Part shown: piece by piece, positions 1-64,000 of the stretch
How positions within the stretch are numbered: position 1 is the stretch's first letter
Layout of the letters: the number at the start of each line of letters is the position of its first letter
From: Escherichia coli O127:H6 str. E2348/69
Lineage (GTDB): Bacteria; Pseudomonadota; Gammaproteobacteria; Enterobacterales; Enterobacteriaceae
Assembly (NCBI RefSeq): GCF_000026545.1
Contig: NC_011601.1
Length of the DNA: 64,000 bases
Direction: 5' to 3' (one strand)
Translations under genes and position numbers: made by a program
The notes under the pieces: generated by a model
Told to the model about the DNA's origin: nothing
Databases searched by the model: none
What the model saw: the letters and a program-made list of their open reading frames with translations, nothing else

Positions 1-123
1 GGTGACAGGGCGGCCTAAAAAGGCTTTGCTATTGCTTCCCTGAATCACCAGCGGCGTTTTATCGCTAATCGCCTGATTCACCTGCTCCAGCAGCGCCTGA
101 CTGTAATCACACTCGCGTAGCAT
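1..123 (-). CDS. glcE: Glycolate oxidase FAD-binding subunit GlcE, N-terminal fragment (gene continues past window start)
   Basis: Reverse-strand ATG at 123 overlaps the glcD stop (ATGA); translation begins MLRECDYSQALLEQVNQ..., matching the GlcE N-terminus; position downstream of glcD fits the glcDEFGB operon order. Confidence 0.8.
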   Translation of the reverse strand, partial: MLRECDYSQALLEQVNQAISDKTPLVIQGSNSKAFLGRPVT

Positions 124-1622
124 CAGAAACGCTCCAGTTCAGGGAAAGGTAAATGACCGTGATGCACATGCATGGCACCAAATTCAGCACAGCGGTGTAG
201 CGTGGGAATGTTTTTTCCTGGGTTCAGCAAACCATCGGGGTCAAACGCCGCCTTGACCGCATGGAAGGTCGTGATTTCATCGCTGTTGAACTGGGCGCAC
301 ATTTGATTGATTTTTTCGCGCCCGATGCCATGTTCCCCACTGATGCTGCCGCCAACTTCAACGCAGAGTTCGAGGATCTTCCCGCCCAGTTCTTCCGCGC
401 GGGCAAATTCACCGGGTTCGTTGGCATCGAAAAGGATTAACGGGTGCATGTTGCCGTCTCCGGCATGAAAGACGTTGGCAACGCGTAAATCATATTGCTG
501 CGATAAACGGGCAATGCCTTCCAGTACGCCTGGCAGGGCGCGGCGCGGGATGGTGCCATCCATGCAGTAGTAATCCGGGGAGATACGTCCTACCGCCGGG
601 AACGCATTTTTGCGACCGGCCCAGAAACGTACGCGCTCTGCTTCGTCCTGTGCCAGACGGACGTCAGTCGCACCCGCGTTCAACAAGATGTCGTTAACCT
701 GCTCGCAGTCTTCCTGTACGTCAGACTCCACGCCGTCCAGTTCGCATAACAAAATCGCTTCGGCATCGACGGGATAACCGGCATGAATAAAATCTTCCGC
801 CGCGCGAATCGACAGGTTATCCATCATCTCCAGCCCGCCGGGGATAATGCCATTGGCGATGATGTCACCAACCGCAAGTCCGGCTTTTTCTACCGAGTCA
901 AAGCTGGCTAACAGAACCCGCGCCACGGGCGGCTTCGGCAACAGCTTCACCGTTACTTCGGTGGTCACGCCGAGCATACCTTCCGATCCGGTAAACAGCG
1001 CCAGCAGGTCAAAACCAGGCGAATCCAGCGCGTCCGATCCCAGCGTCAGCGCCTCGCCATCCAGCGTTTGCACTTCAATTTTCAGCAGGTTATGTACGGT
1101 TAGACCATATTTCAGGCAGTGAACGCCACCGGCATTTTCCGCCACATTGCCGCCAATCGAACAGGCGATTTGTGAGGACGGATCCGGCGCGTAATAGAGA
1201 TTATGCGGCGCAACGGCCTGGGAGATCGCCAGGTTACGCACGCCCGGCTGCACGCGCGCGTGGCGACCAATGGGGTTAATGTCGAGGATCTCTTTAAAGC
1301 GCGCCATCACCAACAACACACCTTTTTCCAGCGGCAGCGCGCCACCAGAAAGCCCGGTGCCTGCGCCACGGGTCACCACCGGCACACGCAGGCGGTGGCA
1401 GACAGCCAGAATCGCCGTCACCTGTTCCATCTGCTTAGGCAGAACAACCAGTAATGGACGCGTGCGATACGCGCTCAACCCGTCACACTCGTAAGGAATG
1501 ATCTCCTCATCGGTATGCAGGATCTCCAGTCCAGGGACATGCTCACGCAGTGCCATCAGTACCGATGTGCGGTCGACTTCGGGTAAAGCGCCATCAAGAC
1601 GCTCTTCGTACAAGATGCTCAT
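123..1622 (-). CDS. glcD: Glycolate oxidase subunit GlcD (FAD-linked oxidase)
   Basis: 499-aa ORF; sequence recognised as E. coli GlcD; FAD-binding oxidase family. Confidence 0.95.
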   Translation of the reverse strand: MSILYEERLDGALPEVDRTSVLMALREHVPGLEILHTDEEIIPYECDGLSAYRTRPLLVVLPKQMEQVTAILAVCHRLRVPVVTRGAGTGLSGGALPLEKGVLLVMARFKEILDINPIGRHARVQPGVRNLAISQAVAPHNLYYAPDPSSQIACSIGGNVAENAGGVHCLKYGLTVHNLLKIEVQTLDGEALTLGSDALDSPGFDLLALFTGSEGMLGVTTEVTVKLLPKPPVARVLLASFDSVEKAGLAVGDIIANGIIPGGLEMMDNLSIRAAEDFIHAGYPVDAEAILLCELDGVESDVQEDCEQVNDILLNAGATDVRLAQDEAERVRFWAGRKNAFPAVGRISPDYYCMDGTIPRRALPGVLEGIARLSQQYDLRVANVFHAGDGNMHPLILFDANEPGEFARAEELGGKILELCVEVGGSISGEHGIGREKINQMCAQFNSDEITTFHAVKAAFDPDGLLNPGKNIPTLHRCAEFGAMHVHHGHLPFPELERF

Positions 1623-1872
1623 GAGTAGGGTTCGCTTTGTTGTGTTGTGTGGCAGCTGATTTTTTCGCGCTGCTTCTGTGAACAGTTATTAAGCGGGCTT
1701 TTCGTTTTCGTCTATATCTTTAGCTACCGGTCAGACCATTTTTTTTCCAGCTCTGTGACCTTGCTTTGGTTAACTTAATGTTAAATTGATGTAACATAAT
1801 CACTTACGTGATGTGCGTGTTTTGCGAGTTAAGAACAGAAAAATTGGTCCTACCTGTGCACGAGGTCCGGGA
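1623..1872. promoter_or_regulatory. Divergent glcC / glcDEFGB control region
   Basis: 250-bp AT-rich intergenic region between divergently transcribed glcD (-) and glcC (+); the GlcC-activated glc promoter is expected here. No individual sites mapped. Confidence 0.5.
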
Positions 1873-2637
1873 ATGAAAGATGAACGTCGCCCTATTTGCG
1901 AAGTGGTTGCAGAAAGTATCGAACGGTTAATTATCGACGGCGTACTGAAGGTCGGTCAGCCGCTTCCCTCGGAACGTCGACTGTGTGAAAAGCTCGGCTT
2001 CTCACGCTCCGCACTGCGTGAAGGGCTGACCGTGCTGCGCGGGCGCGGGATTATTGAAACGGCGCAGGGTCGCGATTCTCGTGTCGCACGGCTTAATCGG
2101 GTGCAGGACGCCAGCCCGCTGATCCATCTGTTCAGTACGCAGCCGCGAACGCTGTACGATCTGCTCGACGTTCGCGCATTACTGGAGGGCGAATCGGCAA
2201 GGCTGGCGGCAACGCTGGGAACGCAAGCTGATTTTGTTGTGATAACCCGCTGTTATGAAAAAATGCTCGCCGCCAGTGAGAACAACAAAGAGATTTCGCT
2301 GATCGAACATGCGCAGTTGGATCACGCTTTCCATCTCGCCATTTGTCAGGCTTCTCACAATCAGGTGTTGGTGTTTACACTGCAATCATTGACCGACCTG
2401 ATGTTTAATTCAGTGTTTGCCAGCGTAAATAATCTCTATCATCGACCACAGCAAAAAAAGCAGATCGATCGCCAGCATGCGCGGATCTACAACGCGGTGT
2501 TGCAGCGGCTGCCGCACGTCGCCCAGCGCGCAGCACGCGATCATGTGCGGACCGTGAAAAAGAATCTCCACGATATCGAGCTGGAAGGCCACCATTTGAT
2601 TCGCTCGGCGGTGCCGCTGGAGATGAAGCAGGGGTGA
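1873..2637 (+). CDS. glcC: GntR/FadR-family transcriptional activator of the glc operon
   Basis: ORF 1813..2637; start placed at the internal Met (MKDERRPICEV...) matching the remembered GlcC N-terminus; N-terminal GntR-type HTH. Confidence 0.9.
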   Translation: MKDERRPICEVVAESIERLIIDGVLKVGQPLPSERRLCEKLGFSRSALREGLTVLRGRGIIETAQGRDSRVARLNRVQDASPLIHLFSTQPRTLYDLLDVRALLEGESARLAATLGTQADFVVITRCYEKMLAASENNKEISLIEHAQLDHAFHLAICQASHNQVLVFTLQSLTDLMFNSVFASVNNLYHRPQQKKQIDRQHARIYNAVLQRLPHVAQRAARDHVRTVKKNLHDIELEGHHLIRSAVPLEMKQG

Positions 2638-2643
2638 CTGTCA

Positions 2644-3786
2644 TCAAATCTGCTTTTCATACAATCGGTAACGCTTGTACGGCTCCGCCCCAATGCGTTC
2701 CAGCATGTTATTCATGCCTGTATTGGTTTCGAGGATCCATGACATTTCCAGCGCATCGATCTTCCGACGGGCAAACGGATCGCGTAAGGCTTCAATCAAT
2801 AACAGCGCAATTACCGGGCCGATGCGGCTGAACTGATACTCGTCCCGCACGCCCATCAGCGGTACTCGCGCAGTTCGCACACCGCTGACTTTCAAACGCC
2901 ACAGCAATTTTGCCCAGCCGAAGGGAAAGAGCGATCCGTTCAGATCGGCAATCGCCTCGTTGATGTTCGGCAAGCCGACAATAAACGCGCAGGGTGCAGA
3001 ATCAATCTCAGCGATGTAGATCATATCGTCCGGCACCAGATATTTAAGTTGATCGCCCATGGTCGCGAATTCATGTTCGGTAAACGGCACAAATCCCCAG
3101 TTGTGCTGCCAGCCAGAATTGAAAATCTCACGCAGGATCTGCATCTCTTCGGCAAACCGCTGGCGATTGATGCAGCGAATGGTCACCTTTTTGCGCACCT
3201 GATCCATCAGTTTTTTTAGCGCCGGAGAGAAAGTGAGATCGGTTCGCTGCATCCACCACGCCAGTAAATCAATGCCTTTGTGATAACCCAGTTGTTCAAT
3301 ATGCGCGGCATACCACGGTTTGCCGTGTGGCATCATCGCACAGGGCGGAGTGTCAAAACCTTCAATCAGTAATCCGCTTTCCTGATTGATATTCAGGCTG
3401 AAAGGCCCGCTGATCTTACTTGCACCTTGTGACTTTAACCACGCTTCCGCTGTACCAAACAACGCGGCAAAAACCTGCGGATCATCAATGGCGTCAATCA
3501 TGCCGAAATGACCGGTATCTTCACCGTAACGCTCACGGTGCAAGGTATCTATTTGCGCGGTAATACGCCCAACTATCTGCCCCGCTTTTTTTGCCACCCA
3601 CGCCTGCCAGATGATATGGTCCGTCCCCGGATTCTTCGCAGACAAATGCTCGTTGCGTTCAATGAATAAAGGGGGTATCCAGTTTGGATCGTCGGGATAA
3701 AGTGATGACGGAAAAGCGATAAATGCCTTAAGGTCATTTTTATTAATTACTTTTTCAATTTTAATCATCAGCAGATCGCATTCCAT
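2644..3786 (-). CDS. yghO: YghO, full-length 380-aa form; candidate N-acyltransferase (remembered as a pseudogene in K-12)
   Basis: 380-aa intact ORF beginning MECDLLMIKIEKVINKNDLKAF...; divergent from the adjacent biosynthetic operon. Function inferred from context only; exact start (1st or 2nd Met) uncertain. Confidence 0.75.
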   Translation of the reverse strand: MECDLLMIKIEKVINKNDLKAFIAFPSSLYPDDPNWIPPLFIERNEHLSAKNPGTDHIIWQAWVAKKAGQIVGRITAQIDTLHRERYGEDTGHFGMIDAIDDPQVFAALFGTAEAWLKSQGASKISGPFSLNINQESGLLIEGFDTPPCAMMPHGKPWYAAHIEQLGYHKGIDLLAWWMQRTDLTFSPALKKLMDQVRKKVTIRCINRQRFAEEMQILREIFNSGWQHNWGFVPFTEHEFATMGDQLKYLVPDDMIYIAEIDSAPCAFIVGLPNINEAIADLNGSLFPFGWAKLLWRLKVSGVRTARVPLMGVRDEYQFSRIGPVIALLLIEALRDPFARRKIDALEMSWILETNTGMNNMLERIGAEPYKRYRLYEKQI

Positions 3787-4138
3787 AGTTCTGTGGGTAA
3801 CAAATAATTAACGGTGACAAACAGGTTGCAACAGCAACGAACGGCACCTTAACAATCAACCCAATGAATACAAACGACGAATAAATAGTATTATTAATGA
3901 TTACGATAAGGTCAGAGACTACACAGAAGCGCCTCAATGCCTTTTGTCGATTTAAGGCGACCGGACAAGGCTTCTTCTTAATATATTCATAAATTAAATA
4001 TCATTCACAAAAAAACTCAAACTCATTATTTAAATCAATGTTCATTTTCACACTGATGAAAATACTATCTCATTTATCTTTTATGCCTATATAATCCACC
4101 GCATTATTGTCATTTTATTTTGGATATCCAATTTTTTC
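3787..4138. promoter_or_regulatory. Divergent promoter region between yghO and the FAAL-reductase-ACP-AOS operon
   Basis: 352-bp strongly AT-rich intergenic region with several TATAAT-like hexamers separating divergent genes; no specific operator identified. Confidence 0.4.
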
Positions 4139-5872
4139 GTGGTGTATATGTCTAATAAAATCTTTACGCATTCCCTACCTATGCGCTATGCCGATTTTCC
4201 AACGCTGGTTGATGCTTTGGACTACGCCGCTCTGAGTAGCGCCGGAATGAATTTTTATGACAGACGTTGCCAACTTGAAGATCAACTGGAATATCAGACG
4301 TTAAAAGCGCGTGCCGAAGCTGGTGCGAAGCGGTTGTTATCGCTGAACCTGAAAAAAGGCGATCGCGTGGCGCTGATTGCCGAAACCAGTAGCGGGTTCG
4401 TAGAGGCTTTTTTTTCCTGCCAGTATGCCGGCTTAGTCGCCGTCCCGTTGGCGATTCCAATGGGCGTCGGTCAGCGGGATTCCTGGAGCGCCAAACTGCA
4501 GGGTTTACTGGCAAGTTGCCAGCCCGCAGCCATTATCACTGGTGATGAGTGGTTGCCACTGGTCAATGCCGCGACGCATAACAACAACCCCGAATTACAT
4601 GTTTTAAGCCACGCCTGGTTTAAGGCATTACCGGAAGCCGATGTTGCGCTCCAGCGTCCAGTTCCAAACGATATCGCCTACCTCCAGTACACCTCCGGCA
4701 GCACCCGTTTTCCCCGTGGCGTCATTATCACCCATCACGAAGTGATGGCTAATCTACGTGCTATAAGCCACGATGGCATTAAATTACGCCCTGGCGACCG
4801 CTGCGTCTCCTGGCTGCCTTTCTACCATGATATGGGACTGGTCGGCTTTCTCCTGACCCCCGTCGCCACGCAGCTTTCAGTAGATTATTTGCGCACTCAG
4901 GATTTTGCCATGCGTCCTCTGCAATGGCTTAAATTGATCAGTAAAAATCGCGGCACCGTTTCCGTTGCACCGCCGTTTGGCTATGAATTGTGCCAGCGCC
5001 GCGTGAATGAAAAAGATCTCGCTGAACTGGATCTTTCCTGCTGGCGCGTCGCTGGTATTGGAGCAGAACCGATCTCCGCAGAACAACTCCATCAATTCGC
5101 TGAATGTTTTCGTCAGGTTAACTTTGACGATAAAACTTTCATGCCGTGCTACGGACTGGCAGAAAATGCGCTGGCTGTCAGCTTCTCTGATGAAGCCTGC
5201 GGGGTTGTGGTTAACGAAGTGGATCGCGACATCCTCGAATACCAGGGTAAAGCCGTCGCGCCGGGTGCTGAAACACGCGCCGTATCGACTTTCGTCAACT
5301 GCGGTAAAGCGTTGCCGGAACATGGCATTGAAATCCGCAATGAAGCAGATATACCTGTCGCGGAACGTGTGGTAGGCCATATTTGCATCTCCGGCCCCAG
5401 CCTGATGAGCGGGTACTTTGGCGACCAGGTTTCGCAAGACGAGATTGCCGCGACGGGCTGGTTAGACACCGGCGACCTTGGTTATCTGCTGGACGGTTAT
5501 CTGTATGTCACCGGACGCATTAAAGATCTGATTATTATTCGTGGCCGTAATATCTGGCCGCAGGATATTGAATACATTGCGGAACAGGAACCGGAAATTC
5601 ATTCTGGCGATGCGATTGCTTTTGTTACCGCCCAGGAAAAAATCATTTTGCAGATCCAGTGTCGGATCAGCGACGAAGAACGTCGCGGGCAGCTTATCCA
5701 CGCGCTGGCAGCTCGGATCCAAAGCGAATTTGGCGTTACCGCGGATATCGATCTGTTGCCGCCCCACAGTATTCCCCGAACATCCTCCGGCAAGCCTGCC
5801 CGTGCGGAAGCGAAAAAACGTTATCAGAAGGCTTATGCTGCCAGTCTTCATGTGCAGGAATCCCTGGCATGA
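4139..5872 (+). CDS. AMP-dependent synthetase/ligase; fatty acyl-AMP ligase or acyl-ACP synthetase-like
   Basis: 577-aa ORF with adenylate-forming core motif YTSGSTRFPRGVIITH and downstream GYLYVTGRIKDLIIIRG motif typical of the ANL superfamily; stop overlaps next gene start (ATGA). Confidence 0.85.
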   Translation: MVYMSNKIFTHSLPMRYADFPTLVDALDYAALSSAGMNFYDRRCQLEDQLEYQTLKARAEAGAKRLLSLNLKKGDRVALIAETSSGFVEAFFSCQYAGLVAVPLAIPMGVGQRDSWSAKLQGLLASCQPAAIITGDEWLPLVNAATHNNNPELHVLSHAWFKALPEADVALQRPVPNDIAYLQYTSGSTRFPRGVIITHHEVMANLRAISHDGIKLRPGDRCVSWLPFYHDMGLVGFLLTPVATQLSVDYLRTQDFAMRPLQWLKLISKNRGTVSVAPPFGYELCQRRVNEKDLAELDLSCWRVAGIGAEPISAEQLHQFAECFRQVNFDDKTFMPCYGLAENALAVSFSDEACGVVVNEVDRDILEYQGKAVAPGAETRAVSTFVNCGKALPEHGIEIRNEADIPVAERVVGHICISGPSLMSGYFGDQVSQDEIAATGWLDTGDLGYLLDGYLYVTGRIKDLIIIRGRNIWPQDIEYIAEQEPEIHSGDAIAFVTAQEKIILQIQCRISDEERRGQLIHALAARIQSEFGVTADIDLLPPHSIPRTSSGKPARAEAKKRYQKAYAASLHVQESLA

Positions 5873-6783
5873 ATCAAACTGTCGCGGTGACGGGCGCTAC
5901 CGGGTTTATCGGTAAATATATTATTGATAACCTGCTCGCCCGCGGCTTTCACGTTCGCGCATTAACGCGTACTGCCCGCGCTCACGTCAATGATAATCTC
6001 ATCTGGGTGCGCGGTTCGCTGGAAGATACACATTCGCTTAGCGAACTGGTTGCCGGAGCCAGCGCGGTGGTCCATTGCGCCGGACAAGTGCGCGGACACA
6101 AAGAAGAGATTTTTACCCGCTGTAACGTTGACGGCAGCCTGCGCCTGATGCAAGCGGCAAAAGAGAGCGGCTTTTGCCAACGTTTTCTGTTTATCTCTTC
6201 GCTGGCGGCGCGCCATCCCGAACTCTCCTGGTACGCAAATTCCAAACACGTCGCCGAACAACGACTGATCGCAATGGCTGACGAAATTACGCTGGGCATT
6301 TTTCGCCCGACAGCCGTGTATGGTCCCGGCGATAAAGAGTTAAAACCGCTGTTTGACTGGATGCTGCGCGGCCTGCTGCCACGACTTGGTGCGCCAGATA
6401 CACAACTCTCTTTCCTGCACGTCACCGATTTTGCGCAAGCAGTGGGTCAGTGGTTAAACGCCGAAACTGTACAGACGCAAACCTATGAATTATGCGATGG
6501 CGTCGCTGGCGGCTATGACTGGCAACGCGTACGACAGCTTGCCGCCGAAGCCCGTTGTGGTTCTGTGCGGATGGTTGGCATTCCTCTGCCGCTACTCACC
6601 TGCCTTGCGGATATCAGTACTGCGTTGAGTCGCCTGGCAGGTAAAGAACCTATGCTGACCCGCTCGAAAATTCGTGAATTAACCCACGCCGACTGGTCGG
6701 CAAATAATAACCGTATTTCTGAAGATATTAATTGGTTTCCCGGGATTAGCCTGGAACACGCATTACGCAACGGGCTATTTTGA
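5869..6783 (+). CDS. NAD(P)-dependent epimerase/dehydratase-family oxidoreductase (extended SDR); candidate 3-keto reductase
   Basis: Start chosen at ATG 5869 (MNQTVAVTGATGFIGKYIIDNL...), giving an N-terminal Rossmann GxxGxxG motif; the longer ORF from 5659 would overlap the upstream gene by 200 bp and is rejected. Confidence 0.8.
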   Translation: MNQTVAVTGATGFIGKYIIDNLLARGFHVRALTRTARAHVNDNLIWVRGSLEDTHSLSELVAGASAVVHCAGQVRGHKEEIFTRCNVDGSLRLMQAAKESGFCQRFLFISSLAARHPELSWYANSKHVAEQRLIAMADEITLGIFRPTAVYGPGDKELKPLFDWMLRGLLPRLGAPDTQLSFLHVTDFAQAVGQWLNAETVQTQTYELCDGVAGGYDWQRVRQLAAEARCGSVRMVGIPLPLLTCLADISTALSRLAGKEPMLTRSKIRELTHADWSANNNRISEDINWFPGISLEHALRNGLF

Positions 6784-6814
6784 TTGTCTTGTTTAAAGGT
6801 GTGTTAACGTTTCT

Positions 6815-7063
6815 ATGGTAAATCGTGAAATAGTAATGGATTACATCCTTTCCTGTTTACAGGATTTGGTCGAAAACGGTGTGGAAATTAAGCCCGACAG
6901 CGATCTCGTCAACGATCTTGGCCTGGAGTCGATCAAAGTGATGGATCTCTTAATGATGCTGGAAGACAGATTCGATATTTCCATTCCTATTAATATTCTG
7001 CTGGATGTCAAAACCCCTGCGCAATTAATGGAAACTCTACTTCCATGGCTGGAGAATAAATAA
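6815..7063 (+). CDS. Acyl carrier protein (phosphopantetheine-binding)
   Basis: 82-aa acidic ORF with ACP-like motif DLGLESIKVMDLLMMLEDRF (conserved Ser attachment site); AAAGG ribosome-binding site upstream; stop overlaps next start (TAATG). Confidence 0.8.
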   Translation: MVNREIVMDYILSCLQDLVENGVEIKPDSDLVNDLGLESIKVMDLLMMLEDRFDISIPINILLDVKTPAQLMETLLPWLENK

Positions 7064-8235
7064 TGGGGCTATACGATAAATATGCGCGCCTTGCTGGCGA
7101 GCGCCTGCAATTTAGTGATAACGGGTTAACACCATTTGGCACCTGTATTGATGAAGTATATTCCGCCACCGAAGGCCGGATCGGCAATAAAAAAGTGATT
7201 CTGGCCGGGACCAATAATTATCTCGGTTTAACCTTTAATCATGATGCTATCCGCGAAGGTCAGGCAGCGTTAGCGGCCCAAGGCACTGGCACCACCGGTT
7301 CTCGTATGGCAAACGGCAGTTATGCGCCGCATCTGGCGTTAGAGAAAGAGATTGCCGAGTTTTTCAATCGCCCTACCGCTATCGTTTTTTCAACCGGTTA
7401 TACAGCTAATTTAGGCGTCATCAGCGCACTTGCCGACCATAACGCCGTGGTGTTACTGGATGCCGACAGCCACGCCAGTATTTATGACGCCTGTTCTCTC
7501 GGCGGCGCAGAGATTATTCGTTTCCGCCATAATGACGTCAACGATCTGGAACGGCGCATGGTCCGCCTCGGTGAACGGGCGAAAGAGGCGATTATTATCG
7601 TTGAAGGCATCTACAGTATGCTCGGTGACGTTGCGCCGCTGGCAGAAATTGTTGATATCAAACGTCGTCTCGGTGGTTATTTGATTGTCGATGAAGCACA
7701 TTCGTTTGGCGTGTTAGGCGTAACAGGCCGCGGACTGGTTGAAGCCGTTGGCGTTGAAGACGACGTGGATATTATCGTCGGCACCTTCAGTAAAAGTTTG
7801 GCTTCCATTGGTGGTTTTGCCGTGGGTTCAGAAGCGATGGAAGTGCTGCGCTACGGCAGCCGCCCGTATATTTTTACCGCCTCTCCTTCTCCGTCCTGCA
7901 TTGCGACCGTGCGCTCGTCGTTAAGAACCATTGCCACACAACCAGAGTTGCGGCAAAAACTGATGGATAACGCCAACCATCTGTATGACGGTCTGCAAAA
8001 ACTGGGTTACGAGTTAAGTTCACATATTAGCCCGGTAGTGCCAGTAATAATCGGTTCGAAAGAGGAAGGTTTACGCATCTGGCGCGAGCTTATTTCGCTG
8101 GGCGTTTATGTGAATCTTATCCTGCCACCTGCCGCGCCTGCAGGCATCACGCTGCTGCGCTGTAGCGTAAACGCTGCCCACAGTCGTGAGCAAATCGATG
8201 CCATCATTCAGGCATTTGCTACTCTGAAGCAGTAA
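7063..8235 (+). CDS. PLP-dependent alpha-oxoamine synthase (serine palmitoyltransferase / 8-amino-7-oxononanoate synthase family)
   Basis: 390-aa ORF with class-II aminotransferase features: HSFG motif and PLP-lysine motif GTFSKSLASIGGF. A paralogue of BioF/Kbl, but co-operonic with an ACP and an acyl-AMP ligase. Confidence 0.85.
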   Translation: MGLYDKYARLAGERLQFSDNGLTPFGTCIDEVYSATEGRIGNKKVILAGTNNYLGLTFNHDAIREGQAALAAQGTGTTGSRMANGSYAPHLALEKEIAEFFNRPTAIVFSTGYTANLGVISALADHNAVVLLDADSHASIYDACSLGGAEIIRFRHNDVNDLERRMVRLGERAKEAIIIVEGIYSMLGDVAPLAEIVDIKRRLGGYLIVDEAHSFGVLGVTGRGLVEAVGVEDDVDIIVGTFSKSLASIGGFAVGSEAMEVLRYGSRPYIFTASPSPSCIATVRSSLRTIATQPELRQKLMDNANHLYDGLQKLGYELSSHISPVVPVIIGSKEEGLRIWRELISLGVYVNLILPPAAPAGITLLRCSVNAAHSREQIDAIIQAFATLKQ

Positions 8236-8241
8236 TGTGAA

Positions 8242-8272
8242 CCCGCCGTGGTGTTGCGCCACGGCGGGTTTA
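8242..8272. terminator. Bidirectional intrinsic terminator between convergent operons
   Basis: Perfect inverted repeat CCCGCCGTGG-(7 nt)-CCACGGCGGG followed by TTTA, between the plus-strand AOS gene and the minus-strand LptG-like gene. Confidence 0.7.
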
Positions 8273-9349
8273 ATGTTGTCTGTCATGCCAATACACCAGG
8301 CTCAACGCCACCAGCACAAACGCTACCGGTAAACCGAGCGCGGTAACAGGTGCGCTCAACGCAAATAGCAATCCCAGATTGACCATGATTTGATAGCTGA
8401 TCCAGGTGAGTAAACCAACGATGACCCCTACAGCGAGACGGCTACCCATCCTAGGCGAGCGCGGGGCACTAAAGGTAAACGGCACAGCCAGCAAAATCAT
8501 CGCCAGAGTCAAGATGGGTTGCCCCAGTTTTTCCCACAGTGCAAGGCGGTATTCGCTGCTGGGTTGCCCGGTTTCCTGCAAATAATGGATGTAATGATTA
8601 AGCTGACGGACAGAAAAAGTATTTCCCGGCATCGATAACTCTTCAAGATTCATACTGGTGAAGGTCGATTGCCAGGCAAGATAATCAGATGTTTCCTGCG
8701 TTTCTTTGCCATTCAGCCATTTTTTATGATTCACACCATGCAGGATCCACGTTTTGTCATCTTCAATGGTGGCACTGCGCGCATAAATGTAGGATTCGAG
8801 CGAGAGATCATCGCGGTAATGAAATATCTCCACGTCCACCGGCTGGCCCTGCTCGTTCAGCGATTTCACCGTCACAAATTCATTACCACGCCTGGCCCAC
8901 AGCATATTGCCGGTAATGTCATCGTCCTCCCCCAACGCAGTGGCAGTCGATTTGATTTGCAGCGCCTGTTGCTGCAATGGCGACGCCACCCACTCATCTA
9001 TCGCGCCTAATGAAACAGTCCACAATATCCCGGCAACCAGCGCCACCAGTGCAATACGGAAGATAGAAAACCCCGTGCTGCGAATGGCGGTAAGCTCACT
9101 GTTTTTCGATAACTGCCCCAGGCCGACAATCCCTCCCAATAAGGCGATAAACGGCGAAAGTTCGACCAGTGTGCGCGGTAAGGTCATCAGCACCACCAGC
9201 ACCGCCTGAGTCCAGCGATAACCACCCGGGCTGACATCATCCAGTTCGTTAATCAGGTTGAAGGTGGTAAAAAGCGGCAGCAATAGCCCTGCGGCGGCGG
9301 CAAAACCGAGAAAGAGATGACGGATTAAATAGCGACTGAAAACATTCAT
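8270..9349 (-). CDS. LptG-like permease (YjgP/YjgQ family)
   Basis: Multi-pass membrane protein; start placed at Met of MNVFSRYLIRHLFLGF..., which overlaps the upstream gene stop (ATGA). Resembles LptF/LptG N-termini and topology, with a central periplasmic domain. Confidence 0.75.
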   Translation of the reverse strand: MNVFSRYLIRHLFLGFAAAAGLLLPLFTTFNLINELDDVSPGGYRWTQAVLVVLMTLPRTLVELSPFIALLGGIVGLGQLSKNSELTAIRSTGFSIFRIALVALVAGILWTVSLGAIDEWVASPLQQQALQIKSTATALGEDDDITGNMLWARRGNEFVTVKSLNEQGQPVDVEIFHYRDDLSLESYIYARSATIEDDKTWILHGVNHKKWLNGKETQETSDYLAWQSTFTSMNLEELSMPGNTFSVRQLNHYIHYLQETGQPSSEYRLALWEKLGQPILTLAMILLAVPFTFSAPRSPRMGSRLAVGVIVGLLTWISYQIMVNLGLLFALSAPVTALGLPVAFVLVALSLVYWHDRQH

Positions 9350-10416
9350 CGGGAAAATTTCTGCAGCAAAGAGAAGTCGCGTGCGACCAACATCAGCAGG
9401 CCCATTAGCATGAGTCCGGGTACTAACCACAAACCAGGAATGAGGGGAATCGCGCCGTTAGCCACCAGCGTACGGCAGACGTCGCCGCCATAAAAAATGG
9501 CAACAAACAGCAACGTCAGTGGCAATAACGTTGAAAATCGCCCTTGCCGCGGTTTTACCCGACTTAATGAAATGGCCAGCAGCGCCATCAACAATGCTGT
9601 CAGGCCACGGCTTTGTCGCCATTGCAGTTCGGCATGATCGGCAGGAAAGGCGGAGCGCGCCAGCTCCGTGACCGATTTTGCTTTGCGTTTGACGTTAGGG
9701 CTTTGATCCAGCGGATTCAGATGTAATTGCAGATTACGGTAGATCTGTTCGTTGTCGTCACGCCCCTGATGATCGAGAAGATAGGCGGTCCCGTTATGCA
9801 ACATAACGGTCGGTTTCTCAGGTGATGGGTCAACCACATCAACCGAACGGGCGCGGAAAATGCGGGTTCGATTAGCAGTAGAAGTATAAATCAGCGCGTC
9901 AGTCAGGCGATTATTATCCTGATCAACCGTCTGCGAAAGGATCATTCGTCCGTTATCGTTAGTGTTAAATTGCTTTGCCCGCAACTGGCGAACATCCAGC
10001 TCCGACTGTGACTGTTGCTCCAGTTGATAAATCTGCGCATAAGCCCACGGACGACCATACATCGACAGAAGGGTGACAAAAATACTTAGCGGTATCGCCA
10101 GATAAAGAACGGCTTTGTACAAGCGTCCCGGACTGCCCCCCGCCGCAGAGATAGCGGTAATTTCCGAGTCGGTATACATCTGCCCTAGCGTCACGCCAAC
10201 TGACACATACAGTCCAACAGGTAACAACATCTCCAGTGCAATCAGCACTTTGTAGAAAACGATATCCAGCACAACATCAAGAGCTAATGTCCCATTTGCC
10301 GCTTCGGTCAGATAACGCTGTGCGGAGTAGCTGGCGAAAATAAAGATCAGAAAACCGACGATAATCAGCACCAGACGGCGCGTACCACGCATGATGTAGT
10401 GTTCAACCAGCTTCAT
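9346..10416 (-). CDS. LptF-like permease (YjgP/YjgQ family)
   Basis: 356-aa ORF MKLVEHYIMRGTRRLVLIIVGFLIF...; hydrophobic N- and C-terminal segments with a central soluble domain, as in LptF/LptG; translationally coupled to the downstream permease. Confidence 0.75.
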   Translation of the reverse strand: MKLVEHYIMRGTRRLVLIIVGFLIFIFASYSAQRYLTEAANGTLALDVVLDIVFYKVLIALEMLLPVGLYVSVGVTLGQMYTDSEITAISAAGGSPGRLYKAVLYLAIPLSIFVTLLSMYGRPWAYAQIYQLEQQSQSELDVRQLRAKQFNTNDNGRMILSQTVDQDNNRLTDALIYTSTANRTRIFRARSVDVVDPSPEKPTVMLHNGTAYLLDHQGRDDNEQIYRNLQLHLNPLDQSPNVKRKAKSVTELARSAFPADHAELQWRQSRGLTALLMALLAISLSRVKPRQGRFSTLLPLTLLFVAIFYGGDVCRTLVANGAIPLIPGLWLVPGLMLMGLLMLVARDFSLLQKFSR

Positions 10417-10445
10417 CTCACTAACGCCCTCAATCCTTTGAATTT

Positions 10446-11009
10446 TTATTCATTGATCAGCTTCTGCGCCAGCGCAATGACATGATCTACCTCTTCCGGC
10501 GTCAGGCTGCCGTCCTTTGCCCACTGAATTTGCCCGGTTTTATTCAGCACCAGAATGGTTGAACTCTGCTCCTGCAAGTGCCAGGCAACGCGTCCCTGTC
10601 CATTGCCGTCAATAACGAATTGCGCCCATGGATAGCGGCGTTTATTTTTTTCGATTTTGCCAACGACAAAATAGCCGGTACCAAAGATGGCATCATCAGT
10701 GTTCACAATGGTGGTGGGCTGAAAACGATCCTGCGGAAAGTTTGCCGCTTCAACTGCTTTAATTAACAGTGAGTTCTTTTTCTTCGCCGACTTACGCCCG
10801 GCGATATACTGAATAATGCGAACTTTTCCTGCCAATTGGGTGCTGTTCCACTTTTGGTAGTGAATTTCGTCGTCGCTATTCCGAAGCAGCTCGCCGCCTT
10901 CCTGGATATAAACGGGGGTAACCGTTTTGCCAGTGACGAAATTGTGTGCCTGCACACCCGGGGCTAAGAGCATGATAATCAGCGCAATAATCAAACGAGA
11001 TGACATCAT
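10446..11009 (-). CDS. Secreted periplasmic protein, YtfJ-like
   Basis: 187-aa ORF with N-terminal signal peptide (MMSSRLIIALIIMLLAPGVQA); family assignment is from memory of YtfJ-type proteins, not a search. Confidence 0.5.
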   Translation of the reverse strand: MMSSRLIIALIIMLLAPGVQAHNFVTGKTVTPVYIQEGGELLRNSDDEIHYQKWNSTQLAGKVRIIQYIAGRKSAKKKNSLLIKAVEAANFPQDRFQPTTIVNTDDAIFGTGYFVVGKIEKNKRRYPWAQFVIDGNGQGRVAWHLQEQSSTILVLNKTGQIQWAKDGSLTPEEVDHVIALAQKLINE

Positions 11010-11017
11010 TGCTCCGG

Positions 11018-11842
11018 TTATAGCGGAAAACGCGAAATCAGCAGTTCTAAGCGCTGGCGAATATCGCTATCCAGCGCCATCGGTGCATCATACGACTGGC
11101 GGTTTTCCATATCATCCGCCACCATGTCGTCGTGTTTATCCCCCATCAGGCCATTAATGGCGGCGAGGAAGCGGGAAATCTGTAACGCCTCTTTATTTTC
11201 AGGATCAAGCGATCTTAAGGTGTCGTAATAAGAAACCTGCTGGCTGATGATTTTTCGCACATCATGAAATTCCCTGCCAGTTAGTTGCGGTTTAGCAATA
11301 ATCTCTTTCAGGATGTACATTTGCTTCTGGCGGTAGGCGATAAAACCGTTCACGGTTTCTAACTGGCTATGGCGCAATGAATAGTTCACCAGCCACCAGA
11401 CAGGGGAGCTCAAATAAACACGTAACAGGTTACCGTAAAACGACACAATATTTTTCTTACCGTTACGAAAGCCATCCTGAAAATGCCCAAGAAAAACGGT
11501 CGTTTTGCCGAATAAAAATCCAGCCTGATGCTTCTTTAAATACAGCCGTTGCGCAAAACGCAGATGCTTGTAGCGCGCTCGCATGTATTTAAACTGTTTG
11601 CGCTCGTCTGTCGTCAGCTCATCGCCTTTCGCCTGTTTGCGGATTAAACGCAGTAACTCCTGACGATTAACACCATCCAGCCAGAATTTCAGGCATAACG
11701 CGTAATTATCATGGATGATTTCGGTGGTACAACTTAGTGCGATAGTCGGCGGCAAACTGACCTGTGCATCAACAACATCATCTTCTTCAATCGCAACAAA
11801 TAGACGCTCGCTCGCCTCAAGCGGGAAATATTTTCTCATCAT
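11018..11842 (-). CDS. Hypothetical basic protein, operon member of unknown function
   Basis: 274-aa ORF with no signal peptide or obvious transmembrane segments; start overlaps the yghQ stop by 1 nt; no recognisable catalytic motif. Confidence 0.6.
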   Translation of the reverse strand: MMRKYFPLEASERLFVAIEEDDVVDAQVSLPPTIALSCTTEIIHDNYALCLKFWLDGVNRQELLRLIRKQAKGDELTTDERKQFKYMRARYKHLRFAQRLYLKKHQAGFLFGKTTVFLGHFQDGFRNGKKNIVSFYGNLLRVYLSSPVWWLVNYSLRHSQLETVNGFIAYRQKQMYILKEIIAKPQLTGREFHDVRKIISQQVSYYDTLRSLDPENKEALQISRFLAAINGLMGDKHDDMVADDMENRQSYDAPMALDSDIRQRLELLISRFPL

Positions 11843-13191
11843 CAGGATTTCTCTCCGGTTGAGTTATAAAGCAAGGAATGGCGCTGAAAAAATGCCTTTA
11901 AGGTCGGAATTAGCGAGAGCACCACATCCAGACATTGCCCACCGAAGTAAGCAAATGCAGCCCCCAGCACGCCAAACAGATGACAGAACATGAACAGCAA
12001 TACGATGTAGCCGATTGAGGCGATGGTTTGCGCCACGAGAAAAGCGCGCTGTTTTCCCGCCATCAATAGCAATGACTCCTGTGGGAAGCCCAGCATCGAA
12101 ATCACAATTGCGCCCAGCATCACCTGAATCAGGTCATACGCTTCGAGATACTTAACGCCAAACACCAGCGAAATGAGCGGCTTGCCGACGATCAACACCG
12201 CGAGCGCCACCAGAATACCGATTCCGCCCGCCAGTAAACCGGACTTCACGCCTAACAACCACGGTCTGGTGGTGCGTGGATCTAAACGCATCACCTCTGG
12301 ATAAAAACTTTTGCCCAGTAAACCCGCTGGCGTTCCGGCGGCATCGAAGAATGTCATGGCGATTTTAAATAACCCGACAGCAGCGGGTCCTAACACGATC
12401 CCCACCAACACTGTGCTGCACGAGTTACGCGCCGACCAGATGGAGTGGGCAATGTTGGTTGACCAGACAAAACTCCACGCGCCTTTAATGTGTCGGGCAG
12501 ACTCAAACAGATTCAATTTGAAGGCGTTATGGATATTTCTGCGGCGTAATTCGCGCGCGGCAAACCACCAGTACATGGTGCCGCCAACCAGATTCGACAC
12601 GTACCAGGCAATAACAAAACCCGCAAAACCAAAGTCAAAATACCAGGCTACGACGCTCCCCGCTGCGCGCAGAAAAGGTTTCGTCGCCTGCTGTACAGCA
12701 ATCAAATCAAAGCGATCTACCGCACGCAGAATGCCGGTCGGCGTGGAGGAAGCCATTGAAGGAATGAGCGTGCAATAGAGCGCCGCCAGCCAAAAGCTTT
12801 GGTCATCCAGACCTAATGAATGGGAAAGGAATGGCAGTAAGGCAATGCCGCCGACAATCGCCACCGCGCCGCTGACGATATCCAGCGAGAAGGAAAATGA
12901 GACAACATTGCGAAATTGCTGCGGATTATTGTTGGTCAAGGCCGGCGTTCCGTACTGGACCACCAGTTGCCATGTCTGAAACTTAATAAAATCGCTGATC
13001 GATTTGGCGTACGATTGCACAATTACCAGTACGCCAAACATGGCGGGCGTCATCCCTTTACCGGCACACGAGAGCGCCAACAGCCCCAGCAAAGCGCTCA
13101 CAACATTACTGGAGCCTAACCAGGCGCTATTGCGAATAATGGTGCGAAACGCGCCATCTGCAAACCAATGTTTGATGTTTAAACCCGCCAA
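11842..13191 (-). CDS. yghQ: Polysaccharide/lipid flippase-like inner membrane protein (MOP superfamily), full-length YghQ
   Basis: 449-aa polytopic membrane ORF; the K-12 YghQ is remembered as shorter (N-terminally truncated), and this copy appears to be the intact form. Confidence 0.8.
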   Translation of the reverse strand: MAGLNIKHWFADGAFRTIIRNSAWLGSSNVVSALLGLLALSCAGKGMTPAMFGVLVIVQSYAKSISDFIKFQTWQLVVQYGTPALTNNNPQQFRNVVSFSFSLDIVSGAVAIVGGIALLPFLSHSLGLDDQSFWLAALYCTLIPSMASSTPTGILRAVDRFDLIAVQQATKPFLRAAGSVVAWYFDFGFAGFVIAWYVSNLVGGTMYWWFAARELRRRNIHNAFKLNLFESARHIKGAWSFVWSTNIAHSIWSARNSCSTVLVGIVLGPAAVGLFKIAMTFFDAAGTPAGLLGKSFYPEVMRLDPRTTRPWLLGVKSGLLAGGIGILVALAVLIVGKPLISLVFGVKYLEAYDLIQVMLGAIVISMLGFPQESLLLMAGKQRAFLVAQTIASIGYIVLLFMFCHLFGVLGAAFAYFGGQCLDVVLSLIPTLKAFFQRHSLLYNSTGEKS

Positions 13192-13236
13192 TTCAGCCTG
13201 ACCTTATCGTTGATAGTAAAAAGTATCCCGCCAGCC

Positions 13237-13995
13237 TTAAGTTAAACTTCGGCGGTCAGAAACGATGGCAACCAGAGAAACCGCCTTCTGTGCCTGTTCC
13301 AGCACCTCGCTGTAAGGCGCTCTGGAATCAATCTCAAGAATTTTTGTGCCGTTATAGCCAATCGTCGACATGACGCCGATTTTGTCCTGCAGCTCGGCAT
13401 AGTCATGGTCAGGCTTGCGGGAGATGGCAGTATCAATATCAATCCCCAAGCGAATGATTAATTCAGGACGGTATTGCGCCATTTGTTGGTATAAGCGCCG
13501 TTCGCGCTGCGCCAGAAACATGCTGATTTTCCCGGTCGCACGTTCGACGCCGATCCCCGGTCCGTCATAATAAAAGCCCGAAATTTCAGCCTGCGGGAAG
13601 CGATCGCTGACCACCAGAACGCCACTTTGCGCCAGTCGCTGAACCTTGCGCAGATTCGCCATTCTTCGCAGCGAGAAGCAGTACATAATCACCGCCGCCC
13701 ATAGCGCCGGAGATTTGGTTTTCATGCTTTGGGTTTTCGAGGATTTGGCCGCCAGTCGCCGTTCCAGCCAGACGCCAACCAACGGCAACCGTTTGATTTT
13801 GTCGCCGTCTTCGCCTGAGAGCAGCCCCAGATAGCGGCGCTCGGTTTGCCAGTGTTGTTGCAGCGATTTCACCAGGTCAGTGGTCAGTGTGGATTTACCG
13901 GTGCCATCACACCCGACCACCGCAATCAGCCCCGGAATGTAGTTGGGCTGCGGCGCGGTTGTACTCTTAACAGTTTGTGTTTGTAGTGCATCCAT
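13237..13995 (-). CDS. yghR: P-loop NTPase, kinase-like (YghR)
   Basis: 252-aa ORF; Walker A GCDGTGKST plus VVSDRFPQ (DRY/F-like motif of nucleoside/nucleotide-kinase-fold proteins); paralogue of the next two genes. Confidence 0.85.
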   Translation of the reverse strand: MDALQTQTVKSTTAPQPNYIPGLIAVVGCDGTGKSTLTTDLVKSLQQHWQTERRYLGLLSGEDGDKIKRLPLVGVWLERRLAAKSSKTQSMKTKSPALWAAVIMYCFSLRRMANLRKVQRLAQSGVLVVSDRFPQAEISGFYYDGPGIGVERATGKISMFLAQRERRLYQQMAQYRPELIIRLGIDIDTAISRKPDHDYAELQDKIGVMSTIGYNGTKILEIDSRAPYSEVLEQAQKAVSLVAIVSDRRSLT

Positions 13996-14026
13996 TCGTT
14001 AAATCATCCCCTATCCATTTTGGTGA

Positions 14027-14740
14027 TCAGGAAAGCGCGGCGTGAATTGCGCGTAGTGACGCTTGCAGAATTTCATCGGCTGGTTGCCGACCATCCAGTT
14101 CAAGGATCTTTGCGCCATTGAATGTCAGTTGCGGCGTAACGGCGATTTTTTCCTGTAACGCTGCCAGTTGGTGGTCAGGTTTACGCGCAAACGCGGTTTG
14201 TTCATCAATGCCAAGACGAATCAACAATACGGGCAAATAAGACGCCATCCATTGGTACAGCTTCAGCTCGCGCTGCCTTAACATTTTTATCCAACCGTTA
14301 CCGCCCGTGGTTTTTGCCAATTGCGGGCCATCAAAGCGAAAACCCGGCACTTCAACCTGCGGGTAGCGGTCGGTGATGAGCAGATAGCCTTGCTGGCTTT
14401 TACACAACATTTTGCGAAACTTGTACGCCCGCCAGCAGGAAAGCAGATAGATAACCAGCGCAGTAATATTGCCAGGCGGTGTTAAGGGCTTTTCGTGCAC
14501 ATGTGCCGCTTTACTTCGCAAATAACGCCCAAAAGGTGCGCCAATAACAGGGAGCTGTGAAATCCATTCGCCAATTCGCCCGGACGATTGCCCGAGATAA
14601 ATGTGTTCTGTTGGCATTCTTGATGCCAGTTCATTTACCAGGCTTGCCGTGAGGGTCGATTTACCTGAACCATCACATCCTACAATGGCAATAACACGCA
14701 CTGGCGTGGAATTAATTATTGACATATTACGTTGATTCAC
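14027..14740 (-). CDS. yghS: P-loop NTPase, kinase-like (YghS)
   Basis: 237-aa ORF; Walker A GCDGSGKST and LITDRYPQ motif; paralogue of YghR and YghT. Confidence 0.85.
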   Translation of the reverse strand: MNQRNMSIINSTPVRVIAIVGCDGSGKSTLTASLVNELASRMPTEHIYLGQSSGRIGEWISQLPVIGAPFGRYLRSKAAHVHEKPLTPPGNITALVIYLLSCWRAYKFRKMLCKSQQGYLLITDRYPQVEVPGFRFDGPQLAKTTGGNGWIKMLRQRELKLYQWMASYLPVLLIRLGIDEQTAFARKPDHQLAALQEKIAVTPQLTFNGAKILELDGRQPADEILQASLRAIHAALS

Positions 14741-14914
14741 GAAAAACCCGGCAGCAAATAATGTATTGAATATTACGTGGTCCGTGCTCAGAATATCCGT
14801 TCAACCTTATTGTGACAATGGTTAATTGTGACATTGACCTGAATTACGCTTTCATCAAAAACATATTAACCAAATAAATATTTTGGATGGACATTTAAAT
14901 TTAAGGATATATTC

Positions 14915-15607
14915 ATGCAGTCAATAATACCTCCATTAATTGCCGTTATTGGTAGCGATGGTTCAGGCAAGTCAACGGTGTGTGAACATCTTATTACCGT
15001 TGTCGAAAAATATGGTGCTGCCGAAAGGGTTCATTTAGGAAAACAGGCCGGAAATGTCGGTCGTGCAGTGACAAAATTACCGTTGATGGGAAAATCCTTA
15101 CATAAAACAATTGAACGAAATCAGGTAAAAATAGCAAAAAAATTGCCGGGACCAGTTCCGGCGCTGGTAATTACAGCGTTTGTCGCCCGCCGCTTACTGC
15201 GCTTTCGTCATATGCTTGCCTGTCGTCGTCGCGGGTTAATTGTTTTAACCGACCGTTATCCGCAGGAACAGATTCCTGGCGCTTATGATGGTACGGTGTT
15301 CCCGCCTAACGTTGAAGGTGGTCGTTTTGTCTCATGGCTGGCAAGTCAGGAACGTAAAGCATTTCACTGGATGGCGAGCCATAAGCCCGATCTGGTCATC
15401 AAACTCAATGTCGATCTGGACGTAGCCTGCGCGCGTAAGCCTGACCACAAAAGAGAATCGCTGGAAAGGAAGATAGCAATAACGCCACAGTTAACCTTTG
15501 GAGGCGCGCAACTGGTTGATATCGATGCCAATCAACCGCTGGAACAAGTGCTGGTTGATGCGGAAAAAGCGATTACGGATTTTATGACCGCGCGTGGTTA
15601 TCACTAG
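14915..15607 (+). CDS. yghT: P-loop NTPase, kinase-like (YghT)
   Basis: 230-aa ORF; Walker [10 protein letters not shown] and VLTDRYPQ motif; divergently transcribed from yghS. Confidence 0.85.
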
Positions 15608-15655
15608 TCAAAAATGGAAATGCCCGATCGCCAGGACCGGGCATTTTCAGGAAGG

Positions 15656-17155
15656 TTAAATCAACTGCAATGCTATCCAGTACAACCCACCAGAAAGAAA
15701 AATCGCCGCCGGTAAAGTAAATACCCACGCCATCAGGATGCTGGTTACCGTTTTACGCTGTAACCCACCGCCGTCCACCACCATCGTCCCTGCTACTGCA
15801 GACGAGAGTACGTGTGTTGTGGAGACGGGCATCCCAATATAACTGGCAAGGCCGATAGACACTGCCGCCGTCATCTGTGCCGCCATGCCTTGCGCATACG
15901 TCATGCCGCGCTTACCAATCTTCTCACCGATGGTCATCGCTACACGACGCCAGCCAATCATGGTGCCGATGCCGAGCGCCAGTGCTACCGCCATGATGAT
16001 CCATACCGGTGCGTACTCAATGGTGCTTAACATATCGCTGCGCAGTTTTTTCAGCAGGTTCTGGTCTTCTTTACTGACGCCTGGCAGTTTCGCCAGCTTC
16101 GCGGAGGTATCAGAGATGCACAGCATAATGCGGCGCAGCTGGCTGCGCTGACTCACGCTTAACGGCTCGTAACTTTCCATATTGCCTGGCAGCATCGTTT
16201 TAACGCGCGCAATCGCATCAAAGGTATTTGCCGGATGACAGTGAAACTCTGTTACTTGCGTGCCATCAGTCGATGTCGCAGGCAATGGAGGTTCCATCGT
16301 AATCAACTTCTGCGGCAGTTCAGGATGCTGTTGCAGGTAGTGTTCGAAGTTGGTGACGGCATCGCGGGTACGGGTAATTTCATAGCCGGACGCATTCATA
16401 TTGACGACAAACCCGGCGGGAGCAATCCCCACCAGCACCAGCATCACCAGACCAATTCCTTTCTGCCCGTCGTTCGCGCCGTGCGAAAACGCCACGCCCG
16501 CAGCGGAAACAATGAGGGCAATACGCGTCCAGAATGGCGGCTTACGTTTGCCTTTTTTCTTTTGGCGATCTTCCGGAATGCGGTGAATACGGTCACGCTT
16601 TTTCGTCCCGCTCCAGTAGCGACGCAGCAGAAAAATCAGCCCCCCCGCAATCACCAGCCCCACGATGGGGGAGACAATGAGTGAAGAGAAAATCTTGGTG
16701 ACTTCGCGCAGGTTTAACGCATCCATCACCGACGAACCATTTAACAGCGCGTTGGTTAAACCGATGCCGATAATCGCACCAATCAAAGTGTGCGAACTGG
16801 AGGCCGGTAAACCAAAGAACCACGTTCCCAGATTCCAGATAATCGCCGCCAGCAGCATGGAAAAGACCATCGCCAGACCGTGAGTTGACCCCATATTCAG
16901 CAACAAATCGGTTGGCAACATATGGACGATGGCATAGGCAACGCTAAGCCCGCCAAGCAATACGCCAAAAAAGTTAAAAAATGCCGCCATGACTACAGCA
17001 AGCTGTGGTTGCATGGCACGGGTATAAATAACGGTTGCCACCGCATTCGCTGTGTCATGAAAACCATTGATTGCTTCATAGAACAACACAAATGCCAGAG
17101 CAAGTAATAACAAAAGCCCCGTATATATATCAAGGCCAACAAATAAATTTAGCAT
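15656..17155 (-). CDS. pitB: Low-affinity inorganic phosphate transporter PitB
   Basis: 499-aa polytopic ORF recognised as E. coli PitB (PiT family). Confidence 0.9.
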
Positions 17156-17445
17156 ATATTAGATTACGCCATTTTGAATTTACGAACGGAGGCATTATCA
17201 GTGACTTTCACGGCGTGGGCAAAGTGAAATATCATTTTTTAACGATAAAAAGCGTGTTATTTCTTGTGTATCAGACAATAAGCCTTCATTCAAAGCTTTT
17301 AGAAATAATTAATACACTGAAATTTCGTTAGTTGATATATTCATGTACAGAATACATATATAATAAATATATAAGAATTAAATGCTTTGATTAATCCCCG
17401 TACTGATTATTCATCATAATCAGTACGGAGTTGCTACAACATGTA

Positions 17446-19305
17446 TTACTCTTTTACCACAATTAACGGCTCAATATCACTCTCTTTTTTGATGACCAGT
17501 GATTCATCACCGCGTAAGCAAGTCCCACCGTAGTTGCCGCCAACGGTGAAGGTACATACCTGAATGTATTTACCGTCCACTTTCGGCAAACACCACAGTT
17601 GCTGATAGATGTTTTTCTGCTCGGCAAATTTACCGCTGGTTTTGTCCAGCACCTCTTCATGATGGCTGACGAGGTCGATGTTACTGCCACAGCGACCGGC
17701 GATCGGTTTAACGGCATAACCGGTTTTCACCAGCTCATCATTCACGGTGAAGTCAGTATCCAACAGATAACGATGGTGCGGGAACAGAGACCAGAGGATC
17801 GGCAGAATCGCTTTGTTGCCGGGGATCACTGTCCACAGAGGTTCAAAGACCAGCACTTCCGGGCGCAGCAATACGTCGATAAGACGCACTTCATTTTGCG
17901 GATGACCGGTACGGATCGGCACCGCAGCAAACTCACGGTCGCTAACTTCACGAATCTGATCAAACGCGGTTTCCCACGCCCAGGTTTTCCACACGCAGTT
18001 AACCAGTCGCCCTTCCCCATCAATCAGTTGCCCGGCAGCATCCCAGCCCAGTTCATCCAGCCCGCGCAAGATACGCGTTTCAAAGCCCGCCTGGTGCAGC
18101 GCCTGCTCCATAAACTGCGCGTGATAGTTTTCCTCGATATCTTTGTCCTGCATGATATGGACAAACGGACGTGCACGACTGTGTTTCCAGGCACCAGCCA
18201 GTTCGTTAATCAGCCCTTCCGCCGGATTGAAGCCGTTGCCTTTATAGCCCTGCTCCGCCCAACGTTCGAGGATCAAGCCAGCTTCGGTATGACAGGAGGC
18301 GGAGTCGGCGTTGTATTCGTAGACCTTCAGGCCACGTTCGTCCATACAGAAATCCATACGACCGGTGATCATATGGTGACGGCGACGCTGCCAGGAGAGA
18401 CGCAAACGTGGCCAGAGGATTTTTGGGATGTCGAACAGCGCCAGCAGGTTGTCATCTTTCAGCACCTTGTCGGTTGCGTGAAGATACATCAGGTGCAGTT
18501 CGTTGGTGGCTTTAATCAGCTCCTGCTCTGCGCTCTCGGTAATGGTGTAGTAATGATACGGATCCTGATTGATCACCTGACCGTTGGCCTGCACATAGGC
18601 GTTTTGTAGCGGATCTTTTTCATCCAGCCATTTACCGTCAAACTGGCCTTTGTTTTCCAGACGCGCTCCGCTGATTTTCAGCAGCTCGCCTGCAATTTCC
18701 GGCTGCGGTAAGCTGTATTCAGTATCTTCCGTCTGGATCATCCAGCCCAGAATAGTGGTGTCATCGAAGGTGTCTTTCAGGGTATAGCAGCCGTTTTCGA
18801 CCACCATCTCCAGCTCGCGTGTCCACTGTTGCCCTTGCGGCAACGGGGAATGAATCACGTTCTGTTCCGCAATACGGACTTTGTTGCCATGCAATTGGGT
18901 AATGATGGCGACATGGCCAGTGTCTTTAAATTCACCGCCTTTATCCCAGATAAGAAGCGCCCCCGCTACCGGTGCACGCGGCGAACCGTTAGGAAATGCC
19001 TGCAATGGCAGGATGTTGTCATTGACCACTTCACGCAAGAAGCGCAGTGAGAAAATCTCCCATGCCATACCCACGTCAGTGAAGACTACACCGTAGTTCA
19101 GAAAGAGAAAACGGCGAGCAAATTCAACGCATTGCCATTTGTGGCCCATATATTCATCGTCGATATAGCTACGGAATACGGCGTCATCTTCGTATTCCTG
19201 CGGATCGAGAGAACTGTAATCTGAAGAGTAGATTGCTACCCCACCTGGGGCGTAGCCCAATAATGTCCCGAACGGGGCATCCTGGCTGGTCGTTCCTTTG
19301 CTCAT
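17446..19305 (-). CDS. gss: Bifunctional glutathionylspermidine synthetase/amidase
   Basis: ORF 17446..19308; start placed at the second Met (MSKGTTSQDAPFGTLLGYAPGG...), giving the 619-aa Gss remembered for E. coli. Confidence 0.9.
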   Translation of the reverse strand: MSKGTTSQDAPFGTLLGYAPGGVAIYSSDYSSLDPQEYEDDAVFRSYIDDEYMGHKWQCVEFARRFLFLNYGVVFTDVGMAWEIFSLRFLREVVNDNILPLQAFPNGSPRAPVAGALLIWDKGGEFKDTGHVAIITQLHGNKVRIAEQNVIHSPLPQGQQWTRELEMVVENGCYTLKDTFDDTTILGWMIQTEDTEYSLPQPEIAGELLKISGARLENKGQFDGKWLDEKDPLQNAYVQANGQVINQDPYHYYTITESAEQELIKATNELHLMYLHATDKVLKDDNLLALFDIPKILWPRLRLSWQRRRHHMITGRMDFCMDERGLKVYEYNADSASCHTEAGLILERWAEQGYKGNGFNPAEGLINELAGAWKHSRARPFVHIMQDKDIEENYHAQFMEQALHQAGFETRILRGLDELGWDAAGQLIDGEGRLVNCVWKTWAWETAFDQIREVSDREFAAVPIRTGHPQNEVRLIDVLLRPEVLVFEPLWTVIPGNKAILPILWSLFPHHRYLLDTDFTVNDELVKTGYAVKPIAGRCGSNIDLVSHHEEVLDKTSGKFAEQKNIYQQLWCLPKVDGKYIQVCTFTVGGNYGGTCLRGDESLVIKKESDIEPLIVVKE

Positions 19306-19509
19306 CACTTTACCTTTAACAATACAACCTAAGCAGTTGGCGTAATTGTTGTGCTCTGATTACCTGCTCAGCGACATTAACCGGACAGAGGTCAGAGTAA
19401 TCATACACCTCATCGCAGCGGCTGGCGCAAAGGGTTAAAAAATTCACATTCTGTACAGCAAGTGACCTGCTACACTGCTTCAACACTACCACTCAGAAGG
19501 CAACTCACT

Positions 19510-20376
19510 ATGACAGACAATACTTATCAGCCCGCGAAAGTCTGGACGTGGGATAAATCCGCTGGCGGCGCGTTCGCCAGTATCAATCGCCCGATTTCTG
19601 GTCCGACGCATGAAAAAACGCTGCCGGTGGGCAAACATCCATTGCAACTTTATTCGCTGGGAACGCCGAACGGTCAGAAAGTGACGATTATGCTCGAAGA
19701 ACTACTCGCACTGGGCGTTACTGGTGCAGAGTACGACGCCTGGCTGATTCGCATTGGCGATGGCGATCAATTCTCCAGCGGCTTTGTCGAAGTGAACCCG
19801 AATTCGAAGATCCCGGCATTGCGCGATCATACCCATAATCCGCCGATCCGCGTGTTTGAGTCAGGCTCGATTCTGCTTTATCTGGCGGAGAAATTTGGCT
19901 ACTTCTTGCCGCAGGATCTGGCAAAGCGTACTGAAACGATGAGCTGGCTGTTCTGGTTACAGGGCGCGGCACCGTTCCTCGGCGGTGGTTTTGGTCACTT
20001 TTACCATTACGCACCGGTGAAAATTGAGTACGCCATCAACCGCTTTACTATGGAAGCCAAGCGCCTTCTCGACGTGCTGGATAAGCAACTGGCGCAGCAT
20101 AAGTTTGTTGCGGGCGATGAGTACACCATTGCGGATATGGCGATCTGGCCGTGGTTTGGCAATGTGGTGTTAGGCGGCGTATATGATGCCGCAGAGTTTC
20201 TTGATGCGGGCAGTTATAAGCATGTACAACGCTGGGCGAAAGAAGTGGGCGAACGTCCGGCAGTGAAGCGTGGGCGTATTGTTAACCGCATCAACGGACC
20301 GCTGAACGAGCAGTTGCATGAACGCCATGACGCCAGTGATTTCGAGACGAATACGGAAGATAAGCGTCAGGGGTAA
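19510..20376 (+). CDS. yghU: Glutathione S-transferase-like protein YghU
   Basis: Start placed at internal Met MTDNTYQPAKVWTWDKS..., matching the YghU N-terminus (288 aa). Confidence 0.9.
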   Translation: MTDNTYQPAKVWTWDKSAGGAFASINRPISGPTHEKTLPVGKHPLQLYSLGTPNGQKVTIMLEELLALGVTGAEYDAWLIRIGDGDQFSSGFVEVNPNSKIPALRDHTHNPPIRVFESGSILLYLAEKFGYFLPQDLAKRTETMSWLFWLQGAAPFLGGGFGHFYHYAPVKIEYAINRFTMEAKRLLDVLDKQLAQHKFVAGDEYTIADMAIWPWFGNVVLGGVYDAAEFLDAGSYKHVQRWAKEVGERPAVKRGRIVNRINGPLNEQLHERHDASDFETNTEDKRQG

Positions 20377-20414
20377 TGGTTAGCGTTCGTCGCAGCAAGC
20401 CATCCAGACCAATG

Positions 20415-20512
20415 TAGGCCGGATAAGGCGTTCACGCCGCATCCGGCAATCAGGCACAATGCCTGATGCGACGCTGCCGCGTCTTATCAGGCCTACGAAA
20501 GCATCCGGCTTT
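20415..20512. repeat. REP/BIME-type extragenic palindromic repeat cluster
   Basis: Imperfect palindromes GCCGGATAAGGCGTTCACGCCGCATCCGGC and GCCTGATGCGACGCTGCCGCGTCTTATCAGGCCTAC between convergent yghU and hybG. Confidence 0.8.
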
Positions 20513-20517
20513 AATCA

Positions 20518-20766
20518 TCACGCGCTGGTAATGTCGTAATCCATTTGGCGCAGTGCGTCTAATGTGGCTTTGGCTTCGTCTTCATCGATAATGCTCATGG
20601 CAAATCCGACGTGTACCAGTACCCACTGGCCCAGCAGATCGGCAGGGTTACCTTCACAAATCAGGGCGATATTCACGTCGCGCTTGATACCACATACTTC
20701 AACCTGCGCAAGCTGGTGAATATCTTCACCGACAGCCAGCACCTGGCCTGGAACGCCAATACACAT
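20518..20766 (-). CDS. hybG: Hydrogenase maturation factor HybG (HypC family)
   Basis: 82-aa ORF beginning MCIGVPGQV (HypC-type N-terminal Cys). Confidence 0.95.
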
Positions 20767-20778
20767 TGTTAACTCCGG

Positions 20779-21120
20779 TTATTCAACTTCAATACTTTTG
20801 ACGATTAGCGAATCGCCGGTATCGACACGCAACCGCTCGCCGTGACAGATCGGACACTGCGCATCGTGCTGATGAATCTCCACCACCTGGCTGCAATCCC
20901 AACACCAGGCCTGGGCGGGTTTATAGACGATATGTAAATCGCACCCTTGCGCTACCGTTCCGTGGCAGACAATTTCAAAACTAAAACGGACGGCGCTCTC
21001 CTCAACGCAGGAGAGTGCGCCAATTTCCAGCCACACGGCGGTGACGCGCTTAACATCGTGCTGCTCCGCCTGCCGTTGGATAATTTCAACGGCGCTCTGG
21101 CAAAGCGACAACTCATGCAT
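20779..21120 (-). CDS. hybF: Hydrogenase nickel-incorporation protein HybF (HypA family)
   Basis: Start placed at MHELSLCQSAVEI...; two CxxC zinc motifs (CWDC, CPICHG); 113 aa. Confidence 0.9.
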   Translation of the reverse strand: MHELSLCQSAVEIIQRQAEQHDVKRVTAVWLEIGALSCVEESAVRFSFEIVCHGTVAQGCDLHIVYKPAQAWCWDCSQVVEIHQHDAQCPICHGERLRVDTGDSLIVKSIEVE

Positions 21121-21601
21121 TTTCGCCACTCCTGCGGCCAAATAGCAGGGCACGACGCCCTGCGTGTGGTACATCCGGATTGGTGACTGGCAGCGAAAGG
21201 ATCATTCGGGCGCAGTCATCCGTCAGCCGTTGGCCCTCTTCAATCGACATGCTGTGCGAAAGCGGCGACATCAGCGAGCAGGAGAGGTATTGCGAAACAC
21301 CGTCCAGTTCACCAACAGTAAAGGTCATAGTGCCATACGGCAGTTGCAGACCAATTTTTTCACTCACTTTGCGCAGCGGCCAGAGTTGATCCGGGCCGGG
21401 GAAGATAACTGCACTCAGCATCCACGGGGTGATCACACACCCCGTCCACTGACCTTCGAACAGCGTAAAGTCAGAAACATACACCGGCATTGAAGGATGC
21501 AGAAAAGAGAGATCATGCATCGAACGCCGGGCAATTTCTTCAAAAGCTACCTGTACTTGCGCCTTCGGGGAGGTCTGGAAACCTGCTATCTCTTCAGTCA
21601 T
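21113..21601 (-). CDS. hybE: Hydrogenase 2-specific chaperone HybE
   Basis: Start placed at MTEEIAGFQTSPKAQ... (162 aa); overlaps hybD and hybF ends as expected for this operon. Confidence 0.9.
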   Translation of the reverse strand: MTEEIAGFQTSPKAQVQVAFEEIARRSMHDLSFLHPSMPVYVSDFTLFEGQWTGCVITPWMLSAVIFPGPDQLWPLRKVSEKIGLQLPYGTMTFTVGELDGVSQYLSCSLMSPLSHSMSIEEGQRLTDDCARMILSLPVTNPDVPHAGRRALLFGRRSGENA

Positions 21602-22088
21602 GAGTCGCCTCCCGTGGGATAGCTTCCACGCCTGATTCGCGCAGCGCAGCCAGAACCTGCTCAAGCGCAGGTTCAATCATCGCTTCGACCGTCGGCGTCA
21701 AACCGATGTGCGGCTCCAGTGATTCCGGGATCACGCCGACCAGGGTCAGCTTTTTCGGAAACTCACCGGTGAAGCGCAGGGCCGACAAGACGTCGGCCAG
21801 GCCAAGCTGATGCGGAGAGATTTTGTTGGTAAACAACGCCGGAACTTCTTCATCCCGCAGGATCATCATCGTTCCCGGCGCGTTCTTTTTCGACACAATG
21901 GCATCCGCAATAATCAGATGATCGCGATTTGCCATGTCACCAAGCAGCTCCATTCCCGCTGTGCCGCCATCGAGGATCTCAACATAATCCGGCAGAATGT
22001 ATCGTTGCTCTAACGCTTCAACAATCCGCACACCGATGGCTTCATCAGTCAGCAAAATATTGCCGATCCCTAAGACTAAAATACGCAT
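21594..22088 (-). CDS. hybD: Hydrogenase 2 maturation endopeptidase HybD
   Basis: 164-aa ORF MRILVLGIGNILLTDEAIGVRIVE... typical of hydrogenase maturation proteases. Confidence 0.95.
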   Translation of the reverse strand: MRILVLGIGNILLTDEAIGVRIVEALEQRYILPDYVEILDGGTAGMELLGDMANRDHLIIADAIVSKKNAPGTMMILRDEEVPALFTNKISPHQLGLADVLSALRFTGEFPKKLTLVGVIPESLEPHIGLTPTVEAMIEPALEQVLAALRESGVEAIPREATHD

Positions 22089-23791
22089 TACAGAACCTTC
22101 ACTGAAACCACTTCATTGCCGTCGGCATCCACTACGTGTACCGCACAGGCCATGCACGGGTCGAAGGAGTGAATGGTACGCACCACTTCCAGCGGTTTAT
22201 TCGGATCGGCAACCGGTGTACCCACCAGAGACTGCTCGTAAGGACCGACGTCATCATTGAAGTTACGCGGGCCAGAGTTCCAGGTTGATGGAACAACTGC
22301 CTGGTAGTTACTGATGATACCGTCTTTAATAACCATCCAGTGAGAGAGCATACCGCGCGGTGCTTCGAGGAAACCTACGCCTTTGAACTCACCCGTTGCC
22401 GGAATGTTCGGCTTCACAAAGGTGGTGTGATCGCCTTTGCCGATATTGGTGATCAGTGCACTATATTGATTTTGCAGGATATCCTGCAATTCACAGCAGT
22501 GAACGGTACGACCAATAATACGGCCCAGCGTGGAGTGCAGCTGCGCCACTTCCAGCGTGTTGCCCGTCAGTTTCTGATAAATCGCAACGATTTCATTCAG
22601 TTTGTTCTGGGTAGACTCGCGTCCTGCCGCCAGTTTCACCAGCATGTTAGCCAGCGGACCCACTTCTACCGTTTTGCCGTAGAAAGTCGGTGATTTCACC
22701 CAGGAATATTTACCGTCGTCAGACCAACCATCATAAGCCGGAATGGTGGTACCTTCCCACGGTGCCTGCGGCGCTTCGTCTTTATACCAGGAATGCTTTG
22801 CGCTTTCCTGAATTCCTTTGATCAGGTATTCATCGGAATGAGAAGTGATCGGACGATACGAGGACAGATCCGCATTCTCAATGTAGCCACCCGGGAACAG
22901 GAAGCTGCCATTTTTACTGTCGGTCGGGAATTCCGGCACGCTCAGGTAGTTCACCGCACCTTTACCGCGCGTCAGCCATTCCGGGTAGAACGCAGCGATA
23001 ACTGCAGTATCAACCTTGTAAACCTGCTCAACAAAGTCGCTCAGCTTGTCGATGAAGGACTTGATGTACATCAGGCGCTCAAGGTTCAGCACACCCAGAC
23101 CGTCGAGGTTGATCGGGTTCGCGACACCACCTACCGCCAGGTTCTGAATATGCGGCGTTTTACCGCCCAGCAGCGCCACAACGCGGTTAGCGTCACGCTG
23201 ACACTCCAGCGCCTGCAGGTAGTGCGCTACCGCAATCAGGTTCACTTCCGGCGGCAGTTTCATTGCCGGGTGACCCCAGTAGCCATTGGCGAAAATACCC
23301 AACTGACCGCTGGCAACCAGATCTTTGATCTTGTTCTGAACTTTGGTGAACTCTTCCGGGCTGTTCAGATGCCAGGTCGAAACGCCTTTCAGCATTTCGG
23401 AGGCTTTGGTCGGATCGGCTTGCAGTGCAGAAGTGATGTCCACCCAGTCCAGCGCCGAAAGCTGATAGAAATGAACAATATGGTCATGCGTGGTGTGCGC
23501 AGCCAGAATGATGTTACGGATGTATTGCGCGTTAACCGGAACGTCGATATTCAGCGCACTTTCTGCCGCACGAACGGAAGACAGCGCGTGAGTGGTAGTA
23601 CATACGCCACAGATACGTTGCACAATCATCCATGCATCGCGCGGATCGCGGTTTTTCACGATCTCTTCCATGCCGCGCCACATGGTACCGGAAGCCCATG
23701 CTTTCGAAACGACGCCATTTTCGATTTCGCAATCAATGCGTAAATGCCCTTCAATACGGGTTACCGGATCAATAGTAATTCTCTGGCTCAT
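22088..23791 (-). CDS. hybC: [NiFe] hydrogenase 2 large subunit HybC
   Basis: 567-aa ORF; N-terminal RxCGxCxxxH nickel-binding motif (RICGVCTTTHA) and C-terminal DPCMACAVH motif. Confidence 0.95.
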   Translation of the reverse strand: MSQRITIDPVTRIEGHLRIDCEIENGVVSKAWASGTMWRGMEEIVKNRDPRDAWMIVQRICGVCTTTHALSSVRAAESALNIDVPVNAQYIRNIILAAHTTHDHIVHFYQLSALDWVDITSALQADPTKASEMLKGVSTWHLNSPEEFTKVQNKIKDLVASGQLGIFANGYWGHPAMKLPPEVNLIAVAHYLQALECQRDANRVVALLGGKTPHIQNLAVGGVANPINLDGLGVLNLERLMYIKSFIDKLSDFVEQVYKVDTAVIAAFYPEWLTRGKGAVNYLSVPEFPTDSKNGSFLFPGGYIENADLSSYRPITSHSDEYLIKGIQESAKHSWYKDEAPQAPWEGTTIPAYDGWSDDGKYSWVKSPTFYGKTVEVGPLANMLVKLAAGRESTQNKLNEIVAIYQKLTGNTLEVAQLHSTLGRIIGRTVHCCELQDILQNQYSALITNIGKGDHTTFVKPNIPATGEFKGVGFLEAPRGMLSHWMVIKDGIISNYQAVVPSTWNSGPRNFNDDVGPYEQSLVGTPVADPNKPLEVVRTIHSFDPCMACAVHVVDADGNEVVSVKVL

Positions 23792-24966
23792 GCTTTGCTC
23801 GCCTCATGACGATTATGATCGTTTTGTTTTAAAGGAGGAAGTATCGGCAGTAGACGAATGAGTACGATATAAGCGCAAATCTCAATAGCCACAAAACCAA
23901 TAGAAATCAACAGTTCTTCCCAGGTCGGGAAGTAGGCGTAACCGCCACCCGGGTTGAATGCCACCAGCGAATAGGTCAGACGCCAGGTTGCACAACCTAA
24001 CAGTGCACTCAGTGCTGACAGGAACAGCATGCGGGAATCATTACGCAACTTCGCCACACGCAGAACGACCAGCGGGAAGAGCATCAGCAGGACTTCAATC
24101 CAGAACATCACGGAGTAGAAGTCACCGGCAAACGCTAACGACAGCTTGTCGCGATAGATAAGCTCGCCAAAGCGCAGCACGATGAAAATCGCCAGCAACA
24201 CACTGATGGTGTTGGTCAGCTTAACGAACAGACTCTTTTCATCCGGACCGTTGCCACGCAGACCCGCCTGCACCAACGAACCTTCAAAGATGACAATCGA
24301 GAAGCCCATGATGAACGCCGTCAGCAGCGAGAACAGCGGCAACATTTCATAGCTTTGCCACAGCGGATGCACCTTGTAGCCCGCCGAGATCATCAGCGAT
24401 CCCATTGAAGACTGGTGCATAGTTGGCAGCAGCGCACCAAGCGCGATGATAAAGAACATCACCTTGTTCAGACGTTTGAGTGACAGTTTCCAGCCCAGAC
24501 GTTCAAACAATGCCGGAGCAAACTCCAGTGCCATCACACCGATGTAGATGGTCATACAGACCGCCGTCTCGAACAGTACCGAGTTCACGTTGAAGTGACC
24601 CGGAATGTAGAAGTACGGCAGGTTCCAGTAGCGACCCACGTCGATAGTGATCGACAAGCCACCCAGTGAATAACCAAACAGACTCGCCAACAGCGCCGGA
24701 CGCACCAGCGGATGGTATTGCCCACGGTTAAAGACGTATACTGCCCACGCCAGCGCCCAGCCGCCACAGGCAAAGCCGGTACCGATCAGCAGGTCAAACG
24801 CGATCCACACGCCCCACGGGAAGCCGCCGTTCAGGTCGGAGACAGAGCCCAGACCGAACACCAGACGCTTCACAATCAGGAGCATACAGATGACGATTAA
24901 CGGTCCAAAAATCATGACCGGTTTACTGATGATTTTGCCGCCCAGCGGTTGTGGATCATGACTCAT
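23788..24966 (-). CDS. hybB: Hydrogenase 2 integral membrane subunit HybB
   Basis: 392-aa polytopic membrane ORF between hybA and hybC. Confidence 0.9.
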
Positions 24967-25942
24967 GATCGTCTCCTCCGTCGTGATGGTCGTTTTTAGT
25001 GTTGCGACGAACCAGCACGGTTAAGCCCGCCAGCACAGCCAGTGGTAGCATCATGCCTTTATACAGGGTGTGTTGGACATGTTCGGAACGCGCACCAGTA
25101 GAAAGATCGTCCAGTTTCGGCAGGTCGAGATTTTCATAAGGCACACCCGTCAGTACCAGAACCTGAGTACCGCCGCCCTCTTTCTCGCCGTACAGATGCG
25201 GATAATATTTCGGCACCGTATGCAGGTAAGTGTCGCCAGATTTCAGCGTCTGACGCGGATAGTGGTATTCGCTGCCCGGCTTCAGCGCCAGACGTTTTTT
25301 CGCCTCCGCCATCAGCTCTTCACGCGTACCAAAAATCACCGCGCCCGCCGGGCACACTTCTACGCAGCCAGGCAGACCGCCTTTATCGAGACGTTCCACA
25401 CCTTTCTGGTTGCACAACTCGCACTTATGCAGCGCACCAAACGGGTTGTTGTAGTCGTACTTCGGCACGTTGTATGGGCAGGCGACCATGCAGTAACGGC
25501 AGCCGGTGCACACATCTTTGTCGTAATGGACAATGCCGGTTTTCGGATCTTTTTTCAGCGCAGAGACCGGGCACACAGAGACACAGTTCGGATCGACGCA
25601 GTGCATACACTGTTTCTTAATGTACGCGTAGCCATTCTCCTCCTGGTCTTTGTTGACCCCTGTGCCGCTGGTCCACACCTGAATGATGTTATTGGTATAC
25701 GGCGACAGTTTGTCGTTGTTCGACCAGGTCTGTTCCCCTTGCGGGTTACGTTCAGGGAAGTTGATATCCTGACACTTGGTGACGCAAGCCTGACAGCCTA
25801 CGCACAAGGTCGAGTCGTACAACATCCCCAGCGATCCCGGAATTGGCGGGCGGTTTTCAGCAGCCGCATGACTGACAGACGGCAGCGCGCCCGTCAGCAA
25901 TGCCCCGCAGGAGGCTGCTTTAATAAAATTACGTCTGTTCAC
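24956..25942 (-). CDS. hybA: Hydrogenase 2 iron-sulfur ferredoxin-type subunit HybA
   Basis: 328-aa ORF with several CxxCxxCxxxCP 4Fe-4S motifs and a twin-arginine-like N-terminus ([11 protein letters not shown]). Confidence 0.95.
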
Positions 25943-25944
25943 GG

Positions 25945-27063
25945 TTATTCTCCCCGTGAGTCAGCGTTATCTTTCTTTTGCTGACGACCCAGTTCACGCA
26001 CCGCCATCACGCTGACACCGGCAACCAGCCCAACCACACCGCCGAGCAAACCAATAGCGCCTGCCGAGACGTTGCCGCCTTCTTTAGCGTTAACGTCCGG
26101 TTTCTGTGAACGCGGAGTCTGGTTTTCGACGTTGGCAAGCTGATGGATGTCTTTATGGAAGCCGATACCTTCTTCGTTACAGCCATAGCACGGGTGACCA
26201 ATCGCTACCGGCCACACGCCGCCAACATCGCAGAATTGCAGCGTTGAGCAGTTGCCGTAAGTTTCTGGCCCTTTACAGCCGAGGTGGTACAGGCACCAAC
26301 CTTCGCGGTGGCCTTCATCACCGAACTCTTTGGCAAAACGACCAGCATCGAAGTGCGGGCGACGTTCACAGTGTTCGTGAATCAGACGACCATAGGCGAA
26401 AGTCGGACGGTTTTTGTCATCCAGTTTCGGCGGTTTGCCGTAAGTGATGATGTGCGCAACGGTCGCGAGGAAGTTGTGCGGGTTCGGCGGGCAGCCAGGA
26501 ATATTGATAACGGTTTTGCCCGGTAGAACTTCTTGCAGGCTGACTGCGCCAGTTGGGTTAACTCCAGCTGCGGCAACACCGCCCCACGCAGAGCAGGAAC
26601 CGATAGCGATAATGGCTGCTGCGCCTTCCGCCGCTTTGCGGATGTGATCCACAATCGGCTCACCGGCAACCATGCAATAAATACCGTTATCTTTTAATGG
26701 GATGGAACCATCCACCACTAACACATACTGCCCTTTGTACTTCTCGAGAGCGTTATGTTTGTTCTCTTCGACCTGATGACCGAAGGCGGCGGAAAGCACT
26801 TCGTGATACTCCAGAGAGATAGTCTCCAGCACGAGGTTTTCTACCGTTGGATGCGTTGCACGAAGCAGAGATTCCGTACAACCGGTGCACTCCTGCGCGC
26901 CAATCCAGATAACTGGCGGACGCTGCGGGTTAGTAACCGATTCGGCCATCTCTGCAGCGGCTTTGCTACTTAACCCCATGGTGGCGGCTAATGCTGCACA
27001 AAGCTTCATGAAATCACGACGGTTAATGCCGTGAGAATGGATGAGGGTGTTATCTCCAGTCAT
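25945..27063 (-). CDS. hybO: [NiFe] hydrogenase 2 small subunit HybO
   Basis: 372-aa ORF with Tat signal ([13 protein letters not shown]) and cysteine-rich Fe-S ligand motifs. Confidence 0.95.
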
Positions 27064-27251
27064 TTATAGTTATTCCGTTGCGAAGACCTGGCATATATTT
27101 TGCCTCAATCGCAAAATCAATAATGCGATCGATGCGCCATTTACCACACATTTATTATGGTTATCGATATCATGATACTGCGGCGGGGCACTAAAACGAA
27201 GGGAAGAAGCATTAGTGTAATTAATTAAAGCAAGATAATACGTATGTTTGA
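27064..27251. promoter_or_regulatory. hyb operon promoter region
   Basis: AT-rich 188-bp region immediately upstream of hybO (minus strand); no individual binding sites resolved. Confidence 0.4.
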
Positions 27252-27539
27252 TCAATTTTCTAGGCGATAACCAGCCATAAAAAAGCGCAACGTAGAACAG
27301 GAATTATTCTCACGAAAGAAATCCATTACCATCTCTTTATCCAGTCCATAACGGCGCGTCAGAATACCCGCTTCCCAGGCGCTAAGCTGGCGATCTCCGG
27401 TCTTTTCGTACATCCGGTGTGAGTAGCCTAATACAAAACCGCGTTTATAATCGGCACAGAATTTTGTCACATTAACCGCACTGTCGGCATGCGTTGCTTT
27501 TAATCCCGCCATTAAGCCTTTACCAAAATGGTTATTCAT
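27252..27539 (-). CDS. yghW: Small protein YghW (DUF2623-like)
   Basis: 95-aa [23 protein letters not shown]... recognised as YghW. Confidence 0.85.
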
Positions 27540-27657
27540 CGTTCACCTCATTCGCTATATATTGCCATATATAGCGATATTTTAGGCAAAGAACGACATT
27601 TGCGCACGCTATTTTTTCATGCTTGTTTAAGACGTAATCCTGTAAGAGATAAACCCA

Positions 27658-28545
27658 TCAGGAGAGATATTTATCGAACCATTTCAGCGTCCTTTGCCAG
27701 GCAAGATCGGCGGCAGATTTGTCATAACGGGGCGTGGAATCATTATGGAATCCGTGATTAACCCCCGGATATATATACGCCTCATAGACCTTATTATTGG
27801 CTTTCAACGCCGCCTCGTAAGCGGGCCAGCCCTCGTTGATTCGGCTATCCAGTTCAGCGTAGTGGAGCAGTAAAGGCGCTTCAATCTTCGCCACATCGGC
27901 AGTGGGTGCCTGACGCCCATAAAACGGCACCGCGCAGGCCAGTTCCGGATACGCGACTGCTGCCGCGTTCGATACGCCCCCGCCATAGCAAAATCCGCTA
28001 ATACCCACTTTGCCTGTCGCTTGCGGATAGCGTTGCATAAACTCAATTGCGGCAAAGAAATCATTCATCAGTTTGGTTGGATCAACCTGCTGTTGCAGCT
28101 CACGACCTTTATCATCATTTCCCGGATAACCTCCAACGGAACTTAAGCCGTCAGGTGCCAGGGCGATATACCCCGCCTTCGCCACTCGCCGTGCCACATC
28201 TTCGATATACGGATTCAGTCCACGATTCTCATGCACCACCACCACGGCTGGCGTTTTGCCGCTCATTTTTGCGGGCTTCACCAGATAACCCCGTACCTCG
28301 CCGTGACCATTTGGCGAGGGATACGTGATGTACTCAGCAACAATTTCCGGGTCGGTAAACTCTACCTGAGTCGCCAGCGCATAATTTGGCTTGAGCAAAT
28401 CAAACAGCGCTAATGCCGTCATCCCGCCCACCGCATACTTCGCCGCAAGGTTGAGGAACTCACGTTTCGAGATTTTCCCGTGAGCGTAATAGTCGTAGTA
28501 ATCCAGCAACTCTTGTGGGAAATCTTTGGCGGTTAAACGCGGCAT
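27658..28545 (-). CDS. yghX: Dienelactone hydrolase-family protein YghX (intact here)
   Basis: Start placed at MPRLTAKDFPQ..., preceded by a GAGGAG ribosome-binding site; alpha/beta-hydrolase of dienelactone hydrolase type. Remembered as a frameshifted pseudogene in K-12; uninterrupted in this window. Confidence 0.8.
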   Translation of the reverse strand: MPRLTAKDFPQELLDYYDYYAHGKISKREFLNLAAKYAVGGMTALALFDLLKPNYALATQVEFTDPEIVAEYITYPSPNGHGEVRGYLVKPAKMSGKTPAVVVVHENRGLNPYIEDVARRVAKAGYIALAPDGLSSVGGYPGNDDKGRELQQQVDPTKLMNDFFAAIEFMQRYPQATGKVGISGFCYGGGVSNAAAVAYPELACAVPFYGRQAPTADVAKIEAPLLLHYAELDSRINEGWPAYEAALKANNKVYEAYIYPGVNHGFHNDSTPRYDKSAADLAWQRTLKWFDKYLS

Positions 28546-28701
28546 CGTTGCACTCCTCAACTGGTGTTTTTTTAAGCAAAGCATAAGCGCGTGTTTTTGC
28601 CCAGTTTTTCGTCACTCTGTGAGCCAGACTACGGGATACGCGCTGGCGAATCGCTAAACTAGAAACATTGTTTCGAAATTGAACGATGGAAAGGAGAGGT
28701 C

Positions 28702-29010
28702 ATGGTCTGGTTAGCGAATCCCGAACGTTACGGGCAGATGCAGTACCGCTATTGCGGAAAAAGTGGTTTACGCCTGCCCGCGTTATCGCTCGGTTTATGG
28801 CACAATTTCGGTCACGTTAACGCGCTGGAATCACAGCGTGCGATCCTGCGTAAAGCGTTTGATTTAGGCATTACGCACTTTGATTTAGCCAACAATTACG
28901 GGCCGCCTCCAGGAAGCGCAGAAGAGAACTTTGGTCGCCTGCTGCGCGAGGATTTTGCCGCTTATCGCGATGAACTGATTATCTCTACCAAAGCCGGATA
29001 CGATATGTGG
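28702..29010 (+). pseudogene. yghZ: yghZ 5' fragment (aldo-keto reductase), interrupted by IS insertion
   Basis: Encodes MVWLANPERYGQMQYRYCGKSGLRLPALSLGLWHNFG...STKAGYDMW, then runs into the IS end, which supplies a TGA stop; the remainder of the reading frame resumes at 30440. Confidence 0.9.
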
Positions 29011-29034
29011 TGAACTGCACCCCAAATGTTGGAC
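29011..29034 (+). repeat. IS left terminal inverted repeat
   Basis: TGAACTGCACCCCAAATGTTGGAC, matching the reverse complement of the right end at about 20 of 24 positions. Confidence 0.75.
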
Positions 29035-29061
29035 ATAATCTGACATCTGAAGGTACAGTTT

Positions 29062-29555
29062 ATGAAACATTCATTTGAAGTAAAACTTGCCGCTGTAAAT
29101 CATTACCTGGCTGGTCATGCAGGCATCATTTCTACGGCAAAACTCTTTCAACTTTCTCACACCAGCCTCTCACACTGGATTAATCTTTTTCTTCTTCACG
29201 GTCCTCGGGCACTGGATTGCAGACACAAGCGTAGCTATTCTCCTGAAGATAAACTTTGCGTGGTTCTTTATGCTCTCGGGCATTCTGAGTCTCTACCCCG
29301 GGTAGCTGCCCGGTTTAACATTCCCAGCCACAACACGGTTAAAAACTGGATAAAAGGCTACCGCAAATCTGGTAATGAGGCCTTTATCAGGCGCAGGAAG
29401 GAGAAAAGCATGACCCGTTCTGATGATACCCATGAAAACGAGGCAAACATGACGCCGGAAGAGATGAAGAATGAGCTGCGTTATCTTCGCGCAGAAAATG
29501 CATATCTGAAAGCCATGCAGGAGCATCTCCTGGAAAAAAAGCGCCAGGAGCTGGA

Positions 29556-29583
<28 letters not shown>
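29062..29583 (+). CDS. insJ: IS150 transposase OrfA (InsJ, HTH DNA-binding)
   Basis: 173-aa ORF MKHSFEVKLAAVNHYLAGHAGIISTAKLF... recognised as IS150 InsJ; leucine-zipper-like C-terminal region. Confidence 0.9.
29535..29541 (+). other. Programmed -1 ribosomal frameshift slippery heptamer (A_AAA_AAG)
   Basis: A AAA AAG lies in the OrfA frame just before its stop, and the downstream OrfB is in the -1 frame; the classic IS3-family arrangement yielding an OrfAB fusion transposase. Confidence 0.7.
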
Positions 29584-31174
<1,591 letters not shown>

Positions 31175-31213
31175 CCTGTTAATAACGGGCGCGAGAACCG
31201 CGCCCGAATCAGA

Positions 31214-31777
<564 letters not shown>

Positions 31778-31898
31778 TCAACATATCCGTTAAACCTTTG
31801 TCGCATAAATCCGAGGTTTAGGGATCTTCCTGGTTCCCTTATCAACGCATCGAGAGCGTCTACCCTTAAAGGGCGTTGAACCTGAAGGGAGAAAAACA

Positions 31899-32783
31899 AT
31901 GTCTCATTTAAAAGACCCGACCACGCAGTATTACACTGGTGAATATCCCAAACAGAAACAACCGACGCCAGGCATCCAGGCGAAAATGACACCGGTGCCG
32001 GATTGCGGCGAGAAAACCTATGTTGGTAGCGGCCGCCTGAAAGATCGTAAAGCACTGGTGACAGGGGGCGATTCCGGAATCGGTCGCGCTGCCGCCATTG
32101 CTTACGCGCGTGAAGGGGCTGACGTGGCGATCAGTTATCTTCCCGTGGAAGAAGAAGACGCTCAGGATGTGAAAAAGATCATTGAAGAATGCGGACGCAA
32201 AGCCGTTCTGCTGCCAGGCGATTTAAGCGATGAGAAATTCGCCCGTTCGCTGGTTCACGAAGCACACAAGGCGTTAGGCGGGCTGGATATTATGGCGCTG
32301 GTAGCCGGGAAACAGGTTGCCATTCCTGATATTGCAGACCTCACCAGCGAACAGTTTCAAAAGACCTTTGCCATTAACGTTTTCGCGTTGTTCTGGCTAA
32401 CCCAGGAAGCGATCCCCCTGCTACCGAAAGGTGCAAGTATCATCACCACTTCCTCAATCCAGGCATACCAGCCAAGCCCGCATTTACTGGACTATGCGGC
32501 TACGAAGGTGGCAATTCTGAACTACAGCCGTGGCCTGGCAAAACAGGTCGCAGAGAAAGGTATTCGGGTGAATATTGTCGCGCCAGGCCCGATCTGGACA
32601 GCACTGCAAATTTCTGGCGGGCAAACGCAGGATAAGATCCCGCAGTTTGGTCAGAAAACGCCGATGAAGCGTGCGGGGCAACCGGCGGAGCTGGCCCCTG
32701 TATATGTTTACCTGGCAAGTCAGGAGTCGAGCTACGTCACCGCAGAAGTGCACGGTGTCTGCGGCGGCGAGCATTTAGGTTAA
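31899..32783 (+). CDS. yghA: Short-chain dehydrogenase/reductase YghA
   Basis: 294-aa ORF; SDR cofactor motif [10 protein letters not shown] and active-site Y-x3-K (YAATKVA). Confidence 0.9.
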
Positions 32784-32825
32784 AAAAATGCCCGGTTGTG
32801 AAAAGCAACCGGGCATCATTTTTAT
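32784..32825. terminator. Bidirectional intrinsic terminator (yghA / exbD)
   Basis: Stem ATGCCCGGTTG...CAACCGGGCAT flanked by A-run upstream and T-run downstream, between convergent genes. Confidence 0.75.
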
Positions 32826-33247
32826 TTCGCTTTCGCAGTTTCTTCGCCGACCAGACCTATTTTCAGGTAACCCGCCTGATGCAGCGTATCCATTACCTTC
32901 ATCAACGTCTCGTAATCGACAGTTTTATCCGCACGGAAGAAGATGGTGGTGTCTTTCTTGCCTTCGGTTAACGCATTCAACGCCGTAATCATTGTTTCAT
33001 CGGTGACCGGATCGTTACCAATAAACATCGAGTTGTCTGCTTTCACCGACAGATAAACCGGTTTTTCCGGGCGCGGCTGCGGCGTGCTGGTAGAAGCAGG
33101 CAAATTCACCTTCACATCTACCGTCGCTAACGGTGCCGCCACCATAAAGATAATCAGCAAAACCAACATCACGTCGATAAACGGCGTCACGTTGATATCA
33201 TGCATTTCGCCGTTATCGTCGAGGTTTTCGTTAAGATGCATTGCCAT
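32822..33247 (-). CDS. exbD: TonB-system energiser ExbD
   Basis: 141-aa ORF recognised as ExbD. Confidence 0.95.
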   Translation of the reverse strand: MAMHLNENLDDNGEMHDINVTPFIDVMLVLLIIFMVAAPLATVDVKVNLPASTSTPQPRPEKPVYLSVKADNSMFIGNDPVTDETMITALNALTEGKKDTTIFFRADKTVDYETLMKVMDTLHQAGYLKIGLVGEETAKAK

Positions 33248-33253
33248 CGGACA

Positions 33254-33988
33254 TTATCCTGCGCGTAATTTTTGTGCGACACGAACCGGATGTGCAGCGG
33301 CGCTGGCTTCCAGATCCAGGTCACGGCTTTGCAACAACAATACCTGCGCTGCAACGTCACCCAGCATCGCTTTAAAGCCACCAATCTGGCGCGCGAATAC
33401 GTTATAGATAACGACCGCAGGAATCGCTGCCACGAGGCCGATTGCCGTTGCTAACAGAGCTTCTGCAATACCCGGCGCAACGACTGCCAGGTTAGTGGTC
33501 TGCGTTTGCGCGATACCAATAAAGCTGTTCATGATGCCCCAGACCGTACCAAACAGACCAACGAACGGCGAAATCGCGCCGATGGTTGCCAGATAGCCGT
33601 TACCACGGCCCATTTGACGACCTACTGCGGCGACCCGACGCTCCAGACGGAAGCTGGTACGTTCTTTAATACCTTCGTTATCGTCGCTGCCTTCTGACAG
33701 TTCCAGCTCATTCTGCGCTTCATTGAGCAAATGCAGGCTCAAGCTTTTGCTACCAAAATCAGCGGCGATATCGTTGGCCTGGTTTAAGGAACGCGCTTCA
33801 GCCAGCAATTGCTGCTCGCGCTTAAGACGACGCTTCTGATTGAAGAACTCCACGCTCTTACTGAAGAAGATTGCCCAGGTGACTACGGAGGCCAAAATAA
33901 GCCCAATCATCACGCACTTAACGACAATATCGGCGTGCTGATACATACCCCAGACGGAGAGGTCCGTCTGCATTAAATTATTACCCAC
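33254..33988 (-). CDS. exbB: TonB-system energiser ExbB
   Basis: 244-aa ORF recognised as ExbB (MotA/TolQ/ExbB family). Confidence 0.95.
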   Translation of the reverse strand: MGNNLMQTDLSVWGMYQHADIVVKCVMIGLILASVVTWAIFFSKSVEFFNQKRRLKREQQLLAEARSLNQANDIAADFGSKSLSLHLLNEAQNELELSEGSDDNEGIKERTSFRLERRVAAVGRQMGRGNGYLATIGAISPFVGLFGTVWGIMNSFIGIAQTQTTNLAVVAPGIAEALLATAIGLVAAIPAVVIYNVFARQIGGFKAMLGDVAAQVLLLQSRDLDLEASAAAHPVRVAQKLRAG

Positions 33989-34020
33989 TGTGTATCTCCA
34001 GGACGCAAGTCACAAAATCT

Positions 34021-34076
34021 GTGCATAATAATATCAAAACGACGTCGAATTGATAGTCGTTCTCATTACTATTTGC
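34021..34076 (-). promoter_or_regulatory. exbB promoter region with candidate Fur box
   Basis: AT-rich segment upstream of exbB containing GATAAT/ATCATT-like hexamer repeats (reverse strand AATAGTAATGAGAACGACTATCAATT); exbBD is known to be iron-regulated. The site was not scored against a matrix. Confidence 0.4.
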
Positions 34077-34203
34077 ATACTGCCGTACCTTTGCTTTCTT
34101 TTCCTTGCGTTTACGCAGTAAAAAAGTCACCAGCACGCCATTTGCGAAAATTTTCTGCTTTATGCCAATTCTTCAGGATGCGCCCGCGAATATTCATGCT
34201 AGT

Positions 34204-34221
34204 TTAGACATCCAGACGTAT
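34204..34221 (+). promoter_or_regulatory. Tandem MetJ boxes in the metC promoter
   Basis: TTAGACATCCAGACGTAT contains two adjacent 8-bp repeats resembling the metbox consensus AGACGTCT, about 20 bp upstream of the metC start. Confidence 0.6.
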
Positions 34222-34239
34222 AAAAACAGGAATCCCGAC

Positions 34240-35427
34240 ATGGCGGACAAAAAGCTTGATACTCAACTGGTGAATGCAGGACGCAGCAAAAAATACACGC
34301 TCGGTGCGGTAAATAGCGTGATTCAGCGCGCGTCTTCGCTGGTCTTTGACAGTGTAGAAGCCAAAAAACACGCGACACGTAATCGCGCCAATGGCGAGTT
34401 GTTCTATGGACGGCGTGGAACGTTAACCCATTTCTCCTTACAACAAGCGATGTGTGAACTGGAAGGTGGCGCAGGCTGTGTGCTATTTCCCTGCGGGGCG
34501 GCAGCGGTTGCTAATTCCATTCTTGCTTTTGTCGAACAGGGCGATCATGTGTTGATGACCAACACCGCCTATGAACCGAGTCAGGATTTCTGTAGCAAAA
34601 TCCTCAGCAAACTGGGCGTAACGACATCGTGGTTTGATCCGCTGATTGGTGCCGATATCGTTAAGCATCTGCAGCCAAACACTAAAATCGTGTTTCTGGA
34701 ATCGCCAGGTTCCATCACCATGGAAGTCCACGATGTTCCGGCGATTGTTGCCGCCGTACGCAGTGTGGTCCCGAATGCCATCATTATGATCGACAACACC
34801 TGGGCAGCCGGTGTGCTGTTTAAGGCGCTGGATTTTGGCATCGATGTTTCTATTCAGGCCGCCACCAAATATCTGGTTGGGCATTCAGATGCGATGATTG
34901 GCACTGCGGTGTGCAATGCCCGTTGCTGGGAGCAGCTGCGAGAGAATGCCTATCTGATGGGCCAGATGGTCGATGCCGATACCGCCTATATAACCAGCCG
35001 TGGCCTGCGCACTTTGGGGGTTCGCCTGCGTCAACATCGTGAAAGCAGTCTGAAAGTGGCTGAATGGCTGGCAGAACATCCCCAAGTAGCGCGAGTTAAC
35101 CACCCTGCTCTGCCTGGCAGTAAAGGTCACGAATTCTGGAAACGAGACTTTACAGGCAGCAGCGGGCTATTTTCCTTTGTGCTTAAGAAAAAACTCAATA
35201 ACGAAGAGCTGGCGAACTATCTGGATAACTTCAGTTTATTCAGCATGGCCTACTCGTGGGGCGGGTATGAATCGTTGATCCTGGCAAATCAACCAGAACA
35301 TATCGCCGCCATTCGCCCACAAGGCGAGATCGATTTTAGCGGGACCTTGATTCGCCTGCATATTGGTCTGGAAGATGTCGACGATCTGATTGCCGATCTG
35401 GACGCCGGTTTTGCGCGAATTGTATAA
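34240..35427 (+). CDS. metC: Cystathionine beta-lyase MetC
   Basis: Start placed at [25 protein letters not shown]... (395 aa); PLP-dependent Cys/Met metabolism family. Confidence 0.95.
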
Positions 35428-35486
35428 CATTGCCACTTTTGGACAATTTTGCAGACATTTTATTGTGAAAAGTCTTAAATTGTTGC

Positions 35487-35510
35487 GTCCGGGATCAAGG
35501 CGTCCCGGAC
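35487..35510 (+). terminator. Stem-loop downstream of metC (possible terminator)
   Basis: GTCCGGGATCAAGGCGTCCCGGAC hairpin; no clear T-run, so terminator function is uncertain. Confidence 0.3.
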
Positions 35511-35566
35511 GATTCAGGAGTACAATAGGCAGATAAAGGCTTAAACGCTGTTCCACAGGAAAGTCC

Positions 35567-36226
35567 ATGGCTGTTATTCAAGATATCATCGCTGCGCTCT
35601 GGCAACACGACTTTGCCGCGCTGGCGGATCCTCATATTGTTAGCGTTGTTTACTTTGTCATGTTTGCCACGCTGTTTTTAGAAAACGGCCTGCTGCCCGC
35701 CTCATTTTTGCCAGGCGACAGCTTGTTAATATTGGCAGGCGCATTGATTGCCCAGGGGGTTATGGATTTTCTGCCTACGATTGCGATTCTGACCGCCGCA
35801 GCAAGTCTGGGCTGCTGGCTAAGTTATATTCAGGGGCGCTGGTTAGGGAATACCAAAACGGTGAAAGGCTGGCTGGCACAGCTTCCTGCTAAATATCACC
35901 AGCGCGCCACCTGCATGTTTGACCGCCACGGTCTGCTGGCGCTGCTGGCTGGACGTTTTCTTGCATTTGTCCGTACGTTGCTGCCAACCATGGCGGGAAT
36001 TTCCGGTCTGCCAAACCGCCGCTTCCAGTTTTTCAACTGGTTAAGCGGATTGCTGTGGGTCAGCGTGGTAACCAGTTTCGGCTATGCCTTAAGTATGATT
36101 CCGTTCGTTAAACGCCATGAAGATCAGGTAATGACGTTCCTGATGATCCTGCCAGTTGCCTTGTTAACCGCTGGCTTGTTGGGCACGCTGTTTGTGGTGA
36201 TTAAAAAAAAATACTGTAACGCCTGA
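35567..36226 (+). CDS. yghB: DedA-family inner membrane protein YghB
   Basis: 219-aa membrane ORF recognised as YghB. Confidence 0.9.
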
Positions 36227-36265
36227 CGATTTTCCCCGTTCCCGGTTGCTGTACCGGGAACGTAT

Positions 36266-37222
36266 TTAATTCCCCTGCATCGCCCGCATTCTTGCCGCAT
36301 CTTCCCCCGGCGTCACACCGAAGTAACGTTTAAACTCACGGCTAAATTGCGATGCACTTTCGTAACCGACGCGCATCGCTGCCGCACTGGCCTTCATGCC
36401 GTCGTGGATGATCATCATCCGCGCCTTATGCAGACGGTAATTCTTCAAATACTGCAACGGCGAGGTGCTGGTGACAGACTTAAAATTATGGTGGAACGCC
36501 GATACGCTCATGTTGGCTTCTGCCGCCAGTTGCTCGACGCTCAGGTTTTCGGTGTATTTATTCTCAATCCGTTTCAGCACGCGGCTAATCAGGCTGAAGT
36601 GGGTCTGACGGCTGACCAGTGCCAGTAACGCGCCGCCGCAAGGTCCGGTCAGCACGTAGTATAGAATTTCGCGGATAATCTGTTTGCCGAGAATGCGCGC
36701 ATCCAGCGGTCGCTCCATCACATCCAGTAACCGCTCTGCCGCGCATAAAATCTCTTCTGATAACGTGGCGGAGTTAATACCGCTGGCTGCCATTGACGGC
36801 TGAAAATGTTCATCTTCGCCAATGTCCATCAACAGTTCCTGTAACTGCAAAATATCGACATTGAGACGCAACCCTGCCAGCGGCACCTCTGACGTGGCAT
36901 AGGTTTCGCACTCAAACGGCAACGGCACCGTCAGCAGCAGGTATTCATTGGCATCATAACGAAACACGCGTTCATTGATATAACCGATTTTATGCCCGGA
37001 AAAGAGAATTATGATGCCAGGCTCGTACATCACCGGTGTGCGTGCGAAAGGCGTCTCGCCATACAACAAACGCACATCGGGCAACAGCTCTGACAAACTA
37101 TTTTCTTTATTTTTCAGTTTATTAACTTTATCCGCCAGCAAGCGGCAAATCTCTTCACGTTTCATATCGCGTAATTTCTTAGGAATAATGCGGCAATTTG
37201 ATTGTGCGCAATTTTGTAGCAT
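36266..37222 (-). CDS. yqhC: AraC-family transcriptional activator YqhC
   Basis: Start placed at [17 protein letters not shown]... (318 aa); C-terminal AraC-type HTH; divergent from yqhD. Confidence 0.9.
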
Positions 37223-37358
37223 TTCTCCAGCACTCTGGAGAAATAGGCAAGACATTGGCAGAAATGAGCATTGAGAGGTACGGCGCTGGCGACCACAATG
37301 AAAAACATCAGGCAGATCGTTCTCTGCCCTCATATTGACCCAGCAAAGGGAGCAAGTA
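37223..37358. promoter_or_regulatory. Divergent yqhC / yqhD-dkgA control region
   Basis: Short intergenic region between the divergent regulator and its known target operon; contains partial palindromic sequence; sites not resolved. Confidence 0.45.
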
Positions 37359-38522
37359 ATGAACAACTTTAATCTGCACACCCCAACCCGCATTCTGTTT
37401 GGTAAAGGCGCAATCGCTGGTTTACGCGAACAAATTCCTCACGATGCTCGCGTATTGATTACCTACGGCGGCGGCAGCGTGAAAAAAACCGGCGTTCTCG
37501 ATCAAGTTCTGGATGCCCTGAAAGGCATGGACGTGCTGGAATTTGGCGGTATTGAACCAAACCCGGCTTATGAAACGCTGATGAACGCCGTGAAACTGGT
37601 TCGCGAACAGAAAGTGACTTTCCTGCTGGCGGTTGGCGGCGGTTCTGTACTGGACGGCACCAAATTTATCGCTGCAGCGGCTAACTATCCGGAAAATATC
37701 GATCCGTGGCACATTCTGCAAACGGGCGGCAAAGAGATTAAAAGCGCCATCCCGATGGGCTGTGTGCTGACGCTGCCAGCAACCGGTTCAGAATCCAACG
37801 CAGGCGCGGTGATCTCCCGTAAAACCACAGGCGACAAGCAGGCGTTCCATTCTGCCCATGTTCAGCCCGTATTTGCCGTGCTCGATCCGGTTTATACCTA
37901 CACCCTGCCGCCGCGTCAGGTGGCTAACGGCGTAGTGGATGCCTTTGTACACACCGTGGAACAGTATGTTACCAAACCGGTTGATGCCAAAATTCAGGAC
38001 CGTTTCGCAGAAGGCATTTTGCTGACGCTGATCGAAGATGGTCCGAAAGCCCTGAAAGAGCCAGAAAACTACGATGTGCGCGCCAACGTCATGTGGGCGG
38101 CGACTCAGGCGCTGAACGGTTTGATCGGCGCTGGCGTACCGCAGGACTGGGCAACGCATATGCTGGGCCACGAACTGACGGCGATGCACGGTCTGGATCA
38201 CGCGCAAACACTGGCTATCGTCCTGCCTGCACTGTGGAATGAAAAACGCGATACCAAGCGCGCTAAGCTGCTGCAATATGCTGAACGCGTCTGGAACATC
38301 ACTGAAGGTTCAGACGATGAGCGTATTGACGCCGCGATAGCCGCAACCCGCAATTTCTTTGAGCAATTAGGCGTGCCGACCCACCTCTCCGACTACGGTC
38401 TGGACGGCAGCTCCATCCCGGCTTTGCTGAAAAAACTGGAAGAGCACGGCATGACCCAACTGGGCGAAAATCATGACATTACGCTGGATGTCAGCCGCCG
38501 TATATACGAAGCCGCCCGCTAA
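37359..38522 (+). CDS. yqhD: NADPH-dependent aldehyde reductase YqhD (iron-containing ADH family)
   Basis: Start placed at [17 protein letters not shown]... (387 aa). Confidence 0.95.
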
Positions 38523-38626
38523 GCTTTTTACGCCTCAAACTTTCGTTTTCGGGCATTTCGTCCAGACTTAAGTTCACAACACCTCACCGGATCCTGCTCC
38601 GGTGAGTTCATATAAAGGAGGAACGT

Positions 38627-39454
38627 ATGGCTAATCCAACCGTTATTAAGCTACAGGATGGCAATGTCATGCCCCAGCTGGGACTGGGCGTCTGGCAAGC
38701 AAGTAATGAGGAAGTAATCACCGCCATTCAAAAAGCGTTAGAAGTGGGTTATCGCTCGATTGATACCGCCGCGGCCTACAAGAACGAAGAAGGTGTCGGC
38801 AAAGCCCTGAAAAATGCCTCAGTCAACAGAGAAGAACTGTTCATCACCACTAAGCTGTGGAACGACGACCACAAGCGCCCCCGCGAAGCCCTGCTCGACA
38901 GCCTGAAAAAACTCCAGCTTGATTATATCGACCTCTATTTAATGCACTGGCCCGTTCCCGCTATCGACCATTATGTCAAAGCATGGAAAGGCATGATCGA
39001 ATTGCAAAAAGAGGGATTAATCAAAAGCATCGGCGTGTGCAACTTCCAGATCCATCACCTGCAACGCCTGATTGATGAAACTGGCGTGACGCCTGTGATA
39101 AACCAGATCGAACTTCACCCGCTGATGCAACAACGCCAGCTACATGCCTGGAACGCGACACACAAAATCCAGACCGAATCCTGGAGCCCATTAGCGCAAG
39201 GAGGGAAAGGCGTTTTCGATCAGAAAGTCATTCGCGATCTGGCAGATAAATACGGCAAAACCCCTGCGCAGATTGTTATCCGCTGGCATCTGGATAGCGG
39301 CCTGGTGGTGATCCCAAAATCGGTCACACCTTCACGCATTGTCGAAAACTTTGATGTCTGGGATTTCCGTCTCGACAAAGACGAACTTGGCGAAATTGCA
39401 AAACTCGATCAGGGCAAGCGTCTCGGTCCCGATCCTGACCAGTTCGGCGGCTAA
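38627..39454 (+). CDS. dkgA: 2,5-diketo-D-gluconate reductase A / methylglyoxal reductase (aldo-keto reductase)
   Basis: 275-aa ORF recognised as DkgA. Confidence 0.95.
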   Translation: MANPTVIKLQDGNVMPQLGLGVWQASNEEVITAIQKALEVGYRSIDTAAAYKNEEGVGKALKNASVNREELFITTKLWNDDHKRPREALLDSLKKLQLDYIDLYLMHWPVPAIDHYVKAWKGMIELQKEGLIKSIGVCNFQIHHLQRLIDETGVTPVINQIELHPLMQQRQLHAWNATHKIQTESWSPLAQGGKGVFDQKVIRDLADKYGKTPAQIVIRWHLDSGLVVIPKSVTPSRIVENFDVWDFRLDKDELGEIAKLDQGKRLGPDPDQFGG

Positions 39455-39653
39455 CGTGCAAATTCTCCCGGTGGCGGTAATGTTCCGCTACCGGACTTTT
39501 CAGAAATCATTTATTCCCCTCGCGTCCCGCCCGTTGCTACTCTTCCTTGTTCAGGAATGCCAAATATAAGGACATCATCATGCAGAGCCGGAAGCTCTTA
39601 AAAGAACAACTCATCTATATCCGGGATAAACGCAACGGAGAGGTGAAAAACAG

Positions 39654-40580
39654 ATGAAAATAATACTTCTGTTTTTAGCAGCCCTGGCAAGTTTTACCGT
39701 ACACGCACAGCCCCCCTCACAGACCGTAGAACAAACAGTCCGGCATATTTATCAGAACTATAAATCAGATGCCACTGCCCCTTATTTTGGTGAAACCGGA
39801 GAGCGAGCGATAACTTCTGCGCGTATTCAACAGGCGCTTACCCTGAACGACAATCTTACGCTGCCGGGCAATATTGGCTGGCTGGATTATGATCCGGTTT
39901 GTGATTGTCAGGATTTTGGCGATCTGGTGTTAGAAAGCGTAGCGATAACCCAAACTGACGCCAATCATGCCGATGCCGTTGTGCACTTTCGTATCTTTAA
40001 AGACGATAAAGAAAAGACCTCGCAGACACTGAAAATGGTGGCGGAAAATGGTCGTTGGGTCATTGACGATATTGTCAGCAATCATGGCAGCGTCTTACAA
40101 GCGGTTAATAGCGAGAATGAAAAAACACTGGCCGCTATAGCTTCGTTGCAAAAAGAACAGCCGGAAGCCTTTGTTGCCGAACTCTTTGAACATATTGCTG
40201 ATTATAGCTGGCCGTGGACGTGGGTGGTTTCCGACTCTTACCGCCAGGCGGTCAATGCCTTCTATAAAACCACCTTCAAGACGGCCAACAATCCCGATGA
40301 AGATATGCAAATAGAACGGCAATTTATTTACGACAATCCGATCTGTTTTGGCGAAGAGTCGTTATTTTCACGCGTTGATGAAATTCGAGTCCTGGAGAAA
40401 ACCACCGATTCCGCCCGCATTCATGTTCGTTTTACGCTGACCAATGGCAACAACGAAGAGCAAGAACTGATTTTACAACGGCGCGAAGGTAAGTGGGAAA
40501 TCGCTGATTTTATCCACCCGAACAGCGGCAGCCTACTTAAACAGATTGAGGCAAAAACCGCCGCCAGATTAAAACAATGA
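39654..40580 (+). CDS. yqhG: Periplasmic protein YqhG (DUF3828)
   Basis: 308-aa ORF with signal peptide (MKIILLFLAALASFTVHA). Confidence 0.85.
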   Translation: MKIILLFLAALASFTVHAQPPSQTVEQTVRHIYQNYKSDATAPYFGETGERAITSARIQQALTLNDNLTLPGNIGWLDYDPVCDCQDFGDLVLESVAITQTDANHADAVVHFRIFKDDKEKTSQTLKMVAENGRWVIDDIVSNHGSVLQAVNSENEKTLAAIASLQKEQPEAFVAELFEHIADYSWPWTWVVSDSYRQAVNAFYKTTFKTANNPDEDMQIERQFIYDNPICFGEESLFSRVDEIRVLEKTTDSARIHVRFTLTNGNNEEQELILQRREGKWEIADFIHPNSGSLLKQIEAKTAARLKQ

Positions 40581-40630
40581 GCTGAATTAAATAACAATTA
40601 GCCGGAACAATAAATAAAAGGGAACACTAT

Positions 40631-40888
40631 ATGAAAACAATTTTCACCGTGGGAGCTGTTGTTCTGGCAACCTGCTTGCTCAGTGGCTGCGTCAATGAGC
40701 AAAAGGTCAATCAGCTGGCGAGCAATGTGCAAACATTAAATGCCAAAATCGCCCGGCTTGAGCAGGATATGAAAGCATTACGCCCACAAATCTATGCTGC
40801 CAAATCCGAAGCTAACAGAGCCAATACGCGTCTTGATGCACAGGACTATTTCGACTGCCTGCGCTGCTTGCGTATGTACGCAGAATGA
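40631..40888 (+). CDS. yqhH: Small lipoprotein YqhH (Lpp-like)
   Basis: 85-aa ORF with lipoprotein signal and lipobox (LLSGC) followed by a coiled-coil-like region. Confidence 0.85.
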
Positions 40889-40889
40889 T

Positions 40890-40931
40890 AAAAAAATCCC
40901 CGGCAGCATTCTGTTACCGGGGATATTTTTT
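40890..40931. terminator. Bidirectional intrinsic terminator (yqhH / ygiQ)
   Basis: Hairpin TCCCCGG-(13 nt)-CCGGGGA flanked by an A-run and a T-run between convergent genes. Confidence 0.7.
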
Positions 40932-43149
40932 AACGTCCACCCGCCGCTTTAGGGCGTTTCTTCGCACCAGCATTCTGCAGGCGAGATTGCGTAGACGACG
41001 CTTTTTTTGCCGTAGCAGGTGTCTGACGCTGGGTCGCCATCGGCGTATGTTTAGTCAACGCCGGACGGGTATTGCGGTTCTGGCGGCGAGCCTCACGCAT
41101 CTCTTCAATGGTTGGCGCAGGCACTAAGCAATCGCGACGGCTGCCAATCAGATGCTTTTTACCCATTGCTTCCAGCGCCTGGCGGATTAACGGCCAGTTT
41201 GCCGGATCGTGGTAACGCAACAACGCTTTATGCAAACGACGCTGTTTGTCGCCCTTCGGCACGAAGACGTCTTCACTCTTATAACCAATTTTCGCCAGCG
41301 GGTTTTTGCCGGTGTAATACATGGTGGTCGAGTTAGCCAGCGGCGACGGATAGAAGTTCTGCACCTGGTCGAGGCGGAAGCGATGCTTTTTCAGCCATAG
41401 CGCCAGATTCACCATATCTTCATCACGCGTACCCGGGTGCGCGGAGATGAAATACGGGATCAGATACTGTTCTTTACCTGCCTGTTTCGAGTAAGTATCG
41501 AACAGCTCTTTAAAGCGGTCATAGCTGCCCATGCCCGGCTTCATCATCTTCGATAACGGCCCTTCTTCGGTATGTTCCGGGGCAATCTTCAGATAACCGC
41601 CGACGTGATGGGTCGCCAGCTCTTTGATATAGCGCGGATCTTCTACGGCGATGTCATAACGCACACCAGAGGCAATCAGGATCTTTTTAATGCCTTTCAG
41701 ATCGCGCGCACGGCGATAGAGGTTGATCGTCGGTTCGTGGTTAGTGTCCATATGCGGACAAATATCCGGATAAACGCACGACAAACGACGGCAGGTTTGC
41801 TCAGCGCGTGGCGATTTGCAACGCAACATATACATGTTGGCAGTAGGCCCACCGAGATCGGAAATCACGCCCGTAAAACCTGGAACAGTGTCGCGGATCG
41901 CTTCGATCTCATTAATAATCGAATCTTCGGAACGGCTCTGAATAATGCGCCCTTCGTGCTCGGTAATAGAACAGAAAGAGCAGCCGCCAAAGCAGCCACG
42001 CATAATGTTGACCGAGAAACGAATCATTTCGTAAGCCGGAATTCGGGCATTACCGTAAGCCGGATGCAGCACGCGCTTGTACGGCAGCGCAAAGACGCTA
42101 TCCATCTCTTCGGTAGAAAGCGGAATAGCAGGCGGGTTGATCCATACATAGCGGTCGCCATGTTTTTGCATCAATGCGCGGGCGCAGCCTGGGTTAGTTT
42201 CGTGGTGCAGAATGCGCGAAGCATGGGCGTACAGCACTTTATCGCCCTTCACTTTCTCGAAAGAAGGCAGCAACACGTAGGTTTTTTCCCACGGTTTCGG
42301 GCGTGGTGGCTGCACGGTTACAGCTTTGGCTTCCTGCTTTTTCGGAGCTACCGGTTTGTTATCCGCGCACGGCAAATCTTCGCCATACGGATGCGGGATT
42401 GGGTCGATTTTCCCTGGGGTATCAAGACGGGTGGAATCCACACCGCTCCAGCCAGGCAACGCCTCTTTTACGATAATCGCGGTATTACGCACATCGCGGA
42501 TTTCACTAATCGGCTCGCCCATCGCCAGACGGTGCGCCACTTCCACCAGCGGACGCTCGCCATTGCCAAACATCAACATGTCGGCTTTAGAATCCACCAG
42601 CACGGAACGGCGCACGGTATCGGACCAGTAATCATAATGCGCGGTACGCCGCAGGCTGGCTTCGATACCGCCGAGGATCACCGGCACATCTTTCCACGCC
42701 TCTTTACAACGCTGGGTATAAACCAGTGTTGCACGATCCGGGCGCTTACCCGCGACGTTATTCGGCGTGTAAGCGTCATCATGGCGCAAACGGCGATCGG
42801 CTGTGTAACGGTTGATCATCGAGTCCATGTTGCCAGCAGTAACGCCGAAAAACAGATTCGGTTTACCCAGACGCATAAAGTCGTCTTTGCTGCTCCAGTC
42901 TGGCTGGGCGATGATCCCAACGCGAAAGCCCTGCGCTTCCAGCATACGACCACAAATCGCCATCCCGAAGCTTGGGTGATCGACATACGCGTCGCCAGTA
43001 ACCAAAATGATGTCGCAGCTATCCCAGCCAAGTTGATCCATCTCTTCACGTGACATCGGCAAAAACGGTGCCGGTCCAAAACAGGCGGCCCAGTACTGCG
43101 GCCAGGAGAACAGGTCGCGATCCGGTTGGATCAGGGAGATAGAGCTCAT
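40930..43149 (-). CDS. ygiQ: Radical SAM superfamily protein YgiQ (UPF0313)
   Basis: 739-aa ORF; contains the radical-SAM cysteine cluster (CFGGCSFC) and a lysine/arginine-rich C-terminal tail. Confidence 0.9.
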
Positions 43150-43400
43150 TTTGCTTCCAGAAATGGTAAAAAAATAATCAAAGGCCGGGGATTATACGCT
43201 GTATCACGCGCGGAAATGAAGTGATGTTGATGAACGGTGGCGAAATACCCTGGTGAGGTTTTTCACTGCCCGACTTGGGCAAGCACATTTAAGGCTGGCG
43301 GTATCGTGGCAACTGCCGCTACTATTTATGCCGATCAGCAACGTTCAAATCATATTGCACGACGATCGGCTATCCGAGGACACCCACAGTAAGGCAAGGT

Positions 43401-44150
43401 ATGGAACAGGTTATTACAAAGCGCCGCTATTACGATATTGGTCTACAGATTGAAGAGCTGCTGTATTCAGGCGTATTTAAGGCCGGAGAACGCTTACCTT
43501 CAGAACGTGAACTGAGCGAGCGGTTTAATACCAGCCGAACTACCATTCGTGAAGCCATCATTATGCTGGAACTGAAAGGCGTATTGAATGTGAAGCAAGG
43601 GTCAGGGATTTTCTTTGTCGACTCCACCGATAAGCTCAACCAGAAATCATTAATGCCCTATTCAGAAATTGGCCCGTTTGAACTGTTACAGGCACGTCAG
43701 GTAATTGAGAGCAATATTACCGGTTTTGCTGCCAGCCAGATCAGCTTTAACGAGTTACAAGAGTTGAAGAAAATCATTGGATTACAGGAAAAAGCCATCG
43801 CTGCGGAAAGTGATAAATTTGAAGACCTGGATCACCGATTTCATAGCATTATTGCCGAAGCGACGCAAAATCGGGTACTCATCAAACAAGCCGCTGAATT
43901 ATGGCGGGCAGTGCGCACAGAAAACCCCCGCTGGAAGAAACTTAACTACAAGTACCTGCATGAAAAGCATTTGCGTCTGCAATGGCTGGAAGATCACCGG
44001 GCTATTTTCTTGGCTCTGCAACAGAAAGATTCAGAGCTCGCCAGGGAAGCGTCCTGGAGACATCTGGAAAACAGCAAAAATGAACTGATCAAAATCTTCA
44101 AACAAGACGCTTCCATCAGCGATTTTGATGACTTTTTCTTCGCTCGTTAA
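43401..44150 (+). CDS. GntR/FadR-family transcriptional regulator (accessory island)
   Basis: 249-aa ORF with N-terminal GntR-type winged HTH (GERLPSERELSERFNTSRTTIREAI) and FadR-like C-terminal domain; not part of the K-12 ygiQ–ftsP interval as I remember it. Confidence 0.8.
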   Translation: MEQVITKRRYYDIGLQIEELLYSGVFKAGERLPSERELSERFNTSRTTIREAIIMLELKGVLNVKQGSGIFFVDSTDKLNQKSLMPYSEIGPFELLQARQVIESNITGFAASQISFNELQELKKIIGLQEKAIAAESDKFEDLDHRFHSIIAEATQNRVLIKQAAELWRAVRTENPRWKKLNYKYLHEKHLRLQWLEDHRAIFLALQQKDSELAREASWRHLENSKNELIKIFKQDASISDFDDFFFAR

Positions 44151-44472
44151 CCTTCATTAGTCCAGAGCTGGCGGAAAAAATAACGCCGGCTCTGCCTTCC
44201 GCCCTCCACTGGTACACGCTCTCTTTTTAATTGGTCTAATAAATCAACTATCATCAGATATCTTAGATTAGCGGCAATTATCCTAAAAACTGACCTCTAA
44301 AAAACTTTCCTTTCATTTTATTCATATAACTCATTGATACAGATATAAATAACGCCTTGTTGTTCTGTTTCGTACTTTTACCTTTCTCTGCAAGCGTGAT
44401 GCATCCCTCTGTTTTTGGTCTAGTGAATTATGTAAATTGGTATACACACAAGCCACCAGGAGTAAGAGCATA

Positions 44473-45945
44473 ATGTCAGGGAACGAAAGTATCGATGCCG
44501 CCCACTATGATCAGGTAACCACCTGGCCTCGGGGCGGGTTACAGGCAGATATTGTCCATATTGGTTTTGGCGCTTTTCATCGCGGACACCAGGCTGTCTA
44601 CACGGATCTCACTAATCAACTTTCGGACACCCGCTGGGGGATCTTTGAGATTAACCTGTTTGGTGATGCTCAACTGATCGAAAACTTAAATGCGCAAAAT
44701 GGGCTGTTTTCGGTTGTGGAAACATCTGCATCGCAATCTACCTCACGCCTTGTGCGTTCGGTGGCTGGCGGTATTCATACCCCCAGAGATGGCATTGCCG
44801 CAGCAATCCATAAACTGGCTGAACCTCAGGTAAAAATCGTTTCATTAACTATCACCGAGAAAGGCTATTGTCTCGATCCGCAAACGCGATCGCTTGATCT
44901 CACCAATGGATTAATCAACCACGATCTACAAAATCCGGATGCGCCTCAGTCGGCTATTGGCGTGATCGTCTGTGCTTTGCAACAACGTAAAGCGGCAGGA
45001 CTCGCCGCTTTTAGTGTGCTCTCCTGCGACAACTTGCCAGACAATGGGCATCTGACGCGAAATGCCGTTCTCGGTTTTGCCCGACAACTGGACCAGCCCC
45101 TGGCTCAGTGGATCGAAGAAAATGTCTCATTTCCAGGCACGATGGTAGATCGCATTGTTCCGGCAATGACTGAATCGCAATTCGCCTTACTGGAAACGAA
45201 AACCGGTTATGCCGATCCCTGCGGGATCGTCTGCGAATCATTTCGTCAGTGGGTGATCGAAGATAATTTTGTGCGCGGACGACCGGAATGGGATAAAGCC
45301 GGCGCGATGTTTGTCAGCAATGTTCAGCCTTATGAAGAGATGAAGTTACGCATGTTAAATGGTAGCCATTCATTTCTGGCTTATAACGGCTCACTGGCTG
45401 GCTATGAATTTATCTGGCAATGCATGGAAGACGCTGATTTTCGTTCCATTACCCGCCAACTGATGATTAATGAACAAGCCCGAACACTTAATCCAGACTT
45501 AAATATCGACGCCCAGGAATACGCCGACCTGTTAATTGAACGCTTTAGCAACCGTAATGTTGCACACCGTACCGGGCAAATCGCTATGGACGGTTCGCAA
45601 AAGCTTCCCCAGCGAGCGCTGACGCCCTGGCTGAAATTGCATCAGCAAAAACAAAACAATGCTGTTCTGTCACTGCTCGTTGCTGGTTGGTTGCATTATG
45701 TCATTGATGCTGTTGAGAAAAGCCAGTCTGTCGCTGATCCAATGAATGACCAACTTCAGGCGCTAATAAAGGAACAACAAGACGCATGGCAACAGGCGCT
45801 CGCATTACTGCACCTTAGCGCCATATTTGGTGATTTAAGCAACCATCAGCCATTTATAAATGAAATAAAAATCGCCTTTGCAAATATAAAAAACAAAGGC
45901 ATCAAGGCCACCATCAGCCAATTATTATCGGATGAGCAGAAATGA
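44473..45945 (+). CDS. Long-chain mannitol dehydrogenase-family oxidoreductase (mannonate/fructuronate reductase-like)
   Basis: Start at ATG 44473 with GGAG ribosome-binding site; N-terminal HIGFGAFHRGHQA dinucleotide-binding motif typical of the mannitol dehydrogenase family. Confidence 0.8.
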   Translation: MSGNESIDAAHYDQVTTWPRGGLQADIVHIGFGAFHRGHQAVYTDLTNQLSDTRWGIFEINLFGDAQLIENLNAQNGLFSVVETSASQSTSRLVRSVAGGIHTPRDGIAAAIHKLAEPQVKIVSLTITEKGYCLDPQTRSLDLTNGLINHDLQNPDAPQSAIGVIVCALQQRKAAGLAAFSVLSCDNLPDNGHLTRNAVLGFARQLDQPLAQWIEENVSFPGTMVDRIVPAMTESQFALLETKTGYADPCGIVCESFRQWVIEDNFVRGRPEWDKAGAMFVSNVQPYEEMKLRMLNGSHSFLAYNGSLAGYEFIWQCMEDADFRSITRQLMINEQARTLNPDLNIDAQEYADLLIERFSNRNVAHRTGQIAMDGSQKLPQRALTPWLKLHQQKQNNAVLSLLVAGWLHYVIDAVEKSQSVADPMNDQLQALIKEQQDAWQQALALLHLSAIFGDLSNHQPFINEIKIAFANIKNKGIKATISQLLSDEQK

Positions 45946-46958
45946 AAACATTAATTTGTCAGCAGCCTGGCGTTATGGAATATGTGGAAAAGGATATTCC
46001 CACACCAGCAGATAATGAAGTGCTGTTAAAAATCAAAGCTGTGGGTATTTGTGGTACGGATATTCACGCTTTTGCCGGCAGACAGCCTTTTTTTAGCTAC
46101 CCACGTGTATTAGGTCATGAAATATGCGCCGAAGCGGTTTCGCTAGGCAGCCAGTGCCAAACAGCACAGCCAGGCCAGCGCTATTCCGTCATCCCATGCA
46201 TTCCGTGTGGCGAGTGCGCAGCCTGTCGGGAAGAGAAAACGAATTGCTGCGAACGTGTTTCGCTGTATGGCGTGCATCAGGATGGAGGTTTTAGTGAGTA
46301 CCTTGCGGTACGTAAAGACAACCTGGTGCCGCTCCCTGACGAGGTAAGCGACAGCGCCGGAGCATTGGTTGAATGTTTCGCCATTGGTGCACATGCCGTT
46401 CGTCGGGCTGAGATCAAGGCTGAACAAAACGTACTGGTGATTGGCGCCGGGCCAATAGGTCTGGCTACCGCAGCCATCGCCAGGGCTAAAGGGGCGCATG
46501 TTGTTGTTGCTGATATTGATTGTCAACGTCGCCAGCACGTTGTGGGTAATCTGGATATTAATGCCTTCGATCCCACACAGAAAGATTTTATTGCCGCGCT
46601 TCGTGAGGCTTTTGGAGGCGAACTGGCTTGCGTAGTACTGGATGCGACGGGAAATAAAGCTTCAATGAGTCAGGATGTAAATCTTATTCGTCATGGCGGC
46701 AAAATTGTTTTCATCGGTTTATACATTGGTGAACTTGTTATTGACGATCCGACCTTCCATAAAAAAGAGACAACGTTACTCAGCAGTCGCAATGCCACAC
46801 GGGAAGATTTTGCGTTGGTGATTGAACTGATGCGCAGCAATAAAATTCACGAAAATTTAATGAAAAACCAGGCGTTCGATTTCTTTAGTGTTGGCGAAGA
46901 TTACCAGCGTAACGTTGTAGAAAATAAAAATATGGTCAAGGGTGTGATCACTTTTTAA
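45942..46958 (+). CDS. Zinc-dependent medium-chain alcohol/polyol dehydrogenase (sugar-acid 5-dehydrogenase-like)
   Basis: 338-aa ORF with GHE catalytic zinc motif, a structural-zinc Cys cluster (CGECAACREEKTNCC) and Rossmann motif VIGAGPIGL. Confidence 0.8.
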   Translation: MKTLICQQPGVMEYVEKDIPTPADNEVLLKIKAVGICGTDIHAFAGRQPFFSYPRVLGHEICAEAVSLGSQCQTAQPGQRYSVIPCIPCGECAACREEKTNCCERVSLYGVHQDGGFSEYLAVRKDNLVPLPDEVSDSAGALVECFAIGAHAVRRAEIKAEQNVLVIGAGPIGLATAAIARAKGAHVVVADIDCQRRQHVVGNLDINAFDPTQKDFIAALREAFGGELACVVLDATGNKASMSQDVNLIRHGGKIVFIGLYIGELVIDDPTFHKKETTLLSSRNATREDFALVIELMRSNKIHENLMKNQAFDFFSVGEDYQRNVVENKNMVKGVITF

Positions 46959-46968
46959 GGGAACAAAT

Positions 46969-47979
46969 ATGACAACTGTTTATGTCAGTGAAGAAAATTT
47001 AAAATCACTGGTGCACCACAAATTACATACCGCCGGGCTGGATACCGACACCACACAACAGGTGACAGATGTTTTAGTACATGCCGATATTACCGGTGTG
47101 CATTCACATGGTGTTATGTGTGTCGAACATTATTGCACCCGCCTTGCTGCCGGAGGGTTAAATAAAGCCCCGCAGTTTAGCATTGAGCAAATTTCACCGT
47201 CAGTGGCCATTCTCGACTCTGACGACGGAATGGGGCATTCCGCATTAATTACCGCCACTGAGCACGCTATTAAACTGGCCCAGCAAGAGGGTCTCGGTTT
47301 TGTTAGCGTTAAAAACACGTCTCACTGTGGTGCGTTATCTTATTTTGCAGAGATGATCACCAACAAAGGGTTGGTTGCTATCGTAATGACGCAAACCGAT
47401 ACCTGTGTGGCTCCCCATGGCGGCGCCGAGCGCTTTTTGGGAACTAACCCCATCGCCTTTGGTTTCCCGGTGGAAAACAGCCATCCGATGATTGTTGATA
47501 TGGCGACCAGTGCCACGGCTTTCGGCAAAATACTTCATGCAAAGGAAACCGGAAAACATATTGGTGAAGGGCTGGCGATAGATAAAAACGGTTATGGCAC
47601 CACTGATCCGTATAAGATTGAAAACCTGCTACCTTTCGGCCAACACAAAGGTTCAGGCATTGCACTGGCTATTGATGCACTGACTGGCGTGCTGATGAAT
47701 GCGAATTTTGGCAACCATATTGTTCGCATGTATGGTGATTATGACAAGATGCGTAAGCTGGCAAGTTTGGTTATTGCCATCGATCCGAAAAAGCTCGGCA
47801 ATCCTGTTTTTGCAAAAACTATGGCGAAAATGGTCACGGAGCTGCATGCCGTTAAACCGGCTCCTGGTGTCGAAAAAGTGTTAGCGCCGAACGATCCGCA
47901 AATGCACTACAAAGAAAAATGCCAACAGGAAGGTATTCCGGTTCCGGCAGGAATATTCCATTATCTGGCAGAGAATTAA
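46969..47979 (+). CDS. Ldh2-family (malate/L-lactate dehydrogenase-type) oxidoreductase, YiaK-like
   Basis: 336-aa ORF; family assignment from overall resemblance to Ldh2/YiaK-type 2-keto-acid reductases (motifs HGVMCVEHY, SHCGALSYFAEM). Confidence 0.65.
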   Translation: MTTVYVSEENLKSLVHHKLHTAGLDTDTTQQVTDVLVHADITGVHSHGVMCVEHYCTRLAAGGLNKAPQFSIEQISPSVAILDSDDGMGHSALITATEHAIKLAQQEGLGFVSVKNTSHCGALSYFAEMITNKGLVAIVMTQTDTCVAPHGGAERFLGTNPIAFGFPVENSHPMIVDMATSATAFGKILHAKETGKHIGEGLAIDKNGYGTTDPYKIENLLPFGQHKGSGIALAIDALTGVLMNANFGNHIVRMYGDYDKMRKLASLVIAIDPKKLGNPVFAKTMAKMVTELHAVKPAPGVEKVLAPNDPQMHYKEKCQQEGIPVPAGIFHYLAEN

Positions 47980-48051
47980 TCACTATTTTTTATTATAACG
48001 ATAGAAAAGCGCTGTATTTATCGTTTCTGTTATATTAACCAGGAGCAGGAT

Positions 48052-49035
48052 ATGAAAGCACTTCGTCCTCTGACGGCATCGCTTATGCTGTTAACCAGTT
48101 GTTTATTAATATCTAATACCACACTGGCAAAAACAACATTAAAACTGAGTCATAATCAGGATAAAAGCCATGCTGTCCATAAAGCATTAAGCTATTTAGC
48201 GGATAAAACCAAAGAGTATTCTAATAGTGAATTAGTTATTCGCATTTACCCAAATGCGACATTAGGTAATGAGCGTGAATCACTGGAATTAATGAACTCC
48301 GGTGCATTACAGATGGTTAAGGTTAATGCCGCATCACTAGAATCATTTGCTCCGGATTACAGCCTTTTCAGTCTGCCGTTCTTATTCCGCGACCGTGATC
48401 ACTATTATCGTGTTCTGCAAAGTGATTTAGGTAAAAAAATACTTAATTCATCAGAAAGCAAAGGTTTTGTTGGTATTACGTACTATGACGGCGGTGCGAG
48501 AAGTTTTTATTCCAATAAACCGATTACAAAACCTGAAGATTTAGCGGGAATGAAAATCAGGGTTCAACAAAGCCCCAGCGCCATTGCAATGATGAAAGCA
48601 CTCGGTGGTGTCGCTACCCCGATGGCGCAAGGCGAACTCTACACCGCACTTCAGCAAGGAGTGGTTGATGGCGGAGAGAACAATACCGTTGTCTATGCCG
48701 ATATGCGTCACGCCGAAGTCGCAAAAGTCTATTCACGTGATGAACACACCATGGTGCCTGATGTGTTAATTATCAGCACCGACGTGTTGAATAAACTTGG
48801 TGATAAAGAGCGCACGGCATTATTAAAAGCAGCCGATGAGTCAATGATGCAGATGAAGGACGTCATTTGGCCTGCGGCTGAAAAAGAAGCCTACGACAAA
48901 ATGAAAGGGATGAACGCAACAGTTGTTGATGTTGATAAATCCGCTTTCAAAGAACGCGTCAAACCGTTATACGATGAATTCAAGGCGAAAGATGCACAAT
49001 CAGCCAAAAACCTTGAGCTAGTAGAAAGTATGTAA
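48052..49035 (+). CDS. TRAP transporter substrate-binding protein (DctP family)
   Basis: 327-aa ORF with signal peptide, followed by small and large TRAP permease genes. Confidence 0.8.
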   Translation: MKALRPLTASLMLLTSCLLISNTTLAKTTLKLSHNQDKSHAVHKALSYLADKTKEYSNSELVIRIYPNATLGNERESLELMNSGALQMVKVNAASLESFAPDYSLFSLPFLFRDRDHYYRVLQSDLGKKILNSSESKGFVGITYYDGGARSFYSNKPITKPEDLAGMKIRVQQSPSAIAMMKALGGVATPMAQGELYTALQQGVVDGGENNTVVYADMRHAEVAKVYSRDEHTMVPDVLIISTDVLNKLGDKERTALLKAADESMMQMKDVIWPAAEKEAYDKMKGMNATVVDVDKSAFKERVKPLYDEFKAKDAQSAKNLELVESM

Positions 49036-49076
49036 CCCTAATGGGCAGGTAATTCCTGCCTTTTCATGGAAGACTT

Positions 49077-49559
49077 ATGCGAACACTCACTCATATTCTT
49101 AATAAGATCCTTGCCGGATGTTGCTGCATTATTCTCGCCATTATGGTGTTCTGCGTAACCTGGCAAGTTATTGCACGTTTTATTTTTAACGCTCCCAGCA
49201 CTGTGCTTGATGAGTTCACCCAGATTTTATTTATGTGGATGATTTTGCTTGGCGGTGTATATACTGCGGGTTTAAAAAAACATCTGGCCATTGATTTGTT
49301 GGCTCAAAAACTTCCTGCTGCATCTGTTCTGACGCTTGACAGTTTTATCCAAATTATCATTACGGTCTTTGCGGTTATTTTCATGATCTATGGCGGGAAT
49401 ATTGTTGTTGAAAAAGCACAACATGTTGGACAAATCTCTCCAGTATTAAAATGGCCAATGGATAAAGTATATTGGGTTATGCCTGTCAGTGGGCTTATTC
49501 TGGTCTGGTATTCAGTAATGAATATTATTGACAACTATCGTAAACGGAATTTTCATTAA
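49077..49559 (+). CDS. TRAP transporter small permease (DctQ family)
   Basis: 160-aa, 4-TM-type hydrophobic ORF between the binding-protein and large-permease genes. Confidence 0.8.
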   Translation: MRTLTHILNKILAGCCCIILAIMVFCVTWQVIARFIFNAPSTVLDEFTQILFMWMILLGGVYTAGLKKHLAIDLLAQKLPAASVLTLDSFIQIIITVFAVIFMIYGGNIVVEKAQHVGQISPVLKWPMDKVYWVMPVSGLILVWYSVMNIIDNYRKRNFH

Positions 49560-49569
49560 CGAGGGAAAT

Positions 49570-50874
49570 ATGGAATTTGAATATATCTACCCCGTCTTAA
49601 TTTTATTTGGCAGTTTTGCCGTCATGCTGGCAATAGGTGTGCCAATTACTTTTGCGATTGGTCTTTCTTCGCTGTTATCTATTATTACTGCCTTGCCACC
49701 CGACGCTGCCATTTCTGTTATTTCACAAAAAATGACTGTAGGGCTGGATGGCTTTACGCTATTAGCCATTCCCTTCTTCGTGTTAGCCGGAAACATTATG
49801 AATACCGGTGGTATAGCCAGACGACTGGTTAACCTGGCGCAAGCATTAGTTGGGCGTCTTCCTGGCTCACTGGCTCATTGTAATATCCTCGCGAATACAC
49901 TGTTTGGTGCGATTTCAGGTTCAGCCGTTGCGTCAGCCGCAGCGGTAGGTGGGATTATGTCACCACTGCAAGAAAAAGAGGGATATGATCCGGCGTTTTC
50001 AGCAGCGGTTAATATTGCCTCTGCCCCCATTGGCCTGATGATCCCACCGAGCAATGTGTTGATTGTTTATTCCCTCGCCAGTGGCGGGACTTCTGTCGCT
50101 GCGTTGTTCTTAGCTGGATATCTGCCGGGCATCCTCACCGCTGTTGCCTTAATGTTTGTAGCTGCACTTTATGCACGACGTCACCATTACCCAGTGGCCG
50201 AACGCATCAATTACCGTCAGTTTTTACAGGTATTCCGCGAATCAATTCCTAGCCTGATGCTTATTTTTATCATTATTGGCGGTATTATCGCAGGGGTATT
50301 TACGCCCACAGAAGCATCAGCAATAGCGGTAATTTATAGTTTAGCCCTGGCGATGATTTACCGGGAACTCACTCTTAAGAAACTCAATGATATTCTGTTA
50401 GATTCGGTAGTAACCAGTTCAATTGTTCTGTTACTGGTAGGCTGTTCAATGGGAATGTCATGGGCCATGACGAATGCTGATGTTCCTGAGTTGATCAACG
50501 AACTGATTACCCGCGTTTCGGATAACAAATGGGTCATTCTGTTTATTATCAATATCATTCTGTTGATCGTCGGTACCTTTATGGATATCACGCCGGCGAT
50601 CCTGATATTTACACCTATTTTCCTGCCGATCGCCCAGCATCTGGGGATTGATCCGATTCACTTCGGCATCATTATGGTTTTCAACTTAACCATTGGCCTT
50701 TGCACACCACCTGTCGGCACCATTCTGTTTGTGGGGTGCAGCATTGGTAAGGTCAGTATCGACAGGGCAATAAAACCATTACTGCCGATGTTTCTGGCAT
50801 TGTTTGTAGTAATGGCAATTATTTGTTATTTCCCGCAGCTTAGTCTGATGTTGCCAGGATTATTTTCGACCTGA
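49570..50874 (+). CDS. TRAP transporter large permease (DctM family)
   Basis: Start placed at MEFEYIYPVLILFG... with GAGGG ribosome-binding site; about 434-aa polytopic membrane protein. Confidence 0.8.
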   Translation: MEFEYIYPVLILFGSFAVMLAIGVPITFAIGLSSLLSIITALPPDAAISVISQKMTVGLDGFTLLAIPFFVLAGNIMNTGGIARRLVNLAQALVGRLPGSLAHCNILANTLFGAISGSAVASAAAVGGIMSPLQEKEGYDPAFSAAVNIASAPIGLMIPPSNVLIVYSLASGGTSVAALFLAGYLPGILTAVALMFVAALYARRHHYPVAERINYRQFLQVFRESIPSLMLIFIIIGGIIAGVFTPTEASAIAVIYSLALAMIYRELTLKKLNDILLDSVVTSSIVLLLVGCSMGMSWAMTNADVPELINELITRVSDNKWVILFIINIILLIVGTFMDITPAILIFTPIFLPIAQHLGIDPIHFGIIMVFNLTIGLCTPPVGTILFVGCSIGKVSIDRAIKPLLPMFLALFVVMAIICYFPQLSLMLPGLFST

Positions 50875-50944
50875 TACACAATGAAGACTGCATACTGAGT
50901 AATTTTCAATGCCCCACCACTCTGTGGGGCATTGAATTGGTCCA

Positions 50945-52357
50945 TTACGGTACCGGATTGACCAACAGTTGCCCAATCGAGCCACGGTCCGCCATTTCCA
51001 GCGTCTGACTGTTGAAGTAGAACGGGAAGTGCGCCCAGGAAGGCTGACCGAAATAAACAAGCAGCTCCACTTGTCCGTCAACCCAAACGGTATCTTTCCA
51101 GCCTCTGTCTTCCGGGAACGGCATCGCGCCATTCACGTTACGGATCTGGAACATCACGCCTTCAATATGGAACGCTTGCGGCTCGTCCGCGCGCACCGTC
51201 CAGCGTTCCCACGTTCCTTGCTGCGCAGTAACATCAATACGGTTGACGTCCCACAACTGCCCATTAATCCCCGGGTCATCACCCAGACTGATATCACGAC
51301 TTCGAATCGGCGAACCGGCCATGATTTCAGTTGGCAGCAAGCGCATCGGAAGACTGTCAGTGACCAGCGGCAGAAGGCCGGTTGGGCGCAGCGTTAGCAC
51401 CAGAGTAGAAACCAGAATGCTGGATGGCTCAAAGAAGCCACGAATACGATCAACAATGCTCGCCGCTTCGCCACAGGTAATCGACACTTCATCACCGTTG
51501 CTCATATCCACCAGAATCTCACGACGCTCGCCCGGTGCCAGCGAAAGTTGCTTCACCGATACAGGAGCGGGCAGGAATCCCTGATCGCCAGAAATCACAT
51601 GTAACGGGCGACCATCGCTCATCTGTAGTTGATAGCGACGAGAGTTCGACGCGTTCAACAGACGCAAGCGCACCCAGCCACGCGAGACTTCAACGTACGG
51701 GCTTTGTACACCGTTAACCAGCAGCGTATCACCAACAAAGCCGCCGTTTCCCGGTTCGTTGTATTCTGGCGTACCAAAGTTATCCAGCCGTTTATCCTGA
51801 ATAATGACCGGAAAATCATCCACACCATAATGGTTGGGGATAGGCAGCGATTTACTGACTTCATCTTCCACCAGCCACATTCCGGCAAGGCCGTTATAGA
51901 CCTGCTGAGCCGTGCGGTTGGGAGTATTGGCGTGATACCACAGAGTAGCTGCGTTCTGGCGAATGGGCAGTACGGGTGCCCAGTCAGCGTTTGGCGACAT
52001 CATCCGTGCCGGACCGCCCATCAGCGGGCCAGGTACCTGTAGCCCGGCCACCGTCATTGAGACATTTTCTGTCAGGCGGTTGCTGTAAATAAGCTTAACA
52101 TCGTCGCCCTTCCAGACGCGGATAGTCGGCCCCAGGTAACGACCATTGATTCCCCAAACCGACGCGCGTGTCCCTGGCGTAAATGACCAGTGCGCACGTT
52201 GTACAGTCATAAACAGCGGTTGCCCACGGCGAGATTCAAGCAGCGGCGGAACGGGTAGCGGTTGCTGTTGCCCGGCTGCGCTGGCCTTCAGGGGAACAGC
52301 GCCTGCACAAAGTGCAATCCCCGATGCCTGAATGAACTGACGCCGACTGAGTGACAT
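50945..52357 (-). CDS. ftsP: Cell division protein FtsP (SufI), multicopper-oxidase-like Tat substrate
   Basis: 470-aa ORF with Tat signal MSLSRRQFIQASGIALCAGA... Confidence 0.95.
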   Translation of the reverse strand: MSLSRRQFIQASGIALCAGAVPLKASAAGQQQPLPVPPLLESRRGQPLFMTVQRAHWSFTPGTRASVWGINGRYLGPTIRVWKGDDVKLIYSNRLTENVSMTVAGLQVPGPLMGGPARMMSPNADWAPVLPIRQNAATLWYHANTPNRTAQQVYNGLAGMWLVEDEVSKSLPIPNHYGVDDFPVIIQDKRLDNFGTPEYNEPGNGGFVGDTLLVNGVQSPYVEVSRGWVRLRLLNASNSRRYQLQMSDGRPLHVISGDQGFLPAPVSVKQLSLAPGERREILVDMSNGDEVSITCGEAASIVDRIRGFFEPSSILVSTLVLTLRPTGLLPLVTDSLPMRLLPTEIMAGSPIRSRDISLGDDPGINGQLWDVNRIDVTAQQGTWERWTVRADEPQAFHIEGVMFQIRNVNGAMPFPEDRGWKDTVWVDGQVELLVYFGQPSWAHFPFYFNSQTLEMADRGSIGQLLVNPVP

Positions 52358-52431
52358 ATTTGCTCCATGTAAAACTGGCTAAAGTAATACCGTGCAGGAA
52401 AGTGTTCCCCGCAAAAATACAGATTGCCGAC

Positions 52432-53169
52432 TTAAACTTTTCCGGCGGCTTCGCGTTCTGCGACTTCTTTATCGAGCTCGGCGATTTTTTGTTCCATTAT
52501 CGAACGACAATGGGCAGCCAACTCGCGAACCTGATCTTTGCCATACTGACTGACGTCAATTGGCGGCAGCATTTCGACAATCACCAGACCGTTGTGTAGC
52601 CGATTAAGATTAATCTTATTCGAAGTTGTAGAGACGCACACGGGTATAATCGGGACGCCCGCCGCAATTGCCGCGTGAAATGCCCCGGTCTTGAACGGCA
52701 GCAGGCCGCGACCACGGCTGCGGGTTCCTTCCGGGAACATCCAGATGGAAATACGGCGTTTTTTGAAGTGATTCACTACTTCCGCAATAGTGCCGTGAGC
52801 TTTAGTGCGATTGTTTCTGTCGATCAATAAGTTGCCGGTTAACCAGTACAACTGCCCGAAGAAGGGGATCCACAGCAAGCTCTTTTTACCTACCGTCACT
52901 GTCGGCGGCTGCACAATGTTCGATGCCGTCACCATGTCATAATTGTTCTGGTGGTTAGCGATATAGATAGCATTGCCGTAGCTTTCAGCGTCTGCAGGTT
53001 TGCGGCACTCCACTTTCAGGCCGAAAAGCGGCGCAAGACGACCAAACATATGCCCAAAGGTGGCCACATGTTTCGGGTTACGCGGGCTGAAAAGGCAGTA
53101 AATGGAGCCGAATACACAGACTAAGATGCTGTAAATCACGGTAATAATAAGACGAAAGATATATAGCAT
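52432..53169 (-). CDS. plsC: 1-acyl-sn-glycerol-3-phosphate acyltransferase PlsC
   Basis: 245-aa ORF containing the acyltransferase HxxxxD motif (NHQNNYD) and PEGTR motif. Confidence 0.95.
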   Translation of the reverse strand: MLYIFRLIITVIYSILVCVFGSIYCLFSPRNPKHVATFGHMFGRLAPLFGLKVECRKPADAESYGNAIYIANHQNNYDMVTASNIVQPPTVTVGKKSLLWIPFFGQLYWLTGNLLIDRNNRTKAHGTIAEVVNHFKKRRISIWMFPEGTRSRGRGLLPFKTGAFHAAIAAGVPIIPVCVSTTSNKINLNRLHNGLVIVEMLPPIDVSQYGKDQVRELAAHCRSIMEQKIAELDKEVAEREAAGKV

Positions 53170-53403
53170 AACACCCTCTGAAGGTCTGAGAGACTGGCAT
53201 TGTACGTCACCTGAAAATCAGGTTAGGGCATTGTTAAAAGCCGCTCTCTGGAAAAGCGTATTGTTAATCGCAACGCATGAATAAACAACGGTTTCAAGGG
53301 AATTTTTATCGTTTCCGGGGGTTGAATACGCTGCCGGATGACGACTTAACGTTTCATCCGGCGTTTCTTGCAAGCGGGAGGAAACAGCGCCCTCCCCGGC
53401 ATA

Positions 53404-55662
53404 TTACTCTTCGCTATCACCGCTGCTGGCACGGCGAGGAGAGTCGATCTCAACACGATCGATACGCTGCAAACCGCGCATCAACGTACCGCGGCGTCCA
53501 CGTTCGCCAGCGACTTTCTGTAGCTCTTCCGGACGCAGTTTAATTTTGCGTTTCCCAACATGAATGGTCAGCGTGCTTTGCGGCGGCAGAACGTACAGTT
53601 GCGCAAGACCATCCTCGCCACGCGCGGCTTCTGCCGATGGAATGTTGATAATCTTGTTGCCTTTGCCCTTCGACAGCTGCGGCAGATCGCTTACCGGGAA
53701 CATCAACATACGGCCTGCCTGAGTGATTGCCAGCAGCATATCGGAAGCATCTTCAATCACCACCGGCGGCATAACATGGGCATTTTCCGGTAAGGTGATC
53801 AAAGCTTTACCTGCACGGTTACGCGCCACCAGATCGTTAAAGGTGCAGACGAAACCGTAACCCGCATCGGAAGCCATCAGCAGTTTCTGATCGTCGCTTT
53901 CCATCAGCATATGGTCAACGGTCGCTCCAGGCGGCAACGTTAATTTGCCGGTGAGCGGCTCGCCCTGACCACGCGCCGACGGCAGCGTAATCGGGTCGAT
54001 GGCATAGCTACGACCGGTGGAATCAACAAACACTACCGGTTGGTTGCTCTTACCTTTCACCGCCGCTTTGAAGCTATCGCCCGCTTTATAATTCAGGCCC
54101 GGCGCGTCGATATCATGGCCTTTAGCGCTGCGTACCCAGCCCATCTGCGACAGCACAATGGTGACAGGTTCAGACGGCAGCATGTCGTGCTCGCTCATCG
54201 CTTTCGCTTCTTCGCGTTCCTGCAACGGCGAACGACGTTCGTCACCGTAGGCTTGCGCGTCTGCCTGCAGTTCTTTCTTCAGCAGGTTATTCATTTTACG
54301 CTCGGAAGCCAAAATGCCCTGCAACTGGTCGCGCTCTTTTTCCAGCTCACTCTGCTCACCGCGAATCTTCATCTCTTCCAGTTTGGCAAGATGACGCAGT
54401 TTCAGTTCGAGGATCGCTTCCGCCTGGGTTTCCGTAAGGCCAAACCGCGACATCAGCGCCGGTTTCGGTTCATCTTCATTACGAATGATCTCAATCACTT
54501 CGTCGATATTGAGAAACGCCACCAGCAAACCTTCAAGGATATGCAGGCGCTTGAGGACTTTCTCCAGACGATAGTTCAGTCGGCGGCGCACGGTATCGCG
54601 GCGGAACACCAGCCATTCGGAGAGGATTTCCAGCAGGTTTTTCACCGCCGGACGACCATCCAGACCGATCATATTGAGGTTAATGCGATAGCTCTTTTCC
54701 AGATCGGTGGTAGCAAAGAGGTGGTTCATCACCTGATCCATATCCACGCGGTTGGAACGCGGCACAATCACCAGACGGGTCGGGTTCTCGTGGTCAGATT
54801 CATCGCGCAGATCGTCAACCATCGGCAGCTTTTTGTTGCGCATTTGCGCAGCAATTTGCTCCAGTACGCGCGCACCTGAAACCTGATGCGGCAATGCGCT
54901 GATAACCACCGCGCCATCTTCTTTCTTCCAAACCGCGCGCATACGCACTGAACCACGTCCGTTCTCGTAGATTTTACGAATCTCGGCGCGCGAAGTGATA
55001 ATTTCCGCTTCAGTCGGATAATCCGGCCCCTGCACGATATCCAGCAGCTGATCGAGCGTGGTTTTCGGCTGGTCGATTAATGCGATTGCCGCCTGAGCCA
55101 CTTCACGCAGGTTATGCGGTGGAATATCGGTCGCCATGCCGACGGCAATACCGGTGGTGCCGTTAAGCAAAATGTTTGGCAGACGGGCAGGCAGCATTTT
55201 CGGCTCCTGCAAAGTGCCGTCGAAGTTTGGCACCCAGTCAGCCGTCCCCTGCCCCAGCTCGCTCAATAGCAGCTCGGAATATTTCGACAACCGGGATTCG
55301 GTGTAACGCATTGCCGCGAACGATTTCGGATCGTCCGGCGCGCCCCAGTTCCCCTGACCATCAACCAGCGGATAACGGTAAGAGAACGGCTGCGCCATCA
55401 GGACCATCGCTTCATAACAGGCACTATCGCCGTGCGGATGGTATTTACCCAGTACGTCACCGACGGTACGGGCCGATTTTTTAAATTTGGCGCTGGCATT
55501 CAGGCCCAGCTCAGACATCGCATACACAATGCGGCGCTGAACAGGTTTCAGACCATCACCAATAAACGGCAACGCACGGTCCATGATCACGTACATGGAG
55601 TAGTTTAAGTAGGCGTTTTCCGTAAATTCATGTAGCGCAAGGCGCTCTGCCATATCGCTCAT
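53404..55662 (-). CDS. parC: DNA topoisomerase IV subunit A ParC
   Basis: 752-aa ORF recognised as ParC (GyrA-like; active-site region AMRYTE). Confidence 0.95.
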
Positions 55663-55799
55663 TAATTCTGATTCCTCAACTTATTCGCCAGCCTTCAAAG
55701 GGGCAATATTGCCGGAGATACTACATTATCTGCCGCGTCGAGTCACAGGAGATCAGCGTGAATAGCGCCGCCGGACGTGCTCCGACGGCGATAAAGGCA

Positions 55800-57407
55800 T
55801 CAATGTGCCTTGATATACAACTCTTTGCTGTAGACATAATCCTGGGGATTATGCAGCGGAAAACCGCCAACGTAGGGTTTAAGCAGTTTGATTAACGGCT
55901 GATAGTAGATGGGAATCAGCGGTGCCTGCTGGTTGATGATCACTTCTGCCTGCTGATACAACGCATTACGCTTTGTCGCATCAGTGATCTGCGTGGCCTG
56001 GTTTAGTAAGGCGTCATACTGCGCATTTTTCCAGTGACCGACGTTTTCTTCACTATCGCTTTTGAGCGTGTTCAGAAAGCTGGAGGCATCATTGTACGTC
56101 GCATCCCACGACTGCCGAGACAGCATGAAATCACCGGCTCGTCGGGCATCAAGATAGGTTTTCCACTCCATTGCGCGCAGCGTCACCTGTGCACCCAGCC
56201 ATTTTTTCCATTCGGAAGACAACGCTATCGCGGTCTTTTCATGCAGATCGTACTTGTTGTAGAACAGCTCAAAGCGTAGCGGATGAGAGGCGTCGTATCC
56301 CGTCTGTTTGAGCAAGACTTTTGCCATCGCGACGCGCTCACTCATTGGCTTTTGCAGTTCATCGAACGTCGTCGCGCTAAAGCCTTTTACCTCTGGCGGC
56401 GTCAGCGTGGTTGCGGGCGTTCTCAACCCCAGTACCTTTTGCGCAATAAGCTGTCGATCAACCGTAAGATATAGCGCCCGACGCACCCGCACATCGTTAA
56501 ATGGCGGTTTCTCAAGGTTAAAGTTGTAATATTCGCTGTTCAGACGCGGGATAATTCGTAGCTCGCCAGGCAGTGATTTTTCAATGGCGGGAATTTGCTG
56601 CGCCGGAACCCAGGTGAGATCGACCTCTCCCGCGCGATAGCGGTTATAGCCGGTGACCGAATTATCCAGCGCCAGATACTCAACCTGTTGCAATACTGTA
56701 TGTTGCGCATCGCGGTACTTTGGATTTTTGCGTGCAGTAATCTTTTCGTTAACTACCCATTTATCAAGCACAAAGGCACCGTTGTAAACCATGTTCTCTG
56801 GCTTACTCCAGCTATCGCCATGTTTAGCGATGACATGATGAGGAACCGGGAACAGCGTCGGCCAGGCGAGCATCGTCGTGAACCAAGGAACTGGCTGCTC
56901 AAGCGTAACTTCAAGAGTACGATCATCCGTCGCTTTGACACCCAGCGATGTAACATCTGCTTTACCCGCAACAATAGCCGCGGCATTGTTAATGTGCGCC
57001 TGTGCCAGATAGCCAGCAAAAGGGCTTGCCGTTTTCGGGTCAACCGCGCGCTGCCAGCCGAGGACAAAATCCTCTGCCGTCAGAGGCTGACCGTCTGACC
57101 ACTGCAAACCGCTACGCAGATGGAAAATATAGCGCTTGCCGCCGTCAAGTATCTCCCAGCGTTCAGCCTGAGCGGGCTGCACCTGGCCTTCACCGTCCAT
57201 CCATACCAGACCTTCAAACAGATCCAGCACAATCTGCGCGGCAGTATTCTCCTCTACCTTTTGCGGGTCGAGCGTGCCTGGGTCGCTATGATTGTTGTAA
57301 CGAAAGACTTGTTGCGGGGCGAGCGGTGTGTTGGCGGGAACGTCAGCAGCGTAGAGAGGAGCCGCACTTACCAGGCTGACCAGCCATAATAAATTTCGCG
57401 TATACAT
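55800..57407 (-). CDS. ygiS: Periplasmic solute-binding protein YgiS (oligopeptide/bile-acid-binding family)
   Basis: Start placed at MYTRNLLWLVSLVSAAPLYA (signal peptide), giving 535 aa. Confidence 0.9.
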   Translation of the reverse strand: MYTRNLLWLVSLVSAAPLYAADVPANTPLAPQQVFRYNNHSDPGTLDPQKVEENTAAQIVLDLFEGLVWMDGEGQVQPAQAERWEILDGGKRYIFHLRSGLQWSDGQPLTAEDFVLGWQRAVDPKTASPFAGYLAQAHINNAAAIVAGKADVTSLGVKATDDRTLEVTLEQPVPWFTTMLAWPTLFPVPHHVIAKHGDSWSKPENMVYNGAFVLDKWVVNEKITARKNPKYRDAQHTVLQQVEYLALDNSVTGYNRYRAGEVDLTWVPAQQIPAIEKSLPGELRIIPRLNSEYYNFNLEKPPFNDVRVRRALYLTVDRQLIAQKVLGLRTPATTLTPPEVKGFSATTFDELQKPMSERVAMAKVLLKQTGYDASHPLRFELFYNKYDLHEKTAIALSSEWKKWLGAQVTLRAMEWKTYLDARRAGDFMLSRQSWDATYNDASSFLNTLKSDSEENVGHWKNAQYDALLNQATQITDATKRNALYQQAEVIINQQAPLIPIYYQPLIKLLKPYVGGFPLHNPQDYVYSKELYIKAH

Positions 57408-57515
57408 GGTATTCCTTACCGGAGAAATTATAAGCCCGACAACAATACGCCTGTGGCATTGTTTGCTCAAACTTATCGCGAGTGATTTGGCTCACACTCC
57501 GGTAAAGATTCCCCA

Positions 57516-57998
57516 TCACGCCAACGGCACATAAATATCCGTTTCCAGTCGCCGCTCTGTCATCCCTTCGGCAAGATTGGTGTAGTGAAACAGGATCGGG
57601 GCTTTGCGCATTTTTTCGCCGCTTGCAGGTAGCCAGTGGCGAATGATGCCCCATATCGTGTGTGAAATATCGTCCAGCTCGCCAACATGGCGGGCAACAG
57701 CATAACGCCCACCGGTAAGTTCGCCATTACTCACGCCATAACGATTATCGGGAACAGGTTCGCTAACGCTGCCGCAGATATCAAAGCGAAACGCTTCCGG
57801 TGCGGTGGTGGCTGGGTCGTCCCAGGCGACGCCAAAAGTCTGGCTTTGGTTAACAGGAGAAAGCCCCGTCTCTTTACGCCACATGATAAATTTCGCCACG
57901 CTGTAGTTGAGCAACTCAGGGCTACAGCGGTGCGGCAACATCGCCACAGGGATTGATGGGAAATCGATAATATTTACATCCAGTGTCAGGTTTGTCAT
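57516..57998 (-). CDS. ygiV: GyrI-like domain transcriptional regulator YgiV
   Basis: 160-aa ORF recognised as YgiV; lies directly after ygiS with no intervening mqsRA. Confidence 0.85.
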   Translation of the reverse strand: MTNLTLDVNIIDFPSIPVAMLPHRCSPELLNYSVAKFIMWRKETGLSPVNQSQTFGVAWDDPATTAPEAFRFDICGSVSEPVPDNRYGVSNGELTGGRYAVARHVGELDDISHTIWGIIRHWLPASGEKMRKAPILFHYTNLAEGMTERRLETDIYVPLA

Positions 57999-58050
57999 TT
58001 TGCCTCCCTGCGAAATTATTCCCGGGAACGCGTCCCGGGAGCGGTAACAA

Positions 58051-58443
58051 TTACGGATTTACTTTGCGGATCTGTTTGACGTCAATTTCAACAGAGTTCC
58101 AGTCTTTATCGACTTCCCCCTGAATCTCAACCGTATCTTTCGGCGTCACCGTCACGCCGTTCCAGCGTTTGTGGTCGATATCAACATTGATAGTACCGCT
58201 GGCATCTTTGAACACGTAGAGATCGTCAGAGGTGCGTTCAACGATATTGCCGCGTAGGGTTACCCAGGTGTCGTCACGCAGGGATTTTGCGCTTTCTACG
58301 GTCGTTACGCTGCCGTTCGGCCCCTGGAATCCTCCGGCCTGACTTTGCGTTGCCGATGGGCCAGAAAAACCTCCCTGCTCTGCTGCCATAACCGGTGTAC
58401 TGCACAGGGCCATTACTGCGATTACTGCTGCGAATTTTTTCAT
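58051..58443 (-). CDS. ygiW: Periplasmic OB-fold (BOF) stress protein YgiW/VisP
   Basis: Start placed at MKKFAAVIAVMALCSTPVMA (signal peptide), giving 130 aa. Confidence 0.9.
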   Translation of the reverse strand: MKKFAAVIAVMALCSTPVMAAEQGGFSGPSATQSQAGGFQGPNGSVTTVESAKSLRDDTWVTLRGNIVERTSDDLYVFKDASGTINVDIDHKRWNGVTVTPKDTVEIQGEVDKDWNSVEIDVKQIRKVNP

Positions 58444-58594
58444 GTTTATTACTCCCTTTAATGTCTGTTTCCGAGCATTTAACAAGATAGTCCTTAACAA
58501 CTTCTTAAGGGAAAAAAATAAAATTTAATGCTGTACAGAGCGCGTTACAACACGGTTTACTGGCAGCAAATACGGTTATCGCAGGGATGAAAAA

Positions 58595-59254
58595 ATGCGA
58601 ATTTTACTGATAGAAGATGACATGCTGATTGGCGACGGCATCAAAACGGGCCTTAGTAAAATGGGTTTTAGCATCGACTGGTTTACACAAGGTCGTCAGG
58701 GAAAAGAGGCGCTATATAGCGCGCCTTATGATGCGGTGATCCTAGATTTAACCTTACCAGGCATGGATGGTCGCGATATTTTGCGCGAATGGCGAGAAAA
58801 AGGTCAGCGTGAGCCGGTACTGATCCTGACCGCGCGCGATGCGCTGGCGGAACGTGTAGAAGGGCTGCGTCTGGGAGCTGACGATTATCTGTGTAAACCT
58901 TTTGCGTTGATAGAAGTCGCCGCCAGGCTGGAAGCTCTGATGCGCCGAACCAACGGCCAGGCCAGCAACGAGCTGCGCCACGGCAACGTCATGCTCGACC
59001 CCGGCAAACGTATCGCCACGCTGGCTGGCGAACCCTTAACGCTGAAACCAAAAGAATTTGCCCTGCTGGAATTGCTGATGCGTAACGCTGGTCGGGTACT
59101 GCCGCGCAAACTGATTGAAGAGAAACTGTATACCTGGGACGAAGAGGTCACCAGTAATGCCGTTGAAGTGCATGTGCATCATCTGCGACGCAAACTCGGC
59201 AGTGATTTTATTCGTACCGTTCATGGTATTGGCTACACATTAGGTGAGAAATGA
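58595..59254 (+). CDS. qseB: Two-component response regulator QseB (OmpR family)
   Basis: 219-aa ORF with receiver domain (phospho-acceptor Asp in [12 protein letters not shown]) and winged-helix output domain. Confidence 0.95.
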
Positions 59255-60600
59255 AATTTACCCAACGTCTTAGTCTGCGAGTCAGGCTGACGCTAATCTT
59301 TTTAATTCTGGCCTCAGTGACCTGGCTGCTTTCCAGCTTTGTCGCCTGGAAACAAACAACGGATAACGTCGATGAGTTGTTCGACACCCAACTGATGCTG
59401 TTTGCCAAGCGGTTAAGTACGCTCGATCTCAACGAAATCAATGCGGCAGATCGCATGGCACAGACGCCAAATAAATTAAAACACGGTCATGTTGATGACG
59501 ATGCGCTGACCTTTGCCATCTTTACCCACGACGGCAGAATGGTCCTTAACGATGGCGATAACGGAGAAGATATTCCCTATAGCTATCAACGGGAAGGTTT
59601 TGCTAACGGGCAACTGGTCGGTGAAGACGATCCCTGGCGTTTTGTCTGGATGACCTCACCTGATGGCAAATATCGCATCGTTGTTGGTCAGGAATGGGAA
59701 TACCGCGAAGACATGGCGCTGGCGATTGTTGCCAGGCAATTGATCCCGTGGCTTGTCGCACTGCCGATTATGTTAATCATCATGATGGTACTACTGGGTC
59801 GTGAACTCGCGCCGCTGAACAAACTGGCGCTGGCACTACGTATGCGTGACCCTGACTCGGAAAAACCACTAAACGCGACGGGCGTACCCAGCGAAGTGCG
59901 TCCACTGGTTGAGTCGTTGAATCAACTGTTCGCCCGCACACATGCGATGATGGTTCGTGAACGACGCTTTACCTCCGACGCAGCTCACGAACTACGTAGC
60001 CCGTTAACGGCGCTGAAAGTGCAAACCGAAGTTGCGCAGCTCTCTGACGATGATCAGCAGGCGCGGAAAAAAGCGCTGCTTCAATTACATTCCGGAATCG
60101 ATCGCGCTACTCGTCTGGTTGATCAACTGCTCACGCTATCGCGGCTGGACTCACTGGATAACCTTCAGGACGTCGCGGAGATCCCGCTTGAAGATCTCCT
60201 GCAATCGTCGGTGATGGATATTTACCACACGGCGCAGCAGGCGAAAATTGACGTGCGACTGACACTCAATGCCCACGGCATCAAACGTACCGGACAACCG
60301 CTATTGCTAAGTTTGTTGGTGCGAAATTTGCTGGATAACGCCGTGCGCTACAGTCCACAGGGCAGCGTGGTGGACGTCACGCTGAATGCCGATAATTTCA
60401 TCGTGAGGGATAACGGCCCCGGTGTGACACCAGAGGCACTGGCGAGAATTGGCGAACGCTTCTATCGCCCACCCGGACAAACCGCTACCGGCAGTGGACT
60501 TGGGCTATCAATTGTCCAGCGAATCGCCAAGCTGCATGGCATGAATGTTGAGTTTGGGAATGCGGAACAAGGTGGATTTGAGACGAAGGTAAGCTGGTAA
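59251..60600 (+). CDS. qseC: Sensor histidine kinase QseC
   Basis: 449-aa ORF; H-box ([12 protein letters not shown]) and ATPase G-boxes; start overlaps the qseB stop. Confidence 0.95.
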
Positions 60601-60709
60601 GGGTAAGATTTTTGCTAAATTCGCAAAAGACTTTGCACATTTTGCTAATTTCACCGTACCGCTCTGTGACGTACTATAGTCGGCAAACGTCTCACCTTGA
60701 GGTTAAAAA

Positions 60710-61291
60710 ATGAGCAACATCCTGATTATCAACGGCGCGAAAAAATTCGCCCACTCCAATGGTCAACTGAACGACACCCTGACCGAAGTCGCGGATGGCA
60801 CGTTGCGCGACCTCGGGCATGATGTCCGCATCGTTCGCGCCGACAGCGACTACGATGTCAAAGCGGAAGTACAAAACTTTCTCTGGGCTGATGTGGTGAT
60901 CTGGCAGATGCCAGGCTGGTGGATGGGCGCGCCGTGGACAGTGAAAAAATACATTGATGATGTATTCACCGAAGGTCACGGCACGCTGTACGCCAGCGAT
61001 GGTCGTACCCGCAAAGATCCGTCGAAAAAATACGGCTCCGGCGGCCTGGTACAGGGCAAAAAATATATGCTTTCTCTGACCTGGAACGCACCAATGGAAG
61101 CCTTCACCGAAAAAGATCAGTTCTTCCACGGCGTTGGCGTTGACGGTGTGTATCTGCCGTTCCATAAAGCAAACCAATTCCTTGGCATGGAACCGCTGCC
61201 GACATTTATCGCTAATGACGTGATAAAAATGCCTGATGTTCCCCGCTATACTGAAGAATATCGCAAGCATCTTGTGGAAATTTTTGGTTAA
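60710..61291 (+). CDS. mdaB: NADPH:quinone oxidoreductase MdaB
   Basis: 193-aa ORF recognised as MdaB (flavodoxin-like fold). Confidence 0.95.
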   Translation: MSNILIINGAKKFAHSNGQLNDTLTEVADGTLRDLGHDVRIVRADSDYDVKAEVQNFLWADVVIWQMPGWWMGAPWTVKKYIDDVFTEGHGTLYASDGRTRKDPSKKYGSGGLVQGKKYMLSLTWNAPMEAFTEKDQFFHGVGVDGVYLPFHKANQFLGMEPLPTFIANDVIKMPDVPRYTEEYRKHLVEIFG

Positions 61292-61321
61292 CTAGAGCTC
61301 AGGCTTTAGAAGGAGTTAACC

Positions 61322-61636
61322 ATGCTTACCGTAATCGCAGAAATCCGTACTCGTCCTGGTCAACATCACCGTCAGGCGGTATTGGATCAGTTTGCTAAAA
61401 TCGTTCCAACCGTACTGAAAGAAGAAGGTTGCCACGGCTATGCGCCAATGGTGGATTGCGCTGCTGGCGTGAGTTTCCAGTCTATGGCACCGGATTCTAT
61501 CGTGATGATTGAGCAGTGGGAAAGCATCGCGCATCTTGAAGCGCATCTGCAAACCCCGCACATGAAGGCGTACAGCGAAGCCGTAAAAGGTGACGTGCTG
61601 GAGATGAATATTCGTATCCTGCAGCCGGGGCTTTGA
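61322..61636 (+). CDS. ygiN: Quinol monooxygenase YgiN (ABM domain)
   Basis: 104-aa ORF recognised as YgiN. Confidence 0.9.
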   Translation: MLTVIAEIRTRPGQHHRQAVLDQFAKIVPTVLKEEGCHGYAPMVDCAAGVSFQSMAPDSIVMIEQWESIAHLEAHLQTPHMKAYSEAVKGDVLEMNIRILQPGL

Positions 61637-61680
61637 CATTTCTAAAAAGAGGCCGGTGCTGCTACCGGTCTCAGCCCAGA

Positions 61681-62568
61681 TTAGCCATTCTTTCTTCCCG
61701 TTTTCAGTCCTCGATGGAAATCGTTAATTCGCTTAATGGTTTTAACCGCACGCTGCGGCACTGCGGAAGCTACCGACCAGACAATCATTTCCAGACACAA
61801 CAATACCGTACCATGTAGCGGCGTTTTCCCTTTTTCATCCCCGCGCGGAACATGAATCACGATACTGGCGTCTTTGCTAAAACGTGAATCCAGCGCGTTT
61901 GTCAGCAAAATAACAGGGATCCCCAGCCGCCTCGCCTCACGAAGCGTTGTCAGCCCTTCCCGGTGCGCAGATTTTTGCGCCATCATGATCAGAACATCGC
62001 CACGTTGAAGCGCGATCAGTTGCTCGGCAAGGCCAATACCCGTACGGTTTAGTGCCGTGGCAGGCAAACCTATGCGGTTGAATAGTCGTGCGGTATAGTC
62101 CGCCAGGATACCCGAAGCGCCAATGCCAAAAATAGCGACTTGCCGTGCCTGCACCAACAACGCTACAGCTTGCGCAAGCGCGTGGCGGTTTTCAGGCTCT
62201 GACAGGACATTACAGGTATACAAATGCCCTTCAAGAACAAAGTCGATTGCGGTGTTAACATCGCTCGTCAAGTTACTCACCGTCGTAGACATCTTTTCGC
62301 TGGAACTAAGGGCTGGACCAAGCCACTGTTCCAGAGTGCGTTTCAGATCACGCAGCCCGGCAAACCCCAGGGCCTGTATAGCCCTGATAACTGTGGCATC
62401 GGAAGTGTTCAACGTGGCCGCAATTTCCATCGCCGTTTGCTCGAGTACCACTTCACGATGCTCATTAATGTAGCTGGCGACAGCTCTTAACCCAGGCGTT
62501 AACTGACTCGCGCGAGTGCGAAAACGCTCACCAAAAATATCAACCCGCGCTTTATCTTTCTGGATCAT
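61681..62568 (-). CDS. RpiR/MurR-family transcriptional regulator (HTH + SIS domain)
   Basis: 295-aa ORF with N-terminal HTH_6-type region and C-terminal sugar-isomerase (SIS)-like phosphosugar-binding domain; accessory relative to K-12 as I remember it. Confidence 0.7.
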   Translation of the reverse strand: MIQKDKARVDIFGERFRTRASQLTPGLRAVASYINEHREVVLEQTAMEIAATLNTSDATVIRAIQALGFAGLRDLKRTLEQWLGPALSSSEKMSTTVSNLTSDVNTAIDFVLEGHLYTCNVLSEPENRHALAQAVALLVQARQVAIFGIGASGILADYTARLFNRIGLPATALNRTGIGLAEQLIALQRGDVLIMMAQKSAHREGLTTLREARRLGIPVILLTNALDSRFSKDASIVIHVPRGDEKGKTPLHGTVLLCLEMIVWSVASAVPQRAVKTIKRINDFHRGLKTGRKNG

Positions 62569-63512
62569 TTAGCCTCCGGTAGAGGTCGCCCTGCAATTTG
62601 TGATTGTATCTGCGCAGCCATCAGCCCCAGTGATGCAAAGGAGTTAGAAATTGCCTCTTCACGAGAAATCAGCACATAACGCCCGGAACGACAGGCAGTC
62701 AGAAACTGACACCATCCCGGCATGACTTTTTCCATTGCTGCCAGCTCATCCTGAGGTTTACCACCGGTGTCACCGCGCCAGGTTGCAAAAACAAAATCGG
62801 CATCCAGTTCAGGTAAACGCTCCGCGCTCACATCCATTCGCCCACCTTCAGGAATGCTCTCAATCAGCGGCGGAAAACGAAAACCAGCATCGCGTAATAC
62901 CCGCCCCAGCGAATGATAGCTATGCATCACATTAATTTTTCCCTGGTTTGCCTGAATCACCGATACCGTTATTTTTTGGCTGTCCAGCGTCGCCTTCAGC
63001 GCATTGATTTGTGCCTGATAGCGGCGTTCAAGTATCGCCAGCTGCGACTGCGTTCCTGTAAGTTCTGCCAGCTTGCGATAGATTTCTGGCGCGCCCCCTT
63101 TGAGATGATCAATGCTCACCGTGGGCGCAATTTTTTCAAGTTGTTCAATGGGCGTATTACGGGTCGGTTCTGTGATGATCAAGTCAGGCTTTGCCGCCAC
63201 AATCGCTTCAATATCAATATCAGCGGTACCAATAAAGGCGATCGATGAATTATCAAAGTCGACACCTGTCAATAACGCGCCAGATCGAATGAAATGGCTA
63301 CCGTCAGGCCGAGTTCGCCCGTGGCTGGCGACAGGAGGTACACCGAGCTCAATCAGAGGAATAGTGATATCAAGATCGTGTAAAGAGACAATTCTCTTTG
63401 GATGAGCAGGAACAGTGACTTTGCGCCCTAAATCATCAGTAAATACCTGAACAGGTTCTGTTGCACGGGAAAAAAATGACAACAGTATCAGCAGAGAAAA
63501 AAATAAACGCAT
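62565..63512 (-). CDS. ABC transporter periplasmic binding protein (class III, iron-siderophore/hemin/B12 type)
   Basis: Start placed at MRLFFSLLILLSFFSRA (signal peptide); overall resemblance to FecB/BtuF-type binding proteins; adjacent to a FecCD-type permease. Confidence 0.65.
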   Translation of the reverse strand: MRLFFSLLILLSFFSRATEPVQVFTDDLGRKVTVPAHPKRIVSLHDLDITIPLIELGVPPVASHGRTRPDGSHFIRSGALLTGVDFDNSSIAFIGTADIDIEAIVAAKPDLIITEPTRNTPIEQLEKIAPTVSIDHLKGGAPEIYRKLAELTGTQSQLAILERRYQAQINALKATLDSQKITVSVIQANQGKINVMHSYHSLGRVLRDAGFRFPPLIESIPEGGRMDVSAERLPELDADFVFATWRGDTGGKPQDELAAMEKVMPGWCQFLTACRSGRYVLISREEAISNSFASLGLMAAQIQSQIAGRPLPEAK

Positions 63513-63522
63513 ATAACTCCCG

Positions 63523-64000
63523 TTAAAAACTGTTCCTGCGCTGCCAGAGCAGTAGCAAAAAAAATGGTCCACCAATCAGTGAGATAATGATTCCGGCAGG
63601 CAGTTGCAAAGGCAAAAAAGCCAAACGACCAATGCTATCCGCCAGAATAACTAACAACGCCCCCGATACCGCGCTCCCCAGCAGTAATGTCGTCTGCCCG
63701 CCACGTAGAATAAAACGTGATATATGGGGTGCTATCAATCCGACAAAACCGATGTTACCAACACACGAAACGCAGACGGCTGTCAGGATTATGGGTGCGG
63801 CGACACGTAACAACGCCAGACGAGAACTATTCACCCCTAACCCGGTTGCAACCTGATGACCAAGCAGAGCGATATCCGCCGTCCTGGCGGTGAACAGCAA
63901 TAAAAGAGCGGCTGGCAACATCCAACAGGCTGAAATACCGACTAACATCCAGTTAGCTGCATGCAGGCTTCCCGATAACCACATCAATGCAGTTTGTACA
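63523..64000 (-). CDS. ABC transporter permease, FecCD family (C-terminal part; gene continues beyond window end)
   Basis: Hydrophobic ORF with FecCD/BtuC-like C-terminal segment (…GGPFFLLLLWQRR); N-terminus lies outside the window. Confidence 0.65.
   Translation of the reverse strand, partial: VQTALMWLSGSLHAANWMLVGISACWMLPAALLLLFTARTADIALLGHQVATGLGVNSSRLALLRVAAPIILTAVCVSCVGNIGFVGLIAPHISRFILRGGQTTLLLGSAVSGALLVILADSIGRLAFLPLQLPAGIIISLIGGPFFLLLLWQRRNSF

Follow-up and report, generated by a model that had tools for sequence, protein, structure and literature searches.

An intact 13-gene island for probable synthesis and export of a ceramide-type lipid in Escherichia coli strains other than K-12

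Known sphingolipid loci and the E2348/69 island

The closest described system is the Caulobacter crescentus sphingolipid locus CC_1152-CC_1168, which encodes Spt, AcpR, AasR, CerR and bCerS, the proteins CpgA-D, LptF2/G2/C2 and a putative flippase (CC_1166); the acpR-spt, aasR, cerR and bCerS set is genetically required for dihydroceramide in Caulobacter. According to a 2026 preprint, which also draws the locus of E. coli UTI89, the Caulobacter LptF/G paralogues are needed for sphingolipid transport: LptG2 is needed when an anionic sphingolipid is made, LptF2/G2 are dispensable only when none is made, and the pair binds LptB. In E. coli B, five genes of BL21(DE3), ECD_02850-ECD_02854 (yghO/aca, aasR, epi, acpR and spt), have been listed as a dihydroceramide set, and AasR, AcpR and Spt were assayed biochemically in 2022 by Padilla-Gomez et al. 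(PMC9386255); that study covers the five biosynthetic genes only, the minus-strand operon and yghT lying outside its analysis, and describes no sphingolipid native to E. coli. Two further systems bear on parts of the locus: the LptB2FG lipopolysaccharide extractor, and the PPK3 operon of Sulfolobus acidocaldarius, in which the thymidylate-kinase paralogues Saci_2019/2020 accompany the CHAD (conserved-histidine alpha-helical domain) protein Saci_2021 (PMC12995831). CHAD domains bind polyphosphate (bioRxiv 10.1101/567040).

The DNA analysed here (the window) is a stretch of 64,000 nucleotides from E. coli O127:H6 strain E2348/69. A check of its sequence located 13 open reading frames at positions 2644-15607, which match the RefSeq annotation of this strain gene for gene (NZ_CP059840.2, 773450-786413, 100% identical) and lie between glcC and pitB. 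A solitary yghO on the minus strand is divergent from aasR, cerR, acpR and spt on the plus strand; yghS, yghR, yghQ, a gene for a 274-aa protein, a ytfJ-like gene, lptF2 and lptG2 follow one another on the minus strand, and yghT is again on the plus strand. Adjacent genes overlap by 4 nt at aasR/cerR and lptF2/lptG2 and by 1 nt at acpR/spt and yghQ/274-aa gene, where the stop of yghQ overlaps the start of its neighbour; the other gaps between island genes are 8-45 bp. RefSeq marks no gene as a pseudogene, all reading frames are intact, and the island is confirmed as a real set of 13 intact, tightly packed genes. The convergent spt and lptG2 are separated by a bidirectional terminator-like hairpin (8238..8272), whose 16-bp stem includes 10 GC pairs and closes on a 3-nt loop. 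The divergent yghO-aasR intergenic region (3787..4147), which on direct reading is AT-rich (GC about 0.43-0.46), had no match in Rfam, and promoter-like matches in it were no commoner than in shuffled sequence; it is presumed to hold promoter and regulatory sequences.

The island and the Caulobacter locus share the five-gene dihydroceramide set, with acpR directly upstream of spt, and a pair of LptF/LptG paralogues with a putative flippase and no LptB gene in the locus. The E. coli island differs in lacking LptC2, CpgA/C/D and the DAG-kinase-type ceramide kinase CpgB; it has instead three thymidylate-kinase-like P-loop paralogues, a protein of predicted CHAD fold and a YtfJ-family periplasmic protein. 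The head group in E. coli therefore probably differs from that of the Caulobacter lipid, a ceramide (di)phosphoglycerate.

We put at roughly 80% the probability that the proteobacterial ('rhodobacterial') sphingolipid locus is represented in E. coli by this island, with three working parts for synthesis, head group and export. AasR would place a free fatty acid on its dedicated carrier AcpR, and Spt would join acyl-AcpR and serine to give 3-oxo-sphinganine. YghO, of the tandem-GNAT bCerS type, would N-acylate and the SDR CerR would reduce the 3-keto group, steps on whose order published work conflicts, leaving dihydroceramide on the cytoplasmic side of the inner membrane. The basic, kinase-like YghS, YghR and YghT may then act as a hetero-oligomer with the 274-aa protein, adding at least one phosphate, from ATP or possibly polyphosphate, to the lipid or to a head-group precursor, a step that would replace the CpgB route. 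By analogy, the MOP-type YghQ would flip the modified lipid, and LptF2/LptG2, driven by the single LptB of the cell, would pull it out of the inner membrane and on towards the outer one, with the periplasmic YtfJ-like protein as a possible accessory specific to Enterobacterales.

Kinase-like trio, predicted CHAD-fold protein and putative export genes

Three P-loop kinase-like paralogues are encoded by yghR (13237..13995, minus strand), by yghS (14027..14740, minus strand), which is the first gene of its operon, and by yghT (14915..15607, plus strand), divergent from yghS. YghR carries a Walker A motif (GCDGTGKST) together with DRFPQ and RKPDH motifs; YghS is 41% identical to YghR and 34-36% identical to YghT, and 55 columns are invariant in the alignment of all three. 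Against the dTMP kinase model YghR scored 31 bits, below the cutoff of 83, while the nearest solved relatives of the family profile were thymidylate kinases (E = 1e-8). The three proteins form a distinct thymidylate-kinase-like P-loop family, remote from any characterised kinase.

The 274-aa protein (11018..11842, minus strand) has a predicted structure that points to a divergent CHAD fold, which would make it a protein of the polyphosphate-binding type. The Pfam CHAD model PF05235 does not detect it, only one of 30 members matching at E = 0.089, and its sequence identity to CHAD domains (PF05235; structures 6qv5, 3e0s and 6rn5; E. coli YgiF) is 9-17%. In the literature searched we found no account of this CHAD-fold identity, nor of the kinase family and its link to spt. 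The arrangement recalls that of archaeal PPK3: adjacent paralogues of the thymidylate-kinase superfamily lie beside a stand-alone gene of apparent CHAD fold, and a hetero-oligomer is likewise envisaged, with support in the E. coli family from natural fusions. The likeness is incomplete, as the E. coli paralogues number three and not two, none has lost the Walker A lysine or the DR motif, and they lie, with no ppx or SixA neighbours, in a lipid synthesis and export locus with a MOP flippase; nor was any specific sequence affinity seen between the family profile and the PPK3 homologue 2plr/5h70, which matched at E = 6e-4 over the P-loop only. Together, the kinase trio and the CHAD fold suggest a possible phosphate-rich head group, which would be made otherwise than by CpgB. 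We infer, as the initial annotation did, that the three kinases modify the head group; their substrate could be a soluble precursor instead of the lipid. These unusual kinases and the putative polyphosphate-binding protein make up the part of the island that would decorate the lipid head group.

With the kinase family as anchor we fetched 79 loci across Proteobacteria, 50 of them full-length. The fetched DNA contained spt in 50 of the 79; among the 29 without it, many were short contigs or came from taxa with dispersed sphingolipid genes. Exactly three kinase genes were present in 44 of the 50 full-length loci, and yghR lay directly downstream of yghS in nearly every locus with both. Natural fusions join YghS to YghR (P0241), a YghT-like domain to a YghR/S-like domain (P0242, P0244) and a MOP flippase to a kinase (P0337).

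These loci also bear on the alternative that yghS, yghR, yghT, the 274-aa gene and yghQ form an independent system and are only neighbours of the ceramide genes, for example a PPK3-like polyphosphate kinase, or kinases acting on an undecaprenyl-linked glycan or polysaccharide that YghQ would flip. The module survives without ceramide genes in K-12-type strains, loci of Sphingobium, Acetobacter, Halioglobus and Lysobacterales have no spt within 10 kb, proteins related to the kinase domain occur in fusions with a GT4 glycosyltransferase and with Wzx-like flippases, and thymidylate-kinase paralogues with a CHAD protein are the PPK3 pattern. However, 39 of the 50 full-length loci have spt no more than 10 kb from the kinases; these loci span Gamma- and Betaproteobacteria, their gene orders vary, and the kinases are often directly beside spt or yghO. 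The YghS-YghR fusion is itself inside an spt locus. Moreover, the taxa with no nearby spt include classic sphingolipid producers with dispersed pathway genes (PMC9386255), the usual polyphosphate neighbours (ppx, SixA and pst genes) are absent from the island, and non-enterobacterial loci recurrently add partners with lipid substrates, namely PAP2 lipid phosphatases, an LmtA-like lipid-phosphate methyltransferase and an OlsC/LpxO-like lipid hydroxylase. We therefore regard a separate module as unlikely.

LptG2 (8270..9349, minus strand), the permease half of the presumed sphingolipid extractor, and LptF2 (9346..10416, minus strand) pass the curated LptG and LptF models (TIGR04408, 305 bits, cutoff 240; TIGR04407, 320 bits, cutoff 230) and align end to end with solved LptG and LptF chains. 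Against the proteins of E. coli itself, LptG2 scored only 146 bits (6mhu_G) and LptF2 only 95 bits (6mhu_F), the latter below its scores with Vibrio or Pseudomonas LptF. They are old, divergent Lpt paralogues; unlike those of the LptB2FG extractor, their genes lie inside a sphingolipid locus that has neither LptB nor LptC, and RefSeq probably over-annotates them in naming the product 'LPS export'. The Caulobacter preprint lends support to the initial proposal of LptFG-like export.

The YtfJ-family periplasmic protein (10446..11009, minus strand; TIGR01626, 212 bits, cutoff 151) has a signal peptide, with an N-terminal hydrophobic segment at residues 1-26. Its gene occurs in 34 loci, all from Enterobacterales, and sits between the 274-aa gene and lptF2 wherever the arrangement is kept; it is possibly a periplasmic partner of LptF2G2. 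YghQ (11842..13191, minus strand) is a MOP/Wzx-type flippase-like membrane protein (Pfam Polysacc_synt, E = 4e-9) with several transmembrane-like segments, and remoter MOP homologues, 24-29% identical, directly adjoin spt in beta- and gammaproteobacterial loci.

The dihydroceramide core

The four plus-strand genes with the divergent yghO are the rhodobacterial dihydroceramide pathway, which is strongly supported, three of its enzymes having been demonstrated in the literature with sequence support here. The strain B genes are the same locus in another strain, and what was established biochemically there for AasR, AcpR and Spt applies directly to E2348/69. AasR (4148..5872, plus strand), a fatty acyl-AMP ligase and dedicated acyl-AcpR synthetase, scored 867 bits on NCBIfam NF006624 (cutoff 600), and its strain B orthologue ECD_02851 acylates E. 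coli AcpR (PMC9386255). CerR (epi; 5869..6783, plus strand) is assigned by motifs and homology as an NAD(P)-dependent SDR of the epimerase/dehydratase family, the 3-keto reductase of the pathway: it carries GATGFIG and YANSK (YxxxK) motifs, shows weak similarity to extended-SDR family models such as HpnA and OleD, each below its own cutoff, and has been listed as a CC_1164 homologue (PMC9386255). AcpR (6815..7063, plus strand), a specialised acyl carrier protein, matches ACP families and has an LGLES motif whose serine is the 4'-phosphopantetheine site; ECD_02853 has been shown to bear this group (PMC9386255).

Spt (7063..8235, plus strand), a PLP-dependent alpha-oxoamine synthase that RefSeq already names spt, scored 597 bits on the NCBIfam serine palmitoyltransferase equivalog NF047599 (cutoff 500). 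Its best solved relatives are Sphingomonas SPTs (377 bits with S. paucimobilis SPT 2jg2, to which its SHASIYD, DEAHS, GTFSKS and LLRCS motifs align), ahead of Kbl (206 bits) and BioF (180-187 bits). As candidate identities, BioF (334 bits, cutoff 426) and Kbl (298 bits, cutoff 460) were rejected. YghO (2644..3786, minus strand) had no match in Pfam or NCBIfam. Its AF2 model (pLDDT 70) matches the tandem-GNAT structures 4zm6, 5kf1 and 2wpw (E = 1e-14 to 1e-12), in keeping with the acyltransferase fold expected of it, and it is 44% identical to Caulobacter segnis D5VLY1 over 375 columns (TM 0.80); homologues 48-52% identical adjoin spt in other taxa. It has been listed as 'aca', an N-acyltransferase homologous to CC_1154 (PMC9386255), which agrees with a bacterial ceramide synthase (bCerS) homologue.

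All alpha-oxoamine synthases are related, and Spt also scores against a solved cysteate acyltransferase (208 bits), CqsA (126 bits) and the autoinducer synthase model NF005526 (225 bits), so that the operon might make another amino-lipid or signal, such as sulfonolipid-type capnine from cysteate, a CAI-1-like alpha-hydroxyketone or a product of an amino acid other than serine. These scores are far below the Spt values and below the cutoffs of their own families, the gene set is the one that Caulobacter requires for dihydroceramide, and the strain B Spt, which favours acyl-AcpR as substrate, forms 3-oxo-sphinganine from serine and acyl-AcpR, including on heterologous expression (PMC9386255); another product is very improbable. 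The family models, the solved relatives and the published heterologous product bear out the ceramide-type reading of the initial annotation, including the long-chain product anticipated on induced expression; this reading is right and was already known. Its statement that none of the genes has an assigned function is wrong, as AasR, AcpR and Spt of E. coli B had been characterised. The published status of the core and the CHAD likeness of the 274-aa protein had both escaped it.

Spread, selection and loss

The aasR-spt operon is present in 4067 (75%) of 5426 complete E. coli genomes, and at least 80% of the whole interval is covered in 4050; the Spt of the window shares 97-99% identity with the Spt clusters found across E. 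coli. K-12-type strains and some other lineages have lost the island or keep it truncated, and in K-12-type strains an IS5 lies where nine island genes have been lost or truncated. Most E. coli strains, K-12 not among them, carry an intact 13-gene island for the probable synthesis and export of a ceramide-type lipid.

In the literature searched, no paper describes a sphingolipid made natively by wild-type E. coli. Thin-layer chromatography showed no 3-oxo-sphinganine-like spot from E. coli with empty vectors or with Spt alone, although the stated expression host, BL21(DE3), bears the chromosomal locus (PMC9386255); expression or output of the island was therefore undetectable in laboratory conditions, and under routine laboratory culture the locus appears to be silent or almost so. 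That the island is a cryptic remnant, out of use in E. coli, would fit the lack of a sphingolipid-like spot in expression strains not over-expressing the full gene set (PMC9386255), the losses in K-12-type and other lineages and the roughly 25% of complete genomes without the biosynthetic operon, but is made highly improbable by the 13 intact reading frames, by dN/dS values against E. whittamii of 0.03-0.15 for all 12 comparable genes, and by retention of the full gene set across many Enterobacterales genera despite rearrangement. Purifying selection acts on the comparable genes. Reordered and at other chromosomal sites, these 13 gene families also occur in Serratia, Pluralibacter, Hafnia, Erwinia, Pantoea and others.

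The probable ceramide core of the island

The interval 2644-15607 is 100% identical to positions 773450-786413 of the RefSeq E2348/69 sequence NZ_CP059840.2, and is flanked by glcDC on one side and pitB-gss on the other. The initial annotation had described thirteen contiguous, tightly packed genes here, and the ORF list and the RefSeq annotation concur on 13: yghO alone on the minus strand; a plus-strand unit of aasR, the SDR gene (cerR), acpR and spt; a minus-strand unit of yghS, yghR, yghQ, a 274-aa ORF, a ytfJ-family gene and the lptF-like and lptG-like genes (lptF2 and lptG2); and yghT on the plus strand. Inside a unit, neighbouring genes share 1-4 nt or lie 8-45 bp apart, and a hairpin with a 16-bp stem (8238-8272) lies between the convergent spt and lptG2; given this spacing, the hairpin and the agreement of the two gene lists, the description stands as written. 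The convergent yghT and pitB are 48 bp apart, and a terminator-like hairpin with a 12-bp stem (15618-15646) separates them. Counts of promoter and terminator patterns in the island were no higher than in shuffled sequences, leaving the two long hairpins as the sole noteworthy items; Rfam yielded no RNA element across 2000-16000, the long yghO-aasR leader included, and models of anti-phage defence in PADLOC returned only P-loop noise on the island.

The alpha-oxoamine synthase had been proposed to be Spt-like rather than a BioF or Kbl, and the scores bear this out. Spt scored 597 bits against the NCBIfam serine palmitoyltransferase equivalog NF047599 (cutoff 500), and fell below the cutoffs of the bioF (334, cutoff 426), Kbl (298, cutoff 460) and CqsA-type (225, cutoff 428) families; its NF047599 score exceeds those for BioF, Kbl, ALAS and CqsA. 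Its nearest matches in the PDB are the Sphingomonas SPTs (377 bits) and then the Sphingobacterium SPT (264 bits), followed by Kbl (206 bits) and BioF (180-187 bits). The stretches SHASIYD, VDEAHS, GTFSKS and LLRCS line up column for column with S. paucimobilis SPT (2jg2), and from established knowledge of that enzyme we take them to hold the PLP-binding lysine and the His/Asp/His/Arg active-site motifs. The best 120 Spt relatives in a homology search are all close enterobacterial sequences, among them those of E. albertii, Pseudocitrobacter, Citrobacter amalonaticus, Hafnia and Shimwellia. The acpR stop and spt start overlap by 1 nt with aasR and cerR upstream, an order repeated in the other spt-containing loci. 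AasR scored 867 bits against the fatty acyl-AMP ligase model (cutoff 600), AcpR carries an LGLES phosphopantetheine site, and the SDR has GATGFIG and YxxxK motifs.

YghO has no match in Pfam or NCBIfam, and as with the 274-aa protein it was structure prediction alone that resolved it. Its AlphaFold (AF2) model, of moderate confidence (pLDDT 70), is a tandem GNAT, matching tandem-GNAT acyltransferases at E values of 1e-14 to 1e-12 (TMq 0.48-0.58), as expected from the acyltransferase role first suggested for it. Full-length homologues in AFDB50 are 40-61% identical, Caulobacter segnis D5VLY1 is 44% identical with a TM-score of 0.80, and YghO homologues adjoin the spt operon in 27 loci. We strongly infer that YghO is a homologue of the bacterial ceramide synthase bCerS/aca (CC_1154 type) with a GNAT-type fold, for which a role in N-acylation is predicted. 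The Spt scores and the YghO fold, on which the ceramide reading could be refuted computationally, thus fail to refute it.

Much of this reading has been published for E. coli B. In BL21(DE3), the ACP ECD_02853 carries 4'-phosphopantetheine, the AasR ECD_02851 acylates ECD_02853, and the Spt ECD_02854 prefers acyl-AcpR (Padilla-Gomez et al. 2022, PMC9386255). [quoted passage not shown] RefSeq already uses the gene name spt, and the literature searched contains no assay of the E. coli YghO. The initial annotation was therefore wrong in saying that no function had been assigned to any of these genes, as AasR, AcpR and Spt have been characterized; the island itself was correctly and well observed, although its central claim was already in the literature and in RefSeq. 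AasR loads a fatty acid onto AcpR and Spt condenses acyl-AcpR with serine to give 3-oxo-sphinganine, as published work on E. coli enzymes has demonstrated; YghO would then very probably N-acylate the product and the SDR reduce its keto group, yielding dihydroceramide. We assign a probability of about 0.9 to this ceramide-core reading of the island.

Distribution, loss in K-12 and expression

E. coli, the textbook model of the Gram-negative membrane, is usually described as lacking sphingolipids. This picture stems from K-12, in which IS5 replaces most of the locus. In strains of K-12 type, as in E. coli C439 (locus L002), IS5 is found at 3670-4650 of the locus, corresponding to about 3790-12100 of the window, exactly in place of aasR, cerR, acpR, spt, lptG2, lptF2, the ytfJ-like gene, the 274-aa gene and the start of yghQ; yghO, a truncated yghQ, yghR, yghS and yghT are kept in such strains as orphans. 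Among 5426 complete E. coli genomes, at least 80% of the whole interval is covered in 4050, and at least 80% of the aasR-spt operon in 4067. In comparison with E. whittamii, dN/dS is 0.03-0.15 in all 12 comparable genes, those of unknown function included, which indicates that the island is being maintained and is not decaying. About three-quarters of complete E. coli genomes, including those of EPEC, UPEC, relatives of EHEC and BL21, thus hold an intact and selectively maintained ceramide pathway together with an Lpt-like exporter of their own.

We found no report, in the literature searched, of a sphingolipid from wild-type E. coli. E. coli carrying empty vectors or Spt alone gave no 3-oxo-sphinganine-like spot, and the stated expression host, BL21(DE3), carries the locus (PMC9386255), which points to silence of the locus in culture. 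The 360-bp divergent intergenic region between yghO and aasR (3787-4147) is AT-rich, with a local GC content of about 0.43-0.46, and its promoter-like signals do not rise above those of shuffled sequence. We regard it as a candidate for a silenced regulatory region, in keeping with the seeming absence of expression in culture. Bacterial sphingolipids are bioactive, and such a lipid, if made in the host, would alter views of the outer-membrane composition of pathogenic E. coli, of the targets of polymyxin and antimicrobial peptides, and of host signalling. As the ceramide core has already been published, the island remains of interest for its native product, for the conditions inducing that product, for the module formed by three kinases and the 274-aa protein, and for the correction of database names: 'dTMP kinase' and 'LPS export permease LptF/LptG' are misleading for the island genes to which they are applied.

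Divergent Lpt paralogues and a putative flippase

Both permeases pass curated models, LptF2 with 320 bits against TIGR04407 (cutoff 230) and LptG2 with 305 bits against TIGR04408 (cutoff 240), so that their description as LptF-like and LptG-like holds, with the two proteins as divergent paralogues. They score only 95 and 146 bits, respectively, against E. coli's own LptF and LptG (6mhu_F/G), and LptF2 is closer to the LptF of Vibrio and Pseudomonas than to that of E. coli. On these scores, LptF2 and LptG2 are not the LPS-exporting copy of E. coli but old, divergent paralogues in a sphingolipid locus. The RefSeq name 'LPS export ABC transporter permease LptF/LptG' for 8270-10416 accordingly looks like an over-annotation.

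YghQ, which had been assigned to the MOP family, is a multi-pass membrane protein of Polysacc_synt type: it matches Pfam PF01943 (E 4e-9) and PF13440 (E 7e-8) and has several transmembrane-like segments. Its 33 bits against NCBIfam NF007773, for which the cutoff is 273, make it a distant member of the MOP (Wzx/MurJ-type) flippases. The YtfJ-family protein has a signal-peptide-like N-terminus and, among the loci compared, occurs in those of Enterobacterales only.

Work on Caulobacter has named LptC2/F2/G2 and a putative flippase within its sphingolipid locus (2024 PLoS Pathogens paper). The LptF/LptG paralogues of that locus associate in a complex that binds LptB, and they are dispensable only in cells that make no anionic sphingolipid; the corresponding E. 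coli UTI89 locus is drawn in Figure 2B of the same study (Uchendu, Isom, Klein, bioRxiv, April 2026). By analogy, YghQ would flip the lipid, and LptF2G2 with the housekeeping LptB would extract it, a model of export that we regard as moderately probable.

In five loci of Pseudomonadales and Halioglobus type (L051, L056, L062, L068 and L076), the three kinases occur with a distant MOP flippase and distant LptF2/G2 (27-34% identical) and with no spt within 10 kb. An LptA-like periplasmic protein is present in four of the five; the 2026 Caulobacter preprint reports having found no duplicated LptA in sphingolipid loci (Uchendu, Isom, Klein, bioRxiv).

Three kinase-like proteins, a predicted CHAD-fold protein and a proposed head-group step

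YghR, YghS and YghT are, as first described, three P-loop kinase-like paralogues: they are 34-41% identical to one another, with 55 invariant columns, and have Walker A, DR(Y/F)PQ and RKPDH motifs in common. All three fail the dTMP kinase model TIGR00041 (cutoff 83.25 bits), with scores of 30.9, 25.1 and 24.6 bits, respectively, and a profile of the family matches solved thymidylate kinases at E 1e-8 or weaker. On these scores they form a distinct family within the thymidylate-kinase-like P-loop kinases, and 'dTMP kinase', as RefSeq calls yghS and yghT (14027-15607), is not a justified name. They are not the missing ABC ATPases of LptF2G2, as similarity to ABC proteins is limited to the Walker A stretch and the remainder of each protein aligns with thymidylate kinases and includes DR(Y/F)PQ. 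Papers that mention yghQ, yghR, yghS or yghT hold no functional information on them.

Among 1.8 billion representative proteins searched with a family profile, 137 clusters match at E < 1e-30. A scan of one genome per species, anchored on the kinases, gave 79 loci, onto which all 13 island proteins were mapped. Within the DNA that the loci cover, spt is present in 50 of the 79, and in 39 of the 50 that are full-length; exactly three kinase genes are present in 44 of these 50, and yghS followed by yghR is a near-universal order. The spt-linked loci, in which gene order varies, come from many Enterobacterales and from Rhodanobacter, Luteibacter, Carnimonas, Sulfuritalea, Gallionellaceae, Rhodocyclaceae and Methylotenera, several of the non-enterobacterial ones being metagenome-assembled genomes. 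The kinases directly adjoin spt in Serratia, and the block of flippase, 274-aa, YtfJ and LptF2G2 genes does so in Pluralibacter. There are natural fusions of YghS with YghR (P0241, inside an spt locus), of YghT with R or S (P0242 and P0244) and of a MOP flippase with a kinase (P0337). Recurrent neighbours in non-enterobacterial loci are an OlsC/LpxO-like lipid hydroxylase, an LptA-like protein, two PAP2 lipid phosphatases (LpxE-like and LpxF/PgpB-like) and an LmtA-like lipid-phosphate O-methyltransferase. Linkage to spt, the fusions and these lipid-acting families together tie the three kinases to sphingolipid loci and to lipid-phosphate chemistry. Some kinase loci, including those of Sphingobium, Novosphingobium and Acetobacter, have no spt within reach; sphingomonads and acetic acid bacteria are sphingolipid producers. 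In Sphingomonadaceae the sphingolipid pathway genes are dispersed (PMC9386255).

The 274-aa protein (11018..11842, minus strand) is predicted to consist of two four-helix bundles with CHAD topology. It has no match in Pfam or NCBIfam; the Pfam CHAD model PF05235 misses the E. coli protein and reaches one of 30 family members, at E 0.089, and a sequence profile of the family has no PDB match at E values up to 10. The family has conserved basic and histidine columns and the protein a pI of 9.1, features that would fit polyphosphate binding by this putative divergent CHAD-fold protein.

A comparable arrangement is known in archaea, where the polyphosphate kinase PPK3 is made of two adjacent thymidylate-kinase paralogues from an operon that also encodes a CHAD protein (Hofmann et al. 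2026, PMC12995831). The island shows a striking parallel in architecture, with yghS and yghR in tandem and a CHAD-fold gene in the same operon; S-R and T-(R/S) fusions occur among relatives, and we infer a YghS/R/T hetero-oligomer. In contrast to PPK3, the island lacks ppx and SixA, the usual polyphosphate neighbours, and the PPK3 homologue 2plr/5h70 is a poorer match to the island kinase family than canonical thymidylate kinases are, with an E value of 6e-4 and an alignment confined to the P-loop. Membership of YghR/S/T in the PPK3 clade is thus unsupported by sequence, and we use PPK3 as a working architectural analogy and not as a family assignment.

Caulobacter phosphorylates ceramide with CpgB, a kinase of the LCB5/DAG-kinase type, whereas none of the 13 island products matches a DAGK_cat/LCB5-domain protein of that type. 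Comparative genomics and the predicted fold suggest that YghS/R/T and the CHAD-fold protein might instead phosphorylate the lipid or a head-group precursor, replacing CpgB. Whether the kinases act in the head-group chemistry of a ceramide-type lipid we consider evenly balanced, and an oligo- or polyphosphate-type head group seems unlikely. The fullest form of the proposal is equally doubtful: that a ceramide-anchored lipid is made by E. coli and many other Proteobacteria, that its head group, a pyro-, oligo- or polyphosphate or one built from polyphosphate, is added by a hetero-oligomeric YghS/R/T kinase acting with the CHAD-fold protein, and that the lipid is then flipped by the MOP protein and exported by LptB2-LptF2G2. 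If true, YghS/R/T and CHAD would be an unrecognized lipid-directed relative, in architecture, of archaeal PPK3. The module of three kinases and a CHAD-fold protein, which is absent from the literature searched, is kept with spt across Proteobacteria and is unlike the only characterized bacterial route to ceramide phosphate.

Several other arrangements were observed among the loci. Many kinase relatives of about 500 aa (P0289, P0293, P0299 and others) have an N-terminal domain before a C-terminal YghRST-like kinase domain; the former looks nucleotidyltransferase-like, with a weak match to Pfam NTP_transf_5 for P0337. In other kinase relatives the fusion partner is a Wzx-like flippase (P0337, 978 aa) or a GT4 glycosyltransferase (P0371). 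Two tandem CHAD-fold homologues of the 274-aa protein lie downstream of the yghQ homologue in Luteibacter (L042, 18016-19716; L043, 17776-19844), and an apparent fusion of YghQ with the 274-aa protein in Sphingobium (L072) is an ORF-extension artefact, the two matches being in different reading frames. Loci titled Martelella alba (L023) and Pseudomonas sp. MAG (L015) encode island proteins 50-78% identical to those of E. coli in an enterobacterial-type order, which is unexpected for an alphaproteobacterium and a pseudomonad and could reflect horizontal transfer, contamination or mis-binning. A family of 119-aa ORFs, unnamed by NCBIfam, occurs in 14 loci and in one of them (L016) just downstream of yghO. 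In Serratia liquefaciens (L003, 11354-11716), a prokaryotic diacylglycerol kinase gene (Pfam DAGK_prokar) is directly downstream of yghO; as E. coli DgkA phosphorylates ceramide in vitro, this adjacency may be meaningful.

Follow-up and report, generated by a model that had tools for sequence, protein, structure and literature searches.

The yghO gene of Escherichia coli O127:H6 str. E2348/69 probably encodes the E. coli orthologue of the bacterial ceramide synthase named bCerS, Aca or CerS. The window analysed here, i.e. the whole 64,000-nucleotide stretch, carries the gene at 2644..3786 on the minus strand, next to a divergent operon for the synthesis of a sphingoid base. The reading of the product as a tandem-GNAT N-acyltransferase of the bCerS/Aca group draws on the open reading frame, the RefSeq annotation, the 374-aa homologues, an AlphaFold2 model with its fold matches, and published orthology. 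The complete explanation, to which we assign a probability of about 0.8, is that YghO N-acylates the base made by the operon, that the resulting lipid is exported by the products of neighboring genes, and that K-12 lost the pathway through an IS5-associated deletion. The orthology of yghO to bCerS/Aca, the E. coli sphingolipid locus and the IS5 deletion of K-12 are already published knowledge.

In the list of open reading frames of the window, yghO is uninterrupted, starts with ATG and codes for 380 aa. The window matches E2348/69 at 100%, and the RefSeq annotation of that genome reports the same CDS (2644..3786, minus strand) as 'protein YghO'; the uninterrupted frame of 380 codons described in the initial annotation is therefore borne out. 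Homologues from other Enterobacterales are 374 aa long, and their first residue is the equivalent of E. coli Met7. The six additional N-terminal codons of the annotated gene (3769-3786) read MECDLL in the window and MERELL in another E. coli, and are absent in other genera. Because the homologues start at the Met7 equivalent and the six codons differ among E. coli strains, the functional start probably lies at the ATG at 3768, so that the product would have 374 aa and the annotated start would be off by 18 nt.

The dN/dS values of yghO, between 0.04 and 0.06 (about 0.05), also between distant E. coli alleles, indicate strong purifying selection. The allele of E. coli SCPM-O-B-8794 (L003, 10001-11125) is unusually divergent, with 88 nucleotide differences and a dS of 0.36 relative to the window, for a dN/dS of 0.058, which suggests either an old allele or recombination at the locus. 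On the other side of the gene, yghO converges with glcC, their stop codons being only 6 bp apart (window 2637-2644), and the pair is listed as an excludon candidate, i.e. with overlapping transcripts, in K-12 RNA-seq data (PMC12288877).

Comparison of YghO with the Pfam and NCBIfam models gave no match, and a sequence search of the PDB with the single protein returned noise only. The family is large and uniform: 6,468 cluster representatives were detected at E<=1e-3, most of them 370-400 aa long and matching end to end. Some longer proteins, P0121 (784 aa), P0133 (630 aa) and P0191 (940 aa), carry a full YghO-like unit fused to extra sequence; P0121 matches YghO in two stretches, suggesting duplication or fusion. 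Among 88 family members, 9 match the GNAT model PF00583 at E<=1e-3 and 35 do so at E<=0.1, and a profile of the family weakly matches the GNAT structure 3tt2 over the C-terminal 70 residues (E 0.0025).

A structural model of YghO was built with AlphaFold2 from an alignment of 88 sequences, and reached a pLDDT of 96.9 and a pTM of 0.93. Its top fold matches in the PDB, obtained by using Foldseek, are all tandem-GNAT proteins: 2wpw (5e-16), 5kf1, 7q3a, MshD (1ozp), VipF, Eis and FemX. The whole 374-aa chain is confidently modelled as two GNAT domains. The fold prediction that the initial annotation had called for points in this way to an enzymatic tandem-GNAT fold, and not to a DNA-binding one; no helix-turn-helix or other DNA-binding domain was found in YghO by Pfam, NCBIfam or fold search. 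The names 'DNA-binding transcriptional regulator', 'DNA-binding protein' and 'dATP pyrophosphohydrolase', attached to family members in the databases, are unsupported by the fold. No transmembrane-like segment was detected, the maximum Kyte-Doolittle value being 1.36, and YghO is predicted to be a soluble or peripheral cytoplasmic protein of about 43 kDa.

The two domains differ in their sequence motifs. The C-terminal one carries the non-canonical stretch VRDEYQFSRIGP at the position expected for the beta4-alpha3 loop (residues 307-318 of the 374-aa form); this pyrophosphate-binding loop is degenerate (VRDEYQFSRIG) compared with the canonical Q/R-x-x-G-x-G/A. R308 does not vary in the 15-sequence alignment A2, nor does G306 in either of the two YghO alignments. 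A loop of the Q/R-x-x-G-x-G/A type is absent from the N-terminal domain. Because it matches GNAT profiles and carries the degenerate loop, the C-terminal domain is probably the half which binds the acyl-CoA or other acyl-thioester. E341, W344, N349, K365 and Y367 are near-invariant in the family, and may be regarded as candidate catalytic or binding residues.

The assignment of a function relies on a two-step link. YghO from the window is identical to the BL21(DE3) protein (ECD_02850) at 378 of 380 residues (99%), and ECD_02850 matches in turn Caulobacter CC_1154 (bCerS), with an E value of 1e-107, 44% identity and 98% coverage (PMC9386255 Table S2). In the same work (Padilla-Gómez et al. 2022), the BL21(DE3) locus is drawn with aasR (ECD_02851), epi (ECD_02852), acpR (ECD_02853), spt (ECD_02854) and 'aca: yghO ECD_02850'. 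Ceramide formation in Caulobacter requires five genes, among them CC_1154 (CCNA_01212; bCerS/CerS) (PMC11324152; PMC11087976), and the CC_1154 product has been reported as peripheral, without transmembrane segments (PMC11087976). The features of the bCerS/Aca family, namely full-length homology, a GNAT fold without transmembrane segments and association with sphingolipid genes, are all seen in YghO. Published orthology to CC_1154 and the modelled tandem-GNAT fold together support the identification of YghO as the E. coli orthologue of bCerS/Aca/CerS, and with it the proposal of the initial annotation that this protein is the candidate for the N-acylating step. A literature search found no enzymatic or genetic experiment on E. 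coli YghO.

The likeness to the Caulobacter system extends to the gene content. YghO and the Caulobacter enzyme belong to a family of single GNAT-type proteins of about 375-390 aa, without a transmembrane segment, and the locus of each also contains aasR, acpR, spt, an SDR reductase gene and lptF2/lptG2. In Caulobacter, however, the bCerS gene lies several genes away from the operon (CC_1154 versus CC_1162-1165), whereas E. coli yghO is immediately divergent from aasR-spt; the phosphoglycerate head-group genes and lptC2 of Caulobacter are missing from the E. coli locus, where a ytfJ-like gene, a gene for a 274-aa protein, yghQ and yghRST are found instead. The solved tandem-GNAT proteins, such as 2wpw from the clavulanic-acid pathway, 5kf1 (C. 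acetobutylicum glucosamine N-acetyltransferase), 7q3a (MAB_4324) and 1ozp (the mycothiol synthase MshD), share the two-GNAT architecture of YghO (E 5e-16 to 3e-12, TM about 0.56-0.72), but their identity to it is 10-14%, and YghO exceeds them by about 50 residues and contains inserted helices. They use acetyl-CoA on small polar amines, whereas YghO would be expected to attach a long acyl chain to a lipid amine. The eukaryotic ceramide synthases (CerS/Lag1, TLC domain) carry out the reaction proposed for YghO, N-acylation of a sphingoid base, but are unrelated, multi-pass membrane proteins, unlike the soluble or peripheral bacterial GNAT; the literature refers to this as convergent evolution.

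Four genes on the plus strand, aasR, the reductase gene epi/CerR, acpR and spt, form the operon divergent from yghO. The product of the first, aasR (4148..5872), is a fatty acyl-AMP ligase with the role of a specialised acyl-ACP synthetase; it scores 867 bits with NCBIfam NF006624, whose cutoff is 600. The gene is followed, with a 4-nt overlap at its stop, by epi/CerR (5869..6783), coding for an NAD-dependent epimerase/dehydratase-family reductase, which PMC9386255 names as the epi homologue ECD_02852. Next comes acpR (6815..7063), for a specialised acyl carrier protein; its matches to ACP models are all below the curated cutoffs, RefSeq names it 'acyl carrier protein', and it is described in PMC9386255. 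The last gene, spt (7063..8235), matches the serine palmitoyltransferase equivalog NF047599 of NCBIfam with 597 bits against a cutoff of 500, and overlaps at its start with the stop of acpR. Two of the three junctions have overlapping stop and start codons, as would be expected of a single operon.

Downstream of spt, the genes run on the minus strand. An lptG paralogue of the LptG2 type (8270..9349 by RefSeq coordinates; TIGR04408), coding for a putative sphingolipid exporter permease, and an lptF paralogue of the LptF2 type (9346..10416; TIGR04407) correspond to genes of the UTI89 locus in the LptF2/G2 study. That study, posted by the Klein laboratory as a preprint in 2026, presents the sphingolipid operons of E. 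coli UTI89 and demonstrates a role of the Caulobacter LptF2/LptG2 paralogues in sphingolipid transport. A YtfJ-family gene (10446..11009; TIGR01626) is kept, by synteny, in the enterobacterial versions of the locus, as is a gene for a 274-aa protein (11018..11842), at 51-91% identity; the latter protein has no match in Pfam or NCBIfam. The family scan identifies yghQ (11842..13191) as coding for a MOP-flippase-like membrane protein, and comparison with K-12 reveals that its 3' end is deleted there. No other acyltransferase gene was found in the E. coli locus by the family scan or in the RefSeq annotation.

Three further genes, yghR (13237-13995, minus strand), yghS (14027-14740, minus strand) and yghT (14915-15607, plus strand), have products that resemble P-loop kinases and carry annotations as nucleotide or dTMP kinases. 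The genes accompany the sphingolipid locus in Erwinia (L008), Rosenbergiella (L012, L014), Cedecea (L016), Mangrovibacter (L019) and a betaproteobacterial MAG (L055), and may be part of the pathway, e.g. for head-group modification. Between yghS and yghT lies a second AT-rich divergent gap (14741-14914, GC about 0.35), which heads the packed minus-strand string yghS-yghR-yghQ-274aa-ytfJ-like-lptF2-lptG2 running towards spt.

The conservation of this arrangement was evaluated on the best 80 loci, one genome per species, with YghO homologues of 47-96% identity found by a profile from 15 sequences; Caulobacter is not among these 80. Neighboring genes were called by tblastn with the window proteins, within 10 kb of the homologue. 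At least one locus gene (spt, aasR, lptF2/G2 etc.) was found at this distance in 75 of the 80 best loci, spt in 42 and lptF2/lptG2 paralogues in 51, while aasR is immediately adjacent and divergent in 38, across a gap of 236-1345 bp with a GC content below the locus mean. The divergent yghO/aasR pair occurs in the Enterobacterales Shimwellia, Pluralibacter, Serratia, Erwinia, Tatumella, Citrobacter, Pseudocitrobacter, Rosenbergiella, Cedecea, Hafnia and Mangrovibacter, and also in Pseudomonas, Salinicola, other gamma- and betaproteobacterial genomes and Gemmatimonadetes. This recurrent divergent pairing supports a functional coupling of yghO and the synthase operon. In Nitrospira loci aasR and spt are present, but farther from the homologue than the gap limit used; in Nitrosomonas-type loci the YghO homologue adjoins lptF2/G2, not spt. 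Shimwellia pseudoproteus has two YghO copies, one within a full sphingolipid locus (L004) and the second (L015, 74% identity) without locus genes within 10 kb.

The initial annotation had described yghO as disrupted in K-12, with an IS element in place of the adjacent region, and BLAST comparison of the K-12 locus with the window confirmed it. Homology of MG1655 to the window ends at 3746 and resumes at 12123, with a 1,194-bp IS5 in between; by BLAST and the K-12 annotation, the segment replaced in MG1655 spans 3747..12122, for a total of 8,376 missing bp. IS5 has thus taken the place of the 5' end of yghO and of 8.4 kb overall: the first 13 yghO codons, the intergenic region, the four-gene operon, the lptG and lptF paralogues, the YtfJ-family gene, the 274-aa gene and the 3' end of yghQ. 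K-12 yghO is a chimeric ORF rather than a frame-broken one, its first 11 codons (MISYQGLVRTF) coming from IS5-side sequence, and its native start and promoter are lost. PGAP calls it an intact 378-aa CDS, the flagged pseudogene being yghQ.

The locus was also searched for in 5,426 complete E. coli genomes. Both yghO (>=80%) and the gap are present in 4139 of them (about 76%), spt in 4092, and at least 80% of window 1600-13300 in 4,047. Partial yghO sequences occur in about 412 genomes, including the K-12 type of the K-12 derivatives, and no yghO was found in about 875. Deletion types other than that with the K-12 IS5 are represented by four genomes (H26, H30, H70, H78): one strain lacks yghO to acpR and retains spt onward, and others retain only the edges of the locus. 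The alignment proposed in the initial annotation, against K-12 and other E. coli genomes, shows in sum a K-12 locus different in content and a majority of intact ones: the locus is as a rule intact in E. coli, and it has been lost independently several times, K-12 representing one of these losses.

The intergenic region between yghO and the operon extends for 352 bp (3787-4138) when measured to the GTG at 4139, and for 361 bp (3787..4147) when measured to the RefSeq ATG at 4148. Its GC content is 0.324, or 0.33 for 3787..4147, against 0.506 for the window, and only 0.4% of the 352-bp segments in the 64 kb are as AT-rich. Coordinates and composition agree with the earlier description of a divergent arrangement across a 352-bp AT-rich region. 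The promoters of both yghO and the aasR operon should lie in this shared gap. A consensus scan of 2500-4300 for promoters and terminators returned 3 promoter-like sites against 3.3 expected, i.e. the chance level. A perfect TATAAT hexamer at 4090..4095 (plus strand), 52 bp upstream of the aasR ATG, is put forward as a candidate -10 element of the operon; another E. coli and Pseudocitrobacter share it in part. When the gap was aligned across genera, conservation was limited to the TATAAT-like hexamer and the ribosome-binding region by aasR, and no conserved block resembling an operator emerged. The inverted repeats of the gap, short and AT-rich, were taken as chance occurrences. A search for Pho boxes, prompted by the phosphate-regulated sphingolipids of Caulobacter, gave no match within the window. 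The conserved divergent arrangement suggests coupled expression of yghO and the operon; since the gap scans, the alignment and the Pho-box search found no shared regulatory element, co-regulation is put forward here as a suggestion. Silencing of the 32% GC gap by a nucleoid protein of the H-NS type is a reasonable guess.

The pathway proposed for E. coli would begin with AasR loading a fatty acid onto its dedicated carrier, as was shown for the BL21 proteins, where AasR acylates AcpR (PMC9386255). Spt would then condense acyl-AcpR with serine to 3-oxo-sphinganine; the BL21 enzyme is active on these substrates, and co-expression of E. coli AasR, AcpR and Spt from plasmids led to formation of 3-oxo-sphinganine (PMC9386255). 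YghO would transfer a second acyl chain, from an acyl thioester (CoA or ACP), to the C2 amino group of the long-chain base, so that its product would be an (oxo)dihydroceramide. The SDR-type reductase may act before or after N-acylation; the order of the two steps is disputed in Caulobacter (PMC9386255; PMC11087976). The neighboring lptF2/lptG2 and yghQ products would move the lipid towards the outer membrane. Both transcription units would start in the shared AT-rich gap, and K-12 would have lost the pathway by the IS5-associated 8.4-kb deletion. BL21 with empty vectors, in which the chromosomal locus is present, showed an ordinary E. coli lipid profile only, 3-oxo-sphinganine being reported solely upon plasmid co-expression of the three genes (PMC9386255), and the locus therefore appears to be silent in laboratory culture. 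The literature search revealed no description of a sphingolipid from E. coli, nor of its trigger or regulation.

The same fold and genomic context may be read in other ways. YghO might be a GNAT of the same locus acting on another amine, such as the head group or a different amino-lipid intermediate, while a different enzyme N-acylates the ceramide. The substrate is not readable from the fold, the closest solved structures belong to enzymes which acetylate small amines or sugars (the glucosamine N-acetyltransferase 5kf1, MshD), and some homologues are located away from spt, as in the Nitrosomonas loci and for the second Shimwellia copy (L015). The E. coli locus, however, encodes no other acyltransferase, the Caulobacter orthologue is required for ceramide formation and not for head-group steps (PMC11324152; PMC11087976), and the orthology, at 44% identity, is full-length (PMC9386255), which makes this possibility unlikely. 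Far less probable, and close to negligible, is that YghO is a DNA-binding regulator of the divergent operon, as in the legacy annotation, or a protein lysine acetyltransferase. Divergent gene pairs often include a regulator, and family members still bear the names 'DNA-binding transcriptional regulator' and 'DNA-binding protein', but the confident modelling of the whole chain as two GNAT domains, and the lack of a DNA-binding domain in the Pfam and fold searches, led to rejection of a regulator identity. As for lysine acetylation, K-12 YghO was among 25 GNAT candidates in a published screen, but not among the proteins giving acetylated bands, although the K-12 clone has a chimeric N-terminus; the screen leaves this identity unsupported.

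A different doubt concerns the locus rather than the enzyme, namely that E. coli retains YghO and the operon as an evolutionary relic, without expression or present function, and intact only incidentally. The ordinary lipid profile of BL21, in spite of its chromosomal locus (PMC9386255), would agree with a relic, as would the repeated losses seen in K-12, in the about 875 genomes without yghO and in the partial deletions (H26, H30, H70). Against it stand the activity of BL21 AasR, AcpR and Spt when expressed (PMC9386255), the retention of the locus in about 76% of complete E. coli genomes, the preserved operon architecture with overlapping stop and start codons, and the dN/dS of 0.04-0.06, indicative of strong purifying selection on yghO even between distant E. 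coli alleles. A relic is improbable on these grounds, slightly more so than action of YghO on another amine, and we retain the reading of YghO as the ceramide synthase of a maintained pathway.

Sphingolipids were long thought to be rare in bacteria and absent from E. coli. The idea of a ceramide-based lipid in E. coli is implied by the literature, and the present data would extend it, at what we consider even odds, to the following picture: an undescribed ceramide-based outer-membrane lipid is within the capacity of most natural E. coli, EPEC E2348/69, UPEC and BL21 among them, under non-laboratory conditions, with YghO as the ceramide synthase and the AT-rich gap as a silenced switch, and the lipid was missed because K-12 has deleted the pathway. 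What the finding adds is mainly a pointer to the expression conditions and to the lipid product. For annotation, yghO would be better named a putative bacterial ceramide synthase, rather than 'DNA-binding regulator' or the bare 'protein YghO'. The locus shows sphingolipid capacity to be ancestral and common in E. coli, the standard laboratory strain being a deletion mutant for the locus, and this matters whenever envelope biology is extrapolated from K-12.

Follow-up and report, generated by a model that had tools for sequence, protein, structure and literature searches.

The closest described counterpart of the genes considered here is the ceramide cluster of Caulobacter crescentus (CC_1162-1165 plus CC_1154), which, like the related rhodobacterial spt loci, brings the same five functions, spt, acpR, aasR, epi/cerR and aca/bCerS, together in a cluster (PMC9386255). 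The same study identified YghO as the homologue of CC_1154, the ceramide N-acyltransferase of Caulobacter (aca/bCerS), and named ECD_02850-02854 of Escherichia coli BL21(DE3) as the counterparts yghO/aca, aasR, epi, acpR and spt. Upon overexpression, AcpR bears 4'-phosphopantetheine and AasR acylates AcpR, with Spt favouring acyl-AcpR (PMC9386255). No 3-oxo-sphinganine was obtained from BL21 empty-vector extracts, and the authors considered that the native BL21 epi and yghO products may process this compound further (PMC9386255); if these products are indeed active, then yghO and the operon are not fully silent.

The closest parallels for the control of these genes are the SH-NS class (Kahramanoglou et al. 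2011) and the conserved H-NS-bound intergenic regions (Higashi et al. 2016), which share with the spacer between yghO and aasR an AT-rich upstream tract of a few hundred base pairs and flanking genes of normal GC content. These short H-NS-bound regions lie upstream of operons made up of poorly expressed non-core genes and display the same faster-than-coding divergence. The yghO-aasR spacer, a candidate for such occupancy, differs from them in having the H-NS motif at chance level and depleted TpA steps, and in that its promoter-proximal 92 bp are unusually conserved rather than diversified. Classical H-NS-silenced acquired loci such as bgl, proU and the LEE of EPEC likewise combine an AT-rich regulatory region with genes that are apparently silent in the laboratory. 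In those loci, however, either the gene bodies are AT-rich or silencer elements extend to both sides, and hns mutants show derepression, whereas the yghO-aasR genes have 50-54% GC and are at most putative targets of such silencing. Overall, the spacer is a genuine but ordinary AT-rich control region, comparable to many short tracts found upstream of E. coli operons, some of which are bound by H-NS.

Our analysis covered a window of 64,000 nucleotides from E. coli E2348/69, to whose coordinates all positions below refer; the spacer is 100% identical to that of the chromosome record NZ_CP059840.2 of this EPEC strain. According to the RefSeq annotation, yghO (2644-3786, minus strand) and a four-gene unit on the plus strand point away from a shared spacer. 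The unit consists of aasR, encoding a fatty acyl-AMP ligase or specialised acyl-ACP synthetase (4148-5872), an epi/cerR-like reductase gene of the NAD-dependent epimerase/dehydratase family (5869-6783), the acyl carrier protein gene acpR (6815-7063) and the serine palmitoyltransferase gene spt (7063-8235), an order matching that of ECD_02851-02854 in BL21. Profile searches supported these assignments, with Spt scoring 597 bits against a cut-off of 500 for the NCBIfam Spt equivalog, AasR scoring 867 bits against a cut-off of 600 for the fatty acyl-AMP ligase model, and the epi and acpR products carrying the Epimerase and PP-binding Pfam domains, respectively; YghO had no match at 1e-5 in either Pfam or NCBIfam. 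The flanking genes are thus the published E. coli ceramide (sphingolipid) synthesis cluster. What had not been described before is its control region, and the arrangement departs from that of the Caulobacter cluster in that the acyltransferase gene yghO stands directly opposite the operon, across a single shared spacer.

The exact extent of this spacer depends on where translation of aasR begins. As the RefSeq start is the ATG at 4148, the spacer spans 3787-4147 and measures 361 bp. The length of 352 bp given in the initial annotation, which placed its end at 4138, applies if the GTG at 4139 is used instead. That start is defensible since the position occupied by GTGGTGTATATG in E. coli reads ATGGTGTATATG in Citrobacter amalonaticus, Hafnia and Pseudocitrobacter. 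More generally, the start of aasR is ambiguous: GTG 4139, GTG 4142, ATG 4148 and ATG 4181 are all in frame, a good Shine-Dalgarno sequence was found at none of these candidates, and RefSeq places the start at 4148 in some strains but, in others, at the ATG equivalent to 4181, which lies 33-36 bp downstream. In other genera aasR has an in-frame ATG 3-5 codons upstream.

The spacer stands out by its base composition. It has 32.7% GC, or 67.3% AT (32.4% GC for 3787-4138), compared to 42.3% GC in the non-coding and 51.4% GC in the coding parts of the window and 50.6% GC (49.4% AT) in the window as a whole, which bears out the original observation that it is markedly richer in AT than its surroundings. 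It is also the longest of the 40 intergenic regions in the window and has the sixth lowest GC content among them. A windowed calculation found only 0.4% of 352-bp windows to be equally AT-rich and ranked the spacer as the second most AT-rich stretch of the window, the gss-pitB spacer (17156-17445, 30% GC) being the single one above it. A second AT-rich patch, at 6600-7100 (39-44% GC), covers acpR and its upstream junction, acpR itself having 40.6% GC.

The TATAAT-like hexamers and A/T tracts to which attention had originally been drawn are present, though only in the numbers that the composition predicts. Ten such hexamers occur, including a single perfect copy, where composition-matched shuffles give 9.1 +/- 3.3. 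A/T tracts of 4 nt or longer number eight (6.0 +/- 2.2 in shuffles), and TpA steps are depleted (33 against 40.9 expected). Because these counts match the base composition, the hexamers add nothing, and the real observation is the combination of AT-richness and length. Such a result is what one would expect if the spacer were a generic one, its AT content due to mutation bias acting on weakly constrained non-coding DNA and its promoters intrinsically weak and activator-dependent, with nucleoid proteins playing no role at all. The similar GC content of other intergenic regions in the window (30-38%) is in line with this explanation; that this spacer is the longest of them and lies in the low tail of the GC distribution is harder to reconcile with it. 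We return to this explanation below.

Conservation divides the spacer into clearly different parts. In an alignment of 10 Escherichia sequences, including cryptic clades, mean pairwise identity was 88% for positions 3787-3869, 81-82%, with indels, for positions 3870-4055, and 98.6% for the 92-bp block at 4056-4147. For comparison, the flanking genes showed 86-88% identity at third codon positions and 97-98% at first and second positions taken together. The 92-bp block, on the plus strand, is therefore as conserved as non-synonymous sites and under strong purifying selection, and we propose that it comprises the core promoter and 5' leader of aasR. The AT-rich middle (3870-4055), on the other hand, evolves at or above the synonymous rate and is a candidate nucleation tract for H-NS.

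The same difference was seen across complete E. coli genomes. In 4144 of 4145 genomes the 92-bp block reached an identity of 98.9% or more (that is, the 95-99% identity band or above), and a 186-bp coding control was typically 97.8% identical, while the 186 bp of the middle were 90-95% identical in 3617 of 3646 genomes and escaped megablast in about 500 genomes that carry the 92-bp block. Part of this deficit stems from the query itself, as 9 bp (ATAAAAACA) present in other E. coli are missing from E2348/69 between positions 4009 and 4010, in an A-rich tract. This deletion is nearly private, only six of the 3646 genomes matching the middle of the E2348/69 spacer at 95% identity or more, and it brings the upstream sequences nearly one helical turn closer to the core promoter of aasR.

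The best-scoring promoter candidate of the spacer under our heuristic matrix falls within the invariant block. A perfect -10 hexamer, TATAAT (4090-4095, plus strand), itself invariant in the alignment, is predicted for aasR and is preceded, 17 bp upstream, by a weak -35 candidate, ATCTCA (4067-4072, plus strand), which matches the consensus at 3/6 positions; the predicted transcription start lies at about 4102, leaving a leader of about 46 nt. A consensus -10 paired with a poor -35 is typically seen in promoters whose firing depends on an activator or a defined signal. With its perfect -10 and a -35 of only 3/6, the aasR promoter should fire poorly when left alone, and help from an activator or from some specific signal is probably required. 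Candidates in the direction of yghO (minus strand) were weak, as were all -35 candidates. The best of the former is a sigma-70-like candidate at 3980-4008, with a -35 of GTGAAT (4008-4003), a -10 of TATATT (3985-3980) and a start at about 3973. A consensus scan of the spacer showed no enrichment of full -35/-10 promoter-like sites (1 against 2.6 expected in shuffles).

Other signals in the spacer are few. The alignments contain a small conserved palindrome or hairpin, GTTGCTGTTGCAAC (3825-3838, minus strand), made up of GTTGCAAC plus AGCAAC and located 39-52 bp upstream of the yghO start codon. We scanned the spacer for 19 consensus sites from the literature, among them those of H-NS, Fur, CRP, FNR, IHF, PhoB, ArcA, Lrp, PhoP, PmrA, OmpR, sigma-54, FadR, FabR, RcsB, CpxR, Fis and LexA, and nothing was significant after correction. 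The lowest uncorrected value (p = 0.012) belonged to an ArcA-consensus-like 15-mer, GTTAATTATTTGTTA (3798-3812, minus strand, 13/15), which we treat as a lead only. A sigma-54 promoter at GGCAC (around 3843) was dismissed, its spacing being a misfit by eye and the scan giving 9/11 (p = 0.06), and repeats in the spacer were short and at chance level. A literature search returned no transcription start site, ChIP or reporter data for the yghO-aasR spacer; the CRP ChIP-seq table of ETEC H10407 does not list yghO, glcC, glcD, pitB or yghQ, and H10407 may itself lack the locus.

A different way to account for both the length of the spacer and its conserved block would be a small RNA, a cis-regulatory RNA or a small peptide gene hidden in it. 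Frame scanning revealed a 12-codon open frame, MKILSHLSFMPI followed by a stop codon (4056-4094, plus strand), which begins exactly at the first base of the invariant block, and the block is conserved at every position. Yet this frame has no Shine-Dalgarno sequence, and the very invariance of the block leaves no variation for codon-wise or covariation tests. Rfam had no match in 3000-5000 even at E <= 1, nor in 12 related loci at gathering score, and neither of the two predicted 5' leaders gave a fold more stable than those of shuffled sequences (z = -0.75 and +0.15). Nor did we find a conserved open frame in the longer spacers present in other genera: their small ORFs, which we considered and rejected, shared no consistent frame, start or stop. 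All in all, we regard a hidden RNA or peptide gene as very improbable.

The distribution of the spacer shows that it belongs to a long-standing but often lost locus. It occurs once per genome, at this locus, in 4160 of 5426 complete E. coli genomes. K-12 MG1655 is among those without it: homology to K-12 ends at 3746, after 40 bp of yghO, and picks up again within yghQ at 12123, the gap being filled by an IS5 element (insH9). IS5 has thus replaced an 8.4-kb segment (3747-12122) that runs from the 5' end of yghO through the 5' part of yghQ and also spans aasR-epi-acpR-spt, the lptG/lptF-like genes, a YtfJ-family gene and a hypothetical gene, and the 'yghO' and 'yghQ' of K-12 are therefore truncated remnants. 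In strain FORC_082, an IS1 element lies about 100 bp from yghO and a larger deletion reaches gss. Elsewhere in the E2348/69 window, the IS3-family element IS1397 (29062-30410) interrupts gpr, the gene for L-glyceraldehyde 3-phosphate reductase, leaving two pseudogene fragments.

The genes downstream of spt and convergent with it (8270-13191, minus strand) code for paralogues of LptG and LptF, the LPS-export permeases. Next come genes for a YtfJ-family protein, for a hypothetical protein and for YghQ, here full-length and carrying the annotation 'lipopolysaccharide biosynthesis protein'. Judging by these annotations, they could plausibly serve to export or modify the lipid that the operon makes.

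Beyond E. coli, the divergent layout of yghO and aasR-epi-acpR-spt, with a spacer of 270-1095 bp, was found in about 40 species of Enterobacterales and Pseudomonas. These include cryptic lineages of Escherichia, E. whittamii, Citrobacter, Pseudocitrobacter, Shimwellia, Pluralibacter, Serratia, Erwinia, Pantoea, Tatumella, Rosenbergiella, Hafnia, Cedecea, Sodalis, Klebsiella indica, Pseudomonas and Stutzerimonas. Throughout these species the spacer falls below the flanking genes in GC content, the difference being 6-26 points for Enterobacterales and about 6-15 points for loci of the Pseudomonas group, and outside Escherichia the spacer cannot be aligned save for 30-80 bp adjoining the aasR start. 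Length and AT-richness are hence kept while the sequence turns over, which suggests that composition or length is itself selected. Taken together, the diverging units, the layout kept across genera and the purifying selection on the 92 bp next to aasR support the initial description of the spacer as a divergent control region.

The spacers of other genera (L015-L053) hold a conserved non-coding module of their own. Read towards aasR, it starts with TTTTACCACT(T/A)AATGC, is followed about 30 nt later by the -35/-10-like arrangement TTCACT-16 nt-CATACT, and then by GTGTTTAAGTT. We found the 14-mer TTACCACTWAATGC as an exact match, a single time in each of 16 loci from six named genera and two unclassified MAGs (e.g., L020:3675-3688, L016:3885-3898 and L030:3698-3711). 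For the 15 of these with both genes mapped, its place is within the spacer, at a distance of 173-737 bp upstream of aasR; the E. coli window does not contain it. The module is not an ORF and had no Rfam match, and it is a candidate operator and promoter for some regulator. We considered whether GTTCATTTTCAC...AATACT (4040-4066) in E. coli could be a relic of the TTCACT-16-CATACT arrangement but do not claim this, as its spacing is 2 bp short and the similarity is weak. Two further loci deserve mention. Shimwellia pseudoproteus (L039) carries, on a second contig, another yghO paralogue (73% identity) with no adjacent aasR operon, and a low-coverage contig of 430 bp attributed to 'Macrococcus' sp. 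(L054) holds a YghO fragment 99% identical to that of E. coli, probably as a result of assembly contamination.

These data bear directly on the explanation offered by the initial annotation, namely that the locus is an accessory island, that H-NS/StpA coats its spacer, and that this xenogeneic silencing is the main cause of its products going unseen in the laboratory. Several observations are in keeping with it: the spacer is 67% AT over 361 bp and its middle evolves fast, the locus is missing from 23% of complete E. coli genomes including K-12, IS elements are found at the locus, and neighbouring AT-rich spacers adjoin H-NS-bound units. The term 'island', however, does not fit. The segment lost in K-12 has 50.0% GC, the same as the window (50.6%), with individual genes ranging from 41% (acpR) to 54%, so that an AT-rich acquired gene content was not found. 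As the layout is moreover conserved across many genera, the locus is old, often lost and of normal composition, and not a recently imported AT-rich island. The invariant promoter block also implies regular functional use, and both the nucleation motif, which is not above chance, and the depletion of TpA steps count against silencing of this kind. We thus consider this explanation unlikely. The normal GC content of the segment and its wide conservation weaken the rationale for xenogeneic silencing, although the spacer itself could still bind H-NS.

Whether it does so can be approached from its neighbourhood. Most H-NS maps come from K-12 and cannot cover the spacer because K-12 lacks its sequence, and our literature search returned no paper linking yghO or the spacer to H-NS and no H-NS ChIP-seq of E2348/69. 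Higashi et al. (2016) performed H-NS ChAP-seq on strains SE11, SE15 and K-12 in LB at mid-log phase (PMC4720273), and SE15 has the full locus, with a 370-bp spacer (NC_013654.1:3,073,016-3,073,385, between ECSF_RS14970 and ECSF_RS14975) of 30.5% GC that matches that of E2348/69 in 339 of 370 aligned columns. The tables of that study list only genes present in >90% of strains; yghO and aasR fall outside this set and hence do not appear. The same tables nevertheless offer a local calibration. In them gss counts as bound by H-NS, and so does the region upstream of the hybOABCDEFG unit (PMC4720273), and these two units adjoin the other long AT-rich spacers of the window, gss-pitB (30% GC) and yghW-hybO (37% GC). 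By contrast, yghU, yqhA, yghA, exbD, metC, yghB, yqhC, yqhD, dkgA, yqhH, plsC, parC and ygiV are scored as unbound (PMC4720273), and the spacers adjoining such genes have, where measured, at least 41% GC.

Further indirect evidence comes from rates of evolution and from insertion sequences. Upstream intergenic regions bound by H-NS are reported to evolve more rapidly than those that are not (PMC4720273), in keeping with the fast middle of the spacer. IS5 has been reported to favour AT-rich, H-NS-bound DNA, which fits the IS5 event in K-12 and the IS1 event in FORC_082. On the other hand, sites resembling TCGATAAATT, the H-NS high-affinity consensus, were not above chance in the spacer (best match 8/10, p = 0.62), and an extended H-NS filament is unlikely given that the tract is only about 360 bp long and is flanked by genes of 50-54% GC. 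H-NS silencing of the spacer is plausible, and so, given the bound units beside neighbouring AT-rich spacers, is H-NS binding; we judge the chances that H-NS occupies it to be evenly balanced, and consider it unlikely that H-NS is the main reason for the silence of the genes.

The same evidence allows us to weigh the generic spacer introduced above, in which nucleoid proteins would have no role. Apart from hexamers and A/T tracts at chance level, this explanation is favoured by weak -35 elements, by left and middle parts that evolve at roughly the synonymous rate, and by the fact that H-NS is bound in a regulatory position at only about 23% of K-12 operons, even if short H-NS regions concentrate upstream of operons. 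What it does not readily accommodate is that long AT-rich spacers have been kept in about 40 species despite complete sequence turnover, and that the local calibration favours H-NS binding at the GC level of this spacer. We therefore regard a generic spacer as a possible explanation but a somewhat doubtful one.

The reading we favour, with a probability of roughly 55%, is that the spacer is a shared, two-part divergent control region with weak, signal-dependent promoters, probably reinforced by H-NS. One part would be the 92 bp adjoining aasR (4056-4147), acting as a strongly constrained core promoter and leader. The other would be the remaining 270 bp or so, AT-rich and evolving at or above the neutral rate, which may hold one or more weak yghO promoters and would be the kind of short AT-rich upstream tract that is often occupied by H-NS. 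Low expression in the laboratory would then most likely result from weak promoters awaiting their signal, probably with reinforcement by H-NS on the AT-rich tract; the BL21 empty-vector extracts without 3-oxo-sphinganine fit such low native expression. Composition, gene arrangement, conservation pattern and flanking-gene identity are as observed here, and we infer the promoter positions, the activator dependence and the H-NS occupancy. A bolder version would have the 92-bp block, possibly together with the frame MKILSHLSFMPI, and the H-NS tract form a signal-responsive switch that keeps ceramide synthesis off in the laboratory and turns it on in a specific host or envelope-stress condition. 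We consider such a switch improbable on present evidence, but if it were true, most E. coli strains would be conditional sphingolipid producers.

These considerations matter for how the lipid repertoire of E. coli is viewed. Sphingolipids are thought to be rare in Proteobacteria and are unreported from E. coli, and yet 77% of complete genomes carry the cluster. According to a 2023 review, bacterial sphingolipids have for the most part been detected only in Bacteroidota and some Alphaproteobacteria, which is consistent with the remark in the initial annotation that the products of the locus have not been observed under laboratory conditions. The enzymes of the cluster work when overexpressed. 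The search for the native inducing condition now has several handles, namely a conserved core promoter block beside a fast-evolving AT-rich tract, the H-NS data from SE15, and the knowledge that K-12 is unusable for this purpose. The value of the spacer thus lies in pointing to an experiment on when E. coli makes sphingolipids.

Follow-up and report, generated by a model that had tools for sequence, protein, structure and literature searches.

An Escherichia coli operon for the very probable entry module of sphingolipid synthesis

The ceramide cluster of Caulobacter crescentus comprises CC_1165-CC_1162 and CC_1154 (AasR, CerR, AcpR, Spt and bCerS); a flippase gene and paralogues of lptF and lptG lie close by. 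It also carries cpg head-group genes, including a ceramide kinase of the LCB5/DAG-kinase type. Within E. coli, the BL21(DE3) genes ECD_02851-ECD_02854 have been described together with yghO (ECD_02850) (Padilla-Gómez et al. 2022, PMC9386255), while studies of the EcFAAL/EcACP pair (PDB 3PBK; Patil et al. 2021, PMC8460268) handled these two proteins as a generic FAAL-ACP model and leave sphingolipid synthesis unmentioned in their accessible portions. The words ‘sphingolipid’ and ‘AasR’ do not occur in a 2025 FAAL review. The serine palmitoyltransferases (SPTs) of Sphingomonas (2JG2, 2X8U), the Bacteroidetes and the delta-proteobacteria have the same PLP fold and catalytic His/Asp/His/Lys/Arg set as E. 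coli Spt; in the Sphingomonadaceae, unlike at the E. coli locus, aasR lies far from acpR-spt.

We analysed 64,000 nucleotides of E. coli O127:H6 str. E2348/69 (contig NC_011601.1), hereafter the window, in which four co-oriented genes are intact, with no internal stop in any open reading frame (Table 1). PGAP annotates them as a fatty acyl-AMP ligase, an NAD-dependent epimerase/dehydratase, an ACP and spt. The locus is the same as that of BL21(DE3), with identical order and neighbours, differing by strain-level substitutions alone and by the PGAP start of aasR (Met12), and it shares with the Caulobacter cluster the aasR-cerR-acpR-spt order and the nearby flippase and lptF/lptG genes. We consider that this operon very probably supplies the entry module for making sphingolipids (ceramides) in bacteria, organised as in the alpha-, beta- and gamma-proteobacterial versions described before; the operon and its biochemistry have been published, and the module is already known. 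An initial annotation made from the sequence had proposed an acyl-AMP ligase, a reductase, a dedicated ACP and an alpha-oxoamine synthase, all of them correctly, and had read these as a module that loads a fatty acyl group onto its own ACP and condenses it, independently of AcpP, with which published work on these E. coli proteins agrees. The module type was thus recognised, but the start of sphingolipid (ceramide) synthesis was not, and the fifth gene, yghO, was missed.

Table 1. Features of the operon and its surroundings, in coordinates of the window
Feature	Coordinates	Strand	Assignment	Basis
yghO (‘aca’, ECD_02850)	2644..3786	-	Putative bCerS-type N-acyltransferase, divergent partner gene	PGAP ‘protein YghO’; aca homologue per PMC9386255
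Divergent intergenic region	3787..4147	.	AT-rich, 361 nt; presumed promoters of yghO and operon	Read from sequence
aasR (EcFAAL)	4148..5872	+	Fatty acyl-AMP ligase / AcpR-specific acyl-ACP synthetase, 574 aa	NCBIfam, PDB 3PBK, BL21 identity, primer
cerR (‘epi’)	5869..6783	+	Extended-SDR NAD(P)-dependent 3-keto reductase of ceramide pathway (by homology), 304 aa	Motifs, BL21 and Caulobacter identity
acpR (EcACP)	6815..7063	+	Dedicated acyl carrier protein, 82 aa	BL21 identity, ACP family matches, primers
Ser39 codon (TCG)	6929..6931	+	Phosphopantetheine attachment site, preceded by Glu38	Alignment with solved ACPs, S39A primer
spt	7063..8235	+	Serine palmitoyltransferase, PLP-dependent alpha-oxoamine synthase, 390 aa	NCBIfam equivalog, PDB matches, BL21 identity
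Lys244 codon (AAA)	7792..7794	+	PLP Schiff-base lysine of Spt	Aligned with Lys265 of 2JG2
Hairpin	8238..8272	.	Long, G+C-rich, 16-bp stem, between convergent spt and lptG paralogue	Terminator scan and sequence
lptG second copy	8270-9349	-	Outside operon	NCBIfam TIGR04408, 305 bits
lptF second copy	9346-10416	-	Outside operon	NCBIfam TIGR04407, 320 bits
ytfJ-like	10446-11006	-	Conserved island	PGAP, NCBIfam
274-aa hypothetical	11018-11842	-	Conserved island	PGAP, NCBIfam
yghQ	11842-13191	-	MOP-type flippase; conserved island	PGAP, NCBIfam
yghR	13237-13995	-	P-loop protein; conserved island	PGAP, NCBIfam
yghS	14027-14740	-	P-loop protein; conserved island	PGAP, NCBIfam
yghT	14915-15607	+	P-loop protein; conserved island	PGAP, NCBIfam

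AasR scores 867 bits against the NCBIfam FAAL model NF006624 (cut-off 600), aligns with PDB 3PBK over all 574 residues at ~98.6% identity and matches BL21 ECD_02851 at 549 of 562 positions (97.7%). It is the protein of crystal structure 3PBK, which has lauroyl- or myristoyl-adenylate (C12/C14) bound. The published EcFAAL cloning primer maps to 4148-4175 and the acpR primers to 6815-6838 and 7043-7060; since the primers of Patil et al. for EcFAAL, EcACP and the S39A mutant map exactly onto genes 1 and 3, the EcFAAL/EcACP pair corresponds to these two genes of the operon. AcpR is identical to BL21(DE3) ECD_02853 in 82 of 82 residues (shared accession WP_000248097.1) and contains DLGLESIKVMDL, with Glu38-Ser39; in alignments with ACPs of solved structure Ser39 falls on the DSL serine, and the sole difference between the published S39A primer and the window is T6929G. 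Two of the checks put forward in the initial annotation, ATP-dependent acylation of the holo-ACP by the ligase and phosphopantetheinylation of the ACP, already have published answers: holo-EcACP is acylated by EcFAAL and the S39A mutant is not (Patil et al. 2021, PMC8460268), and AcpR(Ec), the identical BL21 protein, carries phosphopantetheine, as seen from its uptake of beta-alanine label (Padilla-Gómez et al. 2022, PMC9386255).

The proposal that Glu in place of Asp before the serine marks a dedicated carrier is not supported by a wider comparison. Asp is retained in 51 of 81 spt-linked ACPs, including Caulobacter AcpR with its canonical Asp-Ser, whereas Glu, as in E. coli AcpR, is found in 18 and is restricted to the Enterobacterales/Pseudomonas branch; Glu before Ser39 is lineage-specific rather than a family marker. 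AcpR(Cc) of Caulobacter is not acylated by AasR(Ec) (Padilla-Gomez et al. 2022).

The condensing enzyme exceeds the cut-off of the NCBIfam serine palmitoyltransferase equivalog NF047599 (597 bits against 500), falling in the ‘BetaP’ rather than the ‘AlphaP’ or ‘CFB’ equivalog, and stays below those of the bioF (334 against 426), kbl (298 against 460) and cqsA (225 against 428) models. In the PDB it is matched best by 2JG2 and 2X8U, both SPTs of Sphingomonas (E ~1e-111), it is identical to BL21 ECD_02854 at 384 of 390 positions (98.5%), and His137, Asp210, His213, Lys244 and Arg366 are conserved relative to 2JG2. Arg378 of Sphingomonas SPT helps hold the serine carboxylate, and Leu354 occupies this position in E. 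coli Spt, so that the amino-acid preference of the E. coli enzyme could differ in detail. Alpha-oxoamine synthases are versatile, and the initial annotation had named alanine and glycine beside serine as substrates to try. The product could then be another alpha-amino ketone than a sphingolipid precursor, such as a 1-deoxy base (with alanine or glycine), a precursor of sulfonolipids (with cysteate) or a signal resembling CAI-1; the leucine at position 354 would fit such a product, and cysteate acyltransferase and CqsA occur among the PDB neighbours of Spt, at far lower scores. We regard this as highly improbable, given that the serine palmitoyltransferase equivalog alone is passed, that spt is conserved together with yghO/bCerS and cerR, genes of the ceramide pathway, and that Spt(Ec), the BL21 protein, incorporates L-[14C]serine into a lipid that runs with 3-oxo-sphinganine on TLC (Padilla-Gomez et al. 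2022, PMC9386255), an experiment that also answers the serine condensation check of the initial annotation. Some database entries label Spt an 8-amino-7-oxononanoate synthase, which would make the operon a second biotin-type (BioF-like) system condensing pimeloyl-ACP; this is effectively refuted by the bioF score, by the crystallisation of AasR with C12/C14 acyl-adenylates and not pimelate, by the experimental condensation with serine (PMC9386255) and by a neighbourhood devoid of bio genes in the PGAP annotation.

The acyl donor favoured by Spt(Ec) is palmitoyl-AcpR (from Caulobacter), ahead of palmitoyl-CoA and palmitoyl-AcpP, and co-expression of E. coli AasR, AcpR and Spt yields a lipid migrating like 3-oxo-sphinganine; the E. 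coli product was identified through TLC co-migration, mass-spectrometric identification having been made with the Caulobacter proteins (PMC9386255). Fatty-acid loading and serine condensation have thus been shown by others, on an identical ACP and on 98-99% identical enzymes.

Identity to a Caulobacter locus of our set (L083) amounts to 54% for Spt, 44% for AasR, 44% for YghO (E 7e-110, against the gene in the bCerS position), 43% for AcpR and 34% for CerR (E 1.6e-37, against the gene in the CC_1164 position). CerR, identical to BL21 ECD_02852 at 291 of 304 positions (95.7%), carries the motifs GATGFIG at residue 9 and YANSK at residue 122, and its NCBIfam matches are generic SDR models alone, all under their cut-offs; YghO, whose gene adjoins aasR in most loci, has no Pfam or NCBIfam match. 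Homology to the Caulobacter genes, synteny and sphinganine- and ceramide-like TLC spots in BL21 are the grounds on which we infer their roles in E. coli. In the pathway as we read it, AasR adenylates a free long-chain fatty acid and, being unable to hand the acyl group to CoA, passes it to the phosphopantetheine arm at Ser39 of AcpR, whereupon Spt, with PLP on Lys244, converts acyl-AcpR and L-serine into 3-oxo-sphinganine, CO2 and holo-AcpR. The divergently encoded YghO would then N-acylate the long-chain base and CerR reduce the 3-keto group, giving dihydroceramide; published accounts disagree on which of the two acts first. By its private ACP/ligase pair the module would divert free fatty acids from beta-oxidation and phospholipid synthesis.

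The four genes are colinear in 61 of the 65 loci that hold all of them, from Enterobacterales to Caulobacter, with yghO nearby in most, and one colinear Caulobacter locus reproduces the gene order of the published CC_1166-CC_1154 map. An unlikely but appreciable alternative is a cryptic cluster, in which the enzymes are active if over-expressed, E. coli expresses the operon little or not at all, and sphingolipids do not accumulate in nature. We found no report in the literature of a sphingolipid in unmodified wild-type E. coli, the published activities coming from over-expression; K-12, from which an IS5-associated deletion removed the locus, nonetheless grows in the laboratory, and the locus is absent from ~23% of complete E. 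coli genomes. A consensus scan of the AT-rich region upstream (3787..4147) detected no clear promoter, yielding no convincing sigma-70 site on the + strand, and the region has no Rfam match. Against a cryptic cluster, none of the 13 island genes is disrupted in either E2348/69 or BL21, the island is syntenic in several enterobacterial genera, and dN/dS relative to BL21 is 0.04-0.17 for the two lpt paralogues and for the four operon genes with differences between the two strains, which points to purifying selection. Moreover, BL21 given just the first three proteins produces ceramide-like and sphinganine-like spots (PMC9386255), implying that chromosomal cerR and yghO are expressed.

As the initial annotation had described, the TGA stop of aasR (5870-5872) overlaps the cerR ATG at 5869 (ATGA), a 31-nt gap (6784-6814) separates the cerR end at 6783 from the acpR start at 6815, and the TAA stop of acpR (7061-7063) overlaps the spt ATG at 7063 (TAATG), with spt ending at 8235. 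Overlaps this short (1 or 4 nt) are commonplace in operons and occur in 5 of the 13 adjacent gene pairs that share a strand within the surrounding 22 kb. The acpR-spt spacing lies between -14 and +3 nt in at least 55 of the 61 colinear loci, across many phyla, and the ATGA overlap of aasR and cerR recurs in 13 loci, mainly of Enterobacterales, Pseudomonas and Xanthomonadales; such conserved overlaps, above all that of acpR and spt, would fit translational coupling between the carrier and the condensing enzyme. The aasR start is most likely ATG 4148, used by PGAP, the 3PBK crystal construct and the published cloning primers, and not GTG 4139, merely the furthest-upstream start available. The N-terminus MS..(T/I)HSLP(M/L/I)RYADFP is kept across other Enterobacterales, and Met12, the PGAP start in BL21, is replaced by Leu or Ile in Erwinia and Rosenbergiella; this conservation and the crystal construct do not favour the Met12 start.

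The hairpin just 3' of spt, the sole long one of the region in a consensus scan, is likely a bidirectional terminator that ends the operon. Terminator-like matches within the operon have stems of just 5-8 pairs, and the total count of such matches shows no excess over shuffled sequence. Beyond the hairpin, the lptF/lptG paralogues, also found near spt in many loci, are candidate permeases for sphingolipid extraction and export, an idea put forward for LptF2/LptG2 of Caulobacter as well (PMC11324152). Instead of the cpg genes of Caulobacter, E. coli carries genes for the P-loop proteins YghR, YghS and YghT, for a helical protein of 274 aa and for one resembling YtfJ. Synteny of the block 10446..15607 with spt extends to 9 of the 14 other Enterobacterales loci; two further loci have just the kinase genes, and in Luteibacter and Dyella, too, spt is flanked by parts of the block.

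The four genes aasR, cerR, acpR and spt constitute a starter operon for sphingolipid synthesis whose locus, gene functions and biochemistry are already known, including a crystal structure of the first gene's product and reconstituted activities. The same locus was described in E. coli BL21(DE3) as ECD_02851 (aasR), ECD_02852 (epi, here cerR), ECD_02853 (acpR) and ECD_02854 (spt); the N-acyltransferase gene there is yghO, ECD_02850 (Padilla-Gomez et al. 2022, PMC9386255). Its sequence features are those of the tripartite AasR/AcpR/Spt system that makes 3-oxo-sphinganine in alpha-, beta- and gamma-proteobacteria. E2348/69 has the same layout as BL21(DE3), the acyl carrier protein (ACP) of both strains shares one RefSeq protein accession, and identities reach 82/82 residues for the ACP, 384/390 for Spt, 291/304 for CerR and 549/562 for AasR. 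The E2348/69 chromosome matches the 4,097-nt operon stretch at 100% identity, and its annotation of the four genes reads fatty acyl-AMP ligase, NAD-dependent epimerase/dehydratase family protein, acyl carrier protein and spt (serine palmitoyltransferase). The initial annotation, made from sequence, had read them as an acyl loading-and-condensing module, which is correct in substance, with the functions already in print.

Evidence for the loading step is extensive. AasR passes the NF006624 fatty acyl-AMP ligase model (867 bits, cut-off 600) and aligns over all 574 residues with PDB 3PBK (EcFAAL) at about 98.6% identity. 3PBK was crystallised with lauroyl- and myristoyl-adenylate and is the reference FAAL structure, in which the FAAL-specific insertion and the blocked CoA pocket were defined; the NF006624 score and the identity to 3PBK place AasR in this type. 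In AcpR, Ser39 of the motif DLGLESI (Glu38-Ser39) aligns with the phosphopantetheinylated (DSL) serine of solved ACPs, and the acpR product is sequence-identical to ECD_02853. That E. coli protein, AcpR(Ec), takes up beta-alanine, a phosphopantetheine precursor (PMC9386255), which bears out the proposed phosphopantetheinylation and indicates that Glu38 does not prevent it. Moreover, in Patil et al. 2021 (PMC8460268), where 'EcFAAL-EcACP' served as a model pair independently of Padilla-Gomez et al., EcFAAL with ATP moves [14C]laurate to holo-EcACP and none to a Ser-to-Ala mutant, confirming the predicted acylation of the carrier by the ligase; acyl-CoA formation by EcFAAL is almost nil in the supplementary data. 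The supplementary primers allow the identity of EcFAAL and EcACP with the window genes to be checked directly: the EcFAAL forward primer equals 4148-4175, the EcACP primers equal 6815-6838 and 7043-7060, and the S39A primer equals 6910-6965 with the intended T6929G as its sole mismatch. AasR(Ec) serves AcpR(Ec) and not the Caulobacter carrier AcpR(Cc) (PMC9386255), and AasR selectivity against CoA and the housekeeping AcpP was measured directly for the Caulobacter AasR only.

The suggestion that glutamate in place of aspartate before the conserved serine marks a dedicated carrier does not hold across spt-linked ACPs. Of 81 such proteins, 51 have Asp at this position, 18 have Glu, seven Ser, four Thr and one Asn. 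All 18 proteins with Glu come from Enterobacterales or Pseudomonas and the Caulobacter AcpR has Asp, so Glu38 is a lineage trait.

The condensing enzyme is likewise well supported. Spt passes the NCBIfam equivalog NF047599 for serine palmitoyltransferase (597 bits, cut-off 500), and its closest solved structures are Sphingomonas serine palmitoyltransferases (SPTs; E about 1e-111). Three related identities were considered and rejected, as the scores for BioF (TIGR00858, 334 bits), Kbl (298 bits) and the autoinducer synthase CqsA (NF005526, 225 bits) fall under the respective cut-offs of 426, 460 and 428. The PLP-binding lysine and the catalytic His/Asp/His/Arg are all present, with His137, Asp210, His213, Lys244 and Arg366 aligning to His159, Asp231, His234, Lys265 and Arg390 of 2JG2. 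The Sphingomonas paucimobilis enzyme has Arg378, a residue that is not universal, whereas E. coli Spt has Leu354 there within an otherwise conserved 'PPAxPxG' loop. Spt(Ec) takes up L-[14C]serine and prefers palmitoyl-AcpR, tested with the Caulobacter carrier, over palmitoyl-CoA or palmitoyl-AcpP (PMC9386255); together with the subthreshold BioF score, this upholds the prediction of a PLP enzyme that condenses with serine and is not BioF-like. Given these published assays, the experiments proposed in the initial annotation have already been done, and they yielded acyl transfer onto this ACP and condensation with serine.

Some relatives of Spt are fusions. A 794-aa protein of the representative library (P0198) carries its Spt domain at 399-785, and a 443-aa protein from a eukaryote-labelled source (P0122) combines Pfam ACP (PF00550) and aminotransferase domains and is 97% identical to E. 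coli Spt. The latter is probably a gene call that reads through TAATG, or else comes from contamination of its dataset with bacterial sequence.

Beyond the starter reactions, the neighbouring genes point to a ceramide pathway. CerR, an extended SDR, carries GATGFIG (GxxGxxG) at residue 9 and YANSK (YxxxK) at residue 122; its family matches are generic only, and it shares 34% identity (E 1.6e-37) with the gene between aasR and acpR in the Caulobacter locus L083. A reductase of this type is thus encoded together with spt, and yghO, which adjoins the operon divergently and in most loci stays linked to aasR, shares 44% identity (E 7e-110) with the L083 gene in the position of bCerS, an N-acyltransferase; Pfam and NCBIfam gave nothing usable for YghO. 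In the proposed sequence of reactions, AasR adenylates a free fatty acid and passes the acyl group to the Ser39-phosphopantetheine of AcpR, as others have shown experimentally, and Spt joins acyl-AcpR with serine to give 3-oxo-sphinganine, also shown by others, with the E. coli product identified by TLC only. By homology and synteny, YghO may then N-acylate the base and CerR may reduce its 3-keto group, yielding dihydroceramide; on the order of these two steps, two Caulobacter groups disagree. When AasR(Ec), AcpR(Ec) and Spt(Ec) were expressed together, a lipid formed that co-migrates with 3-oxo-sphinganine on TLC (PMC9386255), and mass spectrometry of this product covers the Caulobacter set only. 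Additionally, sphinganine-like and ceramide-like spots appeared in engineered BL21, which the authors ascribed to chromosomal ECD_02852 and ECD_02850 (PMC9386255).

The reading frames of all four genes are uninterrupted, and acpR immediately precedes spt in one operon, both being on the same strand. The stop/start overlaps and the 31-nt gap of the initial annotation are confirmed (see table), although a 1- or 4-nt overlap is in itself not unusual, occurring in 5 of 13 same-strand neighbour pairs in the surrounding 22 kb. Gene 1 had been drawn from 4139; its open frame stands, and GTG 4139 is merely the most upstream possible start, with ATG 4148 favoured. PGAP places the start at ATG 4148 in E2348/69 and at the equivalent of ATG 4181 (Met12) in BL21(DE3), and the protein is 562 to 577 aa long across database entries. 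ATG 4148 is where the construct crystallised as 3PBK and the cloning primer from the literature both begin, the sequence encoded after 4148 is kept in other Enterobacterales, and Erwinia and Rosenbergiella have Leu or Ile instead of Met12, all of which make GTG 4139 and ATG 4181 less likely starts. A consensus scan upstream of aasR found no convincing plus-strand promoter, and no known riboswitch or leader was found in the 361-nt upstream region, an Rfam scan of 2500-16000 (E<=1) returning only two sub-threshold chance matches. In a terminator scan, the single long hairpin, with a 16-bp stem, lies at 8238-8272 immediately 3' of spt; in the remaining terminator-like matches the stem is 5-8 pairs long, and the total count is not above that of shuffled sequence.

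Features of the operon and the surrounding island, with positions in the window
Feature	Position	Strand	Remark
yghO	2644-3786	-	divergent from aasR
aasR	4148-5872	+	EcFAAL
ATGA, aasR stop / cerR start	5869-5872	+	overlap; sequence
cerR	5869-6783	+	epi
Spacer cerR-acpR	6784-6814	+	31 nt; sequence
acpR	6815-7063	+	EcACP
TAATG, acpR stop / spt start	7061-7065	+	1-nt overlap; sequence
spt	7063-8235	+
Second lptG and lptF copies	8270-10416	-	both over NCBIfam equivalog cut-offs; 4-nt mutual overlap; convergent with spt
274-aa hypothetical protein	11018-11842	-	overlaps yghQ by 1 nt
yghR, yghS, yghT	13237-15607	yghR and yghS -, yghT +	three paralogous P-loop, nucleotide-kinase-like proteins

Comparison across bacteria shows that the operon arrangement is conserved, ordinary as the overlaps are. 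Genomes were scanned by Spt alignment, one per species, the best 80 loci were kept, and their ORFs were searched with the E. coli island proteins. Within Enterobacterales these best 80 loci include Escherichia, Pseudocitrobacter, Hafnia, Shimwellia, Tatumella, Mangrovibacter, Erwinia, Citrobacter youngae, Pluralibacter, Cedecea, Rosenbergiella and Serratia; the others include Pseudomonas, Xanthomonadales, Nitrosomonas, Nitrosospira, Nitrospira, Geobacter, Desulfobacterales, Gemmatimonadetes and Caulobacter. Among the best 80, all four genes occur in 65 loci and are colinear (aasR-cerR-acpR-spt) in 61 of them, and a yghO homologue is usually divergent upstream, with lptF/lptG paralogues often close by. 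At least 55 of the 61 colinear loci have acpR and spt spaced by -14 to +3 nt, a lower bound because the start-codon heuristic misplaced a few starts, and the ATGA overlap of aasR and cerR is found in 13 loci. The Caulobacter locus L083 has the gene order published as CC_1166 to CC_1154, with identities to E. coli of 54% for Spt, 44% for AasR and YghO, 43% for AcpR, 34% for CerR and 27% for YghQ. Between E2348/69 and BL21, dN/dS is 0.04-0.17 for operon genes and lpt paralogues, values that indicate purifying selection; acpR is identical in both strains and therefore has no value.

On one side the operon is flanked by glcC-yghO, and on the other by a convergent block of lptG, lptF, a YtfJ-family gene and a hypothetical gene that continues with yghQ (annotated 'lipopolysaccharide biosynthesis protein'), yghR, yghS, yghT and pitB. 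The 13-gene block from yghO to yghT, about 13 kb, is syntenic in most other enterobacterial loci. LptF/G paralogues lie close to spt in many unrelated bacteria, and in Caulobacter, LptF2/LptG2 and a flippase have been proposed as sphingolipid exporters (PMC11324152). In Enterobacterales the genes yghR/S/T adjoin the spt cluster, as they do in Luteibacter, Dyella and one betaproteobacterial MAG. No specific family could be assigned to their products, YghS matching only the P-loop in Pfam. Equating them with the Caulobacter ceramide kinase CpgB is ruled out, because CpgB is a member of the LCB5/DAG-kinase family and L083 yielded no YghR/S/T homologue; E. coli lacks a CpgB-type kinase and has the three P-loop paralogues instead, which may modify the head group. 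The 274-aa protein, for which Pfam and NCBIfam gave no match, shows conservation that includes many invariant Arg, Lys and His residues. Its AlphaFold model is a confident all-helical bundle (pLDDT 91.9), for which a Foldseek search of the PDB found a resemblance to the polyphosphate-binding CHAD domain (E 0.2, TM 0.49) too weak for a function to be assigned.

What this locus newly offers is a product that wild E. coli may natively make and export. We raise, as a tentative and somewhat doubtful proposal, that the operon is the core of an island of about 13 kb and 13 genes that natively makes an undescribed sphingolipid, with a private MOP flippase and LptF2/LptG2 carrying it to the outer membrane. 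The lipid may have a phosphorylated head group, in view of the three P-loop kinase-like paralogues and the helical protein with its faint CHAD resemblance. Literature searches turned up no account of sphingolipids in unmodified or wild E. coli, nor any on their presence in the outer membrane, the conditions of their production, or effects on host interaction or antibiotic and detergent resistance. About three quarters of complete E. coli genomes contain a match to the operon stretch (4,183 of 5,426, with 4,067 of those matches covering at least 80%), and synteny of the island extends to several enterobacterial genera. Most natural E. coli, including the EPEC prototype E2348/69, have an intact sphingolipid-starter operon under purifying selection, beside second copies of LPS-export permease genes, whereas K-12 lacks both operon and copies.

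In K-12 MG1655, window positions 3747-12122 (8.4 kb) are missing and IS5 (insH9) is found instead. Lost in full are aasR-cerR-acpR-spt, the two lpt paralogues and the ytfJ-like and 274-aa genes; yghO has lost its start and yghQ its 3' end. This IS5-associated loss of the island core could explain the reputation of E. coli as sphingolipid-free. As the deletion ends within yghO and yghQ, the K-12 genes of these names are truncated remnants of the island.

Follow-up and report, generated by a model that had tools for sequence, protein, structure and literature searches.

In no other organism is the Lpt machine understood as well as in Escherichia coli, be it in genetics, structure or pharmacology, and the LptB2FG complex is the target of zosurabalpin-class antibiotics. 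A second pair of LptF/LptG-like permease genes in E. coli E2348/69 raises the question of which lipid these proteins extract and which ATPase drives them. The pair was found in the 64-kb stretch of the E2348/69 chromosome analysed here (the window), within a locus of 13 genes between glcC and pitB. An initial annotation had offered two options, recruitment of the housekeeping LptB or an extraction route for a lipid other than LPS, and the evidence favours both at once. We consider it probable that LptF2 and LptG2 are the membrane half of a second Lpt-type extractor, which would handle the sphingolipid of the locus and use the single LptB of the cell.

Both genes lie on the minus strand, lptF2 at 9346-10416 (LptF-type permease paralogue, 356 aa, ATG start) and lptG2 at 8270-9349 (LptG-type permease paralogue, 359 aa). 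The start of lptG2 was placed at the ATG at 9349, as in the PGAP annotation and in every orthologue; the open reading frame list extends it to a GTG at 9430. At the junction, CCCGATGAATG, this ATG overlaps the TGA of lptF2 by 4 nt (ATGA), an arrangement shared by 71 of 76 related loci, the remaining five having a 1-nt overlap. LptF2 reaches 320.5 bits on the NCBIfam model TIGR04407 for LptF (cut-off 230) and LptG2 305.2 bits on TIGR04408 for LptG (cut-off 240), while their scores on the model of the opposite type are much weaker (68.6 and 93.2 bits, respectively), so that the F-type and the G-type protein are resolved. PF03739 is present on homologues of the pair, and phmmer matches with PDB chains extend over the full length of both proteins (E 5e-32 to 1e-20 for LptF2 against LptF chains, E = 1.8e-41 for LptG2 against LptG chains). 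The best PDB matches of the AF2 models in Foldseek are LptF 9dok_F for LptF2 (pLDDT 81.7, TM 0.81) and LptG 6mit_G for LptG2 (pLDDT 82.6, TM 0.86). Each model contains six transmembrane helices with a six-stranded beta-jellyroll between TM3 and TM4, in the order helix, helix, (coupling helix), helix, six strands and three helices. LptF2 and LptG2 are full-length members of the LptF/LptG permease family with the right fold, and they are paired. The coupled permease pair read from the letters by the initial annotation is thus borne out by full-length reading frames, the ATGA overlap and family scores above curated cut-offs.

A simple duplication of lptF and lptG, named by the initial annotation as a refutation of its reading, was tested and does not describe these genes. 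LptF2 is 30.6% identical to the housekeeping LptF of K-12 and LptG2 28.2% to LptG, and housekeeping lptFG lie elsewhere in 5425 of 5426 complete genomes, of which 4131 (76%) contain the second pair. LptF2 and LptG2 are therefore distinct, divergent paralogues and not housekeeping copies. They have in common with E. coli LptB2FG(C) (PDB 6MHU, 6MI7, 6S8H) the PF03739 family, the fold (TM 0.8-0.86), the periplasmic beta-jellyroll, coupling helices with a conserved Glu, and adjacent, overlapping F and G genes. Unlike the housekeeping machine, which is essential, the second pair belongs to the accessory genome (76% of genomes), and it differs further by its low identity (28-31%) and its genomic context.

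This context is one of sphingolipid synthesis, with yghO, aasR, cerR, acpR and spt all encoded at the locus. The four genes on the plus strand are aasR (4148-5872), for a fatty acyl-AMP ligase/acyl-ACP synthetase (NCBIfam NF006624, 867 bits, cut-off 600); cerR/epi (5869-6783), for a reductase of the NAD-dependent epimerase/dehydratase family (Pfam PF01370, E = 7.8e-23); acpR (6815-7063), for a specialised acyl carrier protein (ACP family matches; ACP in PGAP); and spt (7063-8235), for serine palmitoyltransferase (NCBIfam NF047599, 597 bits, cut-off 500; spt in PGAP). In BL21, the orthologues of aasR (ECD_02851) and acpR (ECD_02853) have been characterised and that of spt (ECD_02854) biochemically assayed; all three BL21 proteins have enzymatic activity (PMC9386255). 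The same study equates cerR with Caulobacter CC_1164 and names yghO (ECD_02850) aca (PMC9386255). The yghO gene (2644-3786, minus strand) encodes a putative N-acyltransferase, a candidate bacterial ceramide synthase; its product has no Pfam or NCBIfam match, and homologues with 47-60% identity occur in spt loci of other lineages. The stop codons of the convergent spt and lptG2 are separated by 34 nt. A GC-rich hairpin at 8238-8272, TGAACCCGCCGTGG-TGT-TGCGCCACGGCGGGTTTA, with a 16-bp stem (16 pairs, 10 of them G-C), lies between them and is probably a bidirectional terminator.

On the other side of the pair, directly upstream of lptF2 and in the same direction, a ytfJ-like gene (10446-11009, minus strand; NCBIfam TIGR01626, 212.5 bits, cut-off 151) encodes a predicted secreted protein whose N-terminus resembles a signal peptide and which has no relative in the PDB by sequence. 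It is followed on the minus strand by a gene for a 274-aa protein (11018-11842) with no match in Pfam, NCBIfam or the PDB, and by yghQ (11842-13191), a candidate MOP/Wzx-type flippase gene with weak MOP flippase family matches. PGAP names the latter 'lipopolysaccharide biosynthesis protein'; it is full length here, whereas the K-12 copy is truncated, cut by IS5. The locus also includes yghR (13237-13995, minus strand), yghS (14027-14740, minus strand) and yghT (14915-15607, plus strand), which encode P-loop kinase-like proteins with a weak resemblance to dTMP/nucleoside kinases (E 1e-5 to 2e-7).

The association between the pair and sphingolipid genes extends well beyond E. coli. A scan with an alignment of six LptG2 sequences yielded 79 species-level loci, in Gamma- and Betaproteobacteria only, and LptF2 adjoins LptG2 in all of them. 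Among the 58 loci that are fully flanked, from Enterobacterales, Pseudomonadales, Nitrococcus and Betaproteobacteria, every one has spt within 10 kb of the pair. LptG2 relatives with 33-50% identity in Pseudomonas, Methyloversatilis and metagenomes likewise stand beside an LptF-like gene in spt clusters. The pairs from spt loci of Pseudomonas, Azotobacter and Methyloversatilis are 43-58% identical to that of E. coli, have the 4-nt overlap and belong to a common core of seven genes (yghO-like, aasR, cerR, acpR, spt, lptF2 and lptG2). To this core, these loci add a fused MsbA-type exporter, a CDP-alcohol phosphatidyltransferase, nucleotidyltransferases, a metallophosphatase and DAGK_cat/Tam41 genes, whereas they lack the enterobacterial YghQ, YtfJ-like and 274-aa proteins and mostly YghRST, of which a few Pseudomonas loci have distant homologues. 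The ytfJ-like gene accompanies the pair in 47 of the 79 loci, all of the Enterobacterales type, and the 274-aa protein is co-conserved in 46; none of the 79 yielded a homologue of LptC or LptA. Of two more distant relatives, P0249 lies on a contig of 2 kb and P0133 is an LptG-like gene with neither LptF nor spt nearby, and the edge of the spt-linked clade appears not to be sharply defined, the neighbour-joining tree being a rough guide. The position of the pair inside an spt locus, a linkage seen in all 58 fully flanked loci, supports a route for a non-LPS lipid.

Could the pair instead be an alternative or back-up LPS exporter, for instance for a modified LPS, with the proximity of spt a coincidence? 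Both proteins exceed the equivalog cut-offs for LPS exporters, so that an LPS substrate would be compatible with their sequences taken alone; PGAP names them accordingly, and the fold is the same. Ten residues that contact lipid A phosphates or the core were compared. Four are kept or conservatively replaced (LptF R33 and R263; LptG K62, now R, and R136, now K), which leaves the 1'-phosphate site partly retained (LptF R33; LptG K62 and R136). Six are lost (LptG K34N, K40D, K41D and R133L; LptF K317V and K322I), including both 4'-phosphate contacts, LptG K40 and LptF K317; in addition, LptG D37 is replaced by N in LptG2, and LptF R212 aligns to a gap. Acidic residues at positions 31/37/38 of LptG2 (LptG K34/K40/K41) were considered as a mark of a non-LPS substrate and rejected, as the LDDVG-type motif is common among 131 LptG representatives. 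In the alignment of these 131 sequences, many LptG representatives of other taxa lack K34, K40 and K41, the K/K pair being a special feature of enterobacteria. Judged from such alignments, the loss of lipid A phosphate contacts is not diagnostic of the substrate. In UTI89, which has the locus, the housekeeping yjgP/yjgQ received zero transposon insertions (data in PMC8767336, supplement 2), which speaks against the second pair as a spare LPS exporter. The TraDIS supplements for EC958 make no mention of lptF/G or yjgP/Q. Moreover, the pair has been lost from K-12 without a known LPS defect. Together with the linkage to spt across several orders and the lost 4'-phosphate contacts, these data make an LPS-exporting role very unlikely, and we retain a sphingolipid as the probable substrate.

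The second part of the question concerns the energy source. The initial annotation had noted that no cognate ABC ATPase is nearby and that the adjacent P-loop proteins lack the ABC signature. Both observations stand: nowhere in the 64 kb of the window does an open reading frame have both Walker A and an LSGGQ-type signature, and YghR, YghS and YghT each carry Walker A alone. No conserved stand-alone ATPase gene lies beside the pair in any lineage among the 79 loci, where the only recurrent ABC domains are those of the fused MsbA-type exporters of Pseudomonadales and Betaproteobacteria. Potential partners other than LptB are numerous in E. coli, which has roughly 80 further ABC ATPases. The lptB gene is single-copy in 5425 of 5426 genomes, as judged by blastn at 'distant' sensitivity, which a highly divergent paralogue would escape.

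The coupling helices of the pair retain the features expected of an LptB partner. The conserved glutamates, LptF E84 (E85 in LptF2) and LptG E88 (E85 in LptG2), are kept in 77 of 77 and 76 of 77 orthologues, respectively, and LptF Y80, A90 and G92 and LptG L83, L89 and G96 are also kept in the pair. In neither protein does any other segment match the housekeeping copy as closely as the coupling-helix window (62.5% and 56% identity). The roles of the LptF and LptG coupling-helix residues have been established (PMC5082905), and the preservation of those that dock into LptB suggests that LptF2 and LptG2 have the capacity to dock it as well. A sphingolipid extractor driven by another ABC ATPase would need a partner encoded elsewhere in the genome, as the locus encodes none, and many stand-alone nucleotide-binding domains (NBDs) exist in E. 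coli. Stand-alone NBD reading frames occur in four of the 79 loci; these are unrelated, each 5-9 kb away from the pair, and none is in Escherichia. We regard such a partner as decidedly improbable, given that the contact residues for the LptB groove are kept (PMC5082905), that none of the lineages has a conserved NBD close to the pair, that blastn detects no second lptB-like gene in E. coli, and that the Caulobacter LptF2/LptG2 proteins pull down LptB (bioRxiv 10.64898/2026.04.12.717747). Recruitment of the housekeeping LptB is supported because a conserved stand-alone ATPase is lacking, lptB is single, the coupling helices are conserved and LptB co-purifies with the Caulobacter pair.

This last result comes from a preprint of April 2026, in which each of Caulobacter LptF2 and LptG2 co-purified with the other and with the only LptB; deletion of lptF2/lptG2 required an spt or cpgB mutant background and was possible only with sphingolipid synthesis blocked (bioRxiv 10.64898/2026.04.12.717747). 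Its Fig. 2B draws the UTI89 locus of E. coli as homologous, and the proposed orthology of the E. coli and Caulobacter pairs rests on this figure and on the shared genomic context. The Caulobacter crescentus genes (CCNA_01214/CCNA_01213; CC_1156/CC_1155; PMC11324152) also form a second pair inside an spt locus, and in both organisms a housekeeping pair exists besides, the locus has no lptB paralogue and the genome has one lptB. Unlike Caulobacter, E. coli has no LptC2, lptC2 being restricted to Caulobacter (bioRxiv 10.64898/2026.04.12.717747), and the head-group genes differ, with YghR/S/T, the YtfJ-like protein, the 274-aa orphan and the MOP flippase in E. coli, and CpgB, Sgt and related proteins in Caulobacter. 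Another contrast comes from UTI89 TraDIS data, in which UTI89_C3401, which we infer to be lptG2, appears to tolerate insertions in vitro; provided that the locus is expressed, this would set E. coli apart from Caulobacter. Laboratory conditions may leave the locus silent, or its product may be non-toxic. In Sphingomonas, LPS-free sphingolipid producers, LptFG lies beside sphingolipid genes and is a presumed glycosphingolipid carrier (bioRxiv 10.64898/2026.04.12.717747); there, however, it is the sole copy and has no LPS machine with which to compete for LptB. The interpretation of the initial annotation seems essentially right but was anticipated in print, for Caulobacter. The sphingolipid nature of the cluster, its ancestral status in E. 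coli and the prior Caulobacter publication were absent from it.

These data can be assembled into a pathway. AasR, AcpR and Spt would produce 3-oxo-sphinganine, from which YghO and CerR would make a ceramide on the cytoplasmic side. Locus-specific enzymes, possibly the YghR/S/T kinases, would then modify the head group, and a flippase, probably YghQ of the MOP family, would carry the lipid across the inner membrane. Extraction by LptF2/LptG2 would be powered by two copies of the single housekeeping LptB seated on the conserved coupling helices, and the onward route to the outer membrane would most likely be the shared LptC/LptA/LptDE bridge. For E. coli we infer every one of these steps, including the identity of the substrate, the use of LptB and the downstream route. 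The F2-G2 complex, its binding of LptB and its sphingolipid-dependent essentiality are established in Caulobacter only, and would apply to E. coli by analogy.

If most natural E. coli strains, among them EPEC, UPEC ST131, STEC and BL21, share LptB between the two pairs, the tools available for E. coli would allow a direct test of the transit of sphingolipids to the outer membrane. There may then be competition between the pathways for LptB and for the periplasmic bridge, with implications for envelope homeostasis and for how Lpt inhibitors act, and what has been learned from K-12, a strain without the locus, may misdescribe the envelope of clinical strains. One could speculate further that Enterobacterales possess a hybrid machine, in which LptFG and LptF2G2 compete for one LptB dimer and one LptC/A/DE bridge. 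The cargo of LptF2G2 would be a sphingolipid, probably phosphorylated, that about 75% of natural E. coli make and that would have escaped notice for decades owing to the IS5-linked loss of the locus from K-12, and the YtfJ-like protein would be a dedicated periplasmic acceptor, in the role proposed for LptC2 in Caulobacter. This scenario as a whole is a long shot.

The initial annotation had called the cluster an island, a description that our data do not sustain. The GC content of the locus is that of its flanks, and about 75% of E. coli genomes have the full locus in this one place, between glcC and pitB. It was lost from K-12 by an IS5-associated deletion, from another strain by an independent IS1 deletion and in part from strain 55989. 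With flank-like GC content, a constant site and several independent IS-mediated losses, a foreign island was rejected, and the locus is ancestral in E. coli. The same losses, and the absence of the locus from about 25% of genomes, could also be taken to mean that it is cryptic or decaying and that the pair has no current function. The tolerance of the inferred UTI89 lptG2 to insertions would fit such a state, as would the fact that we found no report of a native E. coli sphingolipid in the literature searched. We nevertheless give decay a low probability, because more than 4000 genomes have both reading frames at full length with 95-99% identity, and because AasR, AcpR and Spt of BL21 are active (PMC9386255). 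Across many enterobacterial genera the pair is 52-75% identical at full length, and this identity, together with the preserved 4-nt overlap and key residues, argues for purifying selection. A further point concerns current genome annotation. In PGAP, the two genes share the name 'LPS export ABC transporter permease', a label that makes genomes with the locus look duplicated for lptF/lptG and is misleading at present.

The LptF/LptG-like permease pair described in the initial annotation is real and exactly placed. lptF2 (9346-10416, minus strand) is an open reading frame of 356 aa and lptG2 (8270-9349, minus strand) one of 359 aa; the GTG at 9430 proposed by a mechanical ORF list as the lptG2 start was rejected, as PGAP and all orthologues start at ATG 9349. 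At their junction, CCCGATGAATG, the lptG2 ATG and the lptF2 TGA share four bases, an overlap kept in 71/76 loci. The products score 320.5 bits on the NCBIfam LptF model (cut-off 230) and 305.2 bits on the LptG model (cut-off 240), respectively, and each is far weaker on the opposite model. LptF2 aligns end to end with solved LptF chains (E = 5e-32) and LptG2 with solved LptG chains (E = 1.8e-41). AlphaFold2 models computed from 44-sequence alignments (pLDDT 81.7 for LptF2 and 82.6 for LptG2) predict the expected helices and a six-stranded beta-jellyroll in each protein, with LptF 9dok_F (TM 0.81) and LptG 6mit_G (TM 0.86) as top PDB matches.

The two genes are not simple duplicates of housekeeping lptFG, the reading that the initial annotation had set against its own proposal: LptF2 and LptG2 share only 30.6% and 28.2% identity with the K-12 housekeeping proteins, whose genes adjoin pepA. 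Their current annotation as a duplicate LPS exporter is probably wrong. Among 5426 complete E. coli genomes, 5425 contain housekeeping lptFG and 4131 the second pair, while the entire 13-kb neighbourhood is present at a coverage of at least 80% in 4050, including the type strain, ST131 EC958, ABU 83972, and STEC and ETEC strains. In K-12 MG1655 (locus L003, 3130146-3131340), IS5 (insH9) stands in place of the genes at 3786-12100; everything from aasR through cerR, acpR, spt, lptG2, lptF2 and the ytfJ-like and 274-aa genes to the 5' end of yghQ is missing, and the yghO and yghQ annotations of K-12 are remnants of this locus. Other strains exhibit IS1-associated or partial losses. Because the locus is widely present, has been lost through IS5, IS1 or partial deletions and matches its flanks in GC content, we conclude that it is ancestral, chromosomal and often lost; its reading as a foreign island was thus rejected. 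The pair, set within the best-studied Lpt system, is of practical interest as it occurs in most clinical E. coli and is missing from K-12. A 456-aa 'GspC' (P0024) in some E. coli records joins PF11356 to the C-terminal 72% of LptG2, and in another strain (genome match H53) gspL adjoins what is left of yghT; both point to large deletions that joined the sphingolipid locus to the type II secretion cluster nearby.

The window matches the chromosome of enteropathogenic E. coli E2348/69 at 100% identity, and in it PGAP and our own scans identify a fatty acyl-AMP ligase (aasR, 4148-5872, plus strand), an NAD-dependent epimerase-family reductase (cerR, 5869-6783, plus), an acyl carrier protein (acpR, 6815-7063, plus) and a serine palmitoyltransferase (spt, 7063-8235, plus; NF047599, 597 bits, cut-off 500), next to yghO (2644-3786, minus), which has no family match. 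In E. coli BL21, all five biosynthetic genes have been equated with the Caulobacter ceramide genes, and BL21 AasR, AcpR and Spt were shown to be active (PMC9386255). Convergent with these genes runs an operon in the order yghS (14027-14740), yghR (13237-13995), yghQ (11842-13191), a 274-aa orphan (11018-11842), a ytfJ-like gene, lptF2 and lptG2. A very strong hairpin (8238-8272; 16-bp stem with 10 G-C pairs) sits where spt and lptG2 converge, between their stop codons and overlapping that of lptG2, and is likely a bidirectional terminator. The ytfJ-like gene (10446-11009, minus), co-directional with lptF2 and 29 nt upstream of it, encodes a member of the YtfJ family whose N-terminus resembles a signal peptide (MMSSRLIIALIIMLLAPGVQA/HN). 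No PDB relative of this protein was found by sequence. It accompanies the pair in 47/79 related loci, all of Enterobacterales type, and may serve the extractor as a periplasmic partner specific to this lineage. The locus is flanked by three paralogues for P-loop kinase-like proteins, yghR, yghS and the divergent yghT (13237-15607), whose conservation in Enterobacterales goes along with that of the locus; copies in some Pseudomonas loci are distant (30-38% identity), with 69-73% in one Pseudomonas MAG (L063). Their products may phosphorylate the sphingolipid head group, substituting for the DAGK_cat ceramide kinase of other lineages.

The linkage of the pair to spt is more than a local coincidence, because searching 1.84 billion cluster representatives exhaustively with HMMER, and then looking up gene contexts, placed LptG2 relatives (33-50% identity; Pseudomonas umsongensis, Methyloversatilis and several metagenomic contigs) beside an LptF-like gene in clusters that also contain AMP-binding, Epimerase, PP-binding, Aminotran_1_2 and YghO-like genes. 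Scanning one genome per GTDB species yielded 79 loci, from Enterobacterales (Escherichia, Hafnia, Serratia, Erwinia, Pantoea, Citrobacter, Rosenbergiella and others), Pseudomonas, Stutzerimonas, Azotobacter, Azomonas, Nitrococcus and Betaproteobacteria. LptF2 adjoins LptG2 in all 79, and Spt lies within 10 kb of the pair in 58/58 loci with full flanks; each of the 12 loci that lack Spt is cut short on one or both sides, the most complete being that of Azomonas macrocytogenes (L093, 19.5 kb). In the latter, biosynthetic genes are absent from -8.4 kb to +10 kb around the pair, and an ORF for a stand-alone NBD follows about 6 kb downstream. No LptC or LptA homologue was found in the 79 loci.

The initial annotation had also noted that a cognate ABC ATPase is lacking and that the adjacent P-loop proteins have no ABC signature, and this holds well beyond the pair's immediate surroundings. 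Across the 64-kb window, Walker A and an LSGGQ-type signature never occur in one and the same ORF; YghR, YghS and YghT contain Walker A only and weakly resemble dTMP or nucleoside kinases. ABC ATPase domains occur in 28 of the 79 loci. Since nearly all belong to fused MsbA-type exporters (~575-600 aa), and the stand-alone NBD ORFs number only four, each at a distance of 5-9 kb and all outside Escherichia, the lack of a cognate ATPase is a trait of the whole lptF2G2 clade. The fused exporters are plausible flippases: in Pseudomonadales and Betaproteobacteria (L008, L009, L053-L092) they directly follow spt and fill the place held in Enterobacterales by the MOP-family YghQ; the presumed flippase seems to have been exchanged for a non-homologous one.

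With blastn at 'distant' sensitivity, lptB is found exactly once in each genome; the 5426 matching places fall in 5425 genomes, and every one is at least 95% identical. In E. coli, the coupling-helix glutamates LptF E84 and LptG E88 mediate LptB binding (PMC5082905). They correspond to LptF2 E85, kept in 77/77, and LptG2 E85, kept in 76/77, and further functionally important coupling-helix positions are also kept. The coupling-helix window is where the pair is closest to the housekeeping proteins (62.5% and 56% identity versus 25-31% overall). In Tatumella sp. JGM91 (L069), the LptG2 glutamate is replaced by glutamine and the match is shortened; this LptG2 may be decaying. In Caulobacter, where LptC2, LptF2 and LptG2 were named earlier (PMC11324152), LptF2 and LptG2 co-purify with each other and with the only LptB, and their genes can be deleted only if synthesis of the sphingolipid or of its anionic head group is blocked (Uchendu, Isom and Klein, April 2026, bioRxiv 10.64898/2026.04.12.717747). 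The idea is thus already published for Caulobacter, and the same preprint draws the E. coli UTI89 locus as homologous. LptB binding and sphingolipid dependence were shown in Caulobacter only; for the E. coli pair, the present analysis establishes family, fold, pairing, the link to spt, the lack of an ATPase and the conservation of the coupling helices. Together with the kept coupling helices and the lack of a dedicated ATPase, the Caulobacter precedent supports the suggestion that the pair may recruit LptB.

Several basic positions through which LptF and LptG bind the phosphates of lipid A and the inner core (as listed in PMC6744409) are replaced in LptG2 (K34N, D37N, K40D, K41D, R133L) and LptF2 (K317V, K322I); LptF R33 and R263 are retained, as are LptG K62 and R136 in the form of K62R and R136K. 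These losses are not diagnostic of the substrate, because the LDDVG-type motif is also present in many LptG representatives of other taxa. Independent support that the pair is not an LPS exporter comes from UTI89 TraDIS data (PMC8767336 supplements). From the gene numbers of glcC (C3395) and yghQ (C3405) in the tables it follows that UTI89 carries the complete locus; housekeeping yjgP and yjgQ have zero insertions, in a table apparently listing essential genes, and C3401, the inferred lptG2, tolerates insertions. These data and the spt linkage argue for a probable extraction route for a non-LPS lipid, as initially proposed.

In the scheme that we infer for E. coli, for the expression of the pair as for its substrate and downstream route, AasR, AcpR, Spt, YghO and CerR would synthesize ceramide at the cytoplasmic face, and locus-specific enzymes would modify it; the three P-loop kinase paralogues are unique to the Enterobacterales-type locus. 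YghQ would then flip the modified ceramide across the inner membrane, and an LptB2-F2-G2 complex would extract the lipid and hand it to the shared Lpt bridge.

Elsewhere in the window, gpr (L-glyceraldehyde 3-phosphate reductase, ~28702-31177) is split in E2348/69 by an insertion of the IS3-family element IS1397. The lowest-GC stretch (0.42-0.47; ~43400-50900), between ftsP and ygiQ, contains an accessory TRAP transporter, an FCD regulator, one mannitol-dehydrogenase-family gene, and Ldh-family and zinc-ADH genes.
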